Virus genome (UHGV): UHGV-0131723
Strand: one strand, 5' to 3'
DNA: 41,571 nt
DNA from: a virus
The notes under the pieces: generated by a model
Seen by the model: only the letters and a program-made list of their open reading frames with translations
The model's database searches: none
Told to the model about the DNA's origin: nothing
Shown: positions 1 through 41,571 of the stretch, one piece after another
Layout: the number at the start of each line of letters is the position of its first letter
How positions within the stretch are numbered: the first letter of the stretch is position 1
Made by a program: the position numbers and the translations under genes

Positions 1-338
1 AGAAGCAGGACTTAGAAGAGCCATTCTTCCATATCTGTAGAGGCGGCAGAATCCAGTATGTAAGGGTAGCTAACCCAGAAAACTTGCCAGCACTTAAAAG
101 TTGTATTACCAGAGGGATGTTGAAGGGTTTTTATCAGGGACTTAACTTTGACTTAGCAATCTGTGAACATTGTGGTAACAGACCAAAGGCTGATGTTGAA
201 GAATGTGAGGTTTGCCATTCACACGACATCTCTGTGATTAACAGGGTGTGCGGATATCTTGGGTGGACTAAGATTAAAGGTGAATCTCGAATGAATGATG
301 CAAAAATCGCTGAGATTCGTGACAGAATTTCTATGTAA
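1..338 (+). CDS. nrdD: Anaerobic ribonucleoside-triphosphate reductase NrdD, C-terminal fragment (5' end outside window)
   Basis: Open in frame from window start through ORF 84..338; glycyl-radical motif RVCGYLG and C-terminal CxxC..CxxC (CEHCG, CEVCH). Confidence 0.8.
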   Translation, partial: KQDLEEPFFHICRGGRIQYVRVANPENLPALKSCITRGMLKGFYQGLNFDLAICEHCGNRPKADVEECEVCHSHDISVINRVCGYLGWTKIKGESRMNDAKIAEIRDRISM

Positions 339-347
339 AACTTGACA

Positions 348-386
348 AGGTGATGTGGGTCTTGATAGGCTTGCATCACCTTTTTT
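348..386 (+). terminator. Rho-independent terminator after nrdD
   Basis: Stem AGGTGATG..CATCACCT followed by TTTTTT. Confidence 0.6.
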
Positions 387-492
387 ATTGGATGTTAGAT
401 ATGGCAGAGAACATCATTGGCCTATTCATAGGTTCTGTCTTACTAGGGTTCTTTTTAGGACTCTCTTATTGTGAATTGAGAGATAAGTTAAA

Positions 493-693
493 ATGTTTAA
501 GATATCAAAAACGATGATATACATACTCCACATTCTAATCTTCTTCTTTGGGGTTAGTGTTATGTTATGGGGTTTTTCAGACCCACAATGGAGTTTATCA
601 TATCATGGTCAGATGGATTTATGGTCATGCTTCAAACCATTTTTAGGGTTAGCTATAGCATTCAGCGCATTACCAACTAAGGTGAAATTATGA
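493..693 (+). CDS. Hypothetical small hydrophobic protein
   Basis: ORF track; GAGAG purine run upstream; hydrophobic N-terminus. Confidence 0.4.
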   Translation: MFKISKTMIYILHILIFFFGVSVMLWGFSDPQWSLSYHGQMDLWSCFKPFLGLAIAFSALPTKVKL

Positions 694-1085
694 TTAAGTT
701 GAACCAAAAACAGTTAGAGTGGATTAAAGATTACGCTTCAGAGTGTGGCTCTTGTGAAAAGAATCATGTAAGATACTCAACATTCCGCACGACATTTACA
801 TTGTACATCAGTGACAACGTTCTAAGTGATTCCATAGAAGATGGTGCAGCGTTGCCTAATGAGTTGCTTGACAAATTAGTTGTAGTCACTGGAACTTGGT
901 CTGAAGAAGACGGTCACGAATTATCTAACGATGTTGTCTTCTACAGTATTGATAACATTATGAATCCAGAGTACATTATGTTAATGACTTGTGCACAAGA
1001 CTGTGTGCCATTGCAAAACTTCATTAAAGAGCACTGTGAAGAGTTTATTACTAAACTGGTTCCTTATCAGGTGGTGTTTGAATGA
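690..1085 (+). CDS. Hypothetical protein
   Basis: ORF track; start overlaps upstream stop (ATGA). Confidence 0.5.
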   Translation: MIKLNQKQLEWIKDYASECGSCEKNHVRYSTFRTTFTLYISDNVLSDSIEDGAALPNELLDKLVVVTGTWSEEDGHELSNDVVFYSIDNIMNPEYIMLMTCAQDCVPLQNFIKEHCEEFITKLVPYQVVFE

Positions 1086-1381
1086 GTAAAACAATTCGAA
1101 GAAAAGGTTTAAAGAACGTTCATGGACTTTATGAGTGGAGAAATGAGGTACGTAACAGAGAAAATGCTTCAGATGTCTACTTCCATTCTGATATGATGTC
1201 CAGAAAAGGTGGCTCTTATGACTTTACAAGTCAGCCTTGTAGAGAGATTAAGAGGGCTACTAAACGTCTTACAAGAACACAAATAAGGCAGCTTTCTAAG
1301 ACATCCTTCTTAGATGAAGACTTTGACATTGACAGTAAGTCTCCGAAGAAAGCTGCTAAGAACACTTATATGTATTGGTGA
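1082..1381 (+). CDS. Hypothetical protein
   Basis: ORF track; ATGA overlap with upstream gene. Confidence 0.5.
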   Translation: MSKTIRRKGLKNVHGLYEWRNEVRNRENASDVYFHSDMMSRKGGSYDFTSQPCREIKRATKRLTRTQIRQLSKTSFLDEDFDIDSKSPKKAAKNTYMYW

Positions 1382-1390
1382 GGTAACTAG

Positions 1391-1876
1391 ATGAATTACA
1401 TGGAGATTCGACCATTTGACACAGCTAATGGTGAAGGGGTTCGTGTAAGCCTCTTCGTAGCTGGTTGTAAGCATCACTGTGAAGGCTGCTTTAACAGGGA
1501 GTCTTGGAAGTTTAATGCTGGTAAAGAGTTTACTTATGCAAACCTCTACGGTATCATTAAGTTAATGGATGATGAGGCCATCAGTGGGTTGTCAATACTC
1601 GGTGGAGAGCCTCTGGATGATAGAAATATTCAAGAGGTTACCAACATATGCAAGCGTATTAAAACTGTTTATCCAGAAAAGTCTATATGGCTTTGGACAG
1701 GTTTTCAACTGCACGAAAAAATCCACTTGGATGTGATGAAATATGTTGACGTGGTGATTGATGGTAAGTATGATGCTTCTAAACCAACGAATAAACCATA
1801 TCGTGGTTCAGACAACCAAAACTTGTGGAGAAAAGAATATGGCTGGCAAGGTGACTGTCAATGGAGAGCAGAGTAG
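1391..1876 (+). CDS. nrdG: Anaerobic ribonucleotide reductase activating protein (radical SAM)
   Basis: N-terminal CKHHCEGC = CxxxCxxC radical-SAM cluster motif, ~160 aa, near nrdD. Confidence 0.8.
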   Translation: MNYMEIRPFDTANGEGVRVSLFVAGCKHHCEGCFNRESWKFNAGKEFTYANLYGIIKLMDDEAISGLSILGGEPLDDRNIQEVTNICKRIKTVYPEKSIWLWTGFQLHEKIHLDVMKYVDVVIDGKYDASKPTNKPYRGSDNQNLWRKEYGWQGDCQWRAE

Positions 1877-1904
1877 CGGTGGATTCAAACGCGGTGAGTT
1901 TGTT

Positions 1905-2159
1905 ATGTCGTACTGTAACATGTCACTATTTGGTAGTTACAAAGTAAATCCAGAAACCATTGAAGAGTGGAAAGTCTATACTAAAAGTCTGTTTGACTCC
2001 ACTGGTATGGAAGCATTGAAATGTATTGAGGCTGCTGGAGTATTTAAAGTAAAACACAAAGCACATTTCTCAAATTTTTACGAGACAAACTTACGTGTTG
2101 ATGATAAAGTTGTCACAGTTACTGAAGAAGAACTTCATAAGTTCTGTATTAAACTTTAA
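1905..2159 (+). CDS. Hypothetical protein
   Basis: ORF track 1758..2159 trimmed to first ATG after nrdG stop with GGTGAG RBS; start uncertain. Confidence 0.4.
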   Translation: MSYCNMSLFGSYKVNPETIEEWKVYTKSLFDSTGMEALKCIEAAGVFKVKHKAHFSNFYETNLRVDDKVVTVTEEELHKFCIKL

Positions 2160-2173
2160 TGAGAGAGACTAAA

Positions 2174-2440
2174 ATGGGAATTTTAGGTAATATGAAAGCT
2201 GGCTTCTTGAAGGCACTGGCAAAAGCAGCAGCAATCATTTCTATGACTGGAAAGCAGGTTGGTGTAGATGCTTCAGTAGTTGCACAAGTTCTTACAAGCC
2301 AAATTGAACAGCAGCCTTACATCTACGTAGGACGTGGTAAAGGTGGTAAGAAACAAGCCCACCGCCAATCTGGTGCAGCAGCTATTAAACGAGCAGCTAA
2401 GAAAGCTCGTAACCGTAAACGTAACAAGAAGGTTAAATAA
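2174..2440 (+). CDS. Hypothetical protein with lysine/arginine-rich C-terminus
   Basis: ORF track 2159..2440 trimmed to ATG at 2174. Confidence 0.5.
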   Translation: MGILGNMKAGFLKALAKAAAIISMTGKQVGVDASVVAQVLTSQIEQQPYIYVGRGKGGKKQAHRQSGAAAIKRAAKKARNRKRNKKVK

Positions 2441-2442
2441 CC

Positions 2443-2763
2443 ATGAGCAAAGTTTATAACACTCGTAAATTACAGATTTTCGTACTGTGCCAGTTTATGG
2501 CTAAAGAATACAACTTCTACTATTGTGGTACAGGTTTTATTAGCGATGATGATGGCTCATACCTCCCATTCAAAGAAGCTGTAAAACTCTTTAATGAAGA
2601 GAAAAGCTCTAAGAAAGATATTGAAAAGGTTAAGCTAACTTACAGCAAGAAAGATAAGAAGATTATCTGCCTAGATAACTTTGTAAAAGTTACTGGAAAA
2701 GCAAAAGAGTTTATGGATGAGAGTGAGATTTCATTCACAAGCATCTTGAAAGTAGCTCAGTAA
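2443..2763 (+). CDS. Hypothetical protein
   Basis: ORF track. Confidence 0.5.
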   Translation: MSKVYNTRKLQIFVLCQFMAKEYNFYYCGTGFISDDDGSYLPFKEAVKLFNEEKSSKKDIEKVKLTYSKKDKKIICLDNFVKVTGKAKEFMDESEISFTSILKVAQ

Positions 2764-2776
2764 ACAGATACTATAG

Positions 2777-2801
2777 GGGAACTGTAAAGGTTCCCTTTTT
2801 A
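2777..2801 (+). terminator. Rho-independent terminator
   Basis: GGGAAC-TGTAAAG-GTTCCC hairpin followed by TTTTT. Confidence 0.65.
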
Positions 2802-2814
2802 TTTTGGAGGTAAA

Positions 2815-3330
2815 ATGTACCTGTCAAACCTGAAACGTTCGGTTGCAATGTCAGTTCTAAGACTCAGCTTTGATGAGCGTCAAGAGTTTATAGACTCCCA
2901 CAAATATGACCCTTCAAATTCTAATCACATGGTTCTTTGGAATCGTGATAACTTCCGTGAAAGAGCACTTGTCCGTTATTACCCACACTACACAATAGAT
3001 AACCTGTATGAATGGTGTGTTGTGAAGAACACCATTGCAACACTGAACAATCTTTGCAGGTATACTGGTAAGCAAACATTTACATTAGGTCATCACAAAC
3101 CTGTTACAAAAGGTGGTGAACATCACTGTGCAAACTGGTTTATCCAAACTAAAGCTGATAACCAGAAGCAAGGAGATAGCCTCCTAAGTATCCCTAAGAT
3201 GACCTATGAAGAGCAAGAGAAATATATCAAAAATAATATGCCAGATGTGCTTGACAACAACTATACAGATTTGGCAATATCTCTCCTGTTGAAGTTCGAG
3301 ACAGTTTATAGGGCAACTTATAATGGCTAA
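2815..3330 (+). CDS. Putative HNH-family endonuclease
   Basis: GHHKPVTKGGEHHCAN matches the HH-x-P-x3-GG-x5-N HNH core; GGAGG RBS upstream. Confidence 0.55.
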   Translation: MYLSNLKRSVAMSVLRLSFDERQEFIDSHKYDPSNSNHMVLWNRDNFRERALVRYYPHYTIDNLYEWCVVKNTIATLNNLCRYTGKQTFTLGHHKPVTKGGEHHCANWFIQTKADNQKQGDSLLSIPKMTYEEQEKYIKNNMPDVLDNNYTDLAISLLLKFETVYRATYNG

Positions 3331-3601
3331 AGAAAAGTGGGAGATTTTACCATTAGTCAGTGAAGGAGGTAATGGTTGTGAGATGTACATGATACGTGGT
3401 CATGTTCCAGAACCAATTGCACTTGAGATGGTAAACAACTTTACAGATGGTTCTTACAAAGACTTAGGAGAGCCAACTATAAAGCAGCAATGGGTAAAGC
3501 CTGTACCAGACAGCACAGGTAACTGTAGTGTACTTTACCACGTTGTAGACCCTGTAAAATGCAAATCTGCAATGGCAGTAACAAACGTAACTTTTGATTG
3601 A
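3323..3601 (+). CDS. Hypothetical protein
   Basis: ORF track; overlaps upstream stop. Confidence 0.45.
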   Translation: MAKEKWEILPLVSEGGNGCEMYMIRGHVPEPIALEMVNNFTDGSYKDLGEPTIKQQWVKPVPDSTGNCSVLYHVVDPVKCKSAMAVTNVTFD

Positions 3602-3612
3602 GAGAGAAAACT

Positions 3613-4494
3613 ATGAAAACATCTATCCGTGTTACAGTTCATTCACCAGCTAAGGGGACTCATGAAGAAGAGTTTAACATCGTCCAATTCCCTTCTGGTG
3701 AGATTGGTGGACACTTTTCACCAGAGTTTGTTGATTTTACTGCTTATGCTACATCATCCATCAACAACGTGATTATGATTGTAAAGGGTTATGACAAAGA
3801 CACATTATTTGCTGTGGCACTTGCTAAAGAAGCAATTGATGATTTAATTCCTCATGATTATGCTTTAAAGACTGTCATCTTTTACTACTTACCAAATGCA
3901 CGATATGACCGTCACATGTTTAAAGGTGACGCAGCAGCTTTAAAGGTTTTTGCTAAACAGATTAATGCAATGGGATTTGGCGCAGTCTGTGCAGTTGACC
4001 CTCACAGCTATGTACCAGATAACCTGTTTAACTGCTTCCAGAGTATTCCTCAAAAGGAGATTGCAGTCCACTATGCAAATGACCCACTGGTTGATTACTT
4101 AGTAGCCCCAGATGCAGGTGCTGCTAAGAAGGTTGCAGAGACCGCTAAAGAGGTAGATAAACCATATATCACAATGTCTAAGGTTCGCAATCTTAAGACT
4201 GGAGAAATCACTGGTATGCGAATCCTTGACGATGTTGATTTGACCGATAAAACTGTCATGATTCTTGATGATATCTGTGATGGTGGTCGAACCTTCGTAG
4301 AGGCAGCTAAACACCTACGTGAAGCAGGTGCAAAACGTGTGGAACTCTATGTAACTCATGGTATTTTCTCTAAAGGTGTTGAAAACTTACTTGACAACGG
4401 TATTGACCATATCTACACTACAAACACTTTAGGTGAAGCTAAAGACCGTGGCTTAACACATTACGGTCAAGTGACTGTAGCAACCATTGATTAG
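3613..4494 (+). CDS. prs: Ribose-phosphate pyrophosphokinase-like phosphoribosyltransferase
   Basis: Type I PRTase PRPP-binding loop VMILDDICDGGRTF; ~293 aa; ORF-track TTG start replaced by ATG at 3613 after GAGAGAGA RBS. Confidence 0.7.
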   Translation: MKTSIRVTVHSPAKGTHEEEFNIVQFPSGEIGGHFSPEFVDFTAYATSSINNVIMIVKGYDKDTLFAVALAKEAIDDLIPHDYALKTVIFYYLPNARYDRHMFKGDAAALKVFAKQINAMGFGAVCAVDPHSYVPDNLFNCFQSIPQKEIAVHYANDPLVDYLVAPDAGAAKKVAETAKEVDKPYITMSKVRNLKTGEITGMRILDDVDLTDKTVMILDDICDGGRTFVEAAKHLREAGAKRVELYVTHGIFSKGVENLLDNGIDHIYTTNTLGEAKDRGLTHYGQVTVATID

Positions 4495-4502
4495 GTAACA
4501 GT

Positions 4503-4994
4503 ATGAATAAGGGTTATTTTGAAAGATACCTAATATATGAACCAGATACAGGTTTATTAATTTGGAGAGTAACCCTTTGCAGTACCGCTATTGCTGGTAA
4601 TGTGGCTGGCACAAGGTCTAAGAAGGGTTATATCCAAGTCCAGATAAATAAGAAGAGGTACTATGCACATAATATTGCATGGATTATGTCTGGAGGTGAG
4701 ATACCAAGTGGATATGAGATAGACCACATAGACCTTGATAAATCTAATAATAAGTTGGATAATTTAAGACTTAGCACAAAGTCACAAAATCAGAGGAATA
4801 GGGGTATATACAAGAATAATAAAACTGGTGTGAAGGGTGTAAGTTTTTGTAAACAAACAGGTCTTTACAAAGCAAGAGTCATGCTTTACCATAAAGAATA
4901 CTTTTGTGGAAGATTTAAAACGGTAGAAGAAGCAAAAGAAGCTGTAATTAAAAAGCGAATAGAACTTCATGGTGAGTTTGCAAGACATAACTAA
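4503..4994 (+). CDS. HNH homing endonuclease with AP2-like DNA-binding region
   Basis: GYEIDHIDLDKSNNKLDNLRL is an HNH core (H..N..N); C-terminal part resembles AP2-type domain; inserted between prs-like and nadV-like genes. Confidence 0.7.
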   Translation: MNKGYFERYLIYEPDTGLLIWRVTLCSTAIAGNVAGTRSKKGYIQVQINKKRYYAHNIAWIMSGGEIPSGYEIDHIDLDKSNNKLDNLRLSTKSQNQRNRGIYKNNKTGVKGVSFCKQTGLYKARVMLYHKEYFCGRFKTVEEAKEAVIKKRIELHGEFARHN

Positions 4995-5012
4995 GAGAGA
5001 GAGAGATAAAAT

Positions 5013-6794
5013 ATGAGTAAGTCACTTTACGCAGTACCAGCAGGTCTTAATGCAGATGCTTACAAGGCATCACATATATATCAGTATCCAGATGCTACGC
5101 AATATCTTATGTTGAACCTGACACCACGCAGTGATAAATGGTTTAACAGCCCCTTAGCAATTGATGGTGTAGTAGCTTTTGGTATTCAACGTTTTGTTAA
5201 AGATTACTTGATAGACCACTGGAATGCCACTTTCTTTGAACGTGATAAAAAAGAAGCAATTGACGAAATCTTAGAAGTCATGAATGGTGTTCTGGGTAAA
5301 GATGCTATCGGTAGAGAGCATTGGGAAGCACTTCACGACTTAGGTTATCTACCAGTTGAAGTATACGCTGTAGAAGAAGGCACAGTTGTCCCTATGCGTG
5401 TCCCAATGATTGTTTTCCAGAACACTGTTTCAGGTTTCCATTGGGTAGCAGGTTATCTGGAAGATGCTTTCTCTGCTGAGATTTGGAAGGCTTGTACCAT
5501 TGCAACTATTGCATTGCATTACAAACGCATCTGTAAGAAGTGGGCTGACCTTACTTGTGACAACGACTTGCATCTGCCCTATCAGTGCCATGACTTTGCT
5601 ATGCGTGGCATGTCAGGCTTTACTGATGACGCATTTAATGCTGTAGGTCACTTAACCAGCTTTAAAGGAACTGATAGCTTCCCTGCTGTATACACGGCTA
5701 AACGCATTTATGGGCAGTCTTACCCAATCTCTGATATTGGTAGCTCTGTACCAGCCACTGAGCACTCTGTAATGTGTGCAAACATTGCTTGGGAAGGTGG
5801 TAATGAGTTGATTGAAGAAGAAAGACGCTTTAAAGGTGAGTTACAAACCTTCCGTCGTTTCTTAACAGAAACTTACCCAACTGGTATTGCAAGTGTTGTT
5901 TCAGACACTTATAACTTCTGGAGAACTGTGTCAGAAATTTTACCAGCACTTCGCAAAGAGATTATGGGACGTGACGGTAAACTGGTAATTCGTCCTGACT
6001 CTGGAGACCCTGTACATATTGTCACAGGTTATAAAGCAATCCACTTAGAATGTGCTAAGAAGGCTTATTACGAGCACCTAAGCAAGCTGGAAGCCAGTGA
6101 CACAATGTTGAATGCTGTTCTGAACATGAAGCTTGAGAACATCAACTATGGTATTGCTGGATGGCTACTGTCAGAAGGCTACGAGATGGTTGTTGACAGA
6201 GAAGACTTTGAAGTTGCTGATACAGTGATGTTGAAAAATGCTTATATGGTTGGTTCTGCAAACGTTGTAACACGTCCTGTAGCTGAGATTGATGGAGCTA
6301 TTAAGACACTGTACAACATCTTTGGGGGAACTATTAACTCTAAAGGCTTTAAAGTACTGGATGAGCATATTGGACTTATTTATGGCGACTCTATCACGTT
6401 GGAACGTGCAAATGAAATACTGAAGCGTTTGTATGAAATGGGTTTTGCAAGCTCTAACGTAGTGTTTGGTGTAGGTTCTTACACTTACCAGTACATGACT
6501 CGTGACACCTTTGCATTTGCTGTCAAAGCAACCCTTGCAAGCATTGGTGGTAAAGAGATTATGCTTGCAAAAGACCCTAAAACAGATAGTGGTGTTAAGA
6601 AGTCTGCTTTTGGTGGTGTAGCACCTATGTGGGATGGTGAAAATCTGAAAGCTGTAGATGGCTATGGGTTCCAGAGCTTTGCAGATGCACTTGAACATCC
6701 AGCTTGTGCTTTACGTCTAGTCTTTAGCGACTCTGAGCAGTTCGGCTACACAACTCTTGGTGATATTCGAAATAATATTGACAAGCAGCTTTAA
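5013..6794 (+). CDS. nadV: Nicotinamide phosphoribosyltransferase (NadV/NAMPT-like)
   Basis: 593 aa; N-terminal YKASHIYQYP region and overall size recalled as NAMPT family. Confidence 0.8.
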   Translation: MSKSLYAVPAGLNADAYKASHIYQYPDATQYLMLNLTPRSDKWFNSPLAIDGVVAFGIQRFVKDYLIDHWNATFFERDKKEAIDEILEVMNGVLGKDAIGREHWEALHDLGYLPVEVYAVEEGTVVPMRVPMIVFQNTVSGFHWVAGYLEDAFSAEIWKACTIATIALHYKRICKKWADLTCDNDLHLPYQCHDFAMRGMSGFTDDAFNAVGHLTSFKGTDSFPAVYTAKRIYGQSYPISDIGSSVPATEHSVMCANIAWEGGNELIEEERRFKGELQTFRRFLTETYPTGIASVVSDTYNFWRTVSEILPALRKEIMGRDGKLVIRPDSGDPVHIVTGYKAIHLECAKKAYYEHLSKLEASDTMLNAVLNMKLENINYGIAGWLLSEGYEMVVDREDFEVADTVMLKNAYMVGSANVVTRPVAEIDGAIKTLYNIFGGTINSKGFKVLDEHIGLIYGDSITLERANEILKRLYEMGFASSNVVFGVGSYTYQYMTRDTFAFAVKATLASIGGKEIMLAKDPKTDSGVKKSAFGGVAPMWDGENLKAVDGYGFQSFADALEHPACALRLVFSDSEQFGYTTLGDIRNNIDKQL

Positions 6795-6808
6795 AAGTAT
6801 ATGATAAG

Positions 6809-6831
6809 AGGCTCCTACGGGAGCCTTTTTA
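6809..6831 (+). terminator. Rho-independent terminator
   Basis: AGGCTCC-TACG-GGAGCCT followed by TTTTT. Confidence 0.65.
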
Positions 6832-6847
6832 ATTTCTGGAGAAGATT

Positions 6848-7183
6848 ATGAAAATCAAAGAGATGAACATCAACATCGTCTTAGAGGAACGTTGGGAGAA
6901 CATCAAGAAACCTGAAAATGGTCATAAGTTCCTTAACAAAATTTTAGTAGCAGCTAAAGAAGAACTGACTGGTAAGATTGCAGCAGCAATCACAATAAAG
7001 GTCTGTGTAAAAGGTCTTCCAGACAATCACCAATTTGCACTTGACGAGTTTAAAGAAAGCTTCTACAATCCAAATAAACAGATGCTTGAAAGTAACTTTG
7101 CAGTATCTACAAGTATCGTCCATGACAGAAGCTTTATCCTTTACAAGAATATGAGAGGTGAGTCATGCAAGCATATTGGATAG
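6848..7183 (+). CDS. Hypothetical protein
   Basis: ORF track; GGAG RBS. Confidence 0.5.
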   Translation: MKIKEMNINIVLEERWENIKKPENGHKFLNKILVAAKEELTGKIAAAITIKVCVKGLPDNHQFALDEFKESFYNPNKQMLESNFAVSTSIVHDRSFILYKNMRGESCKHIG

Positions 7184-7341
7184 AAATTTTACTGTCACTT
7201 GGTGGCGTAGCAGTGTTTGTTTACCTTCTTTGTAAGTACTATGCAGAGCACAAAAAATGTGACTACTGTAATGGGGAAGGTTATACAAGAGCAGGTTGTT
7301 GCCCTATGTGTGGTGGTTCTGGTAAAATGTTTAACAAGTAA
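7165..7341 (+). CDS. Small membrane-anchored zinc-finger protein (58 aa, not in ORF track)
   Basis: ATG after GAGAGGTGAG RBS; hydrophobic N-terminus then two CxxCxGxG motifs (CDYCNGEG, CPMCGGSG). Confidence 0.4.
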   Translation: MQAYWIEILLSLGGVAVFVYLLCKYYAEHKKCDYCNGEGYTRAGCCPMCGGSGKMFNK

Positions 7342-7369
7342 TTTAACAGTAAACTAAGAGGAAAGTATT

Positions 7370-9736
7370 ATGCGCATGGTAAACGACCACGCAGAAGTGA
7401 TTAAGAGTTCAACTTCTTTAGAGACGTCTCAAGCACAGATTACAATGACACCTGAAATGTTCAGCCTTTTGAGTTCTGGTGTATATACCTTTAAAGAAAG
7501 GGCAGTGATTCGTGAACTGTCATGTAACGCAGTAGATGCTCAGAAAGAGGCTGGAAAAGAGAACATCCCATTCCATGTGCATTTACCTACTCGTTTTGAG
7601 CCTTACTTCGAAGTTCGTGATTTTGGAACTGGATTGACTCATGATAAAGTTATGAGTTTGTACCTAAACTATGGAGCTTCTACGAAGAATGACTCTAATG
7701 ACTACATTGGTGCAATGGGTATCGGCTCAAAGTCACCATTTGCAATTGCTCAGTCATTCACAGTATCTAGCTATGTTGATGGTGTTGTTAATAAGTACTC
7801 TGTTTATCTTGAGAATGGTATCCCTCAAGTAACTAAGCTGACAACTAACCCAACAAAAGAACCTAATGGTTTAGCTGTACGTGTGGCAGTTGCTGACCAC
7901 CGTATCTCAAAGTTCTTTGAAGAAGCTGGGAATGTGTACTCATACTTCACTGTAAAACCAGAAAGTAATATTGAGTACGACGATGTATTAGCAGATATGA
8001 ACGTCATTGCCCGTGAAGAAGGTGTTTATGATGCCATGATTCATAAGCACAGCTGGCGTTCTAGTGATAACAGGACAGAGTTTAATGTGGTGATGGGTAA
8101 CATTGCCTACCCTGTTAACATGGAAGCATTACTTGGTGATGATTTCTTCAAAGTATTGCCAGAATTTTTCCGTAGGAGCGTAGACCTTGTAAACATCTAC
8201 ATGCCTATTGGTTCAGTCGCTATTGCAGCTTCTCGTGAAGCATTGCAGATGAATGACACGACAAAAAATGTTATCATTGAGGCTACTAAAAAGATAACTG
8301 AAGCAATTACAAAGGATGTTATCAAGAAAGTTAACAGTCAACCTACACTCATGGATGCTGCACAGGCTTATGCTGAGTTACGTTTGAACTCACGAGAGAT
8401 GTTTAATGCTGTGTGTCCAAAGTTAGAGTGGGGAGGCGTTAAGCTTGATTCTCTGGAAGAAGAATTACTAAACATTCGTCGTGGAATTATCTACGCAGAA
8501 GACGGCTCAGTCATTTATGAACGTGACGGTAAAGGTAATATTAAGGTTGATAGGAACGGAAACAACATCCCTAAAGTAGATTATCTTTATGACCCAGTTG
8601 CTTATGTCAAGTTCAACTCTTTAGAGAGTAAGATTCGTGCAACAGCACTTTCCTACACTCAAGAGGCAAGTATGTTCAATATCTTTGGCGCAATGCGTAA
8701 AAGCCAAATTGAACAGTTTTTGTTTGTTATAAATGACCGTCGCAATAAAAATGGTACTGAGAAGACTGTAGGACGCAACCAAATCTTGCGTGGTGCATGT
8801 CGAGACTATGCCAGTGAGTCAAGTCTGTTTCACAGATACAATGGTATTGTCTTTGTATTCTCGACTGAAAAAGAGTTAGATGACTTAATCAATCTGCACA
8901 AACTTGATAAAAGCTTGTTAAAGATTGTGAAAATGTCTGATAAGGAACACCATTACCAGCGTAAAGAAGCTGTAAGAGGTGTTGTAAAACTCTGGAAAGC
9001 TGTTCCAGCAGAAGGTGTAGCCTCCTACAAAGAGGTGTCAGAGGACTTAGACACAATTGAAGAACCTCAGCTTTACATTAAGGCAATTGGTGACACAGTT
9101 GATGGTGAATGTTTTTGCTCATCTCCAGAAGATGTAGCTAAGTCAGTTGCTAATGTTACAGGTAAGACAGTCTATGTTTTCCGAAAAGCAAATTGGAAAA
9201 AGATACCAGAAGATTGGATTGAAGTAGATGAGAAACTCTTGAACGACAGCTTAACTGATGTTCACTGGATTAACCATAACAGATATATGACGCGTATCTA
9301 TATGAATGGTGTCCTTGACCTTACAAGCAGTTGGATTATTGCCAGAAACTTTACGTTTAATAACAGGAAGATTTCTCGCGGGTATTGTTATTCAAGGGAT
9401 ACAAACAAAACTATCTTCCTAGAAGGAAATGAAGAGGCTGTAGAGGCAATGTTCGGTAAAATCCAATACGTTGCTGCACCATTTGCATACACTTATACCA
9501 TTAGTGTATTGAAAACTTTGAAAGACTGTCTTGACAACGATACAAAGCTTTACAAGAAAATTAAGAAAGCTGGTGACCGTATGGTTATTAAGGTGGCAAA
9601 CTATCTTTCAAAAAGAAAACAAGAAAACTTCTTGCTTTCTCATTTAGATTGGAATAAAGTGTCACCCATCGAAGTGAGTAAGTTCTTAGGTTTTGATGTA
9701 AAATGTGTTCCAGAAGGGACTACAATTTACGATTAA
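7370..9736 (+). CDS. rIIA: rIIA-like protein (GHKL ATPase-like N-terminal domain)
   Basis: RAVIRELSCNAVDA, VRDFGTGL and SNDYIGAMGIGSKSPFA closely match the T4 rIIA N-terminus as recalled; 788 aa. Confidence 0.85.
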   Translation: MRMVNDHAEVIKSSTSLETSQAQITMTPEMFSLLSSGVYTFKERAVIRELSCNAVDAQKEAGKENIPFHVHLPTRFEPYFEVRDFGTGLTHDKVMSLYLNYGASTKNDSNDYIGAMGIGSKSPFAIAQSFTVSSYVDGVVNKYSVYLENGIPQVTKLTTNPTKEPNGLAVRVAVADHRISKFFEEAGNVYSYFTVKPESNIEYDDVLADMNVIAREEGVYDAMIHKHSWRSSDNRTEFNVVMGNIAYPVNMEALLGDDFFKVLPEFFRRSVDLVNIYMPIGSVAIAASREALQMNDTTKNVIIEATKKITEAITKDVIKKVNSQPTLMDAAQAYAELRLNSREMFNAVCPKLEWGGVKLDSLEEELLNIRRGIIYAEDGSVIYERDGKGNIKVDRNGNNIPKVDYLYDPVAYVKFNSLESKIRATALSYTQEASMFNIFGAMRKSQIEQFLFVINDRRNKNGTEKTVGRNQILRGACRDYASESSLFHRYNGIVFVFSTEKELDDLINLHKLDKSLLKIVKMSDKEHHYQRKEAVRGVVKLWKAVPAEGVASYKEVSEDLDTIEEPQLYIKAIGDTVDGECFCSSPEDVAKSVANVTGKTVYVFRKANWKKIPEDWIEVDEKLLNDSLTDVHWINHNRYMTRIYMNGVLDLTSSWIIARNFTFNNRKISRGYCYSRDTNKTIFLEGNEEAVEAMFGKIQYVAAPFAYTYTISVLKTLKDCLDNDTKLYKKIKKAGDRMVIKVANYLSKRKQENFLLSHLDWNKVSPIEVSKFLGFDVKCVPEGTTIYD

Positions 9737-9741
9737 AGTGT

Positions 9742-9771
9742 TTGACAAGGGGCTTCAAAGCCCCTTAAAAT
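9742..9771 (+). promoter_or_regulatory. Sigma70-like promoter with hairpin in spacer
   Basis: TTGACA-N18-TAAAAT; AAGGGGC..GCCCCTT hairpin lies in the spacer. Confidence 0.45.
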
Positions 9772-9815
9772 AGCATCACAAAATGATTTATTAACTAACA
9801 AGAGAGAGTAATAAG

Positions 9816-10925
9816 ATGACTACTAAAACTAAAGCACAGATTGACGCAGAAATTTACAAACTGGTTAAAGAAGGTAAGCTGACTAAAACAGCTATTGCAC
9901 AGAAATTTAATACTTCAACCCGTTCAGTCGGTCGTGCTGTAGAGCGTCATGAAGCAACCTTAAAAGGGAATAAGAAGGCAACTTCTACACCAGCTACGAA
10001 GACTTTGAAACAAGTTGCTAAGACCTTTAAGAAGAAAGCTGGAAAACCAGTTGAAAAGGTAGTTAAAGACGCTGTACAGAAAGCTCCAGTAAATAAACTG
10101 CACGAAGCTATGCAGAAAGATGACAAGATTGAGTACATGATTACTGGTGATTCTGTAATTATGACTTATGGTTCAGAATCTGAAATTGTTGAGTCTACTC
10201 ATCCGAACTATCAAGAGATTGTAGTTCATGTTGTGAAAGGTGAGTTCAAGAAAGCCTTTGAACTGATGAACATTCGTAAGTCTATCGAAAACTTCACTCA
10301 GGGTGCTATCACAATCAAAGGTGACAAGCTATTCTACGGTGCTGTTGAGATGCGTTCTACTCTGGTTGACCGTATTCTTCACATGATGAAAACTGGCGAT
10401 AAAGGTTTTGAACGACTTGTAATGTTCTTCGAAAAACTGATGGAAAACCCATCTAAAGATTCTGTAGAACAACTTTGGGGATTTGTATCTCACCTTGATG
10501 TTGAAATTGATGGAGAAGGCTACATCATTGGTTGGAAGAAAGTCTCTACTCGTGAAGGTAAGCTGGTTGACTCCCACACCTACAAAGTTCCTAACGATTT
10601 GGGTAACATTGTAGAGATGCCACGTTGGATGGTTGATAATAACCGTAACGTGACTTGCTCTCAAGGTCTTCATGTTGGTGCTTGGGATTATGTTCGTAGC
10701 TTCTCAGGTGATACAATCCTGAAAGTTCGTGTCCACCCACGAGATGTTGTATCTGTTCCAACTGATTACAATGATATGAAAATGCGTTCATCACGTTATG
10801 AAGTTGCAGCTATCGTTGATAGCCAGCGTAATGTTCTGAAAGCATGGGATGGCAAGACTGAAGCTCTACATGTTATCGTTGGTACTGCTGGCGAACTTAT
10901 TTCTCAGCATAAACGTGAAATCTAA
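9816..10925 (+). CDS. rIIB: rIIB-like protein
   Basis: MRSTLVDRILHMMKTGD and KVRVHPRDVVSVPTDYNDMKMRSSRYEV match T4 rIIB motifs as recalled; directly downstream of rIIA. Confidence 0.85.
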   Translation: MTTKTKAQIDAEIYKLVKEGKLTKTAIAQKFNTSTRSVGRAVERHEATLKGNKKATSTPATKTLKQVAKTFKKKAGKPVEKVVKDAVQKAPVNKLHEAMQKDDKIEYMITGDSVIMTYGSESEIVESTHPNYQEIVVHVVKGEFKKAFELMNIRKSIENFTQGAITIKGDKLFYGAVEMRSTLVDRILHMMKTGDKGFERLVMFFEKLMENPSKDSVEQLWGFVSHLDVEIDGEGYIIGWKKVSTREGKLVDSHTYKVPNDLGNIVEMPRWMVDNNRNVTCSQGLHVGAWDYVRSFSGDTILKVRVHPRDVVSVPTDYNDMKMRSSRYEVAAIVDSQRNVLKAWDGKTEALHVIVGTAGELISQHKREI

Positions 10926-10941
10926 TAAGTAATTCTCTTAA

Positions 10942-10966
10942 AAGGCTGCTTCGGCGGCCTTTTTTA
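10942..10966 (+). terminator. Rho-independent terminator
   Basis: GGCTGC-TTCG-GCGGCC followed by TTTTTT. Confidence 0.65.
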
Positions 10967-10967
10967 T

Positions 10968-11003
10968 TTGTATTTTGTGCAGAGTGCTGTATAATTGTTG
11001 TCA
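10968..11003 (+). promoter_or_regulatory. Putative promoter
   Basis: TTGTAT-N16-TATAAT; contains TTTGTGCAG motif also repeated at 15.2 kb. Confidence 0.4.
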
Positions 11004-11026
11004 CGATAAACTAAACAGGAGAACCA

Positions 11027-11575
11027 ATGAAGAAATTGATTCTAGGTTTGTGCTTAATGTTTACAGCACACTTATCTTATGCAGTTGACTGCCCAGAGCT
11101 ATCAATTAGCCAAAAAGTGAACATGTTAAAAGCTTACCAGTATGGTGAGAATAACATGGGTAAAGGTTGGGGTATCACTCTAGCAGCTATAGCCTTACAA
11201 GAGTCAGAGTTAGGTCTGAAGGTAGAGAATAAAAAGACACATGATTACGGTATTTTCCAGAATCACTTGAAGACTGTTGTAAAGCGTAACAAAATTAGTC
11301 CTAATGTTGCTAAAAAGAAACTCTTAAAAGATTTTGACTATGCCGCAAAAGAAACACATAAAGAGCTTGAGTTTTGGACGAAGGTACATGGTCACCCAAA
11401 GTCAAAGAAGACTTTACAAAAAGTTTTAGCATCATATAATGCTGGGTATTCGTACAGAATCCCTAAAGCTAAGAAATACTCTCAAGATGTCTATAACAAT
11501 ATGAAAGTTATCGCTCAATGTGAATTTGCAACAAACATTTCTAAGGTAAATCATGAAAAAATTAAGAAAGTCTGA
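11027..11575 (+). CDS. Hypothetical secreted protein
   Basis: N-terminal signal-peptide-like MKKLILGLCLMFTAHLSYA. Confidence 0.55.
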   Translation: MKKLILGLCLMFTAHLSYAVDCPELSISQKVNMLKAYQYGENNMGKGWGITLAAIALQESELGLKVENKKTHDYGIFQNHLKTVVKRNKISPNVAKKKLLKDFDYAAKETHKELEFWTKVHGHPKSKKTLQKVLASYNAGYSYRIPKAKKYSQDVYNNMKVIAQCEFATNISKVNHEKIKKV

Positions 11576-12248
11576 TGAAGTCCTGTGCCACGCTTATGAC
11601 TTGCATCCTCATGAGTTAGGTCTTGATTCCTGCGTATGGACTCCAGAACAGTGCAGGGATTTTGAAGACACTGCAAGAGAAGTTGTATGTTCACTTGAAG
11701 AGTTCCACACACCAGAACCAATTGTGAACGTTGTGGACAAAGAGACTGGACAAATTATAGGTGTAAGGCGTGATAGTTTAGTGATAGTCAATAAAGACCT
11801 TGTAGAAAAAGGTAACCTCATCTTAGCAGATATTGATGGTGTTCTTACAAATTTTAATCACGAAGATTGCTCAACGGAATTGACTGATGGGTCATTCTCA
11901 CAGTACACTAATCTTCTTGATTCTGTAAGAGCAAAACCAACATATGTTTTCAACATTATTGATGCAATTGCAAATCATGCAGCAGTTGGACTCTTGACAG
12001 CAAGAGGTGAATCTCAGAGAATACCTACTGAGATGTTTTTAAGGCACAATATAGAGCATGATTACTTGCTTTTTATGCGTGGTTTTGGAACTAACTCTAT
12101 AAGTGCAGAAAGTTTGAAAGTGAGGATGATTCAGTCTTGCATTCTTCCTTACTTTAATATAGTATGCTTTATAGAAGATACAGAGAAGAATGTTCAGAAG
12201 GTAAACAGAATCCTTCCACACATTAAAACCATGTTAGTTAAACATTGA
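11553..12248 (+). CDS. Hypothetical protein, possible HAD-like phosphatase
   Basis: LILADIDGVLTNF resembles HAD motif I (DxDG[TV]); weak. Confidence 0.4.
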   Translation: MKKLRKSDEVLCHAYDLHPHELGLDSCVWTPEQCRDFEDTAREVVCSLEEFHTPEPIVNVVDKETGQIIGVRRDSLVIVNKDLVEKGNLILADIDGVLTNFNHEDCSTELTDGSFSQYTNLLDSVRAKPTYVFNIIDAIANHAAVGLLTARGESQRIPTEMFLRHNIEHDYLLFMRGFGTNSISAESLKVRMIQSCILPYFNIVCFIEDTEKNVQKVNRILPHIKTMLVKH

Positions 12249-12259
12249 GAGAAGAACTT

Positions 12260-12724
12260 ATGAACAATATCATTACGGTAGCACTGGACGATACGGCAAA
12301 CAAATCTGAAGTAGTTCGTAAAATGATTCAAGGTAACTTTGAAGGTAAAATTTTCCGTGCTGTTAATGTAAAAGCTGATGGCAGCATTCGTGAATATCGT
12401 GCATTGTTGAACGTTAAGAAGCACGTAAAAGGTGTTGGTTCAACGACTGCACACAAAGAAAACCTGATGACTATCTATGATATGGGTAAGGCTTCAGAGT
12501 TAGGTGCTGAAGGTATCGTTAAAGAAGGTGCTCCGTATCGCTCTTTCAATCTGGAAACTACCCTTATGCTTTCCTTTACAAGTGGTTCCAAAACAATCAC
12601 TTATCTCTTTACTGATGCTGCAACGGTATCTGCTATTAAGGATAGCACTGTCAAAGCTGGCGTAGTTGCTGCTGCAAAAGCTTCTTCGATGGCTGCGAAT
12701 ATCCTTGCTAAAGTCCTCGGTTAA
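12260..12724 (+). CDS. Hypothetical protein
   Basis: ORF-track TTG start replaced by ATG at 12260 after GAGAGAAG RBS. Confidence 0.5.
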   Translation: MNNIITVALDDTANKSEVVRKMIQGNFEGKIFRAVNVKADGSIREYRALLNVKKHVKGVGSTTAHKENLMTIYDMGKASELGAEGIVKEGAPYRSFNLETTLMLSFTSGSKTITYLFTDAATVSAIKDSTVKAGVVAAAKASSMAANILAKVLG

Positions 12725-12732
12725 GGTTAAGA

Positions 12733-12758
12733 TACAGGCTCCTTCGGGAGCCTTTTTC
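12733..12758 (+). terminator. Rho-independent terminator
   Basis: GGCTCC-TTCG-GGAGCC followed by TTTTT. Confidence 0.65.
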
Positions 12759-12776
12759 ATTTCAGGAGATTGTTAA

Positions 12777-13124
12777 ATGACATTTAAAGAGTTCTGTCAA
12801 GCTACTTTCATAATTGTTTTCTTAGTTGGGACAGGTGTCTGGGGAGGATACTCTTACAGAGACTACCAAGTTGCTGAAACTGAGCTAAATAATGAGAAAC
12901 TAATAAGTGTTGCCAAAGATGCTTATCAGGAAGGTTTAGCCACACTCAGCACCAATTACAAAAATGATTTGAAAGATGTGCTTGCTAAGAATAAGCACAC
13001 AAAAGAGGTACTAACGTATGAAAAAACTAAGCCAGAGTTTTATAATGTTTGTGTTACTGATAATTATGTCAGGGTGTTCAACGAACAAAGTGAACAGTAC
13101 ATTCAAAAACTCCCAAGTAAGTGA
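12777..13124 (+). CDS. Putative i-spanin (Rz-like)
   Basis: N-terminal TM helix then charged helical periplasmic region; GGAG RBS; overlapped by a lipoprotein ORF in another frame. Confidence 0.5.
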   Translation: MTFKEFCQATFIIVFLVGTGVWGGYSYRDYQVAETELNNEKLISVAKDAYQEGLATLSTNYKNDLKDVLAKNKHTKEVLTYEKTKPEFYNVCVTDNYVRVFNEQSEQYIQKLPSK

Positions 13125-13287
13125 GAGTGATAAGTACACTCAAGAAGATTCAAGATTTACTATCAAAGGTAATACTGGTAGTGATGTGGCAGCAGCCCTT
13201 GAGTTCTATCGTGATGGATTTTACCAGTGTACAATTAAAGCTAATAACCTTATTGACATGATTTTATTAGGGAATAAGCAGCAATGA
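13018..13287 (+). CDS. Putative o-spanin (Rz1-like lipoprotein)
   Basis: Signal peptide ending in lipobox-like IMSGC; start embedded out of frame in the 3' end of 12777..13124. Confidence 0.45.
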   Translation: MKKLSQSFIMFVLLIIMSGCSTNKVNSTFKNSQVSESDKYTQEDSRFTIKGNTGSDVAAALEFYRDGFYQCTIKANNLIDMILLGNKQQ

Positions 13288-13553
13288 CAGAGAATCAAGA
13301 CACTTTCTATGTAGAAGGTTACTTACTGTTGCCACGACCAAAAGAAACTTATATGCGAATCGATTTCTTACCAACCATTATGGATAATGTGATGTGTCAT
13401 ATCTTTATGCAAGGTGTCACAGCACAGCTTAAGCATGTTGGTAAAGATTGCAAAATAAAGGTTGACACTCATCCAGAAATCAAAGAGAATCACTACACAT
13501 GGTTCTTACCAGATTCTAAAGAAATCTTAGCAGTTCTTAAAACGAGGAAGTGA
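13284..13553 (+). CDS. Hypothetical protein
   Basis: ORF track; ATGA overlap. Confidence 0.45.
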   Translation: MTENQDTFYVEGYLLLPRPKETYMRIDFLPTIMDNVMCHIFMQGVTAQLKHVGKDCKIKVDTHPEIKENHYTWFLPDSKEILAVLKTRK

Positions 13554-13555
13554 CT

Positions 13556-13879
13556 ATGCAGATTAATGGAAGAGACTTTGTAGCCGTTTACTACGAGAAA
13601 GATAAAGAAGTTGGCGTAGCACAAGTATCTTATGGCAATGGTAAGTGGTTGTATGGGACAATCGCAGTAGTTGGAACAAGAAGTGATACAAAAACTTTTA
13701 AAGATTGTGTTGACCTTCTTGAAGAATCCATCCAGAATCATTGGTGTCTGATATGGATGACTGACAACGAAGTGATAGAACGTTTCAAAAAGATTGATAT
13801 CAACATTGACAGTATTGAGCATGTTGATTTATATGAGCTAACTGAGAAGGTAAACTATGAAAGCTCTAGAGGTAATTGA
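13556..13879 (+). CDS. Hypothetical protein
   Basis: ORF track 13550 (GTG) trimmed to ATG at 13556. Confidence 0.45.
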   Translation: MQINGRDFVAVYYEKDKEVGVAQVSYGNGKWLYGTIAVVGTRSDTKTFKDCVDLLEESIQNHWCLIWMTDNEVIERFKKIDINIDSIEHVDLYELTEKVNYESSRGN

Positions 13880-14084
13880 TAAAGACACTGGAGAAGTTAC
13901 ATCAGCATGTGTTTTCGTTAGTGACGACACAGTGATACCGTTTTACAATCTCGATAACTTTAGTTTCACAGGGATAACTCCAGAAGAATACTTTGAAGAC
14001 CTCACCTTTGCCAGAATTTCTATAGATACATTTTATAAATGCTTCTATGATGAAGGCAAAGAATTACGAGAAACTGAACTATAA
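13857..14084 (+). CDS. Hypothetical protein
   Basis: ORF track. Confidence 0.45.
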   Translation: MKALEVIDKDTGEVTSACVFVSDDTVIPFYNLDNFSFTGITPEEYFEDLTFARISIDTFYKCFYDEGKELRETEL

Positions 14085-14096
14085 GGTGTATATTAT

Positions 14097-14297
14097 ATGG
14101 CTGACTTCTGCAAAGACTGTTCTATCGAAATGTTCGGACGTGATACAGGTGACTTAAAAGGTCTTATCACTGAAGATGACTTTAAAGCTGGCTATGCAAT
14201 GCCAGTAATCTGTGAAGGTTGCGGGTGTATCTGGGTAGACCACGAAGGACAACGTGTAAAACCTTCAGAAGATAAAGAATCTTGGGAGAGATGTTAA
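14097..14297 (+). CDS. Hypothetical small Cys-rich protein
   Basis: CKDC...CEGCGC suggests a Cys4 zinc ribbon. Confidence 0.45.
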   Translation: MADFCKDCSIEMFGRDTGDLKGLITEDDFKAGYAMPVICEGCGCIWVDHEGQRVKPSEDKESWERC

Positions 14298-15077
14298 ATG
14301 GGTATTGTAAAAGTTGTAAAAGGTAACTTACTGGCTGCCTTCAAAAACACAGATATTGAGTTAATTGCTCATGGTTGCAACTGTCGTAACCTCATGGGTG
14401 CTGGAATCGCTCAAAAAATTGCTAAGATTTTCCCAAAAGCTGAAGAAGCTGACCGGAAATTCCATAAAAAGTTTGGCTACAGTGCTCATGATATCGGATA
14501 CCAGATGGTTGGTGAGGTGTCACATGCTCGAACGGAGTATGGTTACATTTTTAACCTATATACACAGTTGGATGTTGGGAAGTGTGCATCATACCGATAC
14601 TTAGTGGAGTCACTAGAAAAACTCCGTAAATTTTGCTGGCTGCACAACATTCGTAAGATTGGTTTACCCATGATTGGGGCAGGTATAGGCGGTTTAGATG
14701 CACAAGCTGTGAAAAGCCTCATTAATAGTGTTATGTATAACGTTGATGTGTACCTCTACGTCTATGATGAAGCAATGGCAAGTGTAGTTACCCCTAAGTA
14801 TGCTACCTCAGCACCACAATTCTATGATGGTGTCGTGCTAAGTGACGGGAAGACTAATCAAGTTACCCTCTATCAGCTTGTTGATGGCAAGGTTGAGGTT
14901 AGTTACCCTCTGGTTAGTGAGATGGGTATGTGTAACAGTGAAATGTTCCCAGTTGACCCGTTTGGAAGATATGAAGGGGTGTTCTTTGATAACTACCCAG
15001 CAGCATACATCTACACAACAAATCAGGATGAAGTTCACTACTTGCTGTATTCTAAAAAGTTCAAATTCATAAGCTGA
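14298..15077 (+). CDS. Macro-domain-like protein (possible ADP-ribose binding/processing)
   Basis: N-terminal IAHGCNCRNLMGAGIAQ resembles the macro-domain glycine-rich ADP-ribose loop; assignment by memory only. Confidence 0.5.
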   Translation: MGIVKVVKGNLLAAFKNTDIELIAHGCNCRNLMGAGIAQKIAKIFPKAEEADRKFHKKFGYSAHDIGYQMVGEVSHARTEYGYIFNLYTQLDVGKCASYRYLVESLEKLRKFCWLHNIRKIGLPMIGAGIGGLDAQAVKSLINSVMYNVDVYLYVYDEAMASVVTPKYATSAPQFYDGVVLSDGKTNQVTLYQLVDGKVEVSYPLVSEMGMCNSEMFPVDPFGRYEGVFFDNYPAAYIYTTNQDEVHYLLYSKKFKFIS

Positions 15078-15111
15078 TTAGCACTTCATAGTATCTACAA
15101 ATCATCTAAGA

Positions 15112-15157
15112 AGGCTGCCTAACCCATTGAAAAATTTAAGGTAAGGCGGCCTTTTTC
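15112..15157 (+). terminator. Putative terminator
   Basis: AGGCTGCC...GGCGGCCT stem with long loop, followed by TTTTT. Confidence 0.45.
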
Positions 15158-15300
15158 ATTTTCAATTTGTGCAGGTATCTGTAGGGGTCTGTACAGATAT
15201 CCCAAAAAATCTCATCGCCGGATAGAAAAATCATTTTCAAAACGTGCAGACCCCGCTCAGGTCGGGCAAGAAAAATCATTTTAGAATTGTGCAGGTAGGT
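15157..15300 (+). repeat. Three copies of TCATTTT-N6-8-(T/C)GTGCAG(G/A) motif
   Basis: cattttcaatttgtgcagg, atcattttcaaaacgtgcaga, atcattttagaattgtgcagg; related copy at 10970-10982. Confidence 0.5.
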
Positions 15301-15317
15301 TTTTATAGAGAGCCAGA

Positions 15318-15352
15318 CCAACCCCTCTCCCCCTCTTACTCCCCCTCTCCCT
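15318..15352 (+). repeat. Polypyrimidine C-rich tract
   Basis: cccctctccccctcttactccccctctccct; atypical for this AT-rich genome. Confidence 0.6.
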
Positions 15353-15474
15353 AAAAGTCAAGAGAAAAATTTGTAGCGGATTGAAAAATAATTCTTGATT
15401 TGTGTTCTGTTTTGTGGTAGTCGTGTGCGCCCGTTTCATTACAGTTTTGCCAAAAATATTTTTAAAATTTTTCT

Positions 15475-15565
15475 TGACTCTTTGAGTGTGGTTATCTAAT
15501 ATTTGCATCAACGGGGAGGGAATGACCTTCCCCACTAAATAAAGTCCTAAACTGGGGATTCAAAA
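15475..15565 (+). promoter_or_regulatory. Type A cassette: promoter + 5' hairpin + RBS
   Basis: TTGACT-N17-TAATAT, then ATCAACGGGGAGGGAATGACCTTCCCCACTAAATAAAGTCCTAAACTGGGGATTC before ATG. Confidence 0.6.
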
Positions 15566-15949
15566 ATGGCTTATCGTGCACCTAAATTCATCAACAAAGA
15601 CAACTTTCGCAACGCACTGGAGAAGTCACTTGATGCAAATTTTAAAGGTAACATTATCATTGTTCACGCATTCAATTTTAAGTATGATGTAAACGGGAAT
15701 AGAATCAACCATTACACGGCAACCATGTTAGATGGTACTCTTTCAAGTGAAAAAGCCATTTTACATGCACTTGCTGGACGTGGTAAAAACCTGATAAAAT
15801 GTGATAAGAGACGTTATCAGGGTGGCGCATATGGTTATGATGATGCTGTTTATCATCTTGAAAATATGGGCTATAAAGTAGAAAAAGCTGGAGTGTCTCA
15901 AATAATCGGTAGTGATGGTTATGTAACTATCTTCAAAATTAACAAATAA
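15566..15949 (+). CDS. Hypothetical small protein (cassette array)
   Basis: ORF track; ATG after cassette RBS; C-terminus ...KINK*. Confidence 0.55.
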   Translation: MAYRAPKFINKDNFRNALEKSLDANFKGNIIIVHAFNFKYDVNGNRINHYTATMLDGTLSSEKAILHALAGRGKNLIKCDKRRYQGGAYGYDDAVYHLENMGYKVEKAGVSQIIGSDGYVTIFKINK

Positions 15950-16035
15950 AGTACTTTACAAGGGGCTTATAGTTCGATAAAGTAAGCCCCAGATAAAGAG
16001 CTTTACCACTAAATCCTAAATTGGAGAACTTAAAA
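15950..16035 (+). promoter_or_regulatory. Type B cassette: post-stop stem-loop + conserved RBS
   Basis: AAGTACTTTACA, hairpin GGGGCTTATAGTTCGATAAAGTAAGCCCC, then AGATAAAGAGCTTTACCACTAAATCCTAAATTGGAGA. Confidence 0.6.
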
Positions 16036-16329
16036 ATGGCTATTATCAAAAACGTTGTAATTACTGCAAAGACTCGTGATGACGCTCGCGTTATGGCTAA
16101 AAAGTTATGCGGGAAAGTGGTTGACAATGGAAAACAATCTGCTGTAAGGTGGGGCGTGAAGGTTGATAAACAGTTGAAGTTAAAAAATTCACCGATAAAC
16201 CTTTTTACATGTGTAAACACTATCGGGAAGACAAATGTATACACGAAAAAGGCATACATTAGACGCGTAGCATTAACATCCCCCATTCGTACAATGAGAA
16301 GTTATGCAAAGCTGAAAATTAACAAATAA
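16036..16329 (+). CDS. Hypothetical small protein (cassette array)
   Basis: ORF-track TTG start replaced by ATG at 16036 after GGAGA RBS; C-terminus ...KINK*. Confidence 0.55.
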   Translation: MAIIKNVVITAKTRDDARVMAKKLCGKVVDNGKQSAVRWGVKVDKQLKLKNSPINLFTCVNTIGKTNVYTKKAYIRRVALTSPIRTMRSYAKLKINK

Positions 16330-16416
16330 AGTACTTTACAGGGGGCTTAAAAGTTGATATCTTAAGCCCCAGATAAAGAGCTTTACCACTCAATCCTTAA
16401 ACTAGGAGATTCAAAA
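16330..16416 (+). promoter_or_regulatory. Type B cassette
   Basis: Hairpin GGGGCTTAAAAGTTGATATCTTAAGCCCC + AGATAAAGAGCTTTACCACTCAATCCTTAAACTAGGAGA. Confidence 0.6.
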
Positions 16417-16929
16417 ATGAAAACTGTAGACGCTACCTTTGAAGTTGTAAAAGAAAAATTCACCATTATTTACGAAGCTGTCAATTGTTATGAAGCAAGC
16501 CATAATCTTGATAATTGGAAGTTTACAGATGACCATCAAGGCGGCGTGACTGTTAAAAATCCTAACTGTCAGCGTAATGAATTTAAATATGCAATCCCTT
16601 TACATTACAGCCTTAAACAGCTTTCAAGTGACTATGCAAAACAAGGCCGTGAGAATCCATCGAAAGAGGCTTACACGAGCTTACAGAAAGAACTAGAAAG
16701 AGATTTAGAGGCTTCAGAGTATAACCTTGCCGCGAAAGTTGTGGATGCAAACGGTAGCACGGTTTTAGAAAGTTTTTATCTTGGTTATGCTTTCGATTGG
16801 TGCTATCGTGACGGCGATGATTTAGAGGATAGACTAAAAGAAGAGGTGAACAACGCAGACGCAGAATCTGAAGTATTAGAACGTTTGGAATCGTTGAAAG
16901 GCTCAGTGATGAATATCTTTAAGAACTAA
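16417..16929 (+). CDS. Hypothetical protein (cassette array)
   Basis: ORF track; cassette RBS. Confidence 0.55.
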   Translation: MKTVDATFEVVKEKFTIIYEAVNCYEASHNLDNWKFTDDHQGGVTVKNPNCQRNEFKYAIPLHYSLKQLSSDYAKQGRENPSKEAYTSLQKELERDLEASEYNLAAKVVDANGSTVLESFYLGYAFDWCYRDGDDLEDRLKEEVNNADAESEVLERLESLKGSVMNIFKN

Positions 16930-17021
16930 ATAGATTTCTTTACACGGGGTTATCAGACTGATAAGATAGCCCCAGATAAAGAGCTTTATTCAAATCAACC
17001 CTTAAACTAGGAGATTCTAAA
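16930..17021 (+). promoter_or_regulatory. Type B cassette (diverged copy)
   Basis: GGGGTTATCAGACTGATAAGATAGCCCC + AGATAAAGAGCTTTATTCAAATCAACCCTTAAACTAGGAGA. Confidence 0.5.
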
Positions 17022-17318
17022 ATGAAATTATCAAATAAAGTCCGTGAAAATTTAAGCAAGTTACTTAATAAAATTGATTTCATTGAAACATCAAGGAATA
17101 GTCATGATGTTATGGAATGGTTACACGGAAAAATCAAAGGCCGTCGTGTAGTGATTTGCTTATGGAACAGTTGCAGGGAGTATAAAAAACCTGTATTGCA
17201 AGTCAATATTTATGATGATACTTTTAAAAGTCCTGTAAAGTCTAAAAGCGATTTATTAGAATCCTATGAGATAACTGTAAATGGCAAAGTATCACGTAAA
17301 GAGGAAACACCATGTTAA
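17022..17318 (+). CDS. Hypothetical small protein (cassette array)
   Basis: ORF track; cassette RBS. Confidence 0.55.
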   Translation: MKLSNKVRENLSKLLNKIDFIETSRNSHDVMEWLHGKIKGRRVVICLWNSCREYKKPVLQVNIYDDTFKSPVKSKSDLLESYEITVNGKVSRKEETPC

Positions 17319-17644
17319 TGACTGGTATCACTGCAATCATTGCCATTTTCGCGCTATATAAGGCATATAAAGCCTATAATCTGGCAAGTAAGGCAATCAC
17401 ACAACAGGTTAATAATAACCTTGTAATGAGCTTTCTAGAGCGTCTCAGTGATGAGCAAATAAAGCGGCTAGAGATGAGCTTCAGATACAAAGCGAAAACC
17501 TATCAGATAAGTGACATCTTCAAAGATGATTTTCAGTTAGTTGATGATTATAATTCTCTGATAAATGCTTTAAATGTCAGTGACTTAAAAGACTACTACG
17601 CTGTAATTGTTCAAGAATTGAGCAAACGAAAACAAAACTGTTGA
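17312..17644 (+). CDS. Hypothetical small membrane protein (cassette array)
   Basis: ORF track; hydrophobic N-terminus; stop overlaps -35 of next cassette. Confidence 0.5.
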   Translation: MLMTGITAIIAIFALYKAYKAYNLASKAITQQVNNNLVMSFLERLSDEQIKRLEMSFRYKAKTYQISDIFKDDFQLVDDYNSLINALNVSDLKDYYAVIVQELSKRKQNC

Positions 17645-17732
17645 CACTGGTTTTTAGATAGATTAAATTACACATCAACGGGGAGGGAATGACCTTCCCC
17701 ACTAAATAAAGTCCTAAACTGGAGATTCCAAA
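17641..17732 (+). promoter_or_regulatory. Type A cassette
   Basis: TTGACA-N17-TAAATT, ACACATCAACGGGGAGGGAATGACCTTCCCC hairpin, GGAG RBS; ~90 bp near-identical to 18505-18597. Confidence 0.65.
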
Positions 17733-18005
17733 ATGTATACTACTAACAACGGTCGTACTTTAAATGTCACACTACGTCACTATGTAGATGGTGTCATGCA
17801 CTTTGAGGATTTACAGGCTGAAACTCATATCTTAGATTGGCAAGTAGCAGGACTCCAAAAAACTGCTACGGGATACGGTAAAAAGATTCCAACCAGTTGG
17901 AAAGTACACTACAAAGGACGTTTGCGCAGAATTTATCAGGATGTGCAAAGCAATAGCGCATCGAGTTACATTATAGTAAAAGGCAAAAAACTGCATTTAA
18001 TGTAA
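17733..18005 (+). CDS. Hypothetical small protein (cassette array)
   Basis: ORF track; cassette RBS. Confidence 0.55.
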   Translation: MYTTNNGRTLNVTLRHYVDGVMHFEDLQAETHILDWQVAGLQKTATGYGKKIPTSWKVHYKGRLRRIYQDVQSNSASSYIIVKGKKLHLM

Positions 18006-18091
18006 AGTACTTTACATGGGGCTTGGGAGTTGATATCTTAAGCCCCAGATAAAGAGCTTTACCACTCAATCCTAAATTGGAGAACTTAAAA
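18006..18091 (+). promoter_or_regulatory. Type B cassette
   Basis: GGGGCTTGGGAGTTGATATCTTAAGCCCC + AGATAAAGAGCTTTACCACTCAATCCTAAATTGGAGA. Confidence 0.6.
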
Positions 18092-18496
18092 ATGGCTATT
18101 AATAACCGTGAATTATCAACCTTAAAAGCACGTTTGACCGTTAATCGAATCAACATTATGACATCATCAGCGCCTGATGAGACACTGCACAACATTATCG
18201 GAAAGATTCAAAGCGTTATTTTAGACGTTGAAAACGTAAAAAGCTCATTGGCTGACGTTGCAGCAGGTATCACGCTAGACGGTGCGCAATATGAAATGAT
18301 TGATATGTTAGGCAAATCAAAGGTAATGAATAAAGAGCTTGATTTAAAGATGTTCCGATTTGCTGTTAAAGTATGGCTATCCGTCGAGTATGACGCTAAT
18401 TTTGCAATCGCTGATTTCTTTGCCACTTGGTTACAACGTAATTTGACAAATCACGATTTTCGTGATGTCTGTGATGCAATTTATGCAGAACTCTAA
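18092..18496 (+). CDS. Hypothetical protein (cassette array)
   Basis: ORF-track TTG start replaced by ATG at 18092. Confidence 0.55.
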   Translation: MAINNRELSTLKARLTVNRINIMTSSAPDETLHNIIGKIQSVILDVENVKSSLADVAAGITLDGAQYEMIDMLGKSKVMNKELDLKMFRFAVKVWLSVEYDANFAIADFFATWLQRNLTNHDFRDVCDAIYAEL

Positions 18497-18504
18497 AAAA
18501 TTTT

Positions 18505-18597
18505 GTTGACACTGGTTTTTAGATAGATTAAATTACACATCAACGGGGAGGGAATGACCTTCCCCACTAAATAAAGTCCTAAACTGGAGATTCCAAA
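18505..18597 (+). promoter_or_regulatory. Type A cassette
   Basis: TTGACA-N17-TAAATT + hairpin + RBS; duplicate of 17641-17732. Confidence 0.65.
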
Positions 18598-18801
18598 ATG
18601 GCTATTATTAATGGTTTAACCATTGAAACTACACACATCAAAGATATCAAAGTTGGTGATATAGTCCTTTCCCACGGCGTAGAAAAAACTGTCACTGCAA
18701 AGGATATCAAAGAGGATTCTTTCATGGGTAGGACTCTCTTCGGTGATTCTTATTGCTTAGGCTATCTTGCAGTTTTAAAAGTTGTCAAAAATAACAAATA
18801 A
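18598..18801 (+). CDS. Hypothetical small protein (cassette array)
   Basis: ORF track; cassette RBS. Confidence 0.55.
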   Translation: MAIINGLTIETTHIKDIKVGDIVLSHGVEKTVTAKDIKEDSFMGRTLFGDSYCLGYLAVLKVVKNNK

Positions 18802-18887
18802 AGTACTTTACAAGGGGCTTAAAAGTTGATAACTTAAGCCTCAGATAAAGAGCTTTACCACTAAATCCTAAACTGGAGATTCTAAAA
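18802..18887 (+). promoter_or_regulatory. Type B cassette
   Basis: GGGGCTTAAAAGTTGATAACTTAAGCCTC + AGATAAAGAGCTTTACCACTAAATCCTAAACTGGAGA. Confidence 0.6.
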
Positions 18888-19136
18888 ATGATGAACTACT
18901 TTAACATTCCCGATACCTGTAGATTATTGACACAAGAAGAAAATTTGGGTAAACCTTTCATTTACCACATGCCAGATAACACACCAAAAACTTATAGTTA
19001 CAATGTCAACCGTTTTACCGCATACGCTGCAAAGAACGGTTATAAGTTGGTCACTCAAAAAGTGATGCTGGTTACAATCGCTGACGAGGTTCCTACGGTT
19101 GCAGTTAAACTAATTTTCTCAAAGAAAGTTAAATAA
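18888..19136 (+). CDS. Hypothetical small protein (cassette array)
   Basis: ORF track; cassette RBS. Confidence 0.55.
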   Translation: MMNYFNIPDTCRLLTQEENLGKPFIYHMPDNTPKTYSYNVNRFTAYAAKNGYKLVTQKVMLVTIADEVPTVAVKLIFSKKVK

Positions 19137-19223
19137 AGTACTTTACAAGGGGCTTATAGTTCGATAAAGTAAGCCCCAGATAAAGAGCTTTACCACTAAA
19201 TCCTTAAACTAGGAGATTCAAAA
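19137..19223 (+). promoter_or_regulatory. Type B cassette
   Basis: Hairpin identical to the one at 15962-15990, then conserved RBS. Confidence 0.6.
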
Positions 19224-19766
19224 ATGAAATGCTATCACGGAACTACTCAAGAAAATTTCCTCAACCTGATTAATAACGGTGATAAACCATCAGGCGCATG
19301 GAATTGTTCGGATATGGACGGCAATTTTTACGTGTATCCAGAAAATAAAATCTATGGCGACGATGAGGAAGAAATAATCTCTGAAGGTATCCAGCAAGCT
19401 TTAGGCAATGCCACTATCACCGCAGCTTTCCAGATGAAGACACAAAATATTGTTATCCTAGAACTTGATATTCCAGAGGATGAACTAAACGATGATTATT
19501 CTTGTGATAATATGTCGAGTGTAGCAAGTTTTACAGAGTATTTTGATATAAATTGGATTAAAAAGGTCTATACAACAGAGTTTAACGCTATGTATTCACC
19601 TTTTTGTCTTCCTTCATTGGATAACCCAAATTTAAACTATCTTGATGAGACATTAGAACTACTTGCTAAAAGTGTTCAACAGTCGGACAGTATTCAGGTT
19701 TTTTGTGACATCATGGATACACTGACAGGAAACATCGCAGAAGAGGATTTAAAGGGTTTTTTCTAA
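19224..19766 (+). CDS. Hypothetical protein (cassette array)
   Basis: ORF track; cassette RBS. Confidence 0.55.
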   Translation: MKCYHGTTQENFLNLINNGDKPSGAWNCSDMDGNFYVYPENKIYGDDEEEIISEGIQQALGNATITAAFQMKTQNIVILELDIPEDELNDDYSCDNMSSVASFTEYFDINWIKKVYTTEFNAMYSPFCLPSLDNPNLNYLDETLELLAKSVQQSDSIQVFCDIMDTLTGNIAEEDLKGFF

Positions 19767-19832
19767 AAACCTATGCAATCACCTTATAAACACTATTCAG
19801 CCCCTGTAAGGGGCTTTTAAGAGGCTTAAATC

Positions 19833-20066
19833 ATGCTTACAACCATTTACCTCATCCTTTCTATTTGTAACGGTCATTCATGCGATTTTAAAGGGCTTGA
19901 GGAGTTTACAGGGAGTAAAGAAAATGCTGTTCAAGTGTGCCAGATAGCAAGGCAAGACTATCCCGCCAGTGATGATATACAATGTTACTTTAAGACAGAA
20001 GATGAAGAAGGTGTCTATTTTGACAGCGTAGATGGTCAGTATGAAATTATCATTGAAAAAGACTAG
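19833..20066 (+). CDS. Hypothetical small protein
   Basis: ORF track; preceded by GCCCCTGTAAGGGGC hairpin, not a cassette. Confidence 0.45.
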   Translation: MLTTIYLILSICNGHSCDFKGLEEFTGSKENAVQVCQIARQDYPASDDIQCYFKTEDEEGVYFDSVDGQYEIIIEKD

Positions 20067-20156
20067 ACAAGCCTGATAAAAATCTGTAAATTGTCAATCA
20101 ACGGGGAGGGAATGACCTTCCCCACTAAATAAAGTCCTAAACTGGAGAATCTAAAA
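20064..20156 (+). promoter_or_regulatory. Type A cassette
   Basis: TAGACA-N17-TAAATT + ATCAACGGGGAGGGAATGACCTTCCCC + RBS. Confidence 0.55.
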
Positions 20157-20498
20157 ATGGCTTATGTAACCGTAATTACCGATAAAGCTGGCGCATCTTG
20201 GTCAACTCAGGTCAGTGATAAGATGTCACCTATGCAGTGCCTAAAATACTTTGAACAGTGGAATAAAGGCGAGGACACAAGCCCCTTTCAAGTGATGCAG
20301 ATTATCCATGTAGACAACGAAGGGAATAAAACGACGCTGAATAGTGAGTACTATGCAAGCCGTTTTGAAACGAGAAGTAAAACAATGAAACTTTTACGTG
20401 AATCCGGTTATGCCCATATCGCCGCGTTAATCTGGGATGACCTGCTAAAAAGTCAGCGTATCAGCTATGTAAAACCTGAAAAAATATTCATCAGTTAA
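20157..20498 (+). CDS. Hypothetical protein (cassette array)
   Basis: ORF track; cassette RBS. Confidence 0.55.
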   Translation: MAYVTVITDKAGASWSTQVSDKMSPMQCLKYFEQWNKGEDTSPFQVMQIIHVDNEGNKTTLNSEYYASRFETRSKTMKLLRESGYAHIAALIWDDLLKSQRISYVKPEKIFIS

Positions 20499-20530
20499 TC
20501 AATGACTTACAAAAAACTTTTAAAAAAGTG

Positions 20531-20560
20531 TTGACAATACCCCTTGACATTGGTAACTTT
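20531..20560 (+). promoter_or_regulatory. Two closely spaced TTGACA -35-like hexamers
   Basis: TTGACA at 20531 and 20544; no convincing -10. Confidence 0.3.
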
Positions 20561-20627
20561 GTTCGAGGGGGTTTATCTAAAAGGGATTAACTTAAAAGAT
20601 TCTTTATAGATAAGCTTAAAAAATTGC

Positions 20628-20716
20628 TTGCAATCAGCTATCAAAACAAGTAAATTACTAATCAACGGGAGGGATGACCTCCCCACTAAATAAAGTCCTA
20701 AACTGGAGATTCTAAA
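20628..20716 (+). promoter_or_regulatory. Type A cassette (variant hairpin)
   Basis: TTGCAA-N17-TAAATT + ACTAATCAACGGGAGGGATGACCTCCCC + RBS. Confidence 0.6.
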
Positions 20717-21247
20717 ATGAACAAATTTCAAGCTATCAACTTCATTCGTTCAAATGCTGTAATGTCTAAGCCTGTAAAAGATACATACGAATTTCGTTGT
20801 AATGGGGTACATTTCGCAACAATCACCAAATCAGAAAACGGGGCTTATTACGTTCATCGTCGTAATGTCTCAACCGTTGTAGTCTCTCACTTTATGCAAG
20901 CTGTAGCGGAATTATTACCGTTATTCTTAGAGATTTATCTAGATGAGTGTAAAAACGTTCACAACCACGTTAAAAACCTTTTAAACGGTTATAAAATGGC
21001 TTATGAACGTTCTATCAAGTCACTAAACAAGTTTTACAATGCACCTGCAAATACTGTTTCAATGGCTTATGATGTAAACGGTGAGTTAGTTAGTCTCTTT
21101 AAAGTGGAAGAAATTAAACTGTATAATTTACGTCCTAGTGGTTACTCTAAGACTCTCGGTGAAGGTTTATCCTTCAATATCAAGAACTTAGAAAAAACTT
21201 TAAAAGACATTGAAAAAGATATTGACGAGACACTTAAAAGTCTGTAA
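20717..21247 (+). CDS. Hypothetical protein (cassette array)
   Basis: ORF track; cassette RBS. Confidence 0.55.
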   Translation: MNKFQAINFIRSNAVMSKPVKDTYEFRCNGVHFATITKSENGAYYVHRRNVSTVVVSHFMQAVAELLPLFLEIYLDECKNVHNHVKNLLNGYKMAYERSIKSLNKFYNAPANTVSMAYDVNGELVSLFKVEEIKLYNLRPSGYSKTLGEGLSFNIKNLEKTLKDIEKDIDETLKSL

Positions 21248-21313
21248 ATTGTCAATCAACGGGGAGGGAATGACCTTCCCCACTAAATAAAGTCCTAAAC
21301 TGGAGTTATCAAG
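21223..21313 (+). promoter_or_regulatory. Type A cassette
   Basis: TTGACG-N16-TAAATT inside 3' end of upstream gene + hairpin + RBS. Confidence 0.55.
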
Positions 21314-21577
21314 ATGGAAAACGTAGAATTAACCACACTTTTACAAATTGCAACCGACAAAGAAGATGTAGCATTATTTCACCGTATCGAAAGTGATTTG
21401 TTCAATGGTGAAATCATCAAAGAATCTTACGAAGTTGTCGGATTCAAAGATGGTAAAGCGTTTGGCTTTTTTGACCTCGATAAAGGCAACGCTGTTACAA
21501 AGTATGATGTTGTATCTTGTGAGATTCTTACAAAATACAACGAAAAAAGGCTTGCAACATACGCCAATATGCAGTAA
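21314..21577 (+). CDS. Hypothetical small protein (cassette array)
   Basis: ORF track; cassette RBS. Confidence 0.55.
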   Translation: MENVELTTLLQIATDKEDVALFHRIESDLFNGEIIKESYEVVGFKDGKAFGFFDLDKGNAVTKYDVVSCEILTKYNEKRLATYANMQ

Positions 21578-21643
21578 ATTACTAATCAACGGGAGGCGAT
21601 AACCTCCCCACTAAATAAAACCCTTAAACTAGGAGATTCAAAA
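21552..21643 (+). promoter_or_regulatory. Type A cassette (variant hairpin)
   Basis: TTGCAA-N17-TAAATT + ACTAATCAACGGGAGGCGATAACCTCCCC + RBS. Confidence 0.6.
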
Positions 21644-21892
21644 ATGGCAACTATCCGCGCTACTGTTAACGAGTTCGGTTTTTCCTCTCTGGATGTTAAA
21701 TTTGACATTGCAGGCACTGATAACGCCTTTGAAATGGTGAAATGTCTTATCAGTCAGACCATCAAAGACTATAATCCTTCGGATGAGTTCTGGGAGGAAA
21801 CAAAACAAGAAGTTCTCAAGGATGGTTATACTTATCACTATTGGGGAGAAAAAATCGTCTCCCTGTACTACAACAAACAAGATTATAACTAA
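21644..21892 (+). CDS. Hypothetical small protein (last cassette-array gene)
   Basis: ORF track; cassette RBS. Confidence 0.55.
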   Translation: MATIRATVNEFGFSSLDVKFDIAGTDNAFEMVKCLISQTIKDYNPSDEFWEETKQEVLKDGYTYHYWGEKIVSLYYNKQDYN

Positions 21893-21930
21893 TCGACGCA
21901 GCGGGGCTATTTAGCCCCAGATACCCTAAC

Positions 21931-21956
21931 AGCCCCTATTTAAAGGGGCTTTTTTA
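21931..21956 (+). terminator. Rho-independent terminator closing the plus-strand block
   Basis: AGCCCCT-ATTTAA-AGGGGCT + TTTTTT; preceded by a GGGGCTATTTAGCCCC hairpin. Confidence 0.65.
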
Positions 21957-22299
21957 CGTCTATCGAATCCTTATACAATCCCTTTCCCTCACCTTTCCAG
22001 AATCTTATCAGACCTTAAAAGCAATAACTCTATAGTCTACTCTATAACCTCTTATCAAATCAACTTAAATATAAGCCCATAACCCGAAAGGGAAGGGCAA
22101 CCCCTTAAACGCTCTATAACGCCCTATAACAGCCTTATCAACCTAACTTAAGGGGTTGCATTAACTCACCCTAAAAAGCCCTTCCTAGAGCTTCCCAGAG
22201 ACTTAAAAGAATCTTATAAGGGTGTAAGCTTTATCATCTCATTAGTATTCTTGTGAATAACTAAACAACCCCTTGATAGTCACTAAAAAGTATGTTATA

Positions 22300-22386
22300 G
22301 GGGCTTTAAAGTTACGTAAAAGGGGCTATAAAGTTACGTAAAAGGGGCTATAAAGTTACGTAAATGCTAGCCCCCTTAACATTTTC
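22300..22386. repeat. Four tandem copies of a 22-bp unit
   Basis: GGGGCT(T/A)TAAAGTTACGTAAAA x4, head to tail. Confidence 0.8.
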
Positions 22387-23350
22387 TTAACAATTTCTTA
22401 ACAATCCCTACATAGTTATGCTTTTAAGGCACTTGTTAGCAACTTGTTAGCCCCTTGTTAAATCTCTGTTAAAACCACGTAAAAGCCTTGTAAGAACCTT
22501 TGACATAGCCTTTAAAGCCCCTGTAAAGCCCTATAAAGAGGTATCTGTACAGTTGGGGTGTAATTACTAGGAAGAGGTTTAAAAGAGCTTACAAGGGGCT
22601 ATAGAGAGCTTTTAAGAGGTATGTTTAAAGAATCACTAAGAAAGGAAAGGGAACGATAAGGAAAGAGTAGTGACCATGTTAATAGATTGTTAAAAAGATT
22701 AAACACTTGTTAGAAACTTGTTAATTATCTTAACAAAATAACTCTTAAAAATTAACTTGTTAGCTCTTGTTAGTCATCTGTTAAGATTCTGTAAAGCCTA
22801 TTCAGCACTTGTTAGAAAACTGTTACGCTCTTGTTAGTTCTGTTAAGAATCTGTTAAGACCTTTGAAGAGATGTTAAGAAGATGTAGTAACTGTTAAGAG
22901 ATTGTTAAGGATATTTTAAAATTTTGCAAAGTACTTGTAAGGGAGCTGTTAAGGGCTACCAAGCAGATATACATCTTCTACAGATATTTTTCAGTTCCTT
23001 CAAAGACCCTAAAAAATGACTTGATAGTCCTATTTTATAAAAATTTTAAAAATCTGAATAATTACCTATACAGTCTTTCTAAAATACAGGTAATAACAGG
23101 CTTATAAGATACCTTGTTAGTACCGTGTTAGACCTTGTGAGATAAGGCCTGTAAAGATATTCCTGTTAAGTTTGTTAAAACAGTCTATATAGAGGCTTAG
23201 TAGCACCTAGTGAACACCTATAGAGAGTGTCATAGCTGACATAGAGATTAAGAGGTGTATAGGAGCTTCTAAGAGTGTATAGAGAGATGGTTAAGGTGAT
23301 TGTATAGGTTGTTAAGAAGGCTTGTTAGAGGGCTTGTTAGAAGGATTATA
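22380..23350. repeat. Dispersed short-repeat field
   Basis: More than 25 copies of (C)TTGTTA(G/A)/CTGTTAAG (some inverted as CTTAACAA), often 8-12 bp apart. Confidence 0.7.
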
Positions 23351-23535
23351 CAGAGGGGCTATTAAGACCACTAGGTAGTTACTAAGATACTATATAGTAC
23401 TATATAACTATATAGAGAGTAAGATTAAAAAGGTTGTTAAGAAGGATAGATATTTTGTTCACATATGATGGTGACCCAGAGGTTGGGACAACCGATAAAA
23501 TTTTATAAAAAATATAAATTTCGTAAATTTTACTC

Positions 23536-23562
23536 AATAAAAAGCCCCCAATTAAGGAGGCT
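23536..23562 (-). terminator. Rho-independent terminator closing the minus-strand block
   Basis: On minus strand AGCCTCC-TTAATT-GGGGGCT then TTTTATT. Confidence 0.55.
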
Positions 23563-23573
23563 ATTAAGATATT

Positions 23574-24167
23574 TTAAATCAGTGTTTCCAGAACTGTTTT
23601 TAATGATGACTTGGTTGTCTGATAAAAATGAGTGAATCCGTTGTTGTTATCAAATACCTGCATCATGATATCATCTCCCTTGATTGGATACACTCGGATA
23701 TCATAGTGAAACCCATTAAAGACAGCAGAACCATTACAGAATACACTAAAATCACTTGCTGAGATATACTCTTCATGACCTGTGATTTTTATACAAACAC
23801 CTTTACTCGGTCTCTTAGGATTGATATCTTCCATCACAGACATACTCTGTCCACCAAGAGATACCATAGTGACTACTTTACGGTTCTTCTGTCTAAAGTA
23901 CATCTTAACTTTCTGCAAAGTGTCTTCATAGAACGGATAAGACCTTTCTACAAAGATTCCTTCAAGTGGCTCTTTACCATTTTCAACTTCTCTGTTATGC
24001 CGTACTGCAAAGATAATTTGTTCGAACCAGTCAAGATTTTCTTCGGAGAGTGCTTCCCGAATATCACTCCAATCAAGGACTAGGTAGTTACCTTCAACTT
24101 CTTTTAAGTTATCTTTTTCCATAGCTATCACACCATTATCGTAAAACTTGGTAAGCTGGAACTGCAA
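23574..24167 (-). CDS. Hypothetical protein
   Basis: ORF track; last gene of minus block. Confidence 0.5.
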   Translation of the reverse strand: MQFQLTKFYDNGVIAMEKDNLKEVEGNYLVLDWSDIREALSEENLDWFEQIIFAVRHNREVENGKEPLEGIFVERSYPFYEDTLQKVKMYFRQKNRKVVTMVSLGGQSMSVMEDINPKRPSKGVCIKITGHEEYISASDFSVFCNGSAVFNGFHYDIRVYPIKGDDIMMQVFDNNNGFTHFYQTTKSSLKTVLETLI

Positions 24168-24600
24168 ACTTGTTGCCGTTGTTCTTAATGAGGTCTTCTT
24201 CTGTTACTAAGAATGTAATCCCACACAAGTGTGTGTAGTGGCTATCATACTCAAATATTTTAAGTAAGTATTTACCATCGTGATAAACAGATTCTACTAC
24301 ACCTTTTGCAACAATCTTTCCAGTCTTGAAATCTTTAAGAGGGTATACATTACCAACTTTAGGGACTGTTTTCATCTCAGGTTCTTTTAGTTTCTCACCA
24401 GCTTCTACATCACCTAGTAAGTGAGAACTTTCAAACGCTACATATTGCATATAGGCTTCTGAGCATTCCCAGATAAAACAATGTACAAGAACCTTAGCAG
24501 CATGTCTTGAGCAATTTAACTTATCACAAATTTCTTTGTACATTTCGTCTTTAGTTGAGTTGTCAAGCATTGCTTTTCGAACTGTTTCTTTAACTTTCAT
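24136..24600 (-). CDS. Hypothetical protein
   Basis: ORF track. Confidence 0.5.
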   Translation of the reverse strand: MKVKETVRKAMLDNSTKDEMYKEICDKLNCSRHAAKVLVHCFIWECSEAYMQYVAFESSHLLGDVEAGEKLKEPEMKTVPKVGNVYPLKDFKTGKIVAKGVVESVYHDGKYLLKIFEYDSHYTHLCGITFLVTEEDLIKNNGNKFAVPAYQVLR

Positions 24601-25018
24601 AAGCTCTCCGAATAACCCTATTAAGCATCTCTAAAGTCAGCTTTCCAGATTCTAAATGTGGCATAACAAGCTTTAAAGCTTTTTCAACATCATGCACAAC
24701 ATCTATTATACCTTCTGCATAGGCTTCTACAAGGATATCTTTTACATTTTGTGATTTACCTTTTTGTGGTATCACTAGACGCATATCAAACTCATTTGCT
24801 TGAGGGTGGTCACTACCACGCCAGTAACCATCTTTGTTAAAGCTGATGTAGTTACCGTGGTAAAAGTGTATACCATTAGCTTTAAACTTTTCCAGCACAA
24901 GGCATTGAATTGGATATTCAGTATTCCAATCCCTGACCCCTATAGCCTTCACTGTTGCGATGTACTTCTGTGTTTTTGCATCTATGATGTCAAGTTCTTG
25001 ACCAGCTATGATTTGCAT
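24590..25018 (-). CDS. Hypothetical protein
   Basis: ORF track. Confidence 0.5.
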   Translation of the reverse strand: MQIIAGQELDIIDAKTQKYIATVKAIGVRDWNTEYPIQCLVLEKFKANGIHFYHGNYISFNKDGYWRGSDHPQANEFDMRLVIPQKGKSQNVKDILVEAYAEGIIDVVHDVEKALKLVMPHLESGKLTLEMLNRVIRRAYES

Positions 25019-25071
25019 ATTCGCTACCTTCTAAGTTTCTATAAAGGGGCTATCAAGTAACCCCTAAGTTA

Positions 25072-25272
25072 TTACTCAGGCTTTTCAGTCTTCTTCTCAG
25101 CTTTCTGTTCAGGCTCCTTCTCAGAAGTTGCCTTGATAACCATATCAAGAAGTTCTGATAAGTCGCTCTTCAGCAAAGTAACAGGCTGCTCGTTGTAGAA
25201 GTTTTTGTCAAGATAAACTTTGAACTCTTCTATAGAAGGAAATCCAAAAATTGGTACAGGTGTCTTAATCAT
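25072..25272 (-). CDS. Hypothetical small acidic protein
   Basis: ORF track. Confidence 0.4.
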   Translation of the reverse strand: MIKTPVPIFGFPSIEEFKVYLDKNFYNEQPVTLLKSDLSELLDMVIKATSEKEPEQKAEKKTEKPE

Positions 25273-25348
25273 TACTTAGTCTCTCCATAGGCATCTTTTA
25301 AGATTGCCTTGTTAATCATTTCAGCGATTGCAAAACGAACACATACAG

Positions 25349-25852
25349 CTATAATTGTAGGTTGCATTCTTTACTTACCTCTTCAAGTTTAACCTCAGAA
25401 TCCTTAAGTCGTTTCTTATGAACTCTGAACCTCATTAGTGAGATGATGATACCAGCTAAAGGAACAGTATACAAGTACCAGATGTCATGTAGCTTTGCAG
25501 TAATCTGTGTAATTGTCAAGTCTTGAACTATGTAGCTGATTGCTGATACAGCTAGTAATGTTGCTAAGAAGAACACTAGTATCATAACAATATTCAGACA
25601 ACCTCTGGTATGGTATTCATGCTTAATGCACTTATTCTTCTCTTCAACAACCCTGTTGTAGTCGTTTGTAAAGTCTCTGTAGAAGGCTTTCAAGTATTCT
25701 TGACTGTAGCCTTCAAAGCAACCTGTACCATACCAATAATCACCACCAAAATGTGCTATGATACCGGTATCCCCATTTGGTTTGGTTACTCTCAAAGAGG
25801 TGTGATGACGAGTATCTTGATAGTCTATTTTGTATCTTTCTTCATAAATCAT
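25349..25852 (-). CDS. Hypothetical membrane protein
   Basis: ORF track; two hydrophobic segments in C-terminal half. Confidence 0.5.
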   Translation of the reverse strand: MIYEERYKIDYQDTRHHTSLRVTKPNGDTGIIAHFGGDYWYGTGCFEGYSQEYLKAFYRDFTNDYNRVVEEKNKCIKHEYHTRGCLNIVMILVFFLATLLAVSAISYIVQDLTITQITAKLHDIWYLYTVPLAGIIISLMRFRVHKKRLKDSEVKLEEVSKECNLQL

Positions 25853-26067
25853 TTTCCAATCCCTCTCAATCGTTTATTCCACTCAAGGTCAACAAGTCTT
25901 TGCAGGACTTTCCCTCTAGGTGTTACACCTTTTAAATCTGCATCGTAGCAACGGTAAAAGTCACCTTCAGCGTGTTTACCATAGCATTTTCTGATATTCT
26001 GACTCCTACGATATTGTTCTAATAGGGACAGTTTGTAGTAATCTTCAACTGTAGTTAGTTTTTTCAT
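25849..26067 (-). CDS. Hypothetical small protein
   Basis: ORF track; overlaps neighbour start. Confidence 0.45.
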   Translation of the reverse strand: MKKLTTVEDYYKLSLLEQYRRSQNIRKCYGKHAEGDFYRCYDADLKGVTPRGKVLQRLVDLEWNKRLRGIGK

Positions 26068-26139
26068 TTTTCACCACGCATCTTCTTAAGAAGCTAAAAA
26101 GGGAACTACCTCTCGATAGCTCCCATTATAGTCAATATT

Positions 26140-26730
26140 TTATACTCGGCAAGAGTACTTCTTAGGCATTAATGCACTGCGTTTGCTACTTTCTTCACTC
26201 AATAGTGCGATAAAGTCATCACCTTTACCTTTCCACGGGCTGAATGAAGGGATATGCTCACGAATAGCCTCAATAACCGTCTTAAGTGCTGTATTTTTCA
26301 TCCACCAATCAGAATCTGCTGATGCCACTACGTAGTATCCACCTTCATCAGTCAGAATTGGCTCTGAGATACATGGAGAAATCAAAGTTGTGATGATTGA
26401 ACCATTGTTCATGTAGTATGTACGCTTAATAACCTTTTCAAGAAGCTTGTGTAGGTCACCAAACAGTGTGACAAGCTCTTTATGGTCAATGTCTTTTTCG
26501 AGGCTTGCTCGATACTTCAATAGTGCAGCATCAACTTCTCTGTCATTGAATTTGAAGTACTGGACTTCCTCAACAAGACAAACGCTGATGTTGTTAACAT
26601 TCATAGTCAACTTGCAGACTTTTGCAGGAGAATTGATATTTGGTTGAAAAAGTGCAATACACCCTTCAATGTTTCCAAAATGTTGTACTAATGTCACTTG
26701 TGGAGTGATACTCTGTTGCTCTTCGGACAT
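26140..26730 (-). CDS. Hypothetical protein
   Basis: ORF track. Confidence 0.5.
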   Translation of the reverse strand: MSEEQQSITPQVTLVQHFGNIEGCIALFQPNINSPAKVCKLTMNVNNISVCLVEEVQYFKFNDREVDAALLKYRASLEKDIDHKELVTLFGDLHKLLEKVIKRTYYMNNGSIITTLISPCISEPILTDEGGYYVVASADSDWWMKNTALKTVIEAIREHIPSFSPWKGKGDDFIALLSEESSKRSALMPKKYSCRV

Positions 26731-27074
26731 TACAGTTTCCTCATTAAATACTTTTTAAGTTGTGTGTTAGGTTTCTCAAAAACTTCTATAGAAGATATCT
26801 TGACAGATTCACCACGCATACCTGTATGTTTGAATATATAGTACTCTAACATCCCTATATACTTTGCTGGTAAGTCATGCTTGACATACACCGTTACAGA
26901 ATCTTCAAATTCAACAACCTTTGTACCATCTTTGTAGTTAAACTCTTTAGGATGGTTATAGTTGTCGATGTCGTACATTAAAAAGAGTCTTTTCCGTTGC
27001 ATATCAAGCTTATTGGTTAAAGACTCTTTGATATCTGAGAAGTTTTTGTACACTGTGACATGGAGCTTACTCAT
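26730..27074 (-). CDS. Hypothetical protein
   Basis: ORF track. Confidence 0.5.
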   Translation of the reverse strand: MSKLHVTVYKNFSDIKESLTNKLDMQRKRLFLMYDIDNYNHPKEFNYKDGTKVVEFEDSVTVYVKHDLPAKYIGMLEYYIFKHTGMRGESVKISSIEVFEKPNTQLKKYLMRKL

Positions 27075-27360
27075 CGTTAAACTCTCTGACGAAGAAATAG
27101 TTGACTTTGTTATTACCTACCATAAGGTCAAAGCAGGTGTTCTCAAAAGGTTTGTTGTAGGCATCATATGACGTGTACGTATCAGCTACTTGTTTGGTAT
27201 TAAGCTTTTTACTTGATGGGTTTAAGAGGCCACCATACAGTTTCTTGATAGCCTCTTCTACAACAGACCAGATGATTTCGTCAGTAATTTCTTCGTACAG
27301 GTCAAGTTCACGCTCTAGTGAGAAGTCACAAATAGGGAAAATAACCTGCACTTTACTCAT
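27067..27360 (-). CDS. Hypothetical protein
   Basis: ORF track. Confidence 0.5.
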   Translation of the reverse strand: MSKVQVIFPICDFSLERELDLYEEITDEIIWSVVEEAIKKLYGGLLNPSSKKLNTKQVADTYTSYDAYNKPFENTCFDLMVGNNKVNYFFVREFNDE

Positions 27361-27755
27361 TAACGAATAACCTGTGAGACTTGAATTGCTTCAGTTACTG
27401 ATAAGTCACCTACTTTCTCTTCTTTGATAAAAGTGAAGGTGAGTTCAACAGGTTCTTCTTCTTCTTGCTCAACCGGAATACCGTTAAGCTCATCAAAGAT
27501 TGATTGAGTTGTCCAGTCTTCTCCACCATCTGGGTAGTGGATTGCGTAAAGAGGGAACTCTAAATTATACCAAGCAAAAACAGGGCAACCATCTGCATCA
27601 TCTCGACATCTGTGGAGATATGTGTTTGTACCTTCAAAATGCAAATGGAGATTGCCATTCTTCTCAAAGAGAAGAGCATCTTGCAGGTCTAGTTCCTCAT
27701 TTTCGCTGTAACGGCTGACATCAACTTTAACGTGAATATGACTGTTATTATTCAT
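27360..27755 (-). CDS. Hypothetical acidic protein
   Basis: ORF track. Confidence 0.5.
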   Translation of the reverse strand: MNNNSHIHVKVDVSRYSENEELDLQDALLFEKNGNLHLHFEGTNTYLHRCRDDADGCPVFAWYNLEFPLYAIHYPDGGEDWTTQSIFDELNGIPVEQEEEEPVELTFTFIKEEKVGDLSVTEAIQVSQVIR

Positions 27756-35697: not shown

Positions 35698-35772
35698 GCA
35701 TCCATAGTTTAAACGGGAAAATTACAGTCTTCCAAACTGAGGTTGAGGGTTCGATTCCCTCTGGATGCTCCA
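35698..35772 (+). tRNA. tRNA-Gly (UCC)
   Basis: Acceptor GCATCCA/TGGATGC; loop CTTCCAA; T-arm GAGGGTTCGATTCCCTC. Confidence 0.7.
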
Positions 35773-35778
35773 AACAAT

Positions 35779-35855
35779 GCTGCTTTCGTATAATTGGCTA
35801 TTACACATCCCTTGTAAGGATGGAAATGCAGGTTCGAGTCCTGTGAGCAGCACCA
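35779..35855 (+). tRNA. tRNA-Thr (UGU)
   Basis: Anticodon stem CATCC/GGATG, loop CTTGTAA. Confidence 0.7.
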
Positions 35856-35950
35856 ATTCAGAGGCCAAGTGAAAGACCGCTGGTGTCAACTGAAGACCGT
35901 AACAAATTCCACGGAGTTGAGTTAGCGGCACAACTTCAGACCTCTTTCAC

Positions 35951-36025
35951 ACTCGCTTAGTTTATATGGTAAAACATCACCCTTACAAGATGAAGAAAAA
36001 GGTTCAAGTCCTTTAGTGAGTACCA
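35951..36025 (+). tRNA. tRNA-Val (UAC)
   Basis: Loop CTTACAA; T-arm AAAGGTTCAAGTCCTTT; CCA encoded. Confidence 0.6.
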
Positions 36026-36026
36026 T

Positions 36027-36104
36027 GTTCCAGTATCCCAATTGGCAGAGGATGCAAGCTCAAACCTTGTACTAGTGACGGTTCGAATCCGTCTTGGAAC
36101 ACCA
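36027..36104 (+). tRNA. tRNA with CAA anticodon (Leu by code), short variable arm
   Basis: Anticodon stem GCAAG/CTTGT, loop CTCAAAC; discriminator A; 78 nt. Confidence 0.5.
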
Positions 36105-36109
36105 ATTTT

Positions 36110-36185
36110 GCAGGATTAGTTCAAATGGATAGAGCAACAGTCTACGAAGCTGTTAATAGGGGTTCGAATCCCTTATCCTGCGCCA
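36110..36185 (+). tRNA. tRNA-Arg (ACG)
   Basis: D-arm GTTC/GAGC; loop CTACGAA; CCA encoded. Confidence 0.7.
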
Positions 36186-36203
36186 GATAAGCAAGAGGAA
36201 TTT

Positions 36204-36446
36204 ATGCAAACATTAATCGTCGTTGAACATGAAAATCCCAATAGTATTGAGTTTGTAAGGGTTCCCACTATAGATACCCACATTTTCTTGAAAGTCGGAT
36301 GGGAATGCGACCCAATAAAAGTAGAAAGATTTATTGGTCATTGCTTTGGTGGAAGACAACTTAAAAGCATCAATTTTGAGACAATGTTACCAGAAAGCTC
36401 AGAAACAAATAATAATGCTTACCTCCTTACGAGGGTTAGACAATGA
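36204..36446 (+). CDS. Hypothetical protein embedded in tRNA cluster
   Basis: ORF track; AGAGGAA RBS. Confidence 0.5.
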   Translation: MQTLIVVEHENPNSIEFVRVPTIDTHIFLKVGWECDPIKVERFIGHCFGGRQLKSINFETMLPESSETNNNAYLLTRVRQ

Positions 36447-37000
36447 GATACTTAAAATATGTTTCATGGATTTTCTTAGCTTTGTTAGAACCATTTGCAG
36501 CAACCCTAGCAGTCATCTTAGCACCTTTCGTAGTTCCATCCTACAGTGAGAAGAAAGGACACTTACCTTTCGGGTTCAGATGGATGGAGACCTATGACAA
36601 CCCAATTGATGGTGATGAAGGTCACGTTAAAAGATGGGCTAATATTAGATGGATTGGTAAGCTGGGTGTCTACATGCAGAGAGTTGGATGGCTCTGGAGA
36701 AACAAAGCTTATAACTTCTCTTACCATGTATTAGGAAGAGATGTAAAAGATGTTACTAAGTGGAAAGGTAATATCAACGTAAGTTCTGACCCCGAAGATA
36801 ATCAGACAGGTTATCTCCTAATGTGGAACAGTAATGCTTGGGGATTATTCGCTTTTATCCCATCAATTAAAATCTTTGGTAAACAATTTTACTGGAGAAT
36901 TTATATTGGATGGAAACTAAAAAGTGTTGTCCCAGAAGAAAGAGCATTCTCAAGGGAAAGAGTTATGTTGGCATTCTTTATTCATCCACTGAGAAAGTAA
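36443..37000 (+). CDS. Hypothetical membrane protein embedded in tRNA cluster
   Basis: ORF track; N-terminal hydrophobic segment; ATGA overlap with upstream ORF. Confidence 0.5.
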   Translation: MRYLKYVSWIFLALLEPFAATLAVILAPFVVPSYSEKKGHLPFGFRWMETYDNPIDGDEGHVKRWANIRWIGKLGVYMQRVGWLWRNKAYNFSYHVLGRDVKDVTKWKGNINVSSDPEDNQTGYLLMWNSNAWGLFAFIPSIKIFGKQFYWRIYIGWKLKSVVPEERAFSRERVMLAFFIHPLRK

Positions 37001-37008
37001 AGATTTAA

Positions 37009-37084
37009 AGGGGATTAGTTTACAAGGTTAAAACCTCGGTCTTTGAAATCGAAGAAGTTGGTTCAATTCCAACATCCCCCGCCA
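37009..37084 (+). tRNA. tRNA-Gln (UUG)
   Basis: Loop CTTTGAA; T-arm GTTGGTTCAATTCCAAC; 1:72 A-C mismatch. Confidence 0.65.
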
Positions 37085-37086
37085 AT

Positions 37087-37165
37087 GCTCCATTACTCCA
37101 ATTGGCAGAGAGGCCAGACTTAAAATCTGTGTTATGTATCGGTTCGAATCCGATATGGAGTACCA
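37087..37165 (+). tRNA. tRNA with UAA anticodon (Leu by code), short variable arm
   Basis: Loop CTTAAAA; T-arm ATCGGTTCGAATCCGAT; discriminator A; 79 nt. Confidence 0.5.
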
Positions 37166-37170
37166 AATTT

Positions 37171-37246
37171 AGCGGTATAGCATAACTGGCAATGCAGCAG
37201 CCTCTGAAGCTGTCCTATTAAGGTTCAAATCCTTATGCCGCTGCCA
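37171..37246 (+). tRNA. tRNA-Gln (CUG)
   Basis: D-arm GCAT/ATGC; anticodon stem GCAGC/GCTGT, loop CTCTGAA. Confidence 0.65.
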
Positions 37247-37277
37247 CTTCTAAGGATTCTTGCGAGAGTCCTTAAAT

Positions 37278-37353
37278 GTGGCCTTATCATAAATGGTAAT
37301 GACCCATGCTGTGAACATGGTCTATACGGGTTCAAATCCCGTAGGTCACCCCA
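37278..37353 (+). tRNA. tRNA-His (GUG)
   Basis: Anticodon stem CCATG/CATGG, loop CTGTGAA; discriminator C. Confidence 0.7.
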
Positions 37354-37359
37354 ATTTAT

Positions 37360-37435
37360 AGTCCAAGTAGCTTATATGGTTAAAGCGCGTGTCTGAAAAA
37401 CATGAGAAGAGGGTTCAAATCCCACTGGACTACCA
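37360..37435 (+). tRNA. tRNA-Phe (GAA)
   Basis: D-arm GCTT/AAGC; anticodon stem CGTGT/ACATG, loop CTGAAAA; acceptor register uncertain by 1 nt. Confidence 0.55.
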
Positions 37436-37451
37436 ATTTCAAAGGTGCTTA

Positions 37452-38186
37452 ATGAAAGAGATGACAGAACAAGGTAAGGAGATTTTTAATCTCTTAAAAA
37501 CCGGTAAAGGGTTCTCTAACCCACTTATTACTGGTGCAGCAGTTCTCGGTGGAACCGTAGCTGCTTCTACATCACTTGTAAGCTCTATTAGTTCTGTAAC
37601 AGACCCTACAATGAAGGAGAAACTTGTTGCTGCTGGACTTACAACAGTCCTTCTAAACAGCTTTACAACAAGCCTGACAAGCACTACAGCAACTACTAAG
37701 ACCCTAACAGAATATGGTCAAAAGTCTATTGATGAGTTTTCATCACGTATGCAGGTAGCAAAGGGATACTCCAATGTTATGGGTGCAGCAGGAGAACAAG
37801 TTGGTTGTACACCATTCAGTGGTATTATGGGTGTTGCTACAGAATATGGTCAAAAAGCTATTGACATGATGAACAGTACACTAGATAGTGTTAATGGTGT
37901 GTTAAGTGACTTACAAGATGCTATTGACAAAGGTCTTGATACTATTTCTGATTTAGCTAACCAAGCTGTTAGTAAGATTAATGAAGGTATTTCGAAGATT
38001 ACAGCTTATGCAGATGAAGTTGTGCAGATGATTGAAGAAGAAGCTGCTCTTATTGCAGAGTACCTTAAAACGAATATCAATGGGTTCTTAGCAGGTATCT
38101 TACCAGACTGGTTTGATGATGCTTGTAAAACTGGTGTGATTGACACTATTGCAACACCAGAAATGAAGAACGCATTACAGAAATAA
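37452..38186 (+). CDS. Hypothetical protein with internal repeat
   Basis: ORF-track GTG start at 37389 lies inside tRNA-Phe; first ATG after AAAGGTG RBS is 37452; repeat TEYGQKSIDEF.../TEYGQKAIDMM... Confidence 0.5.
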   Translation: MKEMTEQGKEIFNLLKTGKGFSNPLITGAAVLGGTVAASTSLVSSISSVTDPTMKEKLVAAGLTTVLLNSFTTSLTSTTATTKTLTEYGQKSIDEFSSRMQVAKGYSNVMGAAGEQVGCTPFSGIMGVATEYGQKAIDMMNSTLDSVNGVLSDLQDAIDKGLDTISDLANQAVSKINEGISKITAYADEVVQMIEEEAALIAEYLKTNINGFLAGILPDWFDDACKTGVIDTIATPEMKNALQK

Positions 38187-38187
38187 T

Positions 38188-38280
38188 GGAAGATTAACCC
38201 TAAAAGGTAAGGGAGCAGTTTGCTAAACTGCCAGTAGCTGAGAAATCGGTGTACCAGTTCAAGTCTGGTATCTTCCTCCA
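38188..38280 (+). tRNA. tRNA-Ser (GCU), long variable arm
   Basis: 93 nt; anticodon stem GCAGT/ACTGC, loop TTGCTAA; T-arm ACCAGTTCAAGTCTGGT. Confidence 0.7.
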
Positions 38281-38284
38281 ATTT

Positions 38285-38360
38285 GAATCCGTGACAGAAA
38301 TGGCTATGTGCCTGTCTGCAAAACAGGTTTATAAGGGTTCGAGTCCCTTCGGATTCTCCA
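38285..38360 (+). tRNA. tRNA-Cys (GCA)
   Basis: Anticodon stem CCTGT/ACAGG, loop CTGCAAA; discriminator U; CCA encoded. Confidence 0.7.
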
Positions 38361-38397
38361 AGTTATTTTACTCTCTCTCAATTAAAATAATAATAAT

Positions 38398-38457
38398 GCC
38401 CTGCTATAAGTATTCTTCCTTTCGCTACCGAAGAGTATTTTTAGACAGGGCTTTTTT
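38398..38457 (+). terminator. Rho-independent terminator ending tRNA cluster
   Basis: GCCCTG...CAGGGC stem with nested inner hairpin, followed by TTTTTT. Confidence 0.55.
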
Positions 38458-38512
38458 ACAGAGCTATACTTTATAAGAAGACTTATACAGTATGTCTCTG
38501 ACGTACATTGTG

Positions 38513-38536
38513 GTTTCTCCTTGACGGTCTCTGTGC
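38513..38536 (+). terminator. Second hairpin terminator
   Basis: GACGG-TCTCTGTG-CCGTC followed by TTTTTT. Confidence 0.5.
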
Positions 38537-38582
38537 CGTCTTTTTTAAGGGGAAACATGGTTAATTATTTGGAGAAAACATA

Positions 38583-38783
38583 ATGAGCGAGACCGTTTAT
38601 AAAGAACTTTATGAAGCTAACAAGAAGCTAGAATTTATGCAGAATACTATCATGGCAATTGCAGACAGATTATCTGTAGCAACAGGCATTGATATTAAAG
38701 AAGCATCTATGGATGCACTTCTTGATGCTGTTGATGCAAAGTTCGAAGTTAAGAAAGAAGAGACTGCTACAGACTCTGAATAA
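38583..38783 (+). CDS. Hypothetical small helical protein upstream of terminase
   Basis: ORF track; GGAG RBS; position suggests a packaging accessory but 66 aa is small for a typical small terminase. Confidence 0.45.
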   Translation: MSETVYKELYEANKKLEFMQNTIMAIADRLSVATGIDIKEASMDALLDAVDAKFEVKKEETATDSE

Positions 38784-38804
38784 TTCTATTTGCGGAGGTG
38801 CTTA

Positions 38805-40406
38805 ATGGACTTAAATGCTGTTAAGCAGAAGCGAGTGGAAGATGTTAGGAAAGTCCTAGCTGGAGAGTTGGGGCTTTCTGATGAAGTAAAAGAAATTATC
38901 AAATCATTCGGTAAAGACCCCTCTAAATTCCTTCCAACTCAAATTCTGACTTTATTAAGATACACACCAGACCAAGTTAGACTTATCTTCAAATTGATGA
39001 CTGATAAGAACTATGTAGCCCCTCAGCCGGGTTCTCAAGAGGTCTTTTTAAATACTAATGCTGACTTGGTTCTCTATGGTGGTGCTGCGGGTGCTGGTAA
39101 GACTGCTGCATTGTTAATGGACTCTTTAAGGTTTATTGACGACCCTAATTATAACGCTGTATATTTCCGTCGAAATACAACACAGTTACAAGGTGGTTTG
39201 TGGCCTGCTGCAAAGAAACTATTTGGTAAGTTTGGTGGGGTTCCTCACGAGCAGAAGATGACTATCACATTCCCTTCTGGGGCAACTATCAAGTTTACCT
39301 ATCTAGAACTTGAAAAGCACGCTGAAGGTCATCAGGGTATTGAATACTCAGCTATTTACTTTGACGAAGGTACGCACTTCTCTGCTTCACAGATTTCATA
39401 CCTACAGACTCGTCTACGTTCTGGGGCTGAAGGCGATTCATACATGAAGATTTCTATGAACCCAGACAGAGACCATTTTATTTACGATTGGGTAGAACCT
39501 TTCTTAGATGAAGAAGGTTATCCAGACCCTGAAAAGTGTGGTCGTATTCGTTGGTATGTAATGAATGATGGTGTGATGGTTTCTGATTGGGAGAGAGACA
39601 AGATTCTTGAAATGTTCCCTCTTGAGATTCCTCAAACATACACCTTTATCTCTGGTACGATTGATGATAACCCAATCCTTGACTTCTTAGAACCTAAGTA
39701 CCGTGGTAAGTTGGAAAACAACACCCCTGTAAACGTTGCAAGACTTCGTTTCGGTAACTGGAAGGCTCGTGCAGAAGGTTCAAACTACTGGCAAAGACAA
39801 TGGTGTGAGATTGTTGATTCACTCCCAGAAGATGTATTTGATGTTAGAGCATGGGACTTAGCAGCAACTTTACCATCTGAGATTAACCCTAATCCAGACT
39901 GGACAGCAGGTGTTAAGATGGGTAAATCTAAAAAAGACGGTTGCTATTATATCATTGATGTAGTAAGATTTAGAGATAGACCCTCTGGAGTCGAAACACA
40001 AATTAATTTGACTGCTGAAAGTGACGGTAAGCGAACTGGTATTTTTATCCCTCAAGACCCAGGCGCTGCTGGTAAATCCTACGCAACATCCCTCATCAGG
40101 AAACTTGCCGAGAAAGGCTATCGTGCAAGAGCTAAACCAACAAATAAAGATAAAGTTACCCGATTTGCGGGGTTTTCTGCTGCTTCTGAAGCTGGACTTG
40201 TAAAAGTCTTGAGAGGTAGTTGGAATGAAGCTTACTTTCAAGAGCTTGAAGGCTTTTGTGGTGACGGCAAAACTAAAGATGACCAAGTGGATGCTACCAG
40301 TGATGCTTTCAACAGTCTTAACGAAGTTAAATTATTCAAGCCACCATCAATGGGTGCTCACACAGACTTAGTGAGAGGAAACCCATATGAGGGGCTTAGA
40401 CGTTGA
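38805..40406 (+). CDS. Terminase large subunit
   Basis: Walker A-like LYGGAAGAGKTAALL near N-terminus; ~530 aa; ORF-track TTG start replaced by ATG at 38805 after GGAGG. Confidence 0.8.
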   Translation: MDLNAVKQKRVEDVRKVLAGELGLSDEVKEIIKSFGKDPSKFLPTQILTLLRYTPDQVRLIFKLMTDKNYVAPQPGSQEVFLNTNADLVLYGGAAGAGKTAALLMDSLRFIDDPNYNAVYFRRNTTQLQGGLWPAAKKLFGKFGGVPHEQKMTITFPSGATIKFTYLELEKHAEGHQGIEYSAIYFDEGTHFSASQISYLQTRLRSGAEGDSYMKISMNPDRDHFIYDWVEPFLDEEGYPDPEKCGRIRWYVMNDGVMVSDWERDKILEMFPLEIPQTYTFISGTIDDNPILDFLEPKYRGKLENNTPVNVARLRFGNWKARAEGSNYWQRQWCEIVDSLPEDVFDVRAWDLAATLPSEINPNPDWTAGVKMGKSKKDGCYYIIDVVRFRDRPSGVETQINLTAESDGKRTGIFIPQDPGAAGKSYATSLIRKLAEKGYRARAKPTNKDKVTRFAGFSAASEAGLVKVLRGSWNEAYFQELEGFCGDGKTKDDQVDATSDAFNSLNEVKLFKPPSMGAHTDLVRGNPYEGLRR

Positions 40407-40422
40407 TAGCTAGGTGAGAAGA

Positions 40423-41571
40423 ATGGCAGAAATTACAGAAACACAAGAAAGCTTACCACCATTTAGAATGGGTGAAGTAGGTTCTTTGGGTCTGAAGGTT
40501 AAGAATGGAAGAATCTATGAAGAACCTCGTCAGGCACTAAGGTTCCCTGAAAGTATTAAAACTTTCCAATTAATGATGCGTGACCCTGCTGTAGCAGCAT
40601 CTGTGAATATTATTAAGATGTTTGTCAGAAAAGTCAACTGGAGATTCGTACCTCCAAAGGGAAAAGAGCAAGACCCTAAAATGCTTGAAAGAGCAGACTT
40701 CTTTAATTCTTTAATGGATGACATGGAGCATGATTGGGCAGATTTTATTAACTCTGTAATGTCATTCTGCACTTATGGGTTCTGTGTTAACGAAAAGGTT
40801 TATAAGAAACGTCAGGGTAAAAAAGGAAAGTACCAGTCAAAATTTGATGATGGTCTAATTGGGTGGGCTAAATTACCAATCAGAAACCAGTCAACACTTG
40901 ATAAGTGGTATTTTGACGAAGACTTTAGGAAAGTTACTGGTGTTAGACAGAATCTGAGAAATGTTTCACATATTGCTGGAGCAATTAATCTTGGAGAAAG
41001 ACCTCTAACAAGAAAACTTCCACGAGCTAAATTCATGCTGTTTAAGTATGACGATGAATATGGAAATCCAGAAGGTCGTTCACCACTACTTAATGCTTAT
41101 GTACCGTGGAAATATAAAGTACAGATTGAAGAGTATGAGGCTGTTGGCGTTTCAAGAGACTTAGTAGGTATGCCAAAGATTGGTTTACCACCAGACTATC
41201 TAGATGAAAATGCAGAACCTGAAAAGAAAGCTTTCGTACAATACTGCAAAACTGTTGTTAACGATATGATTGCTAATGATAGAGCAGGTTTAATCTGGCC
41301 TAGATATATCGACCCAGATACTAAAGAGGATATTTTTGAGTTCTCATTAGTTTCTAGACAGGGTGCTAAAGCATACGATACAGGTTCTATTATTGACAGA
41401 TATTCCAAGCAGATTATGATGGCATTTATGTCAGATGTTCTTGCTATGGGTCAGTCAAAATATGGTTCATTCTCTCTTGCAGATTCTAAGACGAGTTTAC
41501 TAGCAATGTCAGTAGATATTCTGCTGAAGCAAATTAAGAACGTAATTAACCGTGATTTAGTTGCACAGACT
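40423..41571 (+). CDS. Putative portal protein (3' end outside window)
   Basis: Open frame from ATG 40423 to window end, AGGTGAGAAG RBS, immediately after terminase; function from position. Confidence 0.55.
   Translation, partial: MAEITETQESLPPFRMGEVGSLGLKVKNGRIYEEPRQALRFPESIKTFQLMMRDPAVAASVNIIKMFVRKVNWRFVPPKGKEQDPKMLERADFFNSLMDDMEHDWADFINSVMSFCTYGFCVNEKVYKKRQGKKGKYQSKFDDGLIGWAKLPIRNQSTLDKWYFDEDFRKVTGVRQNLRNVSHIAGAINLGERPLTRKLPRAKFMLFKYDDEYGNPEGRSPLLNAYVPWKYKVQIEEYEAVGVSRDLVGMPKIGLPPDYLDENAEPEKKAFVQYCKTVVNDMIANDRAGLIWPRYIDPDTKEDIFEFSLVSRQGAKAYDTGSIIDRYSKQIMMAFMSDVLAMGQSKYGSFSLADSKTSLLAMSVDILLKQIKNVINRDLVAQT

Follow-up and report, generated by a model that had tools for sequence, protein, structure and literature searches.

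The NAD+ reconstitution pathway NARP1, which consists of the ADP-ribose pyrophosphate synthetase Adps and the nicotinamide ADP-ribose transferase Namat, was found by deleting genes 79 and 80 of phage Bas63, which made the phage about 20-fold more sensitive to the SIR2-HerA defence (bioRxiv 10.1101/2024.02.11.579819). The Bas63 pair protects the phage in the absence of the host pncC or nadR genes, and ADPR-PP was seen only when wild-type Bas63 infected cells that express the defence (bioRxiv 10.1101/2024.02.11.579819). According to the same study, Adps of SPbetaL1 turns ADP-ribose (ADPR) together with ATP into ADPR-PP and gives no Prs-type product, and SPbetaL1 Namat converts ADPR-PP to NAD+, preferring ADPR-PP over PRPP, with which it can still form NMN in vitro; purification of Bas63 Adps did not succeed (bioRxiv 10.1101/2024.02.11.579819). 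The available enzymology and structures come from the SPbetaL1 and ICP1 proteins (PMC12774641, PMC13586617). Phages Felix O1 and Mushroom, both of which carry an HNH gene at this locus, were entered as Adps and Adps-associated Namat in the supplement of the original study (bioRxiv 10.1101/2024.02.11.579819).

Here we report an analysis of a 41,571-nucleotide stretch (hereafter the window) of the virus genome UHGV-0131723, which represents a Felixounavirus. Its adps-namat locus is very probably the NARP1 operon of a Felix O1-like phage that has received a selfish free-standing homing endonuclease gene (HEG) in its intercistronic spacer. NARP1 of this kind is already characterised and ordinary for Felix O1-like phages, and the locus adds nothing new to NARP1 biology. 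The label of the locus should be Adps/Namat, that is, NARP1 anti-defence, rather than the Prs/NadV salvage label of nearly all GenBank relatives; the distinction matters for predicting whether therapeutic Felix O1-like phages escape from defences that deplete NAD+ (e.g., SIR2-HerA, DSR, Thoeris I and SEFIR). Two modest points are new: in three genera of Ounavirinae, a homing endonuclease gene appears to have moved into the spacer of this anti-defence operon, dragging the 5' end of namat with it, and the phage has an unlinked, fast-diverging Adpp-like Macro gene that would have gone uncounted in existing surveys.

Organization of the locus

An earlier note on this DNA had described three co-oriented genes, encoding a Prs-like protein (3613-4494), an HNH endonuclease (4503-4994) and a NAMPT/NadV-like protein (5013-6794). 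All three were confirmed as intact open reading frames on the + strand with no internal stops and with Pfam matches. The spacers measure 8 nt from the adps stop to the HNH ATG and 18 nt from the HNH stop to the namat ATG; namat starts 519 nt downstream of adps, and the HNH gene alone lies between the two. At the nucleotide level, more than 200 annotated Felixounavirus genomes with the same gene calls match the 4.4-kb region at 94-96.5% identity, which places the three-ORF observation far beyond chance. A longer adps ORF could start from TTG at 3598; in all annotated relatives the start is the ATG that corresponds to 3613. The features of the locus are as follows.

2775..2797, + strand: terminator-like hairpin, predicted upstream boundary of the NARP1-containing unit (consensus scan; 9-bp stem and T-run)
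2815..3330, + strand: conserved upstream ORF of 171 aa, phrog_3500 (4.4e-93), overlapping the next ORF
3323..3601, + strand: upstream ORF of 92 aa, phrog_4726 (PHROG match; conserved), with its stop 11 nt before adps
3613..4494, + strand: adps, predicted ADP-ribose pyrophosphate synthetase, PRPS-like, 293 aa, first NARP1 enzyme (Pfam; identity to Bas63_0079)
4492..5012, + strand: homing-endonuclease insertion (junction comparison, 20 genomes)
4503..4994, + strand: predicted free-standing HNH homing endonuclease, 163 aa, HNH_3 and probable AP2 (Pfam; phrog_99)
4995..5012, + strand: GA-repeat ribosome-binding spacer of namat, right boundary of the insertion (junction comparison)
5013..6794, + strand: namat, predicted nicotinamide ADP-ribose transferase, NAMPT-like, 593 aa, second NARP1 enzyme (Pfam; identity to Bas63_0080)
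5013..5117, + strand: HEG-linked allele tract at the namat 5' end (codon 2 AGT; nt ~31-102 of 'allele A')
6778..6829, + strand: promoter-like site and terminator-like hairpin, predicted downstream boundary of the unit (consensus scan)

Judging from the consensus scan, the hairpin at 2775..2797 probably closes the preceding transcription unit. The ORF at 2815..3330, which is probably co-transcribed with adps, has a weak HNH-like motif (phrog_2214 HNH, 2.3e-6) and no match in a Pfam search, and its gene order is the same in Bas63, phiSUSP1 and SUSP2. At the other end, a promoter-like TTGACA-16-TATGAT (11/12) overlaps the namat stop and is followed by a terminator-like hairpin at 6806-6829; the annotations of ASO1A, AYO145A and Tribble show a promoter or terminator at this position. 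Consensus scanning and folding of the window revealed no terminator-like site between adps and namat.

Assignment of the two enzymes

The first protein matches the Pfam families Pribosyltran (1.4e-11) and Pribosyl_synth (3.1e-10), its PDB matches to Prs span aa 14-285, and the PRPP loop VMILDDICDGGRTF occupies aa 215-228. It is 79% identical overall to Bas63_0079, with 100% identity over the catalytic C-terminal 113 residues (aa 181-293) and only 66% over aa 1-180; it is 37% identical to ICP1 Adps (119 bits) and scores 63 bits against E. coli Prs. The residues tested in ICP1 (R87, H121, D161, K185, D212 and D213) are all kept, as R97, H131, D167, K190, D219 and D220, including the catalytic hairpin lysine, ICP1 K185, which is equivalent to SPbetaL1 K162 (ICP1 Adps, NAR 2026, PMC13586617). 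Further matches to residues of the ICP1 structure are D219-D220-I-C-D223-G (DDICDG) and F228. The catalytic and acceptor residues are common to canonical Prs and thus show competence, not specificity. The PP loop, which is remodelled in ICP1 Adps (C215-S220), has G225-R226-T227 in place of A218-A219-S220, and of the ICP1 adenine contacts F18, F92, F221 and F223, the residues F18, F92 and F223 are replaced by H17, M102 and E230; at both places the functional Bas63 protein has the same residues as the window protein, and the two agree at 17 of 17 mapped functional positions.

All NCBIfam Prs equivalog cut-offs were missed by 2-8 fold, the best being NF002095 with 107.2 bits vs a cut-off of 296; only the broad subfamily TIGR01251 was passed (123.5 vs 113). 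The near-identical Mushroom Adps stands in the Adps table of the original study, and the presence of a Namat within 10 genes, a trait of 97% of the Adps clade, is shared by this locus. By these sequence comparisons the protein belongs to the phage Adps clade, of which Bas63 Adps is a seed, and not to canonical Prs, and by analogy with its homologues it would convert ADPR and ATP to ADPR-PP and AMP without producing PRPP, as demonstrated for the SPbetaL1 and ICP1 proteins and, in vivo, for Bas63. Since Bas63 Adps could not be purified, the in vitro chemistry of Adps derives from homologues that are 33-37% identical to the window protein.

The NAMPT-like protein matches NAPRTase (2.3e-34) and NAMPT_N (9.3e-6) in Pfam and is 97% identical to Bas63_0080. 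It scores 432 bits against the SPbetaL1 Namat structures (9w5w/9w5x), vs 180 bits against Xcc Nampt (7yqo) and 146 bits against mammalian NAMPT. The catalytic H251 lies in PATEHS, and R327 in VIRPDSGDP is the equivalent of SPbetaL1 R306. In published descriptions of Namat enzymes, the third clamp-loop residue is Arg, Lys or Tyr, the third or fourth is a stacking residue, and the clamp helix carries two aromatics (SPbetaL1 F392 and Y396) that are absent from Nampt (PMC12774641). The clamp loop of the window protein, S40-D41-K42-W43, has Lys third and Trp fourth, as described for Bas63 Namat (PMC12774641), and in its clamp helix GSYTYQY, Y490 and Y494 match F392 and Y396, where Xcc Nampt has A and K. 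The enzyme is thus predicted, by analogy, to prefer ADPR-PP over PRPP and to form NAD+ directly; it may also have a secondary salvage role, producing NMN from PRPP, because SPbetaL1 Namat keeps this activity.

Alternatively, the two genes could form a canonical salvage pair, with PRPP made from ribose-5-phosphate, NMN made from PRPP and nicotinamide, and NAD+ completed by the host NadR and PncC. Most GenBank annotations name the proteins accordingly (ribose-phosphate pyrophosphokinase and nicotinamide phosphoribosyltransferase), the NF006629 equivalog was passed along with the TIGR01251 subfamily, and Namat homologues still make NMN from PRPP in vitro. We nevertheless regard this reading as very unlikely, since the Bas63 orthologues protect without pncC or nadR and ADPR-PP was detected, whereas the NMN route was not. 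SPbetaL1 Adps gives no Prs-type product, the window protein misses every Prs equivalog cut-off, and the Namat-type clamp residues are present. Furthermore, neither an NMNAT nor a Nudix protein was found among the 52 other ORFs of the window (the remaining ~45 kb of the genome lies outside it).

The evidence supports the pair as NARP1 proper, beyond mere similarity, because the pathway was discovered by deleting orthologues of these very proteins. The Prs-like and NadV-like assignments of the earlier note hold, and its match to an NAD+ reconstitution pathway is borne out by the Bas63 orthology. Its opinion that Prs/NadV and Adps/Namat could not be told apart from sequence was too pessimistic in view of this orthology, the clamp residues, the failure of all Prs equivalogs and the far higher score for solved Namat than for Nampt.

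In the proposed pathway, a host NADase defence (e.g., SIR2-HerA, DSR1/2 or type I Thoeris) would cleave NAD+ to ADP-ribose and nicotinamide. Adps would move the beta,gamma-pyrophosphate of ATP onto the terminal ribose of ADP-ribose, and Namat would swap the pyrophosphate of the resulting ADPR-PP for nicotinamide, yielding NAD+ directly and allowing phage replication to go on. The proteins of the window phage are expected to act like their Bas63, SPbetaL1 and ICP1 counterparts. The HNH gene would add nothing to this chemistry, being a mobile element that rides on the operon transcript.

The HNH gene in the intercistronic spacer

The HNH protein matches the full HNH_3 profile at aa 53-98 (2e-19) and phrog_99 (5e-68); its AP2 match (4.6e-4, 20.9 bits) is under the Pfam gathering score of 33.3. 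The annotators of Mushroom, too, mention AP2/ERF for this protein. Comparison with endonuclease-less relatives, another analysis proposed in the earlier note, defined the insertion site. The insertion (4492..5012) consists of a TAG stop variant, the 8-nt spacer, the HNH ORF and the GA-rich spacer, and it stands in place of a ~30-nt hairpin segment of HNH-less genomes. The displaced hairpin, with a folding energy of -11.5 to -12.6 kcal/mol in HNH-less alleles, is absent from the window. The namat GA spacer is common to alleles with and without the HNH gene, with (GA)6 in the window vs (GA)4 in most relatives. Junction boundaries are identical across 10 genomes with the gene and 10 without it, representing a presence/absence polymorphism at one site. 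The hairpin thereby lost between adps and namat is terminator-like, and its removal may affect the Adps:Namat expression ratio.

If the insertion were polar, NARP1 would be crippled and the operon a decaying remnant, a reading that could appeal to the replaced intercistronic hairpin and to the 0.5 kb of foreign ORF now separating adps from namat. This is extremely unlikely, given that neither gene is truncated and both have all their key residues, that the GA-rich ribosome-binding spacer of namat is retained with no terminator-like site between the two genes, and that the arrangement is stably kept in 62 genomes, the type phage Felix O1 among them. The description of the pair as 'split' is therefore right about the inserted gene but not about disruption, as only the intergenic hairpin has been replaced.

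The HNH gene was found in 62 phage records of ~260 related ones, in one copy each, exactly at the adps/namat junction and spread over three genera (Felixounavirus, Suspvirus and Mooglevirus); in 27 of the 62 records the copies are at least 99% identical. It is missing from about three quarters of close relatives, among them Bas63, whose pathway has been validated by experiment. The gene is 99.6-99.8% identical where its flanks are 92-96% identical, and 90.7% identical where adps is 75.6% identical. Across genera, identity is 95-97% over namat nt 1-65 and drops to 78% in the next bin, giving an asymmetric linked tract. Conservation above that of the flanks, together with the crossing of genus boundaries with a short flank tract, is a signature of recent horizontal spread. 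Homologues (phrog_99 and others) occur as HNH homing endonucleases dispersed over thousands of unrelated phages and sites.

Functional accessory genes do occur between or beside adps and namat, which invites the alternative that the HNH-AP2 protein is a domesticated accessory or regulator of NARP1, in the slot that in other phages holds accessory enzymes like RyDEP or the Macro-domain Adpp. AP2 domains bind DNA sequence-specifically, and 62 genomes conserve the gene in intact form. However, the pathway is functional in Bas63 without the gene, most close relatives likewise lack it, and the pattern of conservation, the genus crossing and the homologues at unrelated sites make such a role improbable. 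These observations support the reading of 4503-4994 as a free-standing homing endonuclease, and the homing insertion between the two genes suggested in the earlier note holds. Our literature search found no experimental report of cleavage of a HEG-less allele or of preferential inheritance, only descriptions of insertions and deletions.

The namat allele A is present in 10 of 10 genomes with the HNH gene and allele B in seven of nine Felixounaviruses without it (Fisher p = 0.0023, for lineages that are not independent). The 5' end of namat (5013..5117) is a candidate target/immunity region of the endonuclease and a candidate co-conversion tract, the cleavage site being predicted from linkage alone in 19-20 phylogenetically non-independent genomes. 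During co-infection, the endonuclease would most likely cut in or close to the 5' end of namat in genomes that lack the HNH gene, and repair would copy in the HNH gene along with the first ~65-105 nt of namat. The endonuclease probably targets the namat 5' end, and a selfish element would then be shuffling anti-defence alleles among three genera of phages.

The Macro-domain gene and comparison with known systems

A highly divergent Adpp-like Macro-domain gene is located at 14298-15077, unlinked to the operon and ~7.5 kb (~15 genes) downstream. It encodes the window's only Macro-domain protein, with an extra C-terminal domain of ~100 aa, and its two alleles, found in genomes that are ~92% identical, have diverged deeply (41% identity). 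There is no Macro-domain protein within two genes of adps/namat, where the neighbours are HNH, phrog_3500, phrog_4726, phrog_4262 and phrog_3931; the published survey covered only two genes on either side of NARP1 and would have missed the gene at 14298-15077. A tentative and rather doubtful possibility is that NARP1 of Felix O1-like phages is a dispersed three-enzyme system, in which a Poa1p/Adpp-like Macro protein feeds Adps in trans. The Macro protein would then be an ADPR-1''-phosphate phosphatase or another enzyme processing ADPR derivatives, extending NARP1 to aRES-type defences, and its two divergent alleles would record an ongoing arms race.

The closest validated system, that of Bas63 (JohannRWettstein; bas63_0079 and bas63_0080), belongs to the same genus and has the same position, flanking genes and protein lengths (293 and 593 aa). 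It differs in a 45-nt hairpin spacer with no endonuclease where the window has the HNH insertion, in its Adps N-terminus (66% identity over aa 1-180) and its namat 5' end, which are both of the alternative allele, and in a further 345-nt ORF (0081) that follows namat and is absent from the window. Felix O1 (AF320576 / NC_005282) and Mushroom (KP143762) have the adps-HNH-namat order of the window with only allelic differences: the Mushroom HNH gene is 99.8% identical, whereas Felix O1 has an HNH gene with 89.8% identity and an Adps with a Bas63-type N-terminus. With SPbetaL1 Namat (9w5w/9w5x) and ICP1 Adps (F1D1Q1), the window proteins share folds, catalytic residues, clamp-helix aromatics and the DDICDG loop; SPbetaL1 Namat lacks the insertions that the window protein carries at ~aa 258-272 and ~aa 351-427 (~77 aa), and it has Arg40 where the clamp loop of the window Namat uses Lys-Trp.

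In NARP1-AP (Adps, the Macro phosphatase Adpp and Namat; Vibrio phage Gary, bioRxiv 10.64898/2026.01.28.702374), the adps/namat slot holds an additional gene, as it does here. This arrangement was also seen in Vibrio phage ABurr. The intervening gene of NARP1-AP encodes a Macro domain, whereas that of the window encodes an HNH endonuclease and the Macro homologue lies elsewhere. In NARP2 (NadV/Nampt and NMNAT; Vibrio phage KVP40), a NAMPT-fold enzyme likewise sustains NAD+ during infection, but it requires an NMNAT partner and uses PRPP, whereas the partner in the window is Adps. Finally, the free-standing Seg and Mob HEGs of T4-like phages (SegG, MobE) are intergenic between conserved genes, are co-transcribed, and show presence/absence polymorphism and co-conversion of adjacent markers; their nuclease family arrangement differs from the HNH_3 and AP2-like arrangement of the window.

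The NARP1 operon of a Felix O1-like phage

The three co-oriented genes described in the earlier note were all found on the plus strand as uninterrupted open reading frames (ORFs) with Pfam support:

3613-4494, plus strand: Prs-like ORF (adps), 293 aa, uninterrupted; Pfam Pribosyltran and Pribosyl_synth
4503-4994, plus strand: HNH endonuclease ORF, 163 aa, uninterrupted; Pfam HNH_3 (2e-19) and a sub-threshold AP2 match
5013-6794, plus strand: NAMPT-like ORF (namat), 593 aa, uninterrupted; Pfam NAPRTase and NAMPT_N

Given these intact ORFs, their Pfam assignments, and the 94-96.5% identity of the 4.4-kb region to over 200 Felixounavirus genomes that have identical gene calls, the observation is confirmed and is not due to chance. 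The window derives from a Felix O1-like phage (Ounavirinae, Felixounavirus), and the locus is the already known operon of NAD+ reconstitution pathway 1 of phages (NARP1, comprising Adps and Namat) with an intervening homing endonuclease gene (HEG), and should be annotated as such. This assignment follows from orthology to genes 79 and 80 of Bas63 (JohannRWettstein, record MZ501086), a BASEL phage of the same genus in which deletion of these two genes led to the discovery of NARP1, and from the tables supplementing that study, where Felix O1 and Mushroom are listed as Adps and 'Adps-associated' Namat (bioRxiv 10.1101/2024.02.11.579819). The two Bas63 genes have the same order as in the window and encode proteins of equal lengths (293 and 593 aa) with 79% and 97% identity, respectively. 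In Felix O1 and Mushroom, the gene indices of Adps and Namat are two apart, corresponding to the endonuclease-carrying arrangement of the window.

As in other Felix O1-like phages, 25 tRNA genes are clustered at 33206-38360 on the plus strand; tRNA-Arg(acg) at 36110-36185 lies within a stretch without megablast match to Bas63. Felixounavirus-type NARP1 loci with 79-96% identity were also found in MG065664 and MG065668 ('Campylobacter phage A132/A126') and in GU169904 ('Staphylococcus phage SA1'), which are probably contaminant or mislabelled public sequences.

Discrimination of Adps and Namat from Prs and NadV

The earlier note held that sequence alone cannot distinguish Prs/NadV from Adps/Namat. 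As judged from sequence comparisons, the two pairs are separable at this locus by four lines of evidence, including orthology, Namat scores, clamp residues, and the mapping of Adps residues, and both proteins score higher against Adps/Namat than against Prs/Nampt. The names of Pfam, PHROGs, and NCBIfam families do not discriminate between these enzymes, the only informative result being the failure at the Prs equivalog cut-offs: the broad subfamily model TIGR01251 was the sole one that the Prs-like protein passed, every equivalog cut-off being missed by 2-8 fold. Its score is 119 bits to the Adps of phage ICP1 (gp228) versus 63 bits to E. coli Prs. A PDB search found no solved Adps structure, and residues were therefore mapped onto ICP1 gp228, in whose numbering the 16 residues named in PMC13586617 are all recovered. 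The window Adps keeps R97, H131, D167, K190, D219, D220, the I-C-D-G start of the PP-loop, and F228, and all 17 mapped positions are identical between the window and Bas63. Of the adenine contacts in ICP1 Adps, three differ in Felixounaviruses.

The N-terminal 180 aa of the window Adps are only 66% identical to Bas63. The corresponding codons 1-180 (3613-4150) are dimorphic in Felixounaviruses, with 60-64% nucleotide and 66% amino-acid identity between the types and up to 100% identity over the C-terminal 113 aa. The 'MKTSIRVT' type is found in the window, Mushroom, and O157 typing phage 8, and the 'MKTVIEAV' type in Bas63, Felix O1, tootiki, and BPS15Q2. Both alleles occur with and without the endonuclease, showing no linkage to it, and the dimorphism looks like a recombination mosaic within an anti-defence enzyme.

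Namat scores 432 bits to the SPbetaL1 Namat (PDB 9w5w/9w5x), 180 bits to Xanthomonas Nampt, and 146 bits to mammalian NAMPT. The specificity determinant of Namat is a 'selectivity clamp' formed by a loop and a helix with two extra aromatic residues (PMC12774641). In the window protein, the clamp helix is GSYTYQY, where Y490 and Y494 match F392 and Y396 of SPbetaL1, and Ala and Lys occupy these positions in Xcc Nampt; the clamp loop is S40-D41-K42-W43, with the Lys-then-aromatic order described for Bas63. The catalytic H251 and R327 (equivalent to R306) are also present. In comparison with the Namat of SPbetaL1/9ke8 and with Nampt, the Ounavirinae proteins, including that of Bas63, contain insertions of about 77 aa (aa 351-427; 6063-6293) and about 15 aa (aa 258-272; about 5784-5828), the larger of which divides the Pfam NAPRTase match in two.

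Apart from three adenine contacts and part of the PP-loop of Adps, the sequence-testable features of NARP1 Adps and Namat were found in the locus, which fits neither canonical Prs, nor NARP2 (Nampt plus NMNAT), nor the operon-embedded NARP1-AP, in which NARP1 is accompanied by the Macro phosphatase Adpp. No NMNAT or Nudix partner, the signature of NARP2, was detected among the 52 other ORFs of the window. The reading of the gene pair as an NAD+ reconstitution pathway is upheld by orthology to Bas63 genes 79-80 and by the Namat clamp residues.

On SIR2-HerA hosts, the operon of Bas63 restores both NAD+ and plating, with host pncC and nadR being dispensable, and ADPR-PP was not detected unless defence and operon were both present (bioRxiv 10.1101/2024.02.11.579819). 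Bas63 Adps itself could not be purified. In work on SPbetaL1 and ICP1, Adps converts ADPR and ATP to ADPR-PP, and Namat, which prefers ADPR-PP over PRPP, converts ADPR-PP and nicotinamide to NAD+; Namat homologues retain an NMN-forming side activity (PMC12774641). By analogy with the Bas63, SPbetaL1, and ICP1 homologues, we infer the same chemistry for the window proteins: Adps would form ADPR-PP from ADPR and ATP, and Namat would form NAD+ from ADPR-PP and nicotinamide.

Insertion and spread of the HNH endonuclease

Junctions between adps and namat were compared by anchored coordinates in ten genomes with the endonuclease (HNH+) and ten without it (HNH-), since a MAFFT alignment misplaced the 0.5-kb gap and was discarded. 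The HNH- junction consists of the adps stop (TGA or TAA), AACTTTATA-GGGGCTT-NAAA-AGCCCC-ATTTT, and then GAGAGAGATTAAAAG-ATG. Its hairpin, a rho-independent terminator in the AYO145A annotation, has a fold energy of -11.5 to -12.6 kcal/mol. In the HNH+ junction, the TAG stop is separated by 8 nt from the 492-nt ORF, which is followed by the GA-rich spacer common to both junction types. Comparison of the two layouts defines the boundaries of the insertion: about 30 nt were replaced at clean junctions and both flanking genes remained undamaged, in agreement with the proposed homing insertion precisely between the two genes. Neither consensus scanning nor folding revealed a terminator-like site between adps and namat in the window. 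The HNH gene starts 8 nt past the adps stop, so its expression probably relies on the transcript of the operon.

The ribosome-binding spacer of namat (4995-5012) contains (GA)6 in the window versus (GA)4 in most HNH+ relatives, a difference that resembles slippage at the insertion's right boundary. No HNH paralogues were found within the window. The possibility that the HNH protein is a disguised Macro or RyR accessory was unsupported by Pfam and PHROG searches.

The element was found in 62 records, with one copy per genome; its carriers include Felix O1, the Suspvirus phiSUSP1, and the Mooglevirus phages Moogle and Mijalis, while the sister phages Bas63 and SUSP2 are without it. It is more conserved than its surroundings: its identity is 99.6-99.8% to ULIM3 and Mushroom, against 92-96% for adps and namat, and 90.7% to phiSUSP1, against 75.6% for adps. 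One allele of namat nt ~31-102, together with AGT as codon 2, occurs in all ten HNH+ genomes, and the other allele, with about 22 differences over 72 positions, occurs in seven of nine HNH- Felixounaviruses (Fisher p = 0.0023, the lineages not being independent); Bas63 and O157 typing phage 8 have this other allele. In comparisons between genera, namat nt 1-65 match the window at 95-97%, with a drop to 78% in the next bin. No such rise is seen on the adps side, where the final 65 nt reach only 71-77% identity between genera, and no upstream co-conversion tract was found. This one-sided rise of identity and the linked allele define the mobile unit as the HNH gene together with the namat 5' end. 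Such a pattern would be expected of a free-standing homing endonuclease whose target or immunity site lies in the namat 5' end, with that flank being co-converted.

Two HNH- phages, EC6 (comparison stretch L014, 1541-1645) and tootiki (L016, 1541-1645), have the HNH-linked namat 5' allele, although their stop codon, hairpin, and codon 2 are those of HNH-less junctions. For both, precise loss of the HEG, partial co-conversion, and alleles resistant to cleavage are candidate explanations.

Neighbouring genes and a distant Macro-domain protein

The following features flank the operon or lie downstream of it:

2775-2797: terminator-like hairpin (consensus scan)
2815-3330, plus strand: conserved ORF, phrog_3500 (PHROG without assigned function), with a weak HNH-like match to phrog_2214 (2.3e-6; motif GHHKPVTKGGEHHCANW)
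3323-3601, plus strand: conserved ORF, phrog_4726 (PHROG without assigned function), overlapping the preceding ORF
6778-6829: promoter-like site and terminator-like hairpin (consensus scan)
14298-15077, plus strand: Macro-domain protein, 259 aa; Pfam Macro, 28.9 bits, above the gathering score

The two conserved ORFs lie in the interval from the upstream hairpin to adps, their order is common to Felixounavirus and Suspvirus, and they may be co-transcribed with NARP1. As candidate known NARP1 accessories they were rejected, having no Pfam or NCBIfam match and only the unknown-function PHROGs and the weak HNH-like match. A 345-nt ORF, bas63_0081 (15509-15853 of the Bas63 comparison stretch L007), is located 3' of namat in Bas63, ULIM3, CL1, and Tribble and is absent from the window (6795-6847), a further small presence/absence polymorphism flanking NARP1.

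The Macro gene is located about 7.5 kb and 15 genes downstream of NARP1. Its product has homologues in the Macro proteins encoded within the operons of ABurr (E 6e-14) and Pseudomonas phage JG005, with which it has conserved motifs in common, and carries an additional C-terminal domain of about 100 aa; its PDB relatives include OARD1 and the yeast ADPR-1''-phosphate phosphatase Poa1p. Although the genomes are about 92% identical, the identity of the protein to Bas63_0095, which occupies the corresponding position, is only 41%. The window allele is rare, with 13 records at 95% identity or more and about 41% identity in all other Felixounaviruses. The same family is common in T4-like phages without NARP1. 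The protein may be an ADPR-1''-phosphate phosphatase that feeds NARP1 in trans. The NARP1-AP survey covered two genes on either side of NARP1 (bioRxiv 10.64898/2026.01.28.702374) and its tables contain no Felix-like phages, so an Adpp acting in trans would have escaped detection. We nevertheless consider it rather unlikely that this lead amounts to a novel case of an in-trans Adpp joined to NARP1 in Felix O1-like phages.

In the NARP1-AP operons of Vibrio phages such as ABurr and Gary, the slot between adps and namat holds a functional accessory, the Macro phosphatase Adpp, whereas in the window the same slot holds a selfish element instead.

Follow-up and report, generated by a model that had tools for sequence, protein, structure and literature searches.

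A conserved 58-residue protein encoded beside rIIA in Felix O1-like phages, with a predicted membrane helix and two CxxCxGxG motifs

The nadV–rIIA interval and its small gene

By its sequence, the window (the whole stretch of DNA analysed here, 41,571 bases) is a Felixounavirus. A 1.5-kb segment around the open reading frame described below shares 99.7–99.8% identity with Escherichia phages ECML-1 and KhF2; it has matches in 254 phage records, nearly all from Felixounavirus. The gene order in this part of the window is ribose-phosphate pyrophosphokinase, nadV, a 111-aa ORF, a 58-aa ORF, rIIA and rIIB (Table 1).

Table 1. Coordinates of genes and sequence features around the 58-aa ORF
Feature	Position	Strand	Remarks
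nadV	5013–6794		
Sigma-70-like promoter, TTGACA-16-TATGAT	6778–6805	+	11/12 matches; overlaps the nadV end
Terminator-like hairpin and T-run after nadV	6806–6829	+	-16.6 kcal/mol, z = -3.9
111-aa ORF, phrog_4262	6848–7183	+	last 19 nt overlap the 58-aa ORF
Shine-Dalgarno site GAGAGGTGAG	7153–7162	+	within the 3' end of the 111-aa ORF
58-aa CDS	7165–7341	+	orthologue of Felix01p243 / bas63_0083 / phrog_3931
Predicted transmembrane helix WIEILLSLGGVAVFVYLLCKYY	7174–7242	+	codons 4–26; single, hydrophobic
First CxxCxGxG motif, CDYCNGEG	7258–7281	+	C32 D Y C35 N G37 E G39
Second CxxCxGxG motif, CPMCGGSG	7300–7323	+	C46 P M C49 G G51 S G53
rIIA, phrog_612	7370–9736	+	E = 5e-189; constant downstream neighbour in Ounavirinae
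rIIB	9816–10925	+	followed by a terminator-like hairpin
Terminator-like hairpin	10940–10963	+	after rIIB

The 58-aa ORF begins with ATG, its coordinates include the stop codon, and its product is MQAYWIEILLSLGGVAVFVYLLCKYYAEHKKCDYCNGEGYTRAGCCPMCGGSGKMFNK. It is missing from the default ORF list of the window because it is shorter than 60 aa. Its first 19 nt (7165–7183) are shared with the end of the 111-aa ORF, an overlap that an earlier note on this DNA had reported and that is the same in Mooglevirus and Suspvirus. The purine-rich ribosome-binding site proposed in that note proved to be a strong Shine-Dalgarno site with suitable spacing: GAGGTGA within GAGAGGTGAG is a 7-nt match to the consensus, the distance from the GG core to the ATG is 6 nt, and the site is kept across 23 related loci. 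The second CxxCxGxG motif starts 6 residues past the first and the protein ends 5 residues past the second. In a six-frame translation of the entire window this motif occurs twice, both times in the 58-aa ORF; 100 shuffled versions of the window gave a mean of 0.11 matches and a maximum of 1.

The hairpin that follows nadV directly abuts the -10 hexamer of the sigma-70-like promoter, an arrangement that is kept in Mooglevirus (Moogle) and Suspvirus (EcSzw-2). As the next terminator-like site on the + strand comes only after rIIB, the 111-aa ORF, the 58-aa ORF, rIIA and rIIB are probably co-transcribed from this promoter. Weaker promoter-like sites are also present before rIIA (7343–7371) and rIIB (9742–9771), and from these the two genes could be independently expressed. 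The region 6600–7500 contains no Rfam family, and a search of the Felixounavirus transcriptome literature returned nothing relevant.

The gene lies between nadV and rIIA in Felixounavirus (the window, KhF2 and Bas63), Mooglevirus, Suspvirus and Pectobacterium phage Wc4. Identity to the window protein is approximately 50% in Mooglevirus and in Suspvirus, 37% in Wc4 and 30% in Kolesnikvirus phiEa21-4. Wc4 has no 111-aa ORF and its 58-aa homologue still adjoins rIIA. In phiEa21-4 the homologue, gp117, is the last gene of the record. According to the authors of the wV8 genome, records of the Felix O1 type begin just ahead of rIIA, and on this basis gp117 would adjoin rIIA as well. The neighbouring phiEa21-4 protein, gp116, was compared with the 111-aa ORF and, at E = 0.027, no tie was made; thus, a conserved gene pair is supported for Felixounavirus, Mooglevirus and Suspvirus only. 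The T4 gene rIIA.1, considered as a positional counterpart of the 58-aa gene, is unrelated in sequence and has neither the Cys motifs nor a hydrophobic helix. In Krischvirus (RB49, Phi1 and JSE; approximately 60 records) and in related metagenomic contigs, a homologue of 52–58 aa lies away from rIIA and shares 11 nt with the 3' end of the glutaredoxin gene nrdH.

Conservation and family of the 58-aa protein

The 58-aa ORF is a genuine gene under purifying selection. The 24 Felixounavirus copies compared comprise 20 distinct alleles, in which variable sites are distributed 8/5/29 over codon positions 1/2/3. Using the Nei-Gojobori method, pN/pS is 0.094 in the frame of the ORF versus 1.83 and 1.00 in the two alternative frames of the + strand, and it is 0.065 in the zinc-finger half. 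In these alleles, five of the six Cys codons switch between TGT and TGC with the residue unchanged.

Conservation extends well beyond the genus. As one check, the earlier note had proposed to see whether related phages keep the ORF and its two Cys motifs, and they do: a tblastn search with the 58-aa protein found it full-length and in one piece in 262 of 263 phage records, and the eight Cys and Gly positions of the two motifs are invariant. Here, the comparison involved 12 family members that are 30–55% identical, in which the only invariant columns are M1, C32, C35, G37, G39, C46, C49, G51 and G53. C45, the extra Cys next to the second motif, and C23 vary among members, and the helix is kept in hydrophobicity alone and not in residue identity. 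Frameshifted versions are found in Salmonella phage NJ12, phiWec177, phiWec174 and some singleton metagenomic sequences; these may be either sequencing errors or true losses of a dispensable gene.

The protein matches the phrog_3931 HMM with E = 4.9e-33 and 114 bits, with residues 1–58 aligned to positions 1–59 of the 59-position profile. Family members are known as Felix01p243 (Felix O1, NP_945023.1), bas63_0083 (Bas63), agp080 (SUSP1), gp117 (phiEa21-4) and RB49p046; agp080 is the equivalent of Felix01p243 and is assigned to phrog_3931. The similarity to RB49p046 was already recorded by the depositors of phiEa21-4. The Bas63 protein is identical to the window copy at 57 of 58 positions, the one change being G14S, and phrog_3931 relatives have the same architecture, that is, a transmembrane helix and two CxxCxGxG motifs, with nothing material differing. 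GenBank labels in relatives are "putative membrane protein" (KhF2, ANZ51959.1), "membrane protein" and "hypothetical protein", with "heat shock protein" or "chaperone protein" used now and then. The description of the ORF as unannotated is therefore right for the 60-aa ORF track only: it is annotated in GenBank relatives and forms phrog_3931, so that the gene is one already catalogued as hypothetical in a well-sampled phage genus.

Very large protein collections yield only a small family with two branches, Ounavirinae and Krischvirus. With HMMER, 814 matches at E <= 1e-3 were obtained among 1.8 billion representatives. These were not taken as the family: aside from small proteins of the Ounavirinae and Krischvirus types, the highest-ranking ones are mostly proteins with multiple CxxCxGxG repeats, and the matches therefore reflect the motif and not the family. 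Three distant IMG/VR matches (L024–L026) were likewise rejected as members, as they share only the CPMCGGSGK knuckle and are unrelated soluble or larger proteins.

Predicted membrane helix and putative zinc module

The predicted layout of the protein is a short acidic N-terminus, one transmembrane helix (approximately residues 4–26) and a C-terminal module of 27 residues. The hydrophobic N-terminal helix claimed in the earlier note was borne out in two ways. First, the best 19-residue Kyte-Doolittle window spans residues 5–23 with a mean of 2.13. Second, an AlphaFold2 model, built from a 7-sequence alignment and with a mean pLDDT of 77, has a helix at residues 3–28 followed by short beta hairpins. 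In all 12 family members, hydropathy reaches 2.1–3.2 over 17–19 residues. Together, the hydropathy and the model suggest that the protein inserts into the membrane.

The distribution of charge points to the orientation. The 17-residue hydrophobic core is not preceded by a Lys or Arg in any of the 12 members, 11 carry an acidic residue at the N-terminus or close to it, nine have Lys or Arg just past the helix and most have Lys-rich C-terminal tails. In the window protein, the helix is followed by K24, K30 and K31. Under the positive-inside rule an N-out/C-in topology is favoured as the most likely one, which would place the putative zinc site in the reducing cytoplasm. Wc4 is the only member with a Lys (K4) inside the N-terminal hydrophobic core, and in both Moogle and Wc4 the linker after the helix is acidic on balance, making the charge-based assignment weak for these two.

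The C-terminal module resembles known zinc-binding domains. In Foldseek searches, the best PDB fold matches of the model are the anti-TRAP structures 3ld0, 2bx9 and 3lcz, with an rmsd of 1.1–1.2 A over 29 residues and a probability of 1.0, yet E-values of 0.09–0.2; DnaJ zinc-finger domains and BSD2 rank below anti-TRAP. The family profile matches the cysteine-rich domain of Escherichia coli DnaJ (1exk) with E = 7.3e-11 and, gap-free, Bacillus licheniformis anti-TRAP (3lcz) with E = 8e-6. Matches to Pfam and NCBIfam are all sub-threshold (DnaJ, zf-C2H2_10, DUF5351, RtpA and TIGR02642). For DnaJ_CXXCXGXG (PF00684) the score is 15.3 bits against a gathering threshold of 32.7 (E = 0.024), and for NCBIfam RtpA (NF058604) it is 11–14 bits against a cut-off of 65. 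As both thresholds are missed, the protein is described here as working like these modules and as a member of neither.

DnaJ has the CxxCxGxG motif in common with the phage protein, and differs in number and context. The DnaJ cysteine-rich domain (PF00684) contains four motifs, in which non-adjacent pairs form two zinc centres, and sits between the J-domain and the substrate-binding domains. In contrast, the phage protein has two motifs (residues 32–39 and 46–53), no J-domain and a transmembrane helix. With only two motifs, one zinc site of the anti-TRAP type would be formed and not the two of DnaJ, and the sequence and the model suggest that C32, C35, C46 and C49 make up this single Cys4 site. 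The two CxxCxGxG motifs that the earlier note likened to the DnaJ zinc-binding repeat thus stand, as the sole matches in the window, and they would not make up a two-zinc DnaJ domain.

In kind, the module comes nearest to anti-TRAP (RtpA) of Bacillus and to one half of the DnaJ cysteine-rich domain. Anti-TRAP is likewise small, with approximately 53 residues, and has one Cys4 zinc site made of two DnaJ-type knuckles that are 6 residues apart, the spacing seen in 10 of the 12 family members. Anti-TRAP works purely through binding another protein. Unlike the phage protein, whose sole helix is the hydrophobic one at the N-terminus, it is a soluble protein that assembles into trimers and dodecamers through a helix at its C-terminus; its context of tryptophan regulation is also absent for the phage protein.

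A membrane anchor followed by such a finger has precedents in plants. FIP (At5g02160), which binds FtsH5, combines a membrane helix with a zinc finger at its C-terminus that contains two CXXCXGXG motifs (PMC5915565). In FIP, as well as in LQY1 and CYO1, a membrane anchor precedes a C4 finger and there is no J-domain, as in the phage protein. These are, however, larger eukaryotic thylakoid proteins with transit peptides, and the likeness, being one of architecture, is a pointer to a possible target rather than a sign of common descent. A literature search for characterised membrane-anchored CxxCxGxG proteins of phages turned up DnaJ-like domains only in soluble or fused form, namely those of HMO-2011-type DNA polymerases and of Loki gp45.

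Fitness screens and candidate functions

Two published screens include the gene. In PhageMaP, barcoded insertion libraries were made in Bas63 (bioRxiv 10.1101/2024.10.10.617714; genome MZ501086), and in the part of that source available to us gene 83 (bas63_0083) is scored on S17, a second laboratory strain, BW25113 and hosts carrying TerY-P, probably AVAST type 4, and qatABCD. Insertions in gene 83 score +0.25/+0.11/+0.48 on S17 and +0.13/-0.81/+0.78 on BW25113, where structural genes score -2 to -4. Gene 83 is also positive on the two defence hosts with TerY-P and probably AVAST type 4 (10.1101/2024.10.10.617714). Within the portion of the preprint text at hand, it is not named as a hit under "g83". 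In the SUSP1 CRISPRi-ART screen, agp080 is "Not Fit" (score 1.05, KS p = 0.11, 7 guides) and rIIA (agp081) is "Semi-Fit" (PMC11879866). The 58-aa gene is, in short, dispensable in the laboratory. PADLOC defence models gave no match for the 58-aa ORF, two of its homologues or the 111-aa neighbour.

The explanation that we favour, with moderate confidence, is that the protein is an accessory protein of the inner membrane, in which a single-zinc knuckle on the cytoplasmic side serves as a tethered protein-binding module and has a conditional function. The gene would be transcribed with the 111-aa ORF, rIIA and rIIB from the sigma-70-like promoter and its ORF translated as an accessory protein of Felix O1-like phages (Ounavirinae). 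Here, the two CxxCxGxG knuckles would hold a single zinc ion via C32, C35, C46 and C49, and the resulting module, tethered on the cytoplasmic side of the inner membrane, would bind a partner protein as an adaptor or an inhibitor. A role in protein binding is suggested by analogy, as anti-TRAP binds TRAP and FIP binds FtsH; we infer the protein-binding activity and likewise the timing of expression. The function would be conditional, the gene being dispensable on laboratory E. coli.

A bolder version of this proposal, which we regard as unlikely, is that the membrane-tethered zinc knuckle represents a new type of phage effector, one that binds a host factor on the inner membrane's cytoplasmic side and so inhibits it. 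By analogy with FIP, the candidate target may be FtsH; alternatively, it may be a membrane-associated anti-phage system outside those in the published screens. An effector would explain why purifying selection is strong in two unrelated phage lineages despite dispensability in the laboratory.

We also doubt that the protein is a subunit or membrane anchor dedicated to the RIIA/RIIB module and needed against membrane-acting defences such as RexAB and QatABCD. Several observations speak for such a role. Annotation assigns RIIA and RIIB to membrane integrity, and the two are not known to have a transmembrane segment of their own. The small gene probably belongs to one transcription unit with rIIA and rIIB, and it is directly upstream of rIIA in the Ounavirinae lineages examined, even where identity is only 30–37% or the 111-aa ORF is absent. 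However, in the Krischvirus genomes the homologue adjoins nrdH and not rIIA, T4 rII works with the unrelated upstream gene rIIA.1, and agp080 of SUSP1 is "Not Fit". The PhageMaP data for the QatABCD host bear directly on the question. On this host, insertions are positive in gene 83 (+0.77/+0.66/+0.81) and negative in rIIA (-1.26/-1.30/-1.61) and rIIB (-1.05/-2.46/-2.45), the two genes that the authors of the screen confirmed as counters of QatABCD (10.1101/2024.10.10.617714). Disrupting the small gene thus has a different effect from disrupting rII, and the 58-aa gene is not required for rII function, at least against QatABCD.

Rather improbable, in our estimate, is a thiol-disulfide redox or chaperone-like membrane factor that resembles DnaJ, LQY1 and CYO1 and partners the phage glutaredoxin. 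Such a partnership would fit the 11-nt overlap with the 3' end of nrdH in approximately 60 Krischvirus records and in metagenomic contigs, but adjacency is weak evidence in the tightly packed genomes of T4-like phages, and in Ounavirinae the glutaredoxin gene is approximately 10 kb away (bas63_0065 versus bas63_0083). Similarly, a CC doublet is common at the second motif and C23 is placed at the end of the helix, yet these extra cysteines are not invariant. Some depositors chose the labels "heat shock protein" or "chaperone protein", and, according to the abstract of PMC8262869, DnaJ can act as an oxidoreductase. The phage module is, however, a 27-residue single-zinc knuckle that has neither a J-domain nor a substrate-binding domain.

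We give a similarly low rating to the opposite, N-in/C-out topology. Here, the Cys-rich module would be periplasmic, either disulfide-bonded or zinc-bound, and would act in superinfection exclusion or in the timing of lysis, like T4 Imm, Sp and RI. Lys4 and the acidic post-helix linker of Wc4 are in keeping with this orientation, and many bacterial CxxCxGxG repeat proteins carry signal peptides. Among the matches to the family profile, such repeat proteins with clear signal peptides are P0049, P0084 and P0154. Against this, in 11 of the 12 members no basic residue lies ahead of the helix or in its N-terminal part, and most members carry Lys or Arg after it together with a Lys-rich tail. In the oxidising periplasm, a Cys4 zinc site would not be expected to last. 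A lysis role would agree with the historical "lysis inhibitor" label of the neighbouring rII genes, but the Bas63 spanins (genes 89–90) are five genes downstream of rIIB, the candidate endolysin (18*, 123) and holin* (29, 153) genes are elsewhere, and gene 83 is located between nadV and rIIA.

Finally, a chance ORF or overlap artefact in the nadV–rIIA spacer from which no protein is made would account for the length of only 58 aa, the lack of a family annotation beyond "hypothetical", the dispensability in two screens and the occasional frameshifted records, but it is scarcely credible and effectively refuted by the conservation data: the low pN/pS is confined to this one frame, Cys codons vary synonymously while the residues are fixed, the motif is invariant at 30–55% identity across two phage families, two CxxCxGxG matches stand against 0.11 expected in the window, and the ribosome-binding site is kept.

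The 58-aa gene thus joins the large pool of conserved small phage proteins. Both its type of zinc finger and its membrane-anchored architecture have known counterparts, and for public annotation the gain is a more informative product name only, that is, small membrane protein with a DnaJ/anti-TRAP-type zinc finger. Its architecture, its fixed place by rIIA and the strong purifying selection on it give a concrete and testable picture. Salmonella diagnostics make use of Felix O1-like phages, which have also been proposed for biocontrol. If a partner of the protein is found, it could show in what way Felix O1-like and RB49-like phages manipulate a process at the host membrane.

Proteins and gene arrangements that recall the small ORF

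Five bacterial or metagenomic proteins (P0048, P0049, P0084, P0090 and P0154) contain the CxxCxGxG motif in 4–10 repeats. Each is 90–210 residues long and begins with a signal peptide or a membrane anchor, and together they apparently represent an exported class of DnaJ-type repeat proteins. The phage 58-aa family has only the motif in common with these proteins and is otherwise unrelated to them.

The Krischvirus arrangement, in which a small membrane ORF accompanies nrdH, is echoed in Felixounavirus. In Bas63 (MZ501086, 6141–6582), bas63_0066, a small hydrophobic ORF of 68 aa, comes after the putative glutaredoxin gene bas63_0065 and overlaps it. However, bas63_0066 has no Cys motifs and, as a protein, is unrelated to the ORF beside Krischvirus nrdH.

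Variation in the ORF and in the spacer after nadV

Several variants of the 58-aa ORF are frameshifted. In the variant P0005 the shift is exactly at the A6 run (see table), and in the NJ12 variant it is immediately past this run, at codon 32. The remaining variants shift at other places. Following the shift, all of them either enter the +1-frame ORF at 7217–7357 or meet early stops. These variants could be sequencing errors or, alternatively, natural knock-outs of a dispensable gene.

Upstream, ULIM3, FSL SP-107, Bas63, Moogle and two further relatives (loci L006 and L019) have an extra stretch of ~350 bp between nadV and the 111-aa ORF, with one more small hypothetical ORF in it (gene 81 in Bas63; gene 4 in Moogle; phrog_2375 in SUSP1). 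As this stretch is absent from the window, the spacer is a variable insertion site. Elsewhere in the window, 25 tRNA genes are clustered on the + strand at 33206–38360 with small ORFs in between, which is typical for Felix O1-like phages.

Predicted transcription signals at the end of nadV and before the rII genes

Sequence elements in the window
Element	Position	Details
sigma-70-like promoter and strong terminator-like hairpin	6778-6829	near-consensus TTGACA-16-TATGAT; promoter overlaps nadV stop codon and adjoins hairpin
A6 run (AAAAAA)	7252-7257	codons 30-31 of the 58-aa ORF
promoter-like site just 5' of rIIA	7343-7371	10/12 matches
promoter-like site just 5' of rIIB	9742-9771	11/12 matches

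Since transcription from the promoter at the end of nadV would initiate within the hairpin's 5' arm, the transcript would escape termination. The same promoter/hairpin layout is kept in Mooglevirus and Suspvirus. Further downstream, the two promoter-like sites would allow the rII genes to be expressed independently of the 58-aa ORF, which fits with the lack of polar effects of barcode insertions in Bas63 gene 83, its orthologue.

Follow-up and report, generated by a model that had tools for sequence, protein, structure and literature searches.

Spanins of the Felix O1 type are the closest described relatives of the gene pair analysed here. The catalogue of Kongari et al. 2018 (PMC6139136) places the genes of the Felix01 spanins at positions 5330-5678 (i-spanin) and 5571-5841 (o-spanin) of NC_005282 and assigns them to the class 'ovl', with an overlap of 107 nt. 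Two further systems provide a basis for comparison. In phage lambda, a type II inner-membrane subunit (Rz) and an outer-membrane lipoprotein (Rz1) are encoded in different frames of shared DNA, carry periplasmic cysteines and are presumed to disrupt the outer membrane in the last step of lysis (PMC6139136). Rz1 is located wholly inside Rz, an arrangement termed 'embedded'; the system has a pair of coiled-coil domains, its Rz1 is rich in proline, and the genes belong to a holin-endolysin-spanin cassette. In phage T4, by contrast, the lysis genes are dispersed and the spanin genes pseT.3 and pseT.2, classed as 'separated' (4-nt junction; PMC6139136), are found in a block next to the polynucleotide kinase gene, in the order alc-pseT.3-pseT.2-pseT.1-pseT. 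The T4 o-spanin has no proline-rich region and has conserved cysteines, with two periplasmic cysteines in the o-spanin and none in the i-spanin; the T4 spanins complement lambda Rz/Rz1 mutants, and their Cys residues matter for function (PMC6139136).

The stretch of 41,571 nucleotides analysed here, referred to below as the window, belongs to a Felixounavirus, a Felix O1-like myovirus, and carries the same spanin genes as Felix O1 (NC_005282 p014 as i-spanin with an overlapping o-spanin; SpaninDB). The i-spanin gene is 348 nt long and the overlap 107 nt in both, the Shine-Dalgarno context and the position after rIIA-rIIB-PNK are likewise the same, and only a few amino-acid substitutions separate the two pairs of proteins. 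Both subunits give full-length matches, with the same layout, to the Felix O1-type family (PHROG 1152 / 4180; the 'Felix01, FO1a, UAB_phi87' group of Kongari et al.). By these sequence matches, the pair is the Felix O1 i-spanin/o-spanin, already known and annotated. On the strength of signals, architecture, conservation and analogy, we consider it highly probable that the two open reading frames (ORFs) encode the subunits of the two-component spanin of a Felix O1-like myovirus. The initial annotation of the window had proposed a two-component spanin pair with dispersed lysis genes, and family matches, curated literature, the annotation of near-identical phages and selection in both frames now bear this out.

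Comparison with lambda and T4 spanins

The window pair shares with lambda Rz/Rz1 the combination of a type II inner-membrane subunit and an outer-membrane lipoprotein encoded in different frames of shared DNA, together with periplasmic cysteines and the presumed role. However, the two systems differ in gene arrangement. The initial annotation had described a classic embedded Rz/Rz1 arrangement, which has to be corrected to 'overlapped' because the o-spanin gene, which begins at codon 81 of the i-spanin gene, continues for 163 nt beyond the i-spanin stop; the Felix01 pair is listed as 'ovl' as well (PMC6139136). Substantial differences are also seen in the proteins. No coiled coil is detectable in the window pair and its o-spanin is free of proline, so that the pair lacks the two features to which fusion is attributed in lambda. 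Finally, the lambda genes form a single cassette, whereas the window pair is situated 15 kb from the endolysin gene. Membership of the lambda Rz/Rz1 family was rejected on the overlapped arrangement, the lack of a heptad signal and of a proline-rich region, and the lack of a Pfam match.

Resemblance to T4 PseT.3/PseT.2 lies in the dispersal of the lysis genes, in the location of the spanin pair in a block next to a polynucleotide kinase gene (here in the order PNK-unknown-i-o) and in an o-spanin with conserved cysteine but no proline-rich region. The window genes differ from those of T4 in being overlapped rather than separated, and in encoding one periplasmic cysteine in each subunit. In BLASTP comparisons with PseT.3/PseT.2, the i-spanin gave an E value of 0.95 and the o-spanin aligned in the signal peptide only (E 0.033). 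With no sequence similarity outside the signal peptide, membership of the T4 family was also rejected. Phage Mushroom, a relative of the window virus, has been described in the literature as having a 'T4-like lysis system'.

Genomic context of the spanin pair

Over 3.1 kb round the pair, the window shares 98.4% identity with Escherichia phage ECML-1 and 97% with wV8; this stretch matches 258 phage records, nearly all of them from Felixounavirus. The genes preceding and following the pair are listed in Table 1 together with the signals discussed below. A putative terminator, recognized in a consensus scan, separates the pair from the genes upstream; the equivalent position of wV8 is annotated as a rho-independent terminator, and terminators are also annotated just 5' of the spanin pair in Paul and phiEa21-4. 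A promoter scan between the hairpin and the i-spanin start gave no convincing sigma-70 promoter. At the other end of the pair, the stop codon of the o-spanin gene and the start codon of the gene that follows share the sequence ATGA (13284-13287). A PDB sequence search returned no match for the SLT-like neighbour.

Table 1. Coordinates of the spanin genes, their signals and other features of the window.
Feature	Position	Strand	Description
rIIA	7370-9736	+	Upstream of spanin pair
rIIB	9816-10925	+	Upstream of spanin pair
Secreted SLT-like protein	11027-11575	+	Upstream of spanin pair
Polynucleotide kinase (PNK)	11553-12248	+	Upstream of spanin pair
Gene without assigned function	12245-12724	+	Between PNK and hairpin
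Terminator-like hairpin (putative)	12736-12753	+	AGGCTCC-TTCG-GGAGCCT then TTTTTC; 23 nt 5' of i-spanin ATG; consensus scan
i-spanin Shine-Dalgarno AGGAG	12764-12768	+	8 nt before ATG
i-spanin gene	12777-13124	+	ORF, ATG, 348 nt, 115 aa; hydropathy, phrog_1152 match, Kongari table
Predicted i-spanin TM helix codons	12792-12848	+	FCQATFIIVFLVGTGVWGG; residues ~6-24
o-spanin Shine-Dalgarno GAGG (in AAAGAGG)	13005-13008	+	Inside i-spanin CDS, 9 nt before ATG
o-spanin gene	13018-13287	+	ORF, ATG, 89 aa precursor; +1 frame relative to i-spanin
Dual-coding overlap, 107 nt	13018-13124	+	i-spanin residues 81-115; in the +1 frame, o-spanin signal peptide and N-terminal linker
i-spanin Cys92 codon	13050-13052	+	Sole periplasmic cysteine; invariant in five diverged homologues
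o-spanin Cys20 codon (lipobox IMSG/C)	13075-13077	+	Predicted lipid-modified first mature residue; pattern match
o-spanin Cys71 codon	13228-13230	+	Only other cysteine; in conserved C-terminal motif LEFYRDGFYQCTIKANNLID; invariant in five homologues
Macro-domain protein	14298-15077		Downstream of spanin pair
Endolysin (lysozyme family)	28198-28662	-	Pfam Phage_lysozyme 6.7e-41; phrog_7 endolysin 1.2e-57
Putative class III holin	36443-37000	+	185 aa, one N-terminal TM (residues 9-27), Pfam DUF7338

The position of the pair, in a block that starts with rIIA/rIIB and PNK and 15 kb from the endolysin gene, would also suit a different function, in which the 89-aa lipoprotein is an early, non-lytic envelope protein acting in superinfection exclusion or receptor masking (cf. 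T5 Llp, Cor) and the 115-aa protein is an unrelated partner or has a separate function. In line with this, PHROG files phrog_4180, the family of the lipoprotein, under 'unknown function', and the literature searched yielded no experiment on Felix O1-type spanins. However, the T4 spanins also adjoin PNK, far from e and t, and location is therefore uninformative. The obligate pairing of a type II inner-membrane protein gene with a lipoprotein gene that overlaps it is kept across the Ounavirinae and in an unrelated podovirus, and the conserved C-terminal domains of both proteins suggest a heteromeric complex. In addition, the receptor of Felix O1 is LPS according to the literature, which leaves a porin-masking lipoprotein without an obvious target. 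We regard a non-lytic function of the lipoprotein as very unlikely.

The inner-membrane subunit

Consistent with the initial annotation, which had seen an i-spanin-like protein with an N-terminal transmembrane (TM) helix and a charged body, the 115-aa product shows a short cytoplasmic N-terminus, a predicted TM helix and an 88-residue periplasmic part of which 31% is charged. The TM call rests on hydropathy: residues 6-24 form the best 19-residue Kyte-Doolittle window (mean 1.62) and the single hydrophobic stretch of the protein, with none later in the sequence. An AGGAG- or GAGG-type motif occupies the Shine-Dalgarno position in 30 of 30 related sequences. The protein matches phrog_1152, labelled 'Rz-like spanin' in PHROG, over residues 1-115 (E 1.4e-41). 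It is 100% identical to its closest relative, from Felixounavirus LF82P9, and the Felix O1 protein (NC_005282) differs from it at 3 of 115 residues (97.4% tblastn identity). Pfam (E <= 0.01) and NCBIfam scans of both spanin subunits found no spanin family and only spurious low-score matches, and a PDB sequence search with both subunits gave nothing below E 0.25.

A TM helix combined with a periplasmic coiled coil had been set as a test of the i-spanin reading in the initial annotation; the helix is predicted as described above, while the coiled coil is not found. In a crude heptad test, the score of the protein was equalled or exceeded in 265-417 of 500 shuffles, and the Pepcoil table of Kongari et al. 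likewise gives 0 coiled coils for the Felix01 i-spanin (PMC6139136). This does not refute the spanin reading, because more than 120 accepted i-spanins are without a coiled coil (PMC6139136). The secondary structure listed for the Felix01 i-spanin is 66% helix and 10% strand (table S2 of PMC6139136). An AlphaFold2 model of the window protein, built from the single sequence and of low confidence (pLDDT 52.6), shows helices at residues 27-72 and 103-111 and strands within 78-101. The periplasmic part probably consists largely of helix, with a short β element close to the conserved cysteine.

T4 RI has an N-terminal TM or signal-anchor segment followed by a periplasmic domain of about 90 residues. 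The 115-aa protein shares this topology, and might accordingly be read as an RI-like antiholin or another holin regulator, the overlapping ORF then encoding a separate lipoprotein. Against this, the best family match of the protein is with spanins (E 1.4e-41), its coupling with a lipoprotein gene is conserved, and the stretch surrounding the Paul homologue shows no rI or rII genes in its annotation. The conserved part of the protein is, moreover, the C-terminus encoded in the overlap, the usual site of contact with an o-spanin. We regard a role in holin regulation as very unlikely, and the 115-aa protein is treated below as an i-spanin.

The outer-membrane subunit

The initial annotation had placed the start of the second gene inside the first, in another frame, and had pointed to a lipobox-like IMSGC signal in its product. 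Both observations hold: the gene overlaps the i-spanin gene by 107 nt in the +1 frame, and the N-terminus of the 89-aa protein, MKKLSQSFIMFVLLIIMSG/CST, contains a lipobox, LLIIMSG/C20, that fits a PROSITE-style pattern (regular expression), with Ser at +2 and Thr at +3. Among the 153 ORFs of at least 50 aa in the window, three pass a loose lipobox filter, and the other two are antisense or out of frame inside larger ORFs. The C-S-T motif at Cys20 is invariant in five diverged homologues and SGC in 30/30 Felixounavirus sequences. The AAAGAGG ribosome-binding site of the gene is also invariant in all 30. The predicted mature protein has 70 aa and 0 prolines.

In searches against PHROG, residues 1-88 of the o-spanin match phrog_4180 (E 1.7e-50), and a weak match (8e-5) is found to phrog_456, 'Rz-like spanin'. 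The closest o-spanin, that of Shigella phage JK55, is 100% identical.

Both reading frames of the overlap are conserved

The conservation of the two genes was analysed in 29 related loci from viral contigs, which together with the window make up 30 Felixounavirus sequences; 28 of these are distinct, and nucleotide identity goes down to 78%. In none of the 30 is either ORF interrupted or altered in length. In the part that encodes only the i-spanin, nucleotide diversity is 0.120, variation shows a third-position excess in the i-frame, pN/pS is 0.15 and synonymous divergence 0.37. In the part that encodes only the o-spanin, diversity is 0.154 and the third-position excess is in the o-frame, with a pN/pS of 0.11 and a synonymous divergence of 0.56. 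In the 107-nt overlap between them, diversity falls to 0.054 and the third-position excess is lost; pN/pS is 0.53 in the i-frame and 0.80 in the o-frame, and synonymous divergence 0.09 and 0.065, respectively. Synonymous change is thus four- to eight-fold lower in the overlap than in the flanking single-coding parts. Wrong-frame controls gave pN/pS values of 1.0-2.1, with values of about 2 in the other frames 3' of the i-spanin stop. The third-position signal passes from the i-frame to the o-frame where the i-spanin gene stops, and synonymous change is strongly reduced in the shared DNA, which shows that the overlap does code for both proteins. The substitution pattern indicates that both overlapping genes are under purifying selection. 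The overlap also encodes the conserved C-terminal motif of the i-spanin, YEKTKPEFYNVCVTDNYVRVFNE.

An 89-codon ORF lying partly within another gene could in principle be a chance ORF in an alternative frame, leaving the 115-aa gene as the only real one. Indeed, 3.4% of codon-order shuffles yield an alternative-frame ORF of at least 89 codons in this AT-rich DNA, and the ORF is often unannotated or hypothetical in related records. However, in the part of the ORF beyond the i-spanin gene, variation is concentrated in third positions of the 89-aa frame, where pN/pS is 0.11 compared with about 2 in the other frames; the ORF, its Shine-Dalgarno sequence and the SGC lipobox are intact in 30/30 sequences; and homologues with a lipobox are found at 27-48% identity. 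The chance origin of the ORF is refuted by the substitution pattern and retains next to no probability.

Sequence features of two-component spanins

The pair was compared with the criteria of Summer et al. 2007 and Kongari et al. 2018 for two-component spanins. Hydropathy predicts for the i-spanin a single N-terminal TM segment (N-in, C-out) followed by a periplasmic C-terminal domain, and pattern matching predicts for the o-spanin an outer-membrane lipoprotein signal with no Asp at +2. The i-spanin gene comes first and the o-spanin gene overlaps it. Both subunits contain a periplasmic cysteine, C92 in the i-spanin and C71 in the o-spanin, that does not vary among five diverged homologues; of 528 spanin systems, 507 have one or more periplasmic cysteines that could form intermolecular disulfides (PMC6139136). 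At the level of sequence, the pair shows every feature of a two-component spanin that can be examined in this way.

Conservation in distant relatives

Homologues of both subunits are found in Hafnia phage SarahDanielle and Erwinia phage phiEa21-4 (Ounavirinae) and in the podovirus Kuravirus Paul. Despite amino-acid identities of 26-48%, the overlapped layout is retained in all of these relatives, as are the N-terminal hydrophobic stretch, the lipobox and the CST motif. The i-spanin alignment comprises five diverged homologues that are 26-76% identical to the window protein, and its invariant positions are E82, K83, F88, N90, C92, Y97 and F101-N102-E103. In the o-spanin alignment, invariant positions are C20-S21-T22, G54, E62, C71, N76 and L78. 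Across the diverged homologues, a single periplasmic cysteine is conserved in each subunit.

The pair of phage Paul (phiEco32-like), gp036/gp035, shows an i-spanin tblastn identity of ~31-36% and an alignment identity of 27% for each subunit. Its annotators report a TMpred TM domain at residues 8-23 of the i-spanin and a LipoP SpII cleavage site at 19/20 of the o-spanin. The Paul locus resembles the window in its overlapped layout, in the terminator annotated just upstream and in the macro-domain gene just downstream. However, Paul differs in virus family and morphology, and its proteins have diverged from those of the window except in the C-terminal motifs. Since Paul belongs to a different virus family, the module appears to have been moved horizontally or to be very old.

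Dispersed lysis genes

The endolysin had been located on the opposite strand from the letters of the window, with no holin evident next to it, and both points are upheld. The gene at 28198-28662 matches the Pfam and PHROG lysozyme and endolysin families (Table 1) and closes a block of tail genes, at a distance of 14.9 kb from the spanin pair; its neighbour at 28662-29546 matches a tail-protein family. No holin adjoins the endolysin gene, because its neighbours are without a TM segment. This agrees with Felix O1 and UAB_Phi87, which have no holin gene next to the lysin (PMC4837284).

A candidate holin gene is found elsewhere, inside a cluster of 25 tRNA genes (Table 1). Its product is 94% identical in amino-acid sequence to that of a CDS annotated 'holin' in phage Mushroom. 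Homologues of ~57% identity in Klebsiella, Enterobacter and Escherichia phages of 170-178 kb are annotated as hypothetical, and a PHROG search with those candidates of the window that were examined matched no family annotated as holin. The assignment as a holin is weak, the one in Mushroom being topological only. With this candidate, the three lysis functions would be spread over 24 kb and both strands, and scattered lysis genes have been published as a trait of Felix O1-like phages.

Proposed mode of action

By analogy with lambda and T4 (PMC6139136), we infer where the subunits are located, that they form a complex with disulfides, how they bring about fusion and that lysis requires them. 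The 115-aa product would insert into the inner membrane by its N-terminal helix (N-in, C-out), with ~88 residues exposed in the periplasm. The 89-aa product would be exported, cleaved by signal peptidase II and lipid-modified on Cys20, and the Lol system would sort it to the inner leaflet of the outer membrane, a destination predicted because Ser, not Asp, stands at +2. Binding between the i- and o-spanin would then occur through their conserved C-terminal parts, giving a complex that reaches across the periplasm through the peptidoglycan meshwork; as in the spanins of lambda and T4, C92 and C71 would probably form intermolecular disulfides in a Dsb-dependent manner. Once the holin had permeabilized the inner membrane and the lysozyme had degraded the peptidoglycan, the spanin complexes would be freed. 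As the last lysis step, they would destroy the outer membrane, most likely by its fusion with the inner membrane.

A variant of this scheme is suggested by the lack of a coiled coil and of a proline-rich region and by the single conserved periplasmic cysteine that each subunit carries within its conserved C-terminal motif. The membranes may be joined by a heterotypic junction of compact form, such as a disulfide between C92 and C71, and not by the homotypic disulfides and coiled-coil collapse proposed for lambda. The proteins may also be made early, as an envelope tether in place before lysis, since their genes follow a putative terminator within the rII-PNK block. We consider this variant unlikely. 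Felix O1-type spanins are without the structural features invoked for lambda spanin function and make a reasonable subject for a comparative study of mechanism.

Annotation in related phages

As the spanin is a catalogued one of a well-sequenced genus, and its scattered lysis genes have already been published, the importance of the locus is small beyond correct annotation. The pair is annotated as i-spanin and o-spanin in radambza, BPS17W1, Mushroom and many other records. In many GenBank records of the genus, one or both genes are labelled 'hypothetical', or the o-spanin ORF is left unannotated or annotated from a start that is too far downstream. In radambza, the annotated o-spanin start is placed 48 nt downstream, at Met17, and the signal peptide is thereby lost.

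Holin candidates

The gene that a relative's annotation would single out as the holin encodes a DUF7338 protein and sits within the tRNA cluster (Table below). This label looks doubtful, since homologues of about 57% identity occur in Klebsiella, Enterobacter and Escherichia phages of 170-178 kb, where they are annotated as hypothetical. An alternative holin candidate is encoded 2.3 kb downstream of the endolysin gene and in the same orientation. Its counterparts are called 'membrane protein' in some relatives, and identity falls to 47-55% in several related phages (SUSP2, Moogle and Sf17).

Features considered alongside the lysis genes. Coordinates refer to the window unless a locus is named; L034 and L035 are the loci of the two phages in that row.
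Feature	Coordinates	Strand	Remarks
58-aa ORF	7165-7341	+	just upstream of rIIA
SLT-like protein, 182 aa	11027-11575	+	signal peptide; sub-threshold Pfam SLT match
Strong terminator-like hairpin	12736-12753	+	23 nt before i-spanin start
Macro-domain protein ('phosphatase'/Tk.4-like)	14298-15077	+	~1 kb downstream of spanin pair
Macro-domain counterparts	L034 2966-3406; L035 2784-3566		Kuravirus Paul and Erwinia phage phiEa21-4
ORF-poor region, ~1.65 kb	21900-23570		between + strand and - strand gene blocks
Candidate holin (alternative), 167 aa	25349-25852	-	strongly hydrophobic central TM segment, residues 88-106, KD 2.73
tRNA cluster, 25 genes	33206-38360	+	ARAGORN
DUF7338 protein, 185 aa, single N-terminal TM	36443-37000	+	Pfam DUF7338; 94% identity to Mushroom 'holin' CDS

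Expression, annotation and surroundings of the spanin genes

No recognisable sigma-70 promoter lies between the terminator-like hairpin and the i-spanin start, and terminators are annotated at the equivalent position in wV8, Paul and phiEa21-4. Spanin expression may derive from limited read-through of this hairpin. In public records one or both spanin genes are entered as 'hypothetical protein', as in the wV8 RefSeq record, ECML-1 and many others. The o-spanin CDS of Escherichia phage radambza (L001 3566-3787, MN850639) starts 48 nt (16 codons) too far downstream, at Met17, so that the signal peptide is lost from the annotated product.

Downstream of the pair, the macro-domain gene has counterparts directly 3' of the homologous spanin pair in both Paul and phiEa21-4, so that spanin and macro-domain genes are neighbours in a subfamily of myoviruses as well as in a genus of podoviruses. 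Upstream by 1.2 kb, and flanked by rIIB and the polynucleotide kinase gene, lies the gene for the SLT-like protein. The product carries a type I signal peptide (MKKLILGLCLMFTAHLSYA|VD). It also matches the Pfam SLT lytic-transglycosylase family with an E value of 9e-4 and a score of 19.2 bits, below the cutoff of 21.3. The labels given to its relatives disagree, reading 'putative lysin' in radambza, 'lytic transglycosylase domain' in a Hafnia phage and 'endoribonuclease, T4 RegB-like' in Mushroom. If it is a secreted muralytic enzyme, it could act as a second lysis or entry factor.

Other features of the window

The region between the two gene blocks, which contains no ORF of at least 60 aa, is dense in short direct and inverted repeats with units of the CTTGTTAG/TGTTAAGA type, and includes three copies of AAAGTTACGTAAAAGGGGCTAT spaced by 22 nt at 22286-22366. 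This stretch may have a regulatory function or serve as an origin of replication. The tRNA cluster is broken by two ORFs, the DUF7338 gene and a 265-aa ORF (37389-38186) matching phrog_2114, a family of unknown function; an additional weak Rfam tRNA match, without an ARAGORN call, was found at 34781-34859. The product of the small ORF preceding rIIA has a hydrophobic segment at its N-terminus, together with a cysteine-rich motif of the CxxCxGxG type; the matching position in Mushroom is labelled as a DnaJ-like 'heat shock protein'.

Follow-up and report, generated by a model that had tools for sequence, protein, structure and literature searches.

Gene organization of the macrodomain locus

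The window analyzed here is a stretch of 41,571 nucleotides (UHGV virus genome UHGV-0131723) from a Felix O1-like myovirus (Ounavirinae, Felixounavirus). Positions 14298..15077 of its plus strand hold an ORF of 259 aa with an ATG start, which agrees with the extent given by the first-pass annotation and encodes a two-domain protein consisting of a macrodomain and an orphan C-terminal domain. Salmonella phages FSL SP-107 and BPS17L1 contain this 780-nt region with 100% identity, and ten further records contain it with 93-99.7% identity. A Shine-Dalgarno-like sequence read from the DNA (GGGAGAG, 14284..14290, plus strand) lies 7 nt 5' of the ATG. The TAA of an upstream 66-aa ORF (14295-14297) directly adjoins the same ATG, and this abutment suggests that the macrodomain gene may be translationally coupled to the 66-aa ORF. 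We also considered this upstream ORF, which encodes a CxxC motif, as a conserved partner of the macrodomain gene, and rejected it because it is not kept in distant relatives.

Immediately downstream, RNA folding revealed an intrinsic-terminator-like hairpin on the plus strand (15108..15167), which has a 13-bp outer stem and an inner stem and is followed by UUUUUCAUUUU. Its folding energy is -24.2 kcal/mol (z = -3.9), and 0 of 200 shuffled sequences were equally stable. An Rfam scan of 13800-16200 yielded a sub-threshold match on this hairpin only. The hairpin and its U-tract indicate that the macrodomain gene is, as predicted from sequence, the last gene of a transcription unit.

The first-pass annotation had placed the gene at the end of a metabolic block, next to an NAD+ salvage pair. 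This pair comprises a PRPP-synthetase-like gene (3598..4494) and Nampt (5013..6794), which are split by an HNH endonuclease gene, and Nampt lies 7.5 kb upstream of the macrodomain gene. The interval contains thirteen annotated genes, namely two small ORFs, rIIA, rIIB, an SLT-like gene, a HAD/PNKP-like gene (11553..12248, 2 kb upstream of the macrodomain gene), another ORF, the spanins and four small ORFs, together with two terminator-like hairpins at 10940 and 12736. The macrodomain gene is thus neither adjacent to the Nampt and PRPP-synthetase-like genes nor placed to be co-transcribed with them, as a member of an NAD+ salvage module should be. Moreover, phage T4 has a homolog of the gene and no Nampt at all. 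Because of this distance, the intervening genes and terminators and the T4 homolog, the gene does not close a metabolic block, and the suggested recycling of NAD+ or ADP-ribose is left with no specific support.

The gene order rIIB, SLT-like, HAD/PNKP-like, small ORFs and macrodomain gene recurs in distant relatives from metagenomes (34-37% protein identity), which indicates that the gene is an old resident of Ounavirinae. In one distant Ounavirinae relative, an ocr homolog was observed near the macrodomain gene. No DUF4433 (DarT) protein was found among the scanned or annotated neighbors, which are small phage ORFs and spanins in addition to the terminator. In the annotation of the BPS17L1 genome, there is no ADP-ribosyltransferase, Tpt1/KptA or 2H gene. 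A phage-encoded ADP-ribosyltransferase was therefore rejected as the source of substrate, and a host-made substrate appears more likely than a phage-made one.

Class of the macrodomain

HMM, PDB and AlphaFold/Foldseek matches all identify residues 1-157 (14298..14768, plus strand) as a macrodomain of the TARG1-like class, which includes TARG1, DarG, SCO6735 and Poa1p. Pfam PF01661 (Macro) covered residues 25-140 (model positions 2-116 of 118; E 1.2e-6), its 28.9 bits exceeding the gathering score of 22. In NCBIfam and PADLOC, the DarG antitoxin models matched the protein best, both with their macro part only (NF048014: E 2.3e-15, 56.7 bits, model positions 2-153 of 338; PADLOC DarG: E 2.9e-16, positions 2-150 of 329). 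In single-sequence searches of the PDB, human TARG1/OARD1 (4j5r) was the best match (E 5e-8), and the DarG macrodomains of Thermus aquaticus (Taq) and M. tuberculosis, yeast Poa1p, SCO6735 and BT1257 were also detected. A profile of the family retrieved TARG1 at E 5e-18, Taq DarG at 1.3e-14, BT1257 at 1.5e-14, Poa1p at 3e-13 and SCO6735 at 4e-12; by these values, SCO6735 and BT1257 are no closer to the family than TARG1 or DarG. Among the best 15 profile matches (E 5e-18 to 1.4e-8), 14 were chains of this class and one was an unidentified 406-aa macro protein (7omu), and alphavirus macrodomains appeared only at E ~1e-3.

Structure prediction gave the same picture. An AlphaFold model built with 20 homologs as input (pLDDT 88.6, pTM 0.86) displays the three-layer alpha/beta/alpha macro fold, matching many solved macrodomains with a Foldseek probability of 1.00. 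The top PDB structure was the Taq DarG macrodomain (5m31), followed by TARG1 (4j5r) and Poa1p, with probability 1.00 and target-normalized TM scores of 0.80-0.84 for 5m31 and 4j5r (0.84 for TARG1). By sequence as well as structure, the nearest relatives are therefore TARG1, DarG, SCO6735/BT1257 and Poa1p, and not the MacroD, PARG or viral Mac1 types. The macro-domain-like call of the first-pass annotation, which had quoted the peptide IAHGCNCRNLMGAGIAQKIAKIFP (residues 23-46 of the 259-aa protein), is thus confirmed both by HMM searches (Pfam Macro above its gathering score, DarG models at E ~1e-15) and by a predicted DarG/TARG1 fold.

Although DarG2 (NF048014; PDB 5m31, 5m3e and 5m3i) provides the best HMM and structural matches, the protein is not a full-length DarG2. 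Its 56.7 bits compare with an NCBIfam cut-off of 250, and the catalytic Lys, the DarT-binding second domain and an adjacent DarT are all missing. A genuine DarG2, whose gene adjoins a DUF4433 DarT gene, is 30% identical to the window protein (E 2e-12).

The macrodomain identity itself is already known from GenBank labels, as homologs in several records are named "macro domain protein", "Poa1p_like family" or "phosphatase". In addition, residues 1-258 match PHROG 335 (E 1.3e-85), which is labeled 'phosphatase'. This label is probably misleading and probably a legacy of the Appr-1''-p name. What our analysis adds to the existing annotation is the link to AdfM, a Gln-type active site common to T4 AdfM and SCO6735, the orphan fused domain and the cassette structure of the locus.

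Active site

Conservation of the active site was judged on 20 two-domain homologs and 15 macro-only sequences. Loop 1 (H25-G-C-N28-C-R-N-L-M-G-A-G-I-A38; 14370..14411, plus strand) is the glycine-rich motif seen in the first-pass annotation. Its H25, G26 and N28, the last being the conserved macrodomain Asn that follows strand 2, do not vary in the alignments of the family. The MGAG part of this loop, the N86-L-Y-T-Q90 motif (14553..14567, plus strand) and the P124-x-IGAGIG part of loop 2 (P124-M-I-G-A-G-I-G-G-L-D134; 14667..14699, plus strand), a glycine-rich diphosphate-binding loop, are invariant or nearly so, NLYTQ being invariant in the family.

Q90 is aligned with the catalytic Lys84 of TARG1, Lys80 of DarG and Gln85 of SCO6735. 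In the DarG2 encoded beside the DUF4433 DarT gene, FPTK is aligned with LYTQ, which places a Lys at the position of Q90. Asp125 of TARG1 is aligned with G131. Both residues of the TARG1 Lys/Asp dyad are thus replaced and the dyad is absent, so that the protein is not a TARG1 proper even though human TARG1 is its best PDB sequence match. N28 corresponds to N27 of SCO6735 in the alignment with 5e3b and to N23 of PhiKZ AdfM in the alignment with gp104. Accordingly, Q90 and N28, both invariant in the family, fall on the Q85 and N27 of the Gln-type enzyme SCO6735. SCO6735 (5e3b) and BT1257 (2fg1) share with the window protein a Gln at the catalytic-Lys position, a locking Asn and the lack of the Asp of the TARG1 dyad. 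They differ from it in being bacterial and single-domain, and in having an ANMxGQ motif in place of NLYTQ.

In SCO6735, Gln85 is the equivalent of TARG1 K84 and DarG K80 and is locked by N27; cleavage of thymidine-linked ADP-ribose DNA is abolished in Q85A and nearly abolished in N27S (PMC9411070). The Gln mechanism has been derived from this one enzyme and molecular-dynamics modeling. SCO6735 cleaves thymidine-linked ADP-ribose on DNA and uracil-linked ADP-ribose on RNA (PMC9411070, PMC13036486) and is inactive on 2'-OH RNA ADP-ribosylation (PMC11833690). Thymine- and uracil-linked ADP-ribose are common substrates of TARG1, DarG and SCO6735 (PMC13036486).

Relationship to phage AdfM proteins

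A tblastn search pointed to a homolog in phage T4, namely Tk.4 (AdfM), which BLASTP aligned with the window protein over 159 positions at 33% identity (E 9e-23). Both are phage-encoded orphan macrodomains that have in common the HGCNC...MG(A/S)G loop, the P-x-IGAGIG loop and the NLYTQ motif, in which Gln takes the catalytic-Lys position. Tk.4 is a single domain of 155 aa, whereas the window protein has an extra C-terminal domain of ~100 aa; the neighborhoods also differ, with Tk.4 located in the tk-vs-regB region and the window gene in the rIIB-spanin-small ORF region. The evidence on T4 tk.4 is genetic and comes from a preprint, in which a transposon screen and a clean knockout revealed that T4 depends on the gene when it infects DarTG2 hosts. 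[quoted passage not shown]

PhiKZ gp104 AdfM is another phage macrodomain of the same class. In an independent study, it stripped DarT2-made ADP-ribose from DNA in vitro and rescued DarT2 toxicity, and its activity is reduced by the N23A mutation (PMC13309987), N23 being the residue aligned with N28. This single-domain protein, which enters the phage nucleus by import, retains the DarG-type FPTK lysine where the window protein has Gln, and the two are only ~24% identical in the alignment. The window protein is therefore an orphan phage macrodomain homologous to the AdfM proteins.

Orphan C-terminal domain

Residues ~170-259 (14805..15074, plus strand) make up the C-terminal domain, which begins with a conserved P173-x-x-[FY]-D-G178 motif. 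AlphaFold predicts six beta strands and one helix with high confidence, both in the full-length model and for the domain alone, and the high pTM of the full-length model suggests that the two domains may pack together. The statement of the first-pass annotation that this part of the protein has no obvious assignment holds well, as no Pfam, PDB or viral-structure relative was found for it. When 15 family members were scanned against Pfam, there were only isolated matches, each in a single member (E >= 0.025). Searching 1.8 billion representatives with a profile brought up macro-fused homologs or their fragments and, apart from these, only multi-repeat beta-propellers of the PQQ/BamB type. We do not regard the latter as homologs and attribute these matches to a blade-like beta-meander resemblance (SxPxxxDGvv...G) that was inflated as repeats were summed. 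The domain is confined to Ounavirinae phages and always joined to this macrodomain.

The domain is unrelated to the DarT-binding (ssDNA-mimic) domain of DarG (hhalign probability 0.1%). An acidic ssDNA mimic was also rejected: the window allele has a pI of 4.5, but pI values range from 4.5 to 9.5 in the family and charge is not conserved. Between lineages, identity to the window protein is 10-28% for the C-terminal domain and 39-53% for the macrodomain. Within the window-type allele, the dN/dS ratios are 0.08 and 0.06, respectively, which indicate purifying selection on both. Given its confident fold and this purifying selection, the C-terminal domain is a real, constrained and lineage-specific domain.

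Divergent allele cassette

Blastn and sliding-window comparison with E. coli O157 typing phage 11 (Felixounavirus wV8) revealed that the gene and its 3' region, including the terminator, form a divergent cassette (14300..15290). DNA identity to this reference is ~96% up to 14299 (100% at 14250-14299), drops to 36-76% over 14300-~15250 and returns to 94% at ~15290. The macrodomain proteins of the two phages are 41% identical, against ~95% for the DNA flanks, and the abutting 66-aa ORF upstream is 100% identical. The window-type allele is present in only 13 phage records, and the versions in other two-domain records are <60% identical. It is about equidistant from all other clades, with identities of 31-43%. 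The pattern resembles that of an arms race, in that proteins of different alleles share 41% identity, yet dN/dS within the allele is 0.06, i.e., strongly purifying. Such a sharp-bordered replacement of the whole gene fits host-driven diversification and offers circumstantial support for a counter-defense role.

Proposed function and alternative explanations

Taken together, these results lead us to favor, with moderate confidence, the view that the gene product is an orphan, antitoxin-like ADP-ribosylglycohydrolase, expressed early, that would counter DarT2-type toxins by erasing base-linked ADP-ribose. Of the two functions offered by the first-pass annotation, anti-defense by reversal of ADP-ribosylation is hence the better supported, in view of the relatives DarG, TARG1, SCO6735 and T4 Tk.4, while the argument from NAD+ context has to be dropped. 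In the proposed mechanism, the TARG1-like macrodomain would bind the ADP-ribose moiety through its glycine-rich loops (residues 25-38 and 124-134) and cleave the bond linking the distal ribose to a pyrimidine base, namely thymine if the substrate is ssDNA and possibly uracil if it is RNA. As there is no Lys nucleophile, a Gln-type site as in SCO6735 would serve, in which Asn28 would hold Gln90, Gln90 would position the distal ribose and a backbone-held water would start hydrolysis. In the infected cell, the enzyme would remove the replication-blocking ADP-ribose that DarT2 of DarTG2 puts on phage DNA, for which the reported action of T4 Tk.4/AdfM and PhiKZ AdfM is the model. The C-terminal beta-rich domain of ~90 residues, probably packed on the macrodomain, may act as a specificity or partner-binding module.

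Several observations temper this proposal. The identity to T4 Tk.4 is only 33%, and the window protein lacks the catalytic Lys of DarG and PhiKZ AdfM (FPTK). The substrate range of macrodomains cannot be read from sequence (PMC9503650). The basis in T4 is genetic and from a preprint, and that of the Gln mechanism is a single enzyme and molecular-dynamics modeling, as stated above. Furthermore, neither T4 AdfM nor PhiKZ AdfM has an equivalent of the C-terminal domain, so a different target is possible. A literature search for Felixounavirus together with DarTG found nothing usable, and the CmdTAC paper contained nothing on phage macrodomains.

An alternative which we consider unlikely is that the protein hydrolyzes soluble ADP-ribose derivatives, such as O-acetyl-ADP-ribose, ADP-ribose-1''-phosphate or cyclic and variant ADP-ribose signals as in Thoeris, and thereby quenches a signal or toxic metabolite or returns ADP-ribose to nucleotide or NAD+ metabolism; this corresponds to the second option of the first-pass annotation. 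TARG1/OARD1, according to its molecule name in the PDB, also deacetylates O-acetyl-ADP-ribose, and the phage carries Nampt, the PRPP-synthetase-like gene and a gene annotated as 'NAD synthetase'. However, the inputs of a Nampt-based route are nicotinamide and PRPP, not ADP-ribose. The remoteness of the NAD+ genes and the T4 homolog described above also speak against it, and the closest tested homologs show phenotypes or activities on ADP-ribose linked to nucleic-acid bases.

Quite unlikely, in our estimation, is a two-pronged, allele-specific factor, in which the macrodomain would erase base-linked ADP-ribose and the C-terminal domain would bind and block, or recognize, one given ADP-ribosyltransferase toxin of the host (for example, a DarT2 variant or an uncharacterized enzyme). 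The latter domain would then be functionally analogous, though unrelated by descent, to the second domain of DarG, and exchange of the cassette between nearly identical Felixounavirus backbones would track variants of the host toxin.

Very unlikely is a protein de-mono-ADP-ribosylase or a non-catalytic ADP-ribose reader, whose C-terminal domain would guide it to one particular host or phage protein carrying ADP-ribose. The absence of the TARG1 Lys/Asp dyad would agree with this, as would the finding that SCO6735 strips ADP-ribose from PARP1 E988Q as well, by a different mechanism (PMC9411070). The extra domain, whose fast divergence relative to the macrodomain was noted above, is also a possible targeting module. 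The invariance of N28, Q90 and both glycine-rich loops, however, argues for catalysis, and no phage ADP-ribosyltransferase is annotated in BPS17L1. To our knowledge, there is also no protein-ADP-ribosylating defense that is countered by this macrodomain clade.

Finally, a Poa1p-like ADP-ribose-1''-phosphate phosphatase clearing a by-product of RNA repair, the origin of the 'phosphatase' label of PHROG 335, is highly improbable: residues 4-61 match yeast Poa1p (E 1.6e-5, in addition to the profile match), the His replaced in the H23A structure of Poa1p has its counterpart in H25 and the HAD/PNKP-like gene lies 2 kb upstream, but TARG1, DarG and BT1257 outscore Poa1p in the profile search, Leu32 is aligned with the Ser that Ala replaces in one mutant structure of Poa1p, and the enzymes that produce ADP-ribose-1''-phosphate, Tpt1/KptA and a 2H cyclic phosphodiesterase (PMC9503650), are not annotated in the BPS17L1 genome.

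Implications

If the proposed erasure of base-linked ADP-ribose is correct, Felix O1-like phages, which are widely used in typing and biocontrol of Salmonella and E. coli, possess an eraser of their own for DarT-type ADP-ribosylation of DNA, and the allele present could influence which DarTG2-positive strains they infect. Gln-type catalysis, of which SCO6735 is as yet the sole known example, would moreover extend to a large phage clade including T4 AdfM. Mutagenesis could readily start from the invariant NLYTQ motif. As a practical correction, the macrodomain gene should not be read as part of an NAD+ salvage module. The fused orphan domain and the sharply bounded cassette would together provide a concrete case of diversification of a counter-defense gene.

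Flanks and C-terminal domain of the macro gene

Directly upstream of the macro gene (14298-15077, encoding a macrodomain followed by a C-terminal domain), a 66-aa ORF with a zinc-ribbon-like CxxC...CxxC arrangement is found at 14097-14297 and is translationally abutted to it. This ORF shows 100% identity in the wV8-type phage (E. coli O157 typing phage 11), compared to 41% for the adjoining macro gene, and clear conservation of it was not found in distant relatives.

The C-terminal domain of the macro protein starts with SAPQFYDGVVLSDGKTNQVTLYQLVDGKV (window 14805-14900, residues ~170-200), which is similar to one blade of a PQQ/BamB-type beta-propeller. Because this region resembles such a single blade, the profile search with the C-terminal domain returned repeat-summed matches to propeller proteins, with E values of 1e-8 to 1e-4. 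This likeness probably reflects convergence on a beta-meander motif.

On the other side of the gene, TCATTTTNRAANNGTGCAG occurs three times within 15156-15294, against a chance expectation of 0. The copies are found immediately past the macro-gene terminator, at the downstream border of the segment formed by the macro gene and its 3' region (the divergent cassette). A 39-nt direct repeat, present at 15211-15249 and again at 15256-15294, contains two of the three. These copies may have a role in regulation or as promoters, or may be sites of recombination.

Repeated intergenic modules

Further downstream, between 15463 and 18890, two intergenic repeat units were detected, one of ~106 nt in four copies (15933, 16313, 17989 and 18785) and the other of ~117 nt in three copies (15463, 17630 and 18495). 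Both are positioned upstream of small ORFs on the plus strand. Look-alike spurious ORFs also arise from these units, for example MGKVIPSPLM... on the minus strand and those with ...ENLKMAI... starts on the plus strand. Each module is probably an early promoter or 5'-leader cassette that recurs along this region.

Other genes of the window and its relatives

An HNH endonuclease gene with an AP2-like domain (4503..4994) separates the PRPP-synthetase-like gene from Nampt (region 3598-6794). In Salmonella phage BPS17L1, by contrast, the PRPP-synthetase and Nampt genes adjoin with no intervening HNH gene, and the nearest HNH gene is shorter and lies beyond the PRPP-synthetase gene, on the side away from Nampt. 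The endonuclease gene of the window looks like a mobile homing-endonuclease insertion.

A 231-aa protein (11553-12248), annotated as polynucleotide kinase in relatives, gave no Pfam match at E <= 0.01; its counterparts in distant relatives have weak HAD_PNKP matches, and its place between the SLT-like and macro genes is kept across Ounavirinae. The window also carries a plus-strand cluster of 25 tRNA genes (33206-38360).

In L010, a metagenomic Ounavirinae-like contig from a distant relative, a homologue of the anti-restriction DNA mimic Ocr (PF08684) is encoded at 10715-11056 and follows the macro gene at a distance of ~4 kb, which suggests that the region downstream of the macro gene harbours anti-defence genes.

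Follow-up and report, generated by a model that had tools for sequence, protein, structure and literature searches.

The intergenic region between the macro-domain gene and the small early genes of Felix O1-like phages holds an array of co-oriented direct repeats, which is an ancestral four-copy element that occurs throughout the subfamily Ounavirinae at one locus per genome. Judging from its sequence conservation, the array is under purifying selection. Its repeats are probably an array of sites for a sequence-specific DNA-binding protein, a reading suggested by two invariant blocks spaced about a helical turn apart, by the asymmetry and co-orientation of the sites, by the presence of three to five copies at one locus, and by the purifying selection that appears to act on them. 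As for the process that such a protein would serve, our leading specific guess, which is a tentative one, is the initiation of DNA replication, and a role as operator or roadblock in transcription is nearly as likely. It was noted that no description of an Ounavirinae replication origin, of Ounavirinae transcription start sites, or of this element was found in the literature searched. The direct repeats given in the Felix O1 genome paper are different ones and do not include these (PMC3185647), the paper on phage UAB_Phi87 contains no description of the array (PMC4837284), and a PhageMaP screen of the relative Bas63 targeted genes only; the array appears to be undescribed as far as we have searched.

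Repeats downstream of the macro-domain gene

The window, meaning the whole stretch of viral DNA that was analyzed (UHGV-0131723; 41,571 nucleotides), belongs to a Felixounavirus. The region around the array shares 99.5% identity with Escherichia phage ECML-1 and 98.7% with Salmonella phage BPS17L1, and it matches approximately 290 Felix O1-like (Ounavirinae) records. The left neighbor of the array is a T4 Tk.4-like macro-domain gene on the + strand (14298-15077; Pfam Macro, E 1.2e-6), which is annotated as a 'phosphatase' and which holds the same place in every lineage examined, including Felixounavirus, Suspvirus, Mooglevirus, Kolesnikvirus, and the divergent contig L036. The gap between this gene and the first small early gene extends over 15078-15565 and is non-coding; its length of 488 bp agrees with the approximately 490 bp given in a first-pass annotation of the window. 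Read from left to right, the locus consists of the macro-gene terminator, the array, a G/C-skewed variable tract, and back-to-back promoter-like elements, and to the right of the gap small early genes follow one another, each under a promoter of its own. The array locus forms the inner edge of this variable small-early-gene block, which reaches the right terminal repeat. Which gene comes first on the right of the array varies among phages and is not conserved, indicating that the array is not tied to one downstream gene.

Within the gap, the motif TCATTTT-N6-GTGCAG was found in three copies, all co-oriented, at 15156-15174, 15231-15249, and 15276-15294, compared to 0.02 copies expected by chance, and none of 100 shuffles reached three. 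The three repeat copies claimed in the first-pass annotation were thus confirmed; the spacer of six to eight nucleotides that it gave for them had to be corrected, being exactly 6 nt in all three. Copy 1 (+ strand, 15149-15177, with its core at 15156-15174; GCCTTTTTCATTTTCAATTTGTGCAGGTA) scored 38.8 bits in the PWM scan and is kept in all genera. The second copy of the window (+ strand, 15224-15252, core 15231-15249; AGAAAAATCATTTTCAAAACGTGCAGACC; 30.2 bits) corresponds to ancestral copy 3 and the third (+ strand, 15269-15297, core 15276-15294; AGAAAAATCATTTTAGAATTGTGCAGGTA; 35.0 bits) to ancestral copy 4, ancestral copy 2 having been lost from the window via a 31-bp deletion between 15178 and 15223. 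The third copy of the window comprises the best-conserved 20 nt of the locus (column conservation 0.96) and is matched at 91% even in Erwinia and Hafnia phages. A fifth, degenerate repeat (family D1; GAAAAATAATTCTTGATTTGTG) was identified at 15383-15404, where it overlaps a rightward promoter-like element.

In its general form, the repeat core TCATTT(T/C)-N6-GTGCA adjoins a 5-nt A/T run and is embedded in units of 37-45 bp. The sites are non-palindromic and comprise two invariant blocks about one helical turn apart, with a variable spacer of fixed length between them. The suggestion that the repeats are regulator binding sites, which had been offered at first reading as one of two possibilities, fits what can be read of the anatomy of the array, namely its invariant blocks, fixed spacer, co-orientation, and subfamily-wide conservation.

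Distribution and conservation of the array

Four copies were found at the same position after the macro-gene terminator in Felix O1, wV8, and KhF1 (Felixounavirus) as well as in Suspvirus, Mooglevirus, and Kolesnikvirus (Erwinia/Hafnia phages), and three copies in the lineage of the window (BPS17L1, ECML-1, and Si3). The spacings between successive copies are 73/39/45 in Felixounavirus, 75/41/45 in Suspvirus and Mooglevirus, and 37/37/39 in Kolesnikvirus. Five copies follow the macro gene of L036, a divergent 88-kb metagenomic phage without nucleotide similarity to known Ounavirinae beyond the motif, whose GenBank nucleotide matches were limited to weak ones of its macro gene to T4-like phages. 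Across all of the genomes compared, TCATTT(T/C) and GTGCA are invariant, and the changes fall in the N6, in the inter-unit DNA, and in the left-hand box of each unit. Each copy separately retains these invariant bases across genera whose flanking genes are so diverged that they can barely be aligned as nucleotides. Within the Felixounavirus/Suspvirus/Mooglevirus set, column conservation was 0.91-0.97 for the repeat blocks and for a further block at 15356-15395, 0.70-0.92 per 20-nt bin for the macro gene, and 0.53-0.85 for the cassette gene, such that these non-coding blocks are conserved equally to or more than the genes on either side of them.

The genome-wide motif search that had been proposed as a check was run on the window and on the complete BPS17L1 genome (84,916 bp; 98.7% identical). 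Both regex and PWM scans recovered the motif at the array locus only (30-39 bits) and no dispersed class of sites; the next-best PWM match in BPS17L1 scored 14 bits, a value that shuffled sequences also reach. Apart from the array, non-coding repeats cluster in this genome only in the terminal-repeat region. A two-copy pattern was then scanned in IMG/VR, in GTDB genomes representing 185,579 bacterial and archaeal species (one per species), and in JGI metagenomes, and it was found only in Ounavirinae-like contigs of approximately 85-94 kb and in unrelated perfect tandem repeats, with none of the matches lying in an enterobacterial genome. The match in one contig (L028) was rejected as an array, as it is an unrelated repeat of 2 x 60 bp.

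A fourth copy of the motif had been proposed downstream of rIIB, and a motif-like sequence does exist there (10964-10982; TTATTTGTATTTTGTGCAG). However, it is a weak match, scoring 14 bits compared to 30-39 bits for the array and falling inside the range of shuffled genomes (mean 9, maximum 20). This site, T[T]ATTT[G]-N6-GTGCAG, covers positions -38 to -20, that is the -35 element and spacer, of a sigma-70-like promoter with a perfect TATAAT, which is annotated as a promoter in one GenBank record (phage ASO1B) and is conserved in Mooglevirus Sf14.

Signals flanking the array

The intrinsic terminator of the macro gene (+ strand, 15108-15160) has a T-tail that runs into copy 1. Its hairpin (15108-15156; -23.3 kcal/mol, z -4.9) is followed by T5, in agreement with the terminator that had been placed ahead of the repeats at first reading. 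An equivalent terminator was also called in Felix O1 and SP116, and it matches Felix O1 t13, the most stable entry in the published terminator table (PMC3185647). The + strand RNA hairpin looks to be the selected form of this stem, since the G-U wobbles of the Felix O1 stem would be C-A mismatches on the other strand.

On the other side of the array, a leftward promoter-like element was read from the sequence of the - strand at 15333-15361, with a -35 of TTGACT (15361-15356), a 17-nt spacer, and a -10 of TAAGAG (15338-15333). This element would send transcription into the array, which we infer only, as the consensus scan called no such promoter in the window or in SP116. The SP116-type allele, which is not homologous, has retained an identical hexamer-17-hexamer geometry (TTGACT-17-TAGTCT/TAGCCT, TGG lying immediately upstream), the TAC of 15337-15339 does not vary among the 8 aligned genomes, and in Kolesnikvirus a leftward promoter called by the tool (TTGACG-18-TATACT) lies to the right of the array.

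The alignment also revealed the most conserved non-coding block on the + strand (15356-15423), which holds the degenerate repeat and in which two back-to-back -35-like elements lie on either side of A/T-rich, nearly invariant DNA; column conservation was 0.96-0.97 at 15356-15395 and 0.88 at 15396-15435. Within this block, a rightward promoter-like element consists of TTGATT (15395-15400), 17 nt, and TAGTCG (15418-15423), preceded by TGG. The alignment suggests that it may act as a promoter; it was not called by the consensus promoter scan of the window. The consensus scan did call a strong sigma-70 promoter for the first early cassette gene (+ strand, 15474-15502; TTGACT-17-TAATAT), which has an A/T-rich upstream element at 15451-15473 and a TTGAC that is invariant in all genera.

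Possible functions of the array

We propose that three (ancestrally four) co-oriented bipartite recognition sites probably form an iteron-like array for a putative DNA-binding protein, and that the array is a single-copy cis element of the Ounavirinae and part of a fixed control region. On our tentative leading guess, a protein bound to the array would assemble a nucleoprotein complex that starts DNA replication, and this candidate origin would be helped by transcription coming in from the adjacent leftward promoter. The guess at an origin agrees with the iteron-like layout, with a promoter that points inward, with the fact that neither an origin nor an initiator has been described for a phage with a T7 gp4-like primase-helicase, and with the G/C-skewed, structure-prone tract that is present in many lineages. 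Iteron origins are recognized by at least three direct repeats of approximately 17-22 bp, in one orientation and at a single locus, and the array conforms to this with three to five copies. As in the origins of lambda (ori), P1 (oriR), F, R6K, and pPS10, these direct repeats have a core of approximately 19-22 bp and share one orientation, and the array is found at a single locus per genome, in non-coding DNA, and beside promoters. The lambda ori contains four 19-bp O-protein sites, and two-domain initiators (RepA/RepE/pi) bind two conserved blocks about one helical turn apart, as are found in the array sites. We recognized no sequence similarity between the array and any iteron known to us.

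Unlike iteron origins, however, the array has units that lie 37-45 bp apart and are not contiguous, and it lacks an adjacent AT-rich unwinding element, DnaA boxes, a recognizable Rep/O-type initiator gene, and a GC-skew signal. In a nearest-neighbor stability profile, no AT-rich unwinding element was found beside the array, and the stability of the array duplex was average or above; the least stable DNA of the window lies at 22.7-23.5 kb, and within the locus, AT-rich DNA is confined to the upstream element of the cassette promoter, approximately 150 bp from the array. No inflection of GC skew was detected at the locus, the skew being positive on both sides and following gene orientation, and GC skew is a weak indicator of origins in phages. 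Neither DnaA boxes (TTWTNCACA) nor conserved inverted repeats were found in the array. The spacings of 37-45 and 73-75 bp show no helical phasing and are wider than those of classic iteron origins. The replisome of the phage is T7 gp4-like (Toprim + DnaB_C) and comes without an annotated initiator, and T7-type replisomes classically start from promoter-based, not iteron-based, origins. A scan of ten proteins yielded only the T7 gp4-like primase-helicase and a Cro/C1-type HTH protein, and no candidate binder; Cro/C1-type HTH proteins are expected to favor palindromic sites. The origin reading is weakened by this combination of wide unphased spacing with the lack of an unwinding element, a skew signal, DnaA boxes, and a candidate binder. 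In a comparison by eye, none of the consensuses for sigma-54, CRP, IHF, Fur, LexA, NtrC, the marbox, the DnaA box, ops, and boxA appeared to fit both blocks at their spacing.

The foremost alternative to a replication origin, and one that we hold to be a real if doubtful possibility, is a transcription-control array, whose regulator sites would act as an operator/decoy, an insulator, or a polar roadblock. In the last case, it is possible that the array stops read-through from the macro operon or leftward antisense transcription at the border of the early cassettes. The array lies directly after the most stable published terminator of Felix O1 and upstream of the back-to-back promoter-like elements and the first strong early promoter, its co-orientation suits a polar function, and the phage encodes at least one HTH regulator. 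The related sequence at -38 to -20 of the rIIB-downstream promoter, conserved in Mooglevirus, and the degenerate fifth copy, which overlaps the -35-like TTGATT, point in the same direction. Tus-Ter arrays and the tandem Sal-box TTF-I sites that lie downstream of rRNA genes likewise consist of co-oriented asymmetric sites after a transcription unit and before the next promoter, a likeness that is purely architectural. Against a role in transcription, the nearest rightward promoter is 100-320 bp away from the sites and has no overlap with them, conservation does not extend to the gene downstream, and the score of the rIIB-proximal site is no better than chance. The idea that the repeats mark a boundary between transcription programs agrees with their position between a terminator and an early block, but the RT-PCR timing reported for Felix O1 shows no clean temporal switch across the locus (PMC3185647). 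The other possibility raised at first reading, a phage-specific promoter class in which each repeat would be read by a modified host RNA polymerase or a new sigma-like factor, is highly improbable and was not borne out. The motif is absent elsewhere in the 85-kb genome, and a motif present at one locus only, as it is in BPS17L1, cannot define a promoter class; the four tandem copies are 37-75 bp apart and none of them heads its own gene. Some copies do precede TAnnnT-like hexamers (e.g., GGTAGAGT, GGTAATCT, and GGTAGGTT in Felix O1), but the hexamers after GTGCA(GG) vary across genera (TAGAGT, TAATCT, ACCCCG, TCTAGA, TAGGGA, and others), and TAnnnT is not conserved. Neither the consensus scan nor reading of the sequence gave an acceptable -10 hexamer at sigma-70 spacing after any copy, and in the window locus the scan called the cassette promoter only. 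The run of A/T, TCATTTT, and A-rich spacer in the array resembles the UP-element consensus. Similar to sigma-70 and T4 MotA-dependent middle promoters, one motif-like sequence does lie within a plausible promoter, at -38 to -20 downstream of rIIB; unlike in those promoters, the array copies lack a usable -10 and are confined to a single locus, and the annotation contains no MotA/AsiA-like genes. The Felix O1 genome paper found no phage RNA polymerase and no proteins that modify the promoter specificity of the host polymerase, and it describes the temporal control of transcription as not understood (PMC3185647). An element acting at the RNA level appears improbable as well; it would be a leftward, unstructured ncRNA that starts from approximately 15333-15361, carries three to four CUGCAC-N6-AAAAUGA units with U/A runs, and works either as a sponge for a protein or in antisense to the macro gene at its 3' end. 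Two alleles share the geometry of the leftward promoter, a leftward promoter is called in Kolesnikvirus, and all of the repeats would be transcribed in one sense; however, there is no leftward terminator, and the -10 of the window (TAAGAG) is poor and was not called. Consensus folding in windows of 120 nt gave 0 to -4.8 kcal/mol on both strands, with no conserved structure, and the search of Rfam returned nothing at the gathering threshold, its sole match being the terminator hairpin (E 0.066; 21 bits compared to a threshold of 50). A structured RNA or Rfam family was rejected on the basis of these near-zero consensus folds and the lack of an Rfam match at threshold.

The position of the array relative to the genome end invites comparison with phage T5. 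A packaging or terminase site, or an injection stop of the T5 kind where the first-entering terminal gene block has its inner border, is very improbable for the array as such, and only marginally less so is the wider view that the array and the TTAACA-rich terminal repeat region make up a genome-end control system of the Ounavirinae. On that view, the array would mark the inner border of a first-entering, outward-transcribed block of host-takeover genes, and it might be either a T5-like pause signal for DNA entry or an origin at which the onset of replication is coupled to early transcription. Between the array and the right terminal repeat lie approximately 5.4-7.8 kb (6-9% of the genome), and this intervening block is made up of small early genes that have their own promoters and are read in the direction of the end. 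Approximately 7.2 kb separate the array from the TTAACA-rich terminal region here and approximately 7.4 kb in Kolesnikvirus M7, and in L036 the TTAACA-rich DNA comes directly after the array. The stop signal of T5 is also a conserved untranslated repeat region, and its Repeat Region 3 exceeds the neighboring ORFs in conservation, as the array does (10.1101/866236). Similarly, the array sits as a set of conserved untranslated repeats at the inner edge of a terminal small-early-gene block, at approximately 8% of the genome and 5.4-7.8 kb from the right end. The T5 region, however, occupies 1.2 kb within a terminal repeat of 10 kb and abounds in inverted repeats, palindromes, and DnaA boxes (Davison, bioRxiv 10.1101/866236), whereas the array measures approximately 0.2 kb, has direct repeats only, with neither paired DnaA boxes nor inverted repeats found in it, and lies 7 kb from a terminal repeat of 0.6 kb. 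The distance from the array to the end also varies between close relatives, and two-step DNA transfer has never been reported for Ounavirinae. The physical ends map approximately 7 kb away, which places the array too far off to be a cutting site. Terminal repeats have been determined as 581 bp in Pr103Blw by PhageTerm (PMC8303462) and as 608 bp in UAB_Phi87 by Bal31 digestion and run-off sequencing (PMC4837284). The former aligns to 22370-22960 of the window, and a terminal repeat or pac site at the array was rejected on this basis. The start of the KhF1 record inside the locus was rejected as a genome end too, being an assembly overlap with low-quality, N-containing sequence. It is also highly improbable that the array has no present function, either as a relic of tandem duplications of a terminator-tail/promoter module or as a small repeat-containing ORF on the - strand. 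The TTTTTCATTT part does resemble other terminator tails in the phage, and copy 1 has the look of a paralogous module to the element downstream of rIIB, but every copy keeps its invariant bases across genera despite the divergence of the flanking genes. Minus-strand frames of 64-78 codons cross the array in most of the genomes examined, and several GenBank records annotate ORFs there. However, no single frame carries all of the repeats, since spacings of 37, 41, and 73 bp shift the copies out of frame with one another. Where the - strand is read as Leu-His-x-x-Lys-Met, the third bases of CAC and AAA never vary and all six bases of the spacer do; invariant third-codon bases next to a variable spacer are the opposite of a coding pattern. 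A coding repeat or small ORF was rejected for both of these reasons, the copies being out of frame and their variation anti-coding.

For Felix O1 and related phages, which are classical in typing and biocontrol, the array is at present the best candidate for a cis-acting site in the control of their replication or transcription. For phage engineering, this implies that the array region should not be taken as a dispensable spacer or as the small ORFs annotated in GenBank. Genome-end control, as an entry pause or a transcription-coupled origin, would if true be a mechanism undescribed for the Ounavirinae.

A C-rich tract next to the array

Between the array and the back-to-back promoter-like elements, base counts and shuffles identified a C-rich, G-free tract on the + strand (15318-15352), which had been described at first reading as a polypyrimidine tract of 35 nt. 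Its composition is 32/35 pyrimidine, with 23 C, 0 G, and 3 A; the three A mean that it is no pure polypyrimidine run, but its richness in C is beyond chance, as the 23 C in 35 nt exceed the shuffle maximum of 20. Its - strand reads GGGAGAGGGGGAGTAAGAGGGGGAGAGGGG, which fits the G-quadruplex pattern, and the tract as a whole has the four runs of at least three G or C with loops of 1-7 nt that define a G-quadruplex or i-motif pattern. The C3+N1-7 x4 pattern occurs once in the window, compared to 0.015 expected, as CCCCTCTCCCCCTCTTACTCCCCCTCTCCC. This is the sole four-run C3+ pattern both in the window and in the complete 85-kb relative, in keeping with the earlier remark that the tract is unusual for the genome. 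A G-quadruplex element is not conserved among the relatives compared, the SP116-type and Kolesnikvirus genomes differing from the window: only a short C-rich stretch is found at this position in Kolesnikvirus. With column conservation of 0.64-0.72, the lowest in the locus, the C-rich tract is one of two alleles, the other being the unrelated G-rich/mixed segment that SP116-type Felixounaviruses have in its place.

Probable genome ends and the terminal-repeat region

Phage Pr103Blw carries an annotated 581-bp direct terminal repeat, and we found its homologue at positions 22370-22960 of the window, which therefore probably contains the physical ends of the genome. CTTAACA/TGTTAAG repeats, often with a period of 11 bp, were dense in this region (flanks 22.2-23.5 kb), where DNA stability also drops to its lowest in the window.

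We also examined the divergent 88-kb phage contig IMGVR_UViG_3300045988_063805 (L036), which has no close GenBank relative and carries five copies of the TCATTT(T/C)-N6-GTGCA motif after its macro-domain gene, at about 470-1030 on the - strand. Directly after this array comes TTAACA-rich DNA resembling the Felixounavirus terminal repeat. The window and Erwinia phage M7 also have a TTAACA-rich region of this kind, but approximately 7.2-7.4 kb further right.

Terminators, promoters and hairpins

The tail CTTTTTCATTT was common to two terminators of the window, at 12752-12762 and 15151-15161 (t5 and t13 in Felix O1), so that in repeat copy 1 the TCATTT half also serves as a terminator tail. The rIIB terminator leads into a promoter that has a perfect TATAAT at 10990-10995; positions -38 to -20 of this promoter resemble the repeat and read TTATTTG-N6-GTGCAG. 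The whole element (10940-10995), which is kept in Mooglevirus Sf14, looks like a paralogue of the module at 15138-15177 formed by the terminator and copy 1.

Adjoining the 31-bp deletion that took out repeat copy 2, a perfect 10-bp palindrome, TCTGTACAGA (15188-15197), arose in the window's lineage, and its Felix O1 counterpart is a direct repeat, TCTGTAGAGAAATCTATAGAGA. Further right, the interval from the first cassette promoter to its ribosome-binding site contains the hairpin GGGGAGGgaatgaCCTTCCCC (15512-15535). wV8 and SP116 have this hairpin too, but it is missing in Felix O1, where a different cassette follows. The hairpin is reminiscent of T4-type early gene cassettes, whose modules combine a promoter with a stem-loop.

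Alleles and annotated ORFs at the repeat array

Comparison with SP116, L021, L023, L024 and other relatives showed that the stretch just right of the final repeat (15298-15352) occurs as two unrelated alleles. The first is C-rich and conforms to the quadruplex pattern, and the second, with the sequence GGTGGGTGCAGGTGGGGATGTCGCC..., includes a partial extra GTGCAGGT. Both share TTGACT-17-TAnnnn on the - strand.

Several GenBank records annotate small ORFs over the repeat array and C-rich tract, including wV8 gene 13, ORF31-34 of Felix O1 (AF320576) and BPS17L1 gp012; in the window, the ORFs concerned lie at 15136-15321 and 15281-15535, both on the - strand. Judging by frame and substitution patterns, these ORFs are probably spurious.

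tRNA genes

A cluster of 25 tRNA genes was identified by ARAGORN at 33206-38360 on the + strand; Rfam recorded 24 tRNAs in this cluster, two of them barely above threshold.

What the first reader, a model, noticed from the sequence alone, without database searches (positions are those of the whole stretch)
15475..21956. Array of 15 small ORFs separated by two classes of conserved promoter/stem-loop/RBS cassettes
Every gene between 15.5 and 21.9 kb is preceded by one of two conserved intergenic modules. Type A (7 copies) is a sigma70-like promoter (TTGACA-N17-TAAATT, often inside the upstream gene's 3' end) followed by ACA(C/T)ATCAACGGGGAGGGAATGACCTTCCCC (an 8-bp stem at the transcript 5' end) and ACTAAATAAAGTCCTAAACTGGAGATTC-ATG. 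Type B (6 copies) starts inside the upstream gene's last codons (...AAATAAAGTACTTTACA), has a GGGGCTTA...TAAGCCCC stem-loop without a U-tract, then AGATAAAGAGCTTTACCACTAAATCCTAAACTGGAGA-ATG. Both share the CCTAAACTGGAGA RBS block. Copies at 17641-17732 and 18505-18597 are near-identical over ~90 bp, and the type B hairpins at 15962-15990 and 19149-19177 are identical. This resembles the promoter-early-stem-loop cassettes proposed to drive modular shuffling in T4-type phages. The small, unrelated genes they carry are the kind of cargo that often turns out to be host-takeover or anti-defence functions.
Basis: partly seen in the sequence, partly recalled or inferred. Interest (0 to 1): 0.8.

Follow-up and report, generated by a model that had tools for sequence, protein, structure and literature searches.

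The report
Repeated promoter–hairpin cassettes between phage genes
In this Felix O1-like phage, 13 of 15 small genes of unknown function each sit behind one of two repeated promoter, hairpin and ribosome-site cassettes, and related phages have gained and lost genes by recombining within these repeats, as already described for T4-like phages.

Summary
The window comes from a Felix O1-like myovirus (Felixounavirus). Between 15474 and 21646 there are 7 type A and 6 type B cassettes, all on the + strand and found nowhere else in the 41.5 kb. They precede 13 of the 15 ORFs, not all 15.

Type A is a sigma-70-like promoter followed by a G/C hairpin about 10 nt after the -10 element, then a shared leader and ribosome-binding site. 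Type B also carries a promoter signature: TTTACA, 17 nt, TAnnnT, invariant in 67 distinct copies from four genera. Its spacer and flanks encode a conserved two-tier RNA hairpin of about 20 bp with no U-tract.

Both layouts match described subclasses of the T4-type promoter-early stem-loop cassettes (PeSLs). Comparison of 19 Ounavirinae genomes shows gene-plus-cassette units present or absent, and six junctions are chimeras with the crossover inside the conserved core.

The repeats were listed as plain "direct repeats" in the Felix O1 paper and in the wV8 GenBank record, with no function assigned. Promoter activity, transcript ends and hairpin function remain inferred.

All 15 proteins lack a known family. 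One (f13) is 94% identical to Bas63 gp107, which is reported to be more essential on one E. coli strain than on three others.

Verdict: new member of a known kind, moderate interest.

The parts
15474..15568 (+). Type A cassette 1. -35 TTGACT at 15474-15479, -10 TAATAT at 15497-15502, hairpin at 15513-15533, leader with SD GGGG at ~15554, ATG at 15566. Drives ORF f4.
15566..15949 (+). ORF f4, 127 aa. PHROG 4495, unknown function, no Pfam family.
15947..16038 (+). Type B cassette 1. The upstream stop codon TAA (15947-15949) lies in the lower stem. -35 TTTACA at 15955-15960, -10 TAAAGT at 15978-15983, two-tier hairpin at 15947-16005, shared leader and SD, ATG at 16036.
16036..16329 (+). ORF f5, 97 aa. 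PHROG 5089, unknown function.
16327..16419 (+). Type B cassette 2. TTTACA at 16335, TG-extended -10 TATCTT at 16358-16363, hairpin at 16327-16385, ATG at 16417.
16417..16929 (+). ORF f6, 170 aa. PHROG 4190, unknown function.
16929..17024 (+). Type B cassette 3, the divergent copy. TTTACA at 16939, TG-extended -10 TAAGAT at 16962-16967. Hairpin at 16929-16990, with the upper stem changed to GGGGTTATC/GATAGCCCC but still paired. ATG at 17022.
17022..17644 (+). ORFs f7 (17022-17318, 98 aa) and f8 (17312-17644, 110 aa). They overlap by 7 nt and f8 has no cassette of its own. The f8 stop codon TGA lies inside the next -35 hexamer, TTGACA.
17641..17735 (+). Type A cassette 2. TTGACA-N17-TAAATT, hairpin at 17680-17700, ATG at 17733. 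Identical to cassette 3 over 97 bp.
17733..18005 (+). ORF f9, 90 aa. PHROG 3436, unknown function.
18002..18094 (+). Type B cassette 4. TTTACA at 18011, TG-extended -10 TATCTT at 18034-18039, hairpin at 18002-18062 (most stable of the six copies; the 95-nt cassette RNA folds at -35.3 kcal/mol, the 66-nt hairpin segment at -32.6), ATG at 18092.
18092..18496 (+). ORF f10, 134 aa. PHROG 4327, unknown function.
18506..18600 (+). Type A cassette 3. TTGACA-N17-TAAATT, hairpin at 18545-18565, ATG at 18598.
18598..18801 (+). ORF f11, 67 aa. PHROG 3623. Absent from several relatives.
18799..18890 (+). Type B cassette 5. TTTACA at 18807, TG-extended -10 TAACTT at 18830-18835, hairpin at 18799-18857, ATG at 18888.
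18888..19136 (+). ORF f12, 82 aa. PHROG 9030. Present in only 11 of the 19 loci compared.
19134..19226 (+). Type B cassette 6. TTTACA at 19142, -10 TAAAGT at 19165-19170, hairpin at 19134-19192, ATG at 19224. Identical to cassette B1 over 74 bp.
19224..19766 (+). ORF f13, 180 aa. 94% identical to Bas63 gp107. Weak resemblance to the ADP-ribosyltransferase / RNA 2'-phosphotransferase fold.
19833..20066 (+). ORF f14, 77 aa. No cassette. Preceded by the hairpin GCCCCTGTAAGGGGC plus TTTT at 19800-19822. Its stop codon TAG forms the first three bases of the next -35 hexamer, TAGACA.
20064..20159 (+). Type A cassette 4. TAGACA-N17-TAAATT, hairpin at 20103-20123, ATG at 20157.
20157..20498 (+). ORF f15, 113 aa. 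PHROG 4318, unknown function.
20628..20719 (+). Type A cassette 5. TTGCAA-N17-TAAATT, 6-bp hairpin GGGAGG/CCTCCC at 20667-20684, ATG at 20717.
20717..21247 (+). ORF f16, 176 aa. PHROG 4725. Its stop codon TAA forms the first three bases of the next -10 hexamer, TAAATT.
21222..21316 (+). Type A cassette 6. TTGACG-N17-TAAATT, hairpin at 21261-21281, ATG at 21314.
21314..21577 (+). ORF f17, 87 aa. PHROG 7022. Present in 13 of the 19 loci compared.
21552..21646 (+). Type A cassette 7. TTGCAA-N17-TAAATT, 6-bp hairpin GGGAGG..CCTCCC at 21591-21609, ATG at 21644.
21644..21892 (+). ORF f18, 82 aa. PHROG 4559. Last gene of the block.
21931..21960 (+). The only canonical intrinsic terminator in the block: AGCCCCTATTTAAAGGGGCT followed by TTTTTT. 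It corresponds to Felix O1 terminator t23.

Best explanation
The block is the accessory small-gene region of a Felix O1-like phage. It is presumably expressed early, and most genes in it carry their own portable expression cassette of the promoter-early stem-loop (PeSL) kind.

Type A is a host sigma-70 promoter. It has an A-rich stretch upstream, a -35 hexamer of TTGACA type, a 17-nt spacer and the -10 hexamer TAAATT. It often overlaps the last codons or the stop codon of the upstream gene. Its transcript is predicted to start in or just before ATCAAC. The 6-8 bp G/C hairpin would then sit a few nucleotides from the 5' end, where it most likely protects the mRNA from 5'-end-dependent decay. 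An unstructured A-rich leader and a GGAG ribosome-binding site about 8 nt from the ATG follow.

Type B is a second, weaker-looking sigma-70 promoter: TTTACA, 17 nt, TAnnnT, often with a TG extension. Its spacer and flanks also encode a two-tier hairpin of about 20 bp. That hairpin contains the upstream stop codon and lacks a U-tract. It can form only on read-through RNA from upstream promoters. There it most likely attenuates or insulates transcription, or acts as a processing and 3'-stabilising site.

Both classes end in the same leader and ribosome-binding block. The 60-100 bp cores are repeated 13 times in direct orientation, so they act as substrates for homologous recombination. Crossovers between cassettes delete, insert or swap gene-plus-cassette units without breaking expression signals.

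Shown here: the repeats, the conservation patterns, the predicted folds, the gene-content differences and the chimeric junctions. Inferred: promoter activity, transcription start sites, early timing, and what each hairpin does.
For: The repeats are real, exceed chance expectation and are confined to one block and one strand.

Type A hexamers and the 17-nt spacing are kept at every slot and in three genera, while the spacers differ. All 37 distinct A hairpin variants still form a hairpin, mostly with stems of 5-8 bp.

Type B was examined in 67 distinct copies from four genera. CTTTACA is invariant. T33, A34 and T38 (TAnnnT) are invariant, while the three middle bases and the neighbouring loop bases vary. 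There are 12 different hexamers, and TG sits at -15/-14 in 38 of 67 copies.

RNAalifold and single-sequence folding independently give the same two-tier hairpin. In the named structure 95.8% of cells are paired, against 32-56% in the slid controls. There are GC-to-UA double changes at two pairs, and frequent G-U pairs that fit only the + strand RNA.

A consensus-like promoter with a hairpin in its spacer also lies between rIIA and rIIB.

The PeSL paper describes exactly these layouts: the stem-loop between -35 and -10 or overlapping -10, or downstream of -10, in a cassette that runs from the upstream stop codon to the SD and ATG.

Gene maps of 19 loci show unit-wise presence and absence, and different cargo in one slot. 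Six junctions are clean chimeras with the crossover in the conserved core. The two ribosome-binding-site alleles assort independently of the promoter part and of the gene.

The block has only one canonical terminator, at its end. In Felix O1 RT-PCR, ORFs 16, 20, 21 and 22 (within the block) and ORF 13 (the macro-domain gene just upstream) peaked at 5 min.
Against: There are no transcript data. No transcription start, transcript end or promoter strength has been measured for any Felix O1-like phage in the literature I could search.

The Felix O1 RT-PCR puts four other block ORFs (14, 17, 19, 23) at 25 min, and timing does not follow cassette type.

Covariation in the hairpins is modest: few pairs vary and the copies are related. 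The shuffle control can therefore be exceeded without any structure.

Parts of the type B promoter signature overlap paired positions: T38 is in the upper stem and TTTA is in the lower stem.

The direction of each indel, gain or loss, is not known.
Confidence: 0.75

Rival explanations
1. Type B is not a promoter. It is purely an intercistronic RNA element on a polycistronic early transcript: a T7-style RNase III processing site or a 3'-end stabiliser. On this view transcription comes only from the type A promoters.
For: The fold is a two-tier stem of about 20 bp with a 3x3 internal loop and no U-tract, placed between cistrons. It is predicted by two methods and is 95.8% paired across 67 copies. 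The G-U pairs indicate function in + strand RNA. The 3' lower-stem strand, AGATAAAGAGCTTTA, is almost invariant. The resemblance to T7 RNase III sites (upper stem, internal loop, lower stem) comes from my own knowledge of Dunn and Studier 1983 and was not tested here.
Against: T33 and A34 sit in the apical loop and are invariant, although the other loop positions vary freely. They lie exactly 17 nt after an invariant TTTACA, and 38 of 67 copies have TG at -15/-14. A structure-only element would not need this. PeSLs with the same layout had promoter activity in reporter assays.
Confidence: 0.2
2. The hairpins are transcription terminators or attenuators that insulate each gene, as several GenBank annotators labelled the type A hairpin and as was shown for one PeSL stem-loop.
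For: The ASO1A, KhF1, XTG1 and KhF3 records call the type A hairpin a rho-independent terminator. One PeSL stem-loop reduced lacZ expression as strongly as the rrnB T1 terminator.
Against: No cassette hairpin is followed by a T-run, and the scan finds one canonical terminator in 7.5 kb, at the end of the block. The type A hairpin lies downstream of its own promoter, so a strong terminator there would silence the gene it precedes.
Confidence: 0.15
3. The conserved 12-nt motifs that flank the type B stem (TAAAGTACTTTA and TAAAGAGCTTTA, each a near-palindrome) are operators for a phage regulator. That regulator would switch these promoters off, or on, later in infection.
For: The motifs cover the -35 region and roughly +5 to +16 of the putative promoter, and they are nearly invariant across genera. 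How Felix O1 regulates timing is unknown.
Against: When G6 changes to T in the 5' motif, its within-motif partner C9 does not change. The base in the other motif (column 56) does change, from C to A, in 7 copies. The constraint is therefore pairing between the two motifs, not two separate palindromes. No candidate regulator was identified.
Confidence: 0.08
4. The repeats are selfish miniature mobile elements (MITE-like or REP-like) that spread through intergenic DNA and have no role in expression.
For: They are short, repeated, hairpin-containing intergenic elements.
Against: All copies have one orientation, lie in one block, and sit at a fixed distance from a start codon. They carry the ribosome-binding site of the gene and overlap upstream stop codons. 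Complete relatives have no copies outside the block: the copy counts per record equal the counts within the block.
Confidence: 0.02

Closest known systems
PeSLs (promoter-early stem-loop cassettes) of T4-type phages RB49/phi1, T4/PST and KVP40/nt-1 (Arbiol et al. 2010, PMC2839356; Comeau et al. 2014, PMC4122927)
   Same: Both are composite cassettes that run from the upstream stop codon to the downstream SD and ATG. Both have a sigma-70-like promoter with an AT-rich upstream stretch and a GGGG...CCCC stem-loop. The stem-loop lies between -35 and -10 or overlaps -10 (as in type B), or lies downstream of -10 (as in type A). Both are concentrated in an ORFan-rich variable region, and indels between relatives have crossovers inside the cassettes (searches compared with 66-68).
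   Different: The phage lineage differs: Ounavirinae, about 88 kb, not T4-like. There are only two tightly conserved sequence classes, with up to 97 bp of exact identity. The type A hairpin lies in the transcribed leader rather than before the start site. Type B has an extra lower stem that makes a hairpin of about 20 bp. All cassettes share one leader and ribosome-binding block. Promoter and terminator activity and mini-circle formation were shown experimentally for PeSLs but not here.
T7 early region: host-RNAP promoters A1-A3 with RNase III sites between early genes (own knowledge: Dunn and Studier 1983)
   Same: Host-polymerase early transcription of small accessory genes. Conserved intercistronic hairpins with an upper stem, internal loop and lower stem and no U-tract.
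   Different: T7 has promoters only at the left end and none inside the hairpins. RNase III cleavage is proven in T7 and untested here. No sequence similarity was assessed.
SPO1 host-takeover module (own knowledge: Stewart et al. 1998)
   Same: A dense array of small early genes, many with their own strong host-type promoter and strong ribosome-binding site.
   Different: Different host and phage family. It is not described as repeated near-identical cassettes that act as recombination substrates.
5'-terminal stabilising stem-loops such as the ompA 5' UTR hairpin (own knowledge: Emory, Bouvet and Belasco 1992)
   Same: A stable hairpin within a few nucleotides of the predicted mRNA 5' end, as in type A.
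   Different: The transcription start is only predicted here, and no half-life data exist.
'Direct repeats' listed for Felix O1 (Whichard et al. 2010, PMC3185647) and DR_1 to DR_9 in the wV8 GenBank record
   Same: These are the same sequences. The 57-bp repeat is the type B core and the 39-bp repeat is the type A promoter.
   Different: They were reported as repeats only, with no promoter, RNA-structure or recombination role assigned. The type A promoters were not among the five promoters listed for Felix O1.

Membership tests
PeSL-type regulatory cassette | Sigma-70-like -35 and -10 hexamers at 16-18 nt spacing with an AT-rich upstream stretch | tested here: met
   All 7 type A and all 6 type B copies have them, with 17-nt spacing. 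They are conserved at every slot in 19 loci.
PeSL-type regulatory cassette | A stable G/C stem-loop inside or next to the promoter (between -35 and -10, overlapping either box, upstream, or downstream of -10) | tested here: met
   In type B the stem-loop lies in the spacer and overlaps -10. In type A it starts 9-10 nt after -10.
PeSL-type regulatory cassette | The cassette spans the upstream stop codon to the downstream SD and start codon | tested here: met
   Stop codons lie in the type B lower stem, or in the type A -35 or -10 hexamers. A shared SD block lies about 8 nt from the ATG.
PeSL-type regulatory cassette | Preferential location in a variable region rich in ORFans | tested here: met
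   All copies lie in one 6.2-kb block. All 15 ORFs lack a Pfam family and each falls in a PHROG of unknown function.
PeSL-type regulatory cassette | Indels and replacements between relatives have breakpoints inside the cassettes | tested here: met
   Six chimeric junctions were found: KhF3, Seyj1, Felix O1 (two), ASO1A, and the window itself. One slot holds different cargo in different phages.
PeSL-type regulatory cassette | Demonstrated promoter and terminator activity, and excised mini-circles | not testable with these tools
   This needs reporter assays and inverse PCR on infected cells.
PeSL-type regulatory cassette | Occurrence in T4-like phages, the lineage in which the family was defined | tested here: not met
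   The window is a Felixounavirus (Ounavirinae). This is a lineage criterion, not a functional one.
Intrinsic (rho-independent) terminator | A G/C hairpin followed directly by a U-rich tract | tested here: not met
   No cassette hairpin passes the scan. Only 21931-21950 does.
T7-type RNase III processing site | An irregular hairpin of about 20 bp with an internal loop, located between cistrons | tested here: met
   Lower stem of 11-12 bp, a 3x3 internal loop and an upper stem of 9 bp in all six type B copies.
T7-type RNase III processing site | Cleavage by host RNase III in vivo or in vitro | not testable with these tools
   This needs a comparison of rnc mutant and wild-type hosts, or an in vitro cleavage assay.
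Curated RNA families (Rfam 15) | A match to a covariance model at or near its gathering score | tested here: not met
   The only hit was a chance-level one (E 0.93) outside the cassettes.

The most novel reading that the evidence does not exclude
Type B is a truly dual-coded element. The same roughly 60 bp would act as a promoter on DNA and, on read-through RNA, as a specific RNase III-type processing or insulating hairpin. Together with type A it would form a subfamily-wide standard expression socket, conserved in design from the Salmonella, Escherichia and Citrobacter phages to the Erwinia phages. Such a socket would let any small gene be plugged in, removed or moved by homologous recombination during co-infection.
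Probability: 0.3. Interest if true: 0.6.

Novelty: new member of a known kind. Interest (0 to 1): 0.45.

Why it matters
PeSL-mediated modular shuffling has so far been documented only in T4-like phages. Finding the same design in the unrelated Felix O1-like subfamily, with clean recombinant junctions, suggests it is a general way for virulent phages to keep a swappable set of accessory genes.

Felix O1-like phages are widely used for Salmonella typing and biocontrol, yet how they regulate transcription is described as unknown. More than 250 sequenced relatives provide a ready natural experiment.

The cassettes give concrete predicted early promoters and transcript ends to test. They also offer natural safe sites for engineering these phages. 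They define the accessory genes that are worth screening for host-takeover or anti-defence roles. One of these, f13 (Bas63 gp107), already has a reported host-dependent fitness effect.

Tried and rejected
1. Rfam scan of 14.9-23.7 kb at a permissive threshold: no family matches the cassettes.

2. Terminator reading: rejected, because no T-run follows any cassette hairpin.

3. T4 MotA-box reading. GCTTTA followed 11 nt later by TAAACT, downstream of the type B hairpin, resembles a T4 middle promoter. I rejected this because the start site would fall after the SD, and the motif is better explained as the lower-stem strand.

4. Reading the two type B flanking motifs as separate palindromic operators: disfavoured by the covariation between the motifs.

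5. Selfish MITE-like or REP-like repeats: rejected on orientation, fixed position and confinement to the block.

6. Protein function. Pfam gave nothing for all 15 ORFs. Each PHROG is of unknown function. Sequence search against PDB chains for 7 ORFs gave nothing.

8. Literature searches for a Felix O1-like transcriptome, mapped start sites, or any paper linking PeSLs to Felix O1-like phages found none. The wV8 paper, the Moogle and Michonne announcements, and a Felixounavirus comparative paper do not discuss the repeats.

9. The Felix O1 RT-PCR timing classes do not separate A-driven from B-driven genes.

Full report
IDENTITY OF THE WINDOW. Megablast of 15400-22000 finds 256 phage records. Nine cover at least 80% of the query at about 89-96% identity, and all are Felix O1-like myoviruses (Felixounavirus; best hits ECML-1, KhF1/KhF2 and LMP25). 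The window also carries an rIIA-sized and an rIIB-sized ORF (788 and 369 aa), a macro-domain "phosphatase" and a 25-tRNA cluster, as Felix O1 does. The flagged block corresponds to Felix O1 ORFs 14-23. It ends at the terminator that the Felix O1 paper calls t23.

CHECK OF THE OBSERVATION.

- Type A has 7 copies, with -35 hexamers at 15474, 17641, 18506, 20064, 20628, 21222 and 21552.
- Type B has 6 copies, with TTTACA at 15955, 16335, 16939, 18011, 18807 and 19142.
- A 52-nt A core matches 5 times and a 19-nt B core 6 times, at up to 3 mismatches. Zero matches occur in 100 dinucleotide-preserving shuffles.
- The shared CCTAAACTGGAGA block matches 10 times against 1.1 expected.
- Profiles built from about 100 A and about 90 B copies of related phages, run on both strands of all 41.5 kb, give full-length hits only at 15.4-21.7 kb, all on the + strand.
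- The pairs called "near-identical" are exact: 17639-17735 equals 18504-18600 (97 bp), and 15944-16017 equals 19131-19204 (74 bp).

One correction concerns coverage: 13 of the 15 ORFs have a cassette. ORF 17312-17644 overlaps its upstream neighbour, and ORF 19833-20066 follows a different hairpin.

ANATOMY OF TYPE A. Every copy has an A-rich stretch, a -35 hexamer (TTGACA, TTGACT, TTGACG, TTGCAA or TAGACA) and exactly 17 nt. Then come a -10 hexamer (TAAATT, or TAATAT in the first copy) and 9-10 nt ending in ATCAAC. A G/C hairpin follows, of 8 bp in five copies and 6 bp in two. The cassette ends with ACTAAATAAAGTCCTAAACTGGAGA, about 8 nt of spacer and the ATG.

The promoter is packed into the upstream gene:
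- The f8 stop codon TGA lies inside TTGACA.
- The f14 stop codon TAG forms the start of TAGACA.
- The f16 and f17 stop codons TAA form the start of TAAATT.

Across 19 related loci the hexamers and the spacing are kept at every slot, while the spacers differ between slots. All 37 distinct hairpin variants still form a hairpin, mostly with stems of 5-8 bp. If transcription starts the usual ~7 nt after the -10 hexamer, the hairpin lies about 3-5 nt from the 5' end. That is the arrangement of 5'-stabilising hairpins such as the one in ompA mRNA (my own knowledge; inference). There is no T-run after the hairpin. The "rho-independent terminator" label that several GenBank records give it is therefore unlikely to be right.

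ANATOMY OF TYPE B. I aligned 67 distinct copies of the 62-nt core (alignment A1). They come from Felixounavirus, Mooglevirus, Suspvirus and the Erwinia phage Panisse (Kolesnikvirus). Two overlapping signals appear.

The first is a sigma-70 promoter signature. CTTTACA is invariant. Exactly 17 nt later, T33, A34 and T38 are invariant, whereas the three bases between them and the neighbouring loop positions vary. There are 12 different hexamers, all TAnnnT, and TG sits at -15/-14 in 38 of 67 copies. The generic scan also flags five of the six window copies as TTTACA-N17-TAnnnT, three of them with the TG extension.

The second is an RNA structure. RNAalifold on the alignment and single-sequence folding of all six window copies give the same two-tier hairpin. 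The lower stem pairs TAAAGTACTTTA with TAAAGAGCTTTA, there is a 3x3 internal loop, and the upper stem is GGGGCTTA(T)/(A)TAAGCCCC. For the ~95-nt cassette RNAs, folding energies are -21.5 to -35.3 kcal/mol and z-scores are -3.5 to -5.7.

Counting pairs on the named structure gives 95.8% of cells paired. When the 3' partners are slid by 1-3 columns, the figure falls to 32-56%. No shuffle out of 500 reaches the observed percentage paired or covariation score. GC-to-UA double changes occur at column pair 6-56 (7 copies) and at pair 19-43 (4 copies, the Erwinia phage). Many pairs are G-U, which pair only in + strand RNA. This points to a function in the sense transcript.

The covariation is modest and the copies are related, so I rate the structure as well supported but not proven. 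The upstream stop codon lies in the lower stem. A transcript started from the B promoter itself would begin in the 3' arm, so the hairpin can form only on read-through RNA from upstream.

A further promoter with a hairpin in its spacer lies between the rIIA-like and rIIB-like ORFs, outside the block: TTGACA-AGGGGCTTCAAAGCCCCT-TAAAAT at 9742-9771. The layout therefore recurs in this genome.

COMPARISON WITH PeSLs. Arbiol et al. define PeSLs as cassettes that begin with the upstream stop codon in an AT-rich stretch. They contain a sigma-70-like promoter and a stem-loop, often polyG...polyC, and end with the SD and start codon. The stem-loop lies most often between -35 and -10 or overlapping -10. 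It can also lie upstream of -35 or downstream of -10. Type B is the commonest PeSL layout and type A is close to the last one.

In RB49/phi1 the promoter and the stem-loop were active in lacZ assays. Indels mapped to recombination between PeSLs, and mini-circles were detected. No paper in the searchable library mentions PeSLs together with Felix O1-like phages.

The repeats themselves were noticed before. The Felix O1 genome paper lists a 57-bp repeat (the B core) and a 39-bp repeat (the A promoter) among "direct repeats", without interpretation. It states that temporal regulation is unknown and does not include these promoters in its promoter list. The wV8 GenBank record marks them DR_1 to DR_9, but the wV8 paper does not discuss them.

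DO THE CASSETTES MEDIATE GENE SHUFFLING? I called + strand ORFs, clustered their products, and mapped the cassettes in the window and 18 related loci. Within Felixounavirus the gene order is collinear, but gene-plus-cassette units come and go:
- f23-f24 is present in KhF1, XTG1, KhF3, ASO1A and Seyj1 and absent from the window.
- f4 is absent from ASO1A.
- f12 is found in 11 of 19 loci and f17 in 13 of 19.
- f15 and f16 are absent from KhF3.
- Felix O1 lacks f4, f5, f11-f14 and f17.

The slot between f14 and f15 holds different cargo in different phages: f47 in wV8, f52 in SUSP1, f23 plus f52 in Mordin, f38/f39 in SflM004 and f29 in Seyj1. Gene f23 sits at the start of the block in Felixounavirus but between f14 and f15 in Mordin. 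The Erwinia phage has a different gene order.

Three-way alignments of six junctions are clean chimeras. The left flank matches one parental cassette, the right flank matches the other, and the switch lies inside the identical core. The junctions are:
- KhF3 f14|f17
- Seyj1 f11|f13
- Felix O1 f10|f15
- Felix O1 f16|f18
- ASO1A f24|f5
- the window's own A|f4 junction, compared with KhF1 A|f23...f24-B|f4. Here an A and a B cassette recombined within the shared ribosome-binding block.

In addition, the two ribosome-binding-site alleles (TAAACTGGAG and TTAAACTAGGAG) occur with the same promoter part and the same downstream gene in different phages. At slot f15-to-f16, for example, the split is 5 to 5. 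This indicates frequent exchange within cassettes. It is direct comparative evidence for recombination between cassettes, although whether each event was a gain or a loss is unknown.

DISTRIBUTION. Single-cassette blastn finds type A in 249 phage records and type B in 289. These are Felixounavirus, Mooglevirus and Suspvirus, with type B also in Erwinia Kolesnikvirus. Copy counts per complete genome equal the counts inside the block: KhF1 has 7 A, wV8 has 5 B, and Felix O1 has 4 A and 3 B. The cassettes are therefore confined to this block genome-wide.

In the Erwinia phage Panisse the homologous block has its own cassette classes, again with hairpins in or over promoter-like hexamers. It also has its own common leader, AACAACCCTTATAAAGGAATCAAAAATG, in 9 copies. 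The design is conserved even where the sequence is not.

TRANSCRIPTION MODEL (INFERENCE). There is one canonical intrinsic terminator, at 21931-21950 plus a T-run, and a weaker hairpin with TTTT after f13 that is annotated as a terminator in wV8. The block is therefore probably transcribed rightward from up to 13 promoters as a nested set of transcripts with a common 3' end.

On read-through RNA the type B hairpins may attenuate transcription, as one PeSL stem-loop did. Alternatively they may be cut or may stabilise 3' ends, as RNase III sites do in the T7 early region (own knowledge). These options cannot be separated here.

The Felix O1 end-point RT-PCR places block ORFs 16, 20, 21 and 22, and ORF 13 just upstream of the block, at 5 min. 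It places block ORFs 14, 17, 19 and 23 at 25 min. The assay is crude and also places some structural genes at 5 min. It gives weak support for early expression and none for a difference between A and B.

THE CARGO. None of the 15 proteins has a Pfam family, and each falls in its own PHROG of unknown function. Seven have no sequence relative among PDB chains.

f13 is 94% identical to Bas63 gp107. A knockout-library preprint reports g107 as more essential on E. coli S17-1 than on three other strains. It notes the same resemblance to the NAD-binding domain of RNA 2'-phosphotransferase. It also describes the surrounding region as small hypothetical genes of varying essentiality. The "accessory, condition-dependent" reading of the cargo therefore has one experimental data point. 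An anti-defence role is untested.

VERDICT.
- Type B is probably a promoter as well.
- The type B hairpin is two-tiered.
- Only 13 of the 15 genes are covered.

The element meets every testable defining feature of PeSL-type cassettes except the phage lineage, so I file it as a new member of a known kind. Interest is moderate. A specialist would not be surprised, and the repeats were already on record. The finding does extend a mechanism known only from T4-like phages to another subfamily, with unusually clean recombinant junctions. It also makes the unknown transcription programme of Felix O1-like phages directly testable.

Noticed in passing
window 9736-9816 (between the 788-aa rIIA-like and 369-aa rIIB-like ORFs): TTGACA-AGGGGCTTCAAAGCCCCT-TAAAAT is a near-consensus promoter with a GGGGCTT/AAGCCCC hairpin inside its 18-nt spacer. 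This is the same hairpin-in-spacer layout as type B, but outside the block and without the shared leader.
   Followed up: partly
window ~21960-23460: About 1.5 kb without ORFs, packed with short repeats. These include a 22-bp unit AGGGGCTATAAAGTTACGTAAA in 3 copies (22299-22364), CTTAACAATTT in 2.8 copies, and dozens of TTGTTAG / CTGTTAAG motifs. It may be an origin, a packaging site or a regulatory region. Several of the GenBank records seen here are opened within a few kb of the block.
   Followed up: partly
window 15150-15300; Panisse locus L017 3595-3745: Three copies of GAAAAATCATTTTCAA..TTGTGCAGGTA lie between the upstream terminator and the first type A promoter. The Erwinia phage has four copies of a similar TTTTTCATTTTCAATTTGTGCATAG unit at the same relative place, so the motif is conserved across genera. 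Its function is unknown. A polypyrimidine run, CCCCTCTCCCCCTCTTACTCCCCCTCTCCC, follows at 15323-15352.
   Followed up: no
[not shown]
   Followed up: partly
window 20499-20716: A 220-bp gap before the fifth type A cassette holds another promoter-like site, TTGACA-N17-TAACTT at 20531, overlapped by a CCCCT...AGGGG inverted repeat. ASO1A annotates a promoter and a terminator in the corresponding gap.
   Followed up: no
window 15936-15949, 16316-16329, 18788-18801, 20053-20066, 21211-21227: The repeats extend into coding sequence, so unrelated proteins share C-terminal residues encoded by cassette DNA. Genes before type B cassettes end in ...K(I/N)NK. f14 ends in ...IEKD, and f16 has IEKD followed by IDETLKSL. 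Recombination in the cassettes would therefore also swap the last few codons.
   Followed up: partly
locus L017 (Erwinia phage Panisse) 4300-10550: The homologous block of this distant genus has at least three cassette classes of its own. These are type B homologues (4 copies), a TTGCAA...GGGGTTA..TAACCCC class (3 copies), and TTGACA-N18-TAAAAT with a GAGGGG/CCCCTC hairpin over the -10 hexamer followed by ATCAAC or ATCGAC (2 copies). All feed into one common leader present in 9 copies.
   Followed up: partly
window 33206-38360: A cluster of 25 tRNA genes on the + strand, as is typical of Felix O1-like phages.
   Followed up: no
loci L002, L004, L005 (KhF1, XTG1, KhF3) and L001 (ASO1A): Public annotations label the type A leader hairpin a rho-independent terminator, and in KhF1, XTG1 and KhF3 they place it on the minus strand. 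It lies directly downstream of a promoter and lacks a T-run, so this is probably a systematic mis-annotation. Many of the small ORFs are also not annotated in the KhF and ECML-1 records.
   Followed up: partly

Follow-up and report, generated by a model that had tools for sequence, protein, structure and literature searches.

The window analyzed here is the whole 41,571-nucleotide stretch of the UHGV virus genome UHGV-0131723. Positions 21900–23600 match 257 phage records at 85–93% identity, nearly all of which are Felix O1-like myophages with E. coli, Salmonella, Shigella and Citrobacter as hosts, and the window itself is a Felix O1-like myophage of the genus Felixounavirus. It shows the Felix O1 arrangement, with a tRNA cluster and the large terminase gene, TerL, at 38790–40406 (phrog_979). 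Between 33206 and 38357, the plus strand has 24 tRNA matches, three of them near the Rfam threshold, which is typical for Felix O1-like phages. A block of early genes on the plus strand and a gene block on the minus strand converge on a zone at 21957–23535, and the hairpins with T-runs that an initial annotation of this DNA took for convergent terminators are indeed found on both sides (21931–21950 on the plus strand and 23562–23543 on the minus strand). Annotated relatives have an equivalent gap of ~1.6 kb between the last small plus-strand gene and the first minus-strand gene, with an annotated terminator on each side. We also agree that the zone lacks a credible open reading frame (ORF), because none of 60 or more codons lies between 21892 and 23574. 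Inside the zone there are only six ORFs of 25–35 codons, most of which are broken among relatives; of 13 relatives, about half keep four of the six unbroken, and the two retained ones sit in near-invariant DNA.

The intergenic spaces of the plus-strand early block carry a repeated cassette, in which the hairpin GGGGAGGGAATGACCTTCCCC is followed by the invariant leader ACTAAATAAAGTCCTAAACTGGAGATTC and then by a start codon. Two copies are preceded by a promoter of the form TTGACA-N17-TAAATT (17641 and 18506). This cassette looks like a reused module of early promoter and 5′ leader.

Table 1. Features of the non-coding zone and related elements. Positions are those of the window, except in the last row, where they refer to the relatives named.
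Feature	Position	Strand	Remarks
Early-block cassettes	15490-15580, 17650-17750, 18515-18610, 20040-20165, 20635-20725, 21230-21320, 21560-21650	+	
Shorter early-block cassettes	16380-16440, 19185-19240	+	
Intrinsic terminator ending the plus-strand early-gene block	21931-21956	+	7-bp stem, 5 GC pairs, T-run; annotated in AYO145A and Moogle
Left non-coding flank, unique DNA inside the right virion end	21957-22298	.	conservation 0.82-0.96 across 14 phages
Three tandem 22-bp units (AGGGGCTATAAAGTTACGTAAA)	22299-22364	+	3.0 copies, 97% matches
Left boundary word, GCTA-GCCCCCTTAACAT	22366-22382	+	inverted copy of the right boundary word
Direct terminal repeat (DTR) homolog, 591 bp	22370-22960	.	relatives' terminal duplications, UAB_69 DTR, UAB_Phi87 repeat
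Three inverted heptamers (TTAACA on the plus strand)	22377-22403	-	at 22377, 22388 and 22399; 11 bp apart; conservation 0.97-1.00
Four CTTGTTAG/CTGTTAA heptamers	22434-22471	+	11-bp steps
Main heptamer cluster, right half of the repeat	22677-22951	+	17 TGTTA cores on the plus strand, one on the minus strand; mostly 9-11 bp apart
Right boundary word, CTGTTAAGGGCTACC-AAGCAGATATACA	22946-22973	+	invariant in 14 of 14 aligned phages
Right non-coding flank, unique DNA inside the left virion end	22961-23535	.	plus-strand heptamers, AT-rich tract, TATAGAG words
Intrinsic terminator ending the minus-strand gene block	23536-23562	-	hairpin and T-run; annotated in AYO145A and Moogle
AATTGGTATTGTTACCAATCCC copies in relatives	L004 362-383; L012 372-491 (three copies, 49 bp apart); L017 532-553; L021 1173-1194		

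The initial annotation was right about the terminators, the absence of ORFs and the dense repeats between them, but it misjudged the copy number of a 22-bp unit, the base composition of the left part and the orientation of the heptamers. The 22-bp unit, reported as four tandem copies at 22300–22386, is present in 3.0 copies that end earlier (Table 1). The segment at 21960–22260 had been called pyrimidine-rich; it contains just 54.8% pyrimidine, and its true asymmetry is an excess of C relative to G, with GC skew values of −0.16 for the left part and +0.27 for the right part. The left flank carries words of the CTCTATA/CTTATCA type that are the reverse complement of the TATAGAG words on the right, and TATAGAG is a second word with a left/right inversion like that of the heptamer. 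The AT-rich palindromic repeats placed at 23380–23420 are present as three copies of TACTATATAG at 23388–23415, and a further AT-rich tract lies around 23030–23060 within the right flank.

The heptamer had been described as more than 25 copies of (C)TTGTTA(G/A) in both orientations. That count is sustained by 27 exact copies of YTGTTAR between 22387 and 23440, compared with 40 in the other ~40.5 kb, but the orientations are far from balanced, with 24 copies on the plus strand and three on the minus strand. The core TGTTA occurs 29 times on the plus strand and six times on the minus strand, against 2.6 expected per strand. TGTTA(A/G) is enriched about 11-fold in the zone, and its copies are mostly 11 bp apart; on the plus strand, successive spacings are exactly 11 bp in 11 of 28 cases and 9–13 bp in 15 of 28. 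Plus-strand heptamers continue into the right flank at 23115/23126, 23164/23173, 23310/23323/23335 and 23435.

Weaker database matches led to relatives whose records start or end within the zone, and for four of them we compared the two ends. In Ro111lw, I14.1 and NBSal004, a terminal sequence of 613, 581 and 694 bp, respectively, recurs at the opposite end with 100% identity, and these exact duplications map to window positions 22370 and 22960. The three records start with GCCCCCTTAACA / GCCCCCTTAACATTTTC and end with GTTAAGGGCTACC. Records of E9 and ECP2307 also open at 22370, and that of EcSzw_1 opens at 22960. REP10 has a 77-bp terminal overlap, which is far shorter than 581–694 bp and starts 20 bp inside the others, and we took it to be an assembly overlap and not a DTR. 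The "repeat_region" features of garuso and similar records were likewise set aside; they span only 30–34 bp and bear no relation to the termini.

Published work on virion DNA places the ends of relatives in about the same positions. The 608-bp repeat of UAB_Phi87 was mapped on virion DNA by run-off sequencing together with Bal31 digestion, and its sequence is printed in the supplement of a paper that also gives a large-terminase clade assignment (PMC4837284). Reading the printed ends of this DTR (AACATTTTCTTAACAA...GTTAAGGGCTACCAA) against the window puts it at about 22378–22962. PhageTerm called a 613-bp repeat for Ro111lw (PMC6454146) and a 581-bp repeat for Pr103Blw (PMC8303462), and the range of DTR lengths reported for Felix O1-like phages is about 580–610 bp (PMC4837284, PMC8303462). 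The GenBank "DTR" feature of UAB_69 corresponds to window positions 22368–22962. Mapped cuts thus differ by 2–8 nt according to method, falling at 22368, 22370 or ~22378 on the left and at 22960–22962 on the right. The identity of the zone as the DTR region of Felix O1-like phages is therefore already published, and it is annotated in GenBank.

Because the mapped ends of relatives fall at 22370 and 22960, we infer by homology that a Felix O1-like phage has its concatemer junction in this zone. Both DTR boundaries of the relatives lie inside the zone, which bears out the terminal-repeat or packaging alternative of the initial annotation. The window holds a single copy of the repeat, and its own termini are assigned by homology at 86–92% identity; the DTR is present once because assembly collapses the two virion copies. 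It is flanked by conserved non-coding DNA, 413 bp of which would lie inside the right virion end and 575 bp inside the left end. The terminator of the plus-strand block is the final transcription signal ahead of the right virion end.

Two of the matching GenBank records have irregularities of their own. PP892526.1 (vB_EcoM_I14.1) bears the taxonomy line Tequintavirus (Demerecviridae), yet both of its ends align to the window at 87–92% identity, and its label was probably swapped with that of another phage from the same announcement. GU169904.1 (Staphylococcus phage SA1, 147 kb) matches a Felix O1-type zone at 88% identity over its positions 135456–137045; the presence of this zone in a Staphylococcus phage record suggests a chimeric or mixed assembly.

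To compare the zone between phages, we aligned 14 phages of the genera Felixounavirus and Mooglevirus and expressed column identity relative to the window. Mean column identity is 0.8–0.96 over nearly the whole zone, the exception being the 22-bp tandem units, whose copy number is variable. The zone is 78% identical to that of Moogle, compared with 50–75% for most of the flanking genes. Poor conservation among relatives, which the initial annotation named as evidence that would speak against a function, is thus the opposite of what we find, since the zone exceeds its neighboring genes in conservation. The left flank, at 77–90% identity to Moogle, is the part of the zone most conserved between the genera and contains invariant blocks. 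Constraint therefore covers the entire zone and extends beyond the repeat alone. The heptamer array cannot account for all of this constraint, because the most conserved part, the left flank, lies outside the repeat and contains different words. We also considered a hairpin in the left flank formed by a perfect 12-bp inverted repeat (GCAACCCCTTAA / TTAAGGGGTTGC, ~22096–22160), which is not kept in relatives and was therefore discarded as a functional element.

A more distant phage retains the organization of the zone after most of its sequence has diverged. In Erwinia phage phiEa104 (Kolesnikvirus), just ~125 bp around the right boundary still aligns. Its 1.4-kb gap nevertheless follows the same order: it begins on the left with an array of another word, TTCTAAR, continues with inverted TAACA copies where the left boundary has its homolog, and then has phased TGTTAAG words and AAGCAGATATACA. 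The array thus keeps its polarity and spacing in phiEa104 despite the loss of alignment over most of the zone. The record of Erwinia phage Prophecy, which aligns to phiEa104 at 95% identity, opens at the homologous left boundary, AGCCACTTTTACA, and short DTRs have been reported by PhageTerm for other Kolesnikviruses. A scan of IMG/VR with the invariant 26-mer of the right boundary retrieved 27 contigs of 52–94 kb.

Both boundaries of the repeat are marked by nearly the same word. The invariant stretch at the right boundary is 27 nt long (TGTTAAGGGCTACCAAGCAGATATACA) and spans TGTTAAGGGCTACC to ATATACA. At the left boundary, none of the 14 phages from the two genera deviates in the core TAGCCCCCTT, and the remainder of the word is nearly invariant. 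Read inward from either end, both boundaries are TAGCCC(CC)TTAACA, and the two repeat ends form an inverted repeat of 38 nt with 82% complementarity. Compared with the mapped ends, the two inverted words are shifted by ~4 nt. The heptamers face outward at both repeat ends, the trio at the left end being inverted and nearly all others pointing rightward. TGTTA cores score higher in conservation than the spacers between them (0.95 versus 0.87, p = 4e-8), and the cores of the main cluster are conserved at 0.80–1.00. In the complete, end-resolved genome of Ro111lw, YTGTTAR occurs 27 times in the first kilobase and 22 times in the last, compared with a mean of 1.1 and a maximum of 4 per kilobase outside the terminal kilobases; 23 of the 25 phased TGTTA pairs in that genome are terminal. 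The binding array proposed in the initial annotation is compatible with this and likely, to judge from phased, polar and invariant words that occur at genome ends only.

The tandem 22-bp units stop 5 bp short of the left repeat boundary, and each contains the perfect palindrome TTACGTAA. Their number varies among relatives, and the unit closest to the boundary is nearly invariant across genera. This unit may be a separate, putative protein-binding site beside the cut site.

Other short elements come and go around the boundaries. The terminal repeats of different relatives contain between zero and three copies of another 22-bp palindromic insert, AATTGGTATTGTTACCAATCCC, which the window lacks; in phage L27 it is located elsewhere, in the left flank. 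It explains much of the variation in repeat length between 581 and 694 bp. The insert contains a TTGTTA word and behaves like a small mobile or expandable unit. To the right of window position 22980, Moogle (L009) and SP116 (L016) share a 24-bp insertion resembling GGTAGATTCTACCGAATCAACT between two CAGATAT words, directly after the right repeat boundary; these two carriers belong to different genera. L27, Mushroom and UAB_Phi87 have comparable short insertions with ATAGAATCT/CGAATC words in their left flanks.

The best explanation of the zone as a whole is a concatemer junction that contains a collapsed DTR, boundary words cut by terminase and a TGTTA(A/G) recognition array, a reading to which we assign a probability of about 0.85. 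By analogy with T7-type packaging, a terminase complex would recognize the junction in replicated head-to-tail DNA and cut or nick it at the two mutually inverted boundary words, TAGCCC(CC)TTAACA. The repeat would then be copied, so that every virion DNA has one at each end. More speculatively, the ~35 outward-facing TGTTA(A/G) words, which follow one another at intervals of about one helical turn, could serve as the binding array of the recognition component, putatively a small-terminase-like protein or another phage DNA-binding protein, with the heptamer plus GGG marking the cleavage site. We advance only tentatively the stronger idea that the array is a self-contained packaging "centromere", conserved in at least four Ounavirinae genera while the DNA around it diverged, in which the phased heptamer would recruit a recognition protein and its GGG-extended inverted form would set both cuts and thereby the length of the repeat. 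If that idea were true, Felix O1-like phages would offer a convenient system for studying how phages with short repeats measure and copy their ends.

We looked for a protein that could bind the array and found no candidate among the neighbors of TerL or the proteins flanking the zone. TerL is the sole terminase subunit reported in the Felix O1 genome paper (PMC3185647), and no small terminase is recognizable in the window. Encoded upstream of TerL is an acidic 66-residue protein that matches neither a known domain nor an informative family, and the TerL neighbors of 265 and 185 residues are DUF7217 and DUF7338 proteins; all three were rejected as binders. The proteins flanking the zone have no Pfam match, and none of these candidates carries sequence hints of DNA binding.

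We next weighed the other functions that such a zone could have. The array could be, or contain, a replication origin that the terminal repeat overlaps, with the heptamers as iterons for an initiator and the AT-rich tract at ~23030–23060 as the unwinding element. This reading is compatible with terminal-repeat identity, and the two are not mutually exclusive: dense direct repeats do adjoin an AT-rich tract, conservation extends past the repeat itself, and the T7 promoters phiOL and phiOR, which are associated with replication, are annotated close to the ends of that genome. However, a 7-bp core at an 11-bp pitch does not match the 17–22-bp iterons of plasmid or lambdoid origins, an adjacent initiator-like gene was not found (the flanking proteins lack a Pfam domain), and the outward-facing words define the mapped cut sites, a better fit to packaging. 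The GC skew was discarded as evidence for an origin because its turn follows the switch in gene orientation. We consider an origin within the array unlikely. The heptamers might instead be sites for a nucleoid or regulatory protein, of host or phage origin, with a role outside packaging, such as protection or tethering of the DNA ends after injection, end-to-end recombination into concatemers, or action as a decoy. A terminal-only array that is polar and phased at one helical turn would suit such a protein, and the terminase small subunit is not known in these phages (PMC3185647). Yet the heptamer forms both cut-site words, which ties it to the formation of ends; we regard a non-packaging binder as quite unlikely.

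A last possibility, also raised in the initial annotation, is that one or more structured non-coding RNAs are transcribed between the two terminators. The zone is highly conserved and lacks ORFs, there is a weak promoter-like site on the minus strand at 23527–23500, just past the terminator, and the 150-nt segment at 22250–22399 (minus strand) has a folding z-score of −4.3. That outlier, however, spans the palindromic tandem 22-bp units, and the other folding z-scores range from −2.9 to +1.1. Promoter-like matches number 10, compared with 7.8 ± 3.0 in shuffled sequences, every match in the zone scores 9 of 12, and no promoter in the zone has the early form of this phage, TTGACA-N17-TAAATT. No Rfam family matches positions 21957–23535, and conservation tracks short words rather than paired segments. 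With no Rfam match, strong promoter or consistent folding signal, a structured RNA is highly improbable. Among the four readings first offered for the zone, the terminal repeat or packaging site is the one that is upheld, and the structured RNA has no support.

The concatemer-junction reading has practical consequences. The physical ends fix the true gene order, in which the early plus-strand block runs into the right end and the minus-strand block into the left end. For annotators, the 1.6-kb "gap" is cis-acting DNA and not a place of overlooked genes. For those who engineer therapeutic or diagnostic Felix O1-like phages, it is a region to keep intact or to supply on a plasmid for packaging.

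The DTRs of the Felix O1-like phages UAB_Phi87, Ro111lw, Pr103Blw and UAB_69 resemble that of the window in having homologous sequence, both boundary words and a position between the same convergent gene blocks. Repeat length is also similar (591 bp in the window), and the differences lie in indels, notably the 22-bp palindromic insert with its variable copy number (0–3). The mapped ends are those of UAB_Phi87, Ro111lw and Pr103Blw, whereas the ends of the present phage are assigned by homology. The portions of the DTR papers available to us give the length or sequence of the repeat and offer no discussion of the heptamer array, of how it is phased or of the inversion of the boundary words (PMC4837284, PMC6454146, PMC8303462). 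On this subject the Felix O1 genome paper goes no further than "short terminal repeats" and other repeats (PMC3185647), and papers on VpaE1, Moogle, Mijalis and PhageMaP/Bas63 contain nothing further on the zone. The grammar of the array, meaning its phasing, polarity, inverted boundary words and persistence across genera, appears to be undescribed in the searchable literature.

Among systems outside this group, the iteron origins of plasmids and lambdoid phages share clustered direct repeats beside an AT-rich tract in non-coding DNA. They differ from the zone, whose repeat unit is far smaller, which has no initiator gene next to it, and whose array falls on mapped genome termini. The closest analog is T7, in which small terminase binds Pac signals at the junction and large terminase cuts there (PMC9860248). 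As expected of a T7-type DTR, termini are fixed on virion DNA in UAB_Phi87, Ro111lw and Pr103Blw according to the literature, the same sequence is found at both virion ends in the homologs Ro111lw, I14.1 and NBSal004, and conserved boundary elements occupy homologous positions in 14 phages of two genera. The heptamer array also has the properties of a T7-like array, being a one-orientation word that is terminal and rare elsewhere. T7 has a recognized small terminase, gp18, and this phage has none that is recognizable. The T7 arrays of CCTAAAG are named SRL and SRR, its packaging signals are PacB and PacC, and to our knowledge the function of its heptamer arrays has not been established. T7 transcribes across its junction, whereas the zone described here is insulated by convergent terminators. 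The T7 terminal repeat is 160 bp long, and 16 of the 22 genomic copies of CCTAAAG lie in or beside it, in one orientation and often 13 bp apart, compared with the 11-bp pitch of TGTTA(A/G) in the window. Read rather than aligned, the two sequences differ in both words and spacing, and the relationship is one of analogy only, not homology. The repeat in the window is about four times as long as that of T7, its array is much larger and, unlike the single-orientation CCTAAAG, its heptamer is inverted at the left repeat end.
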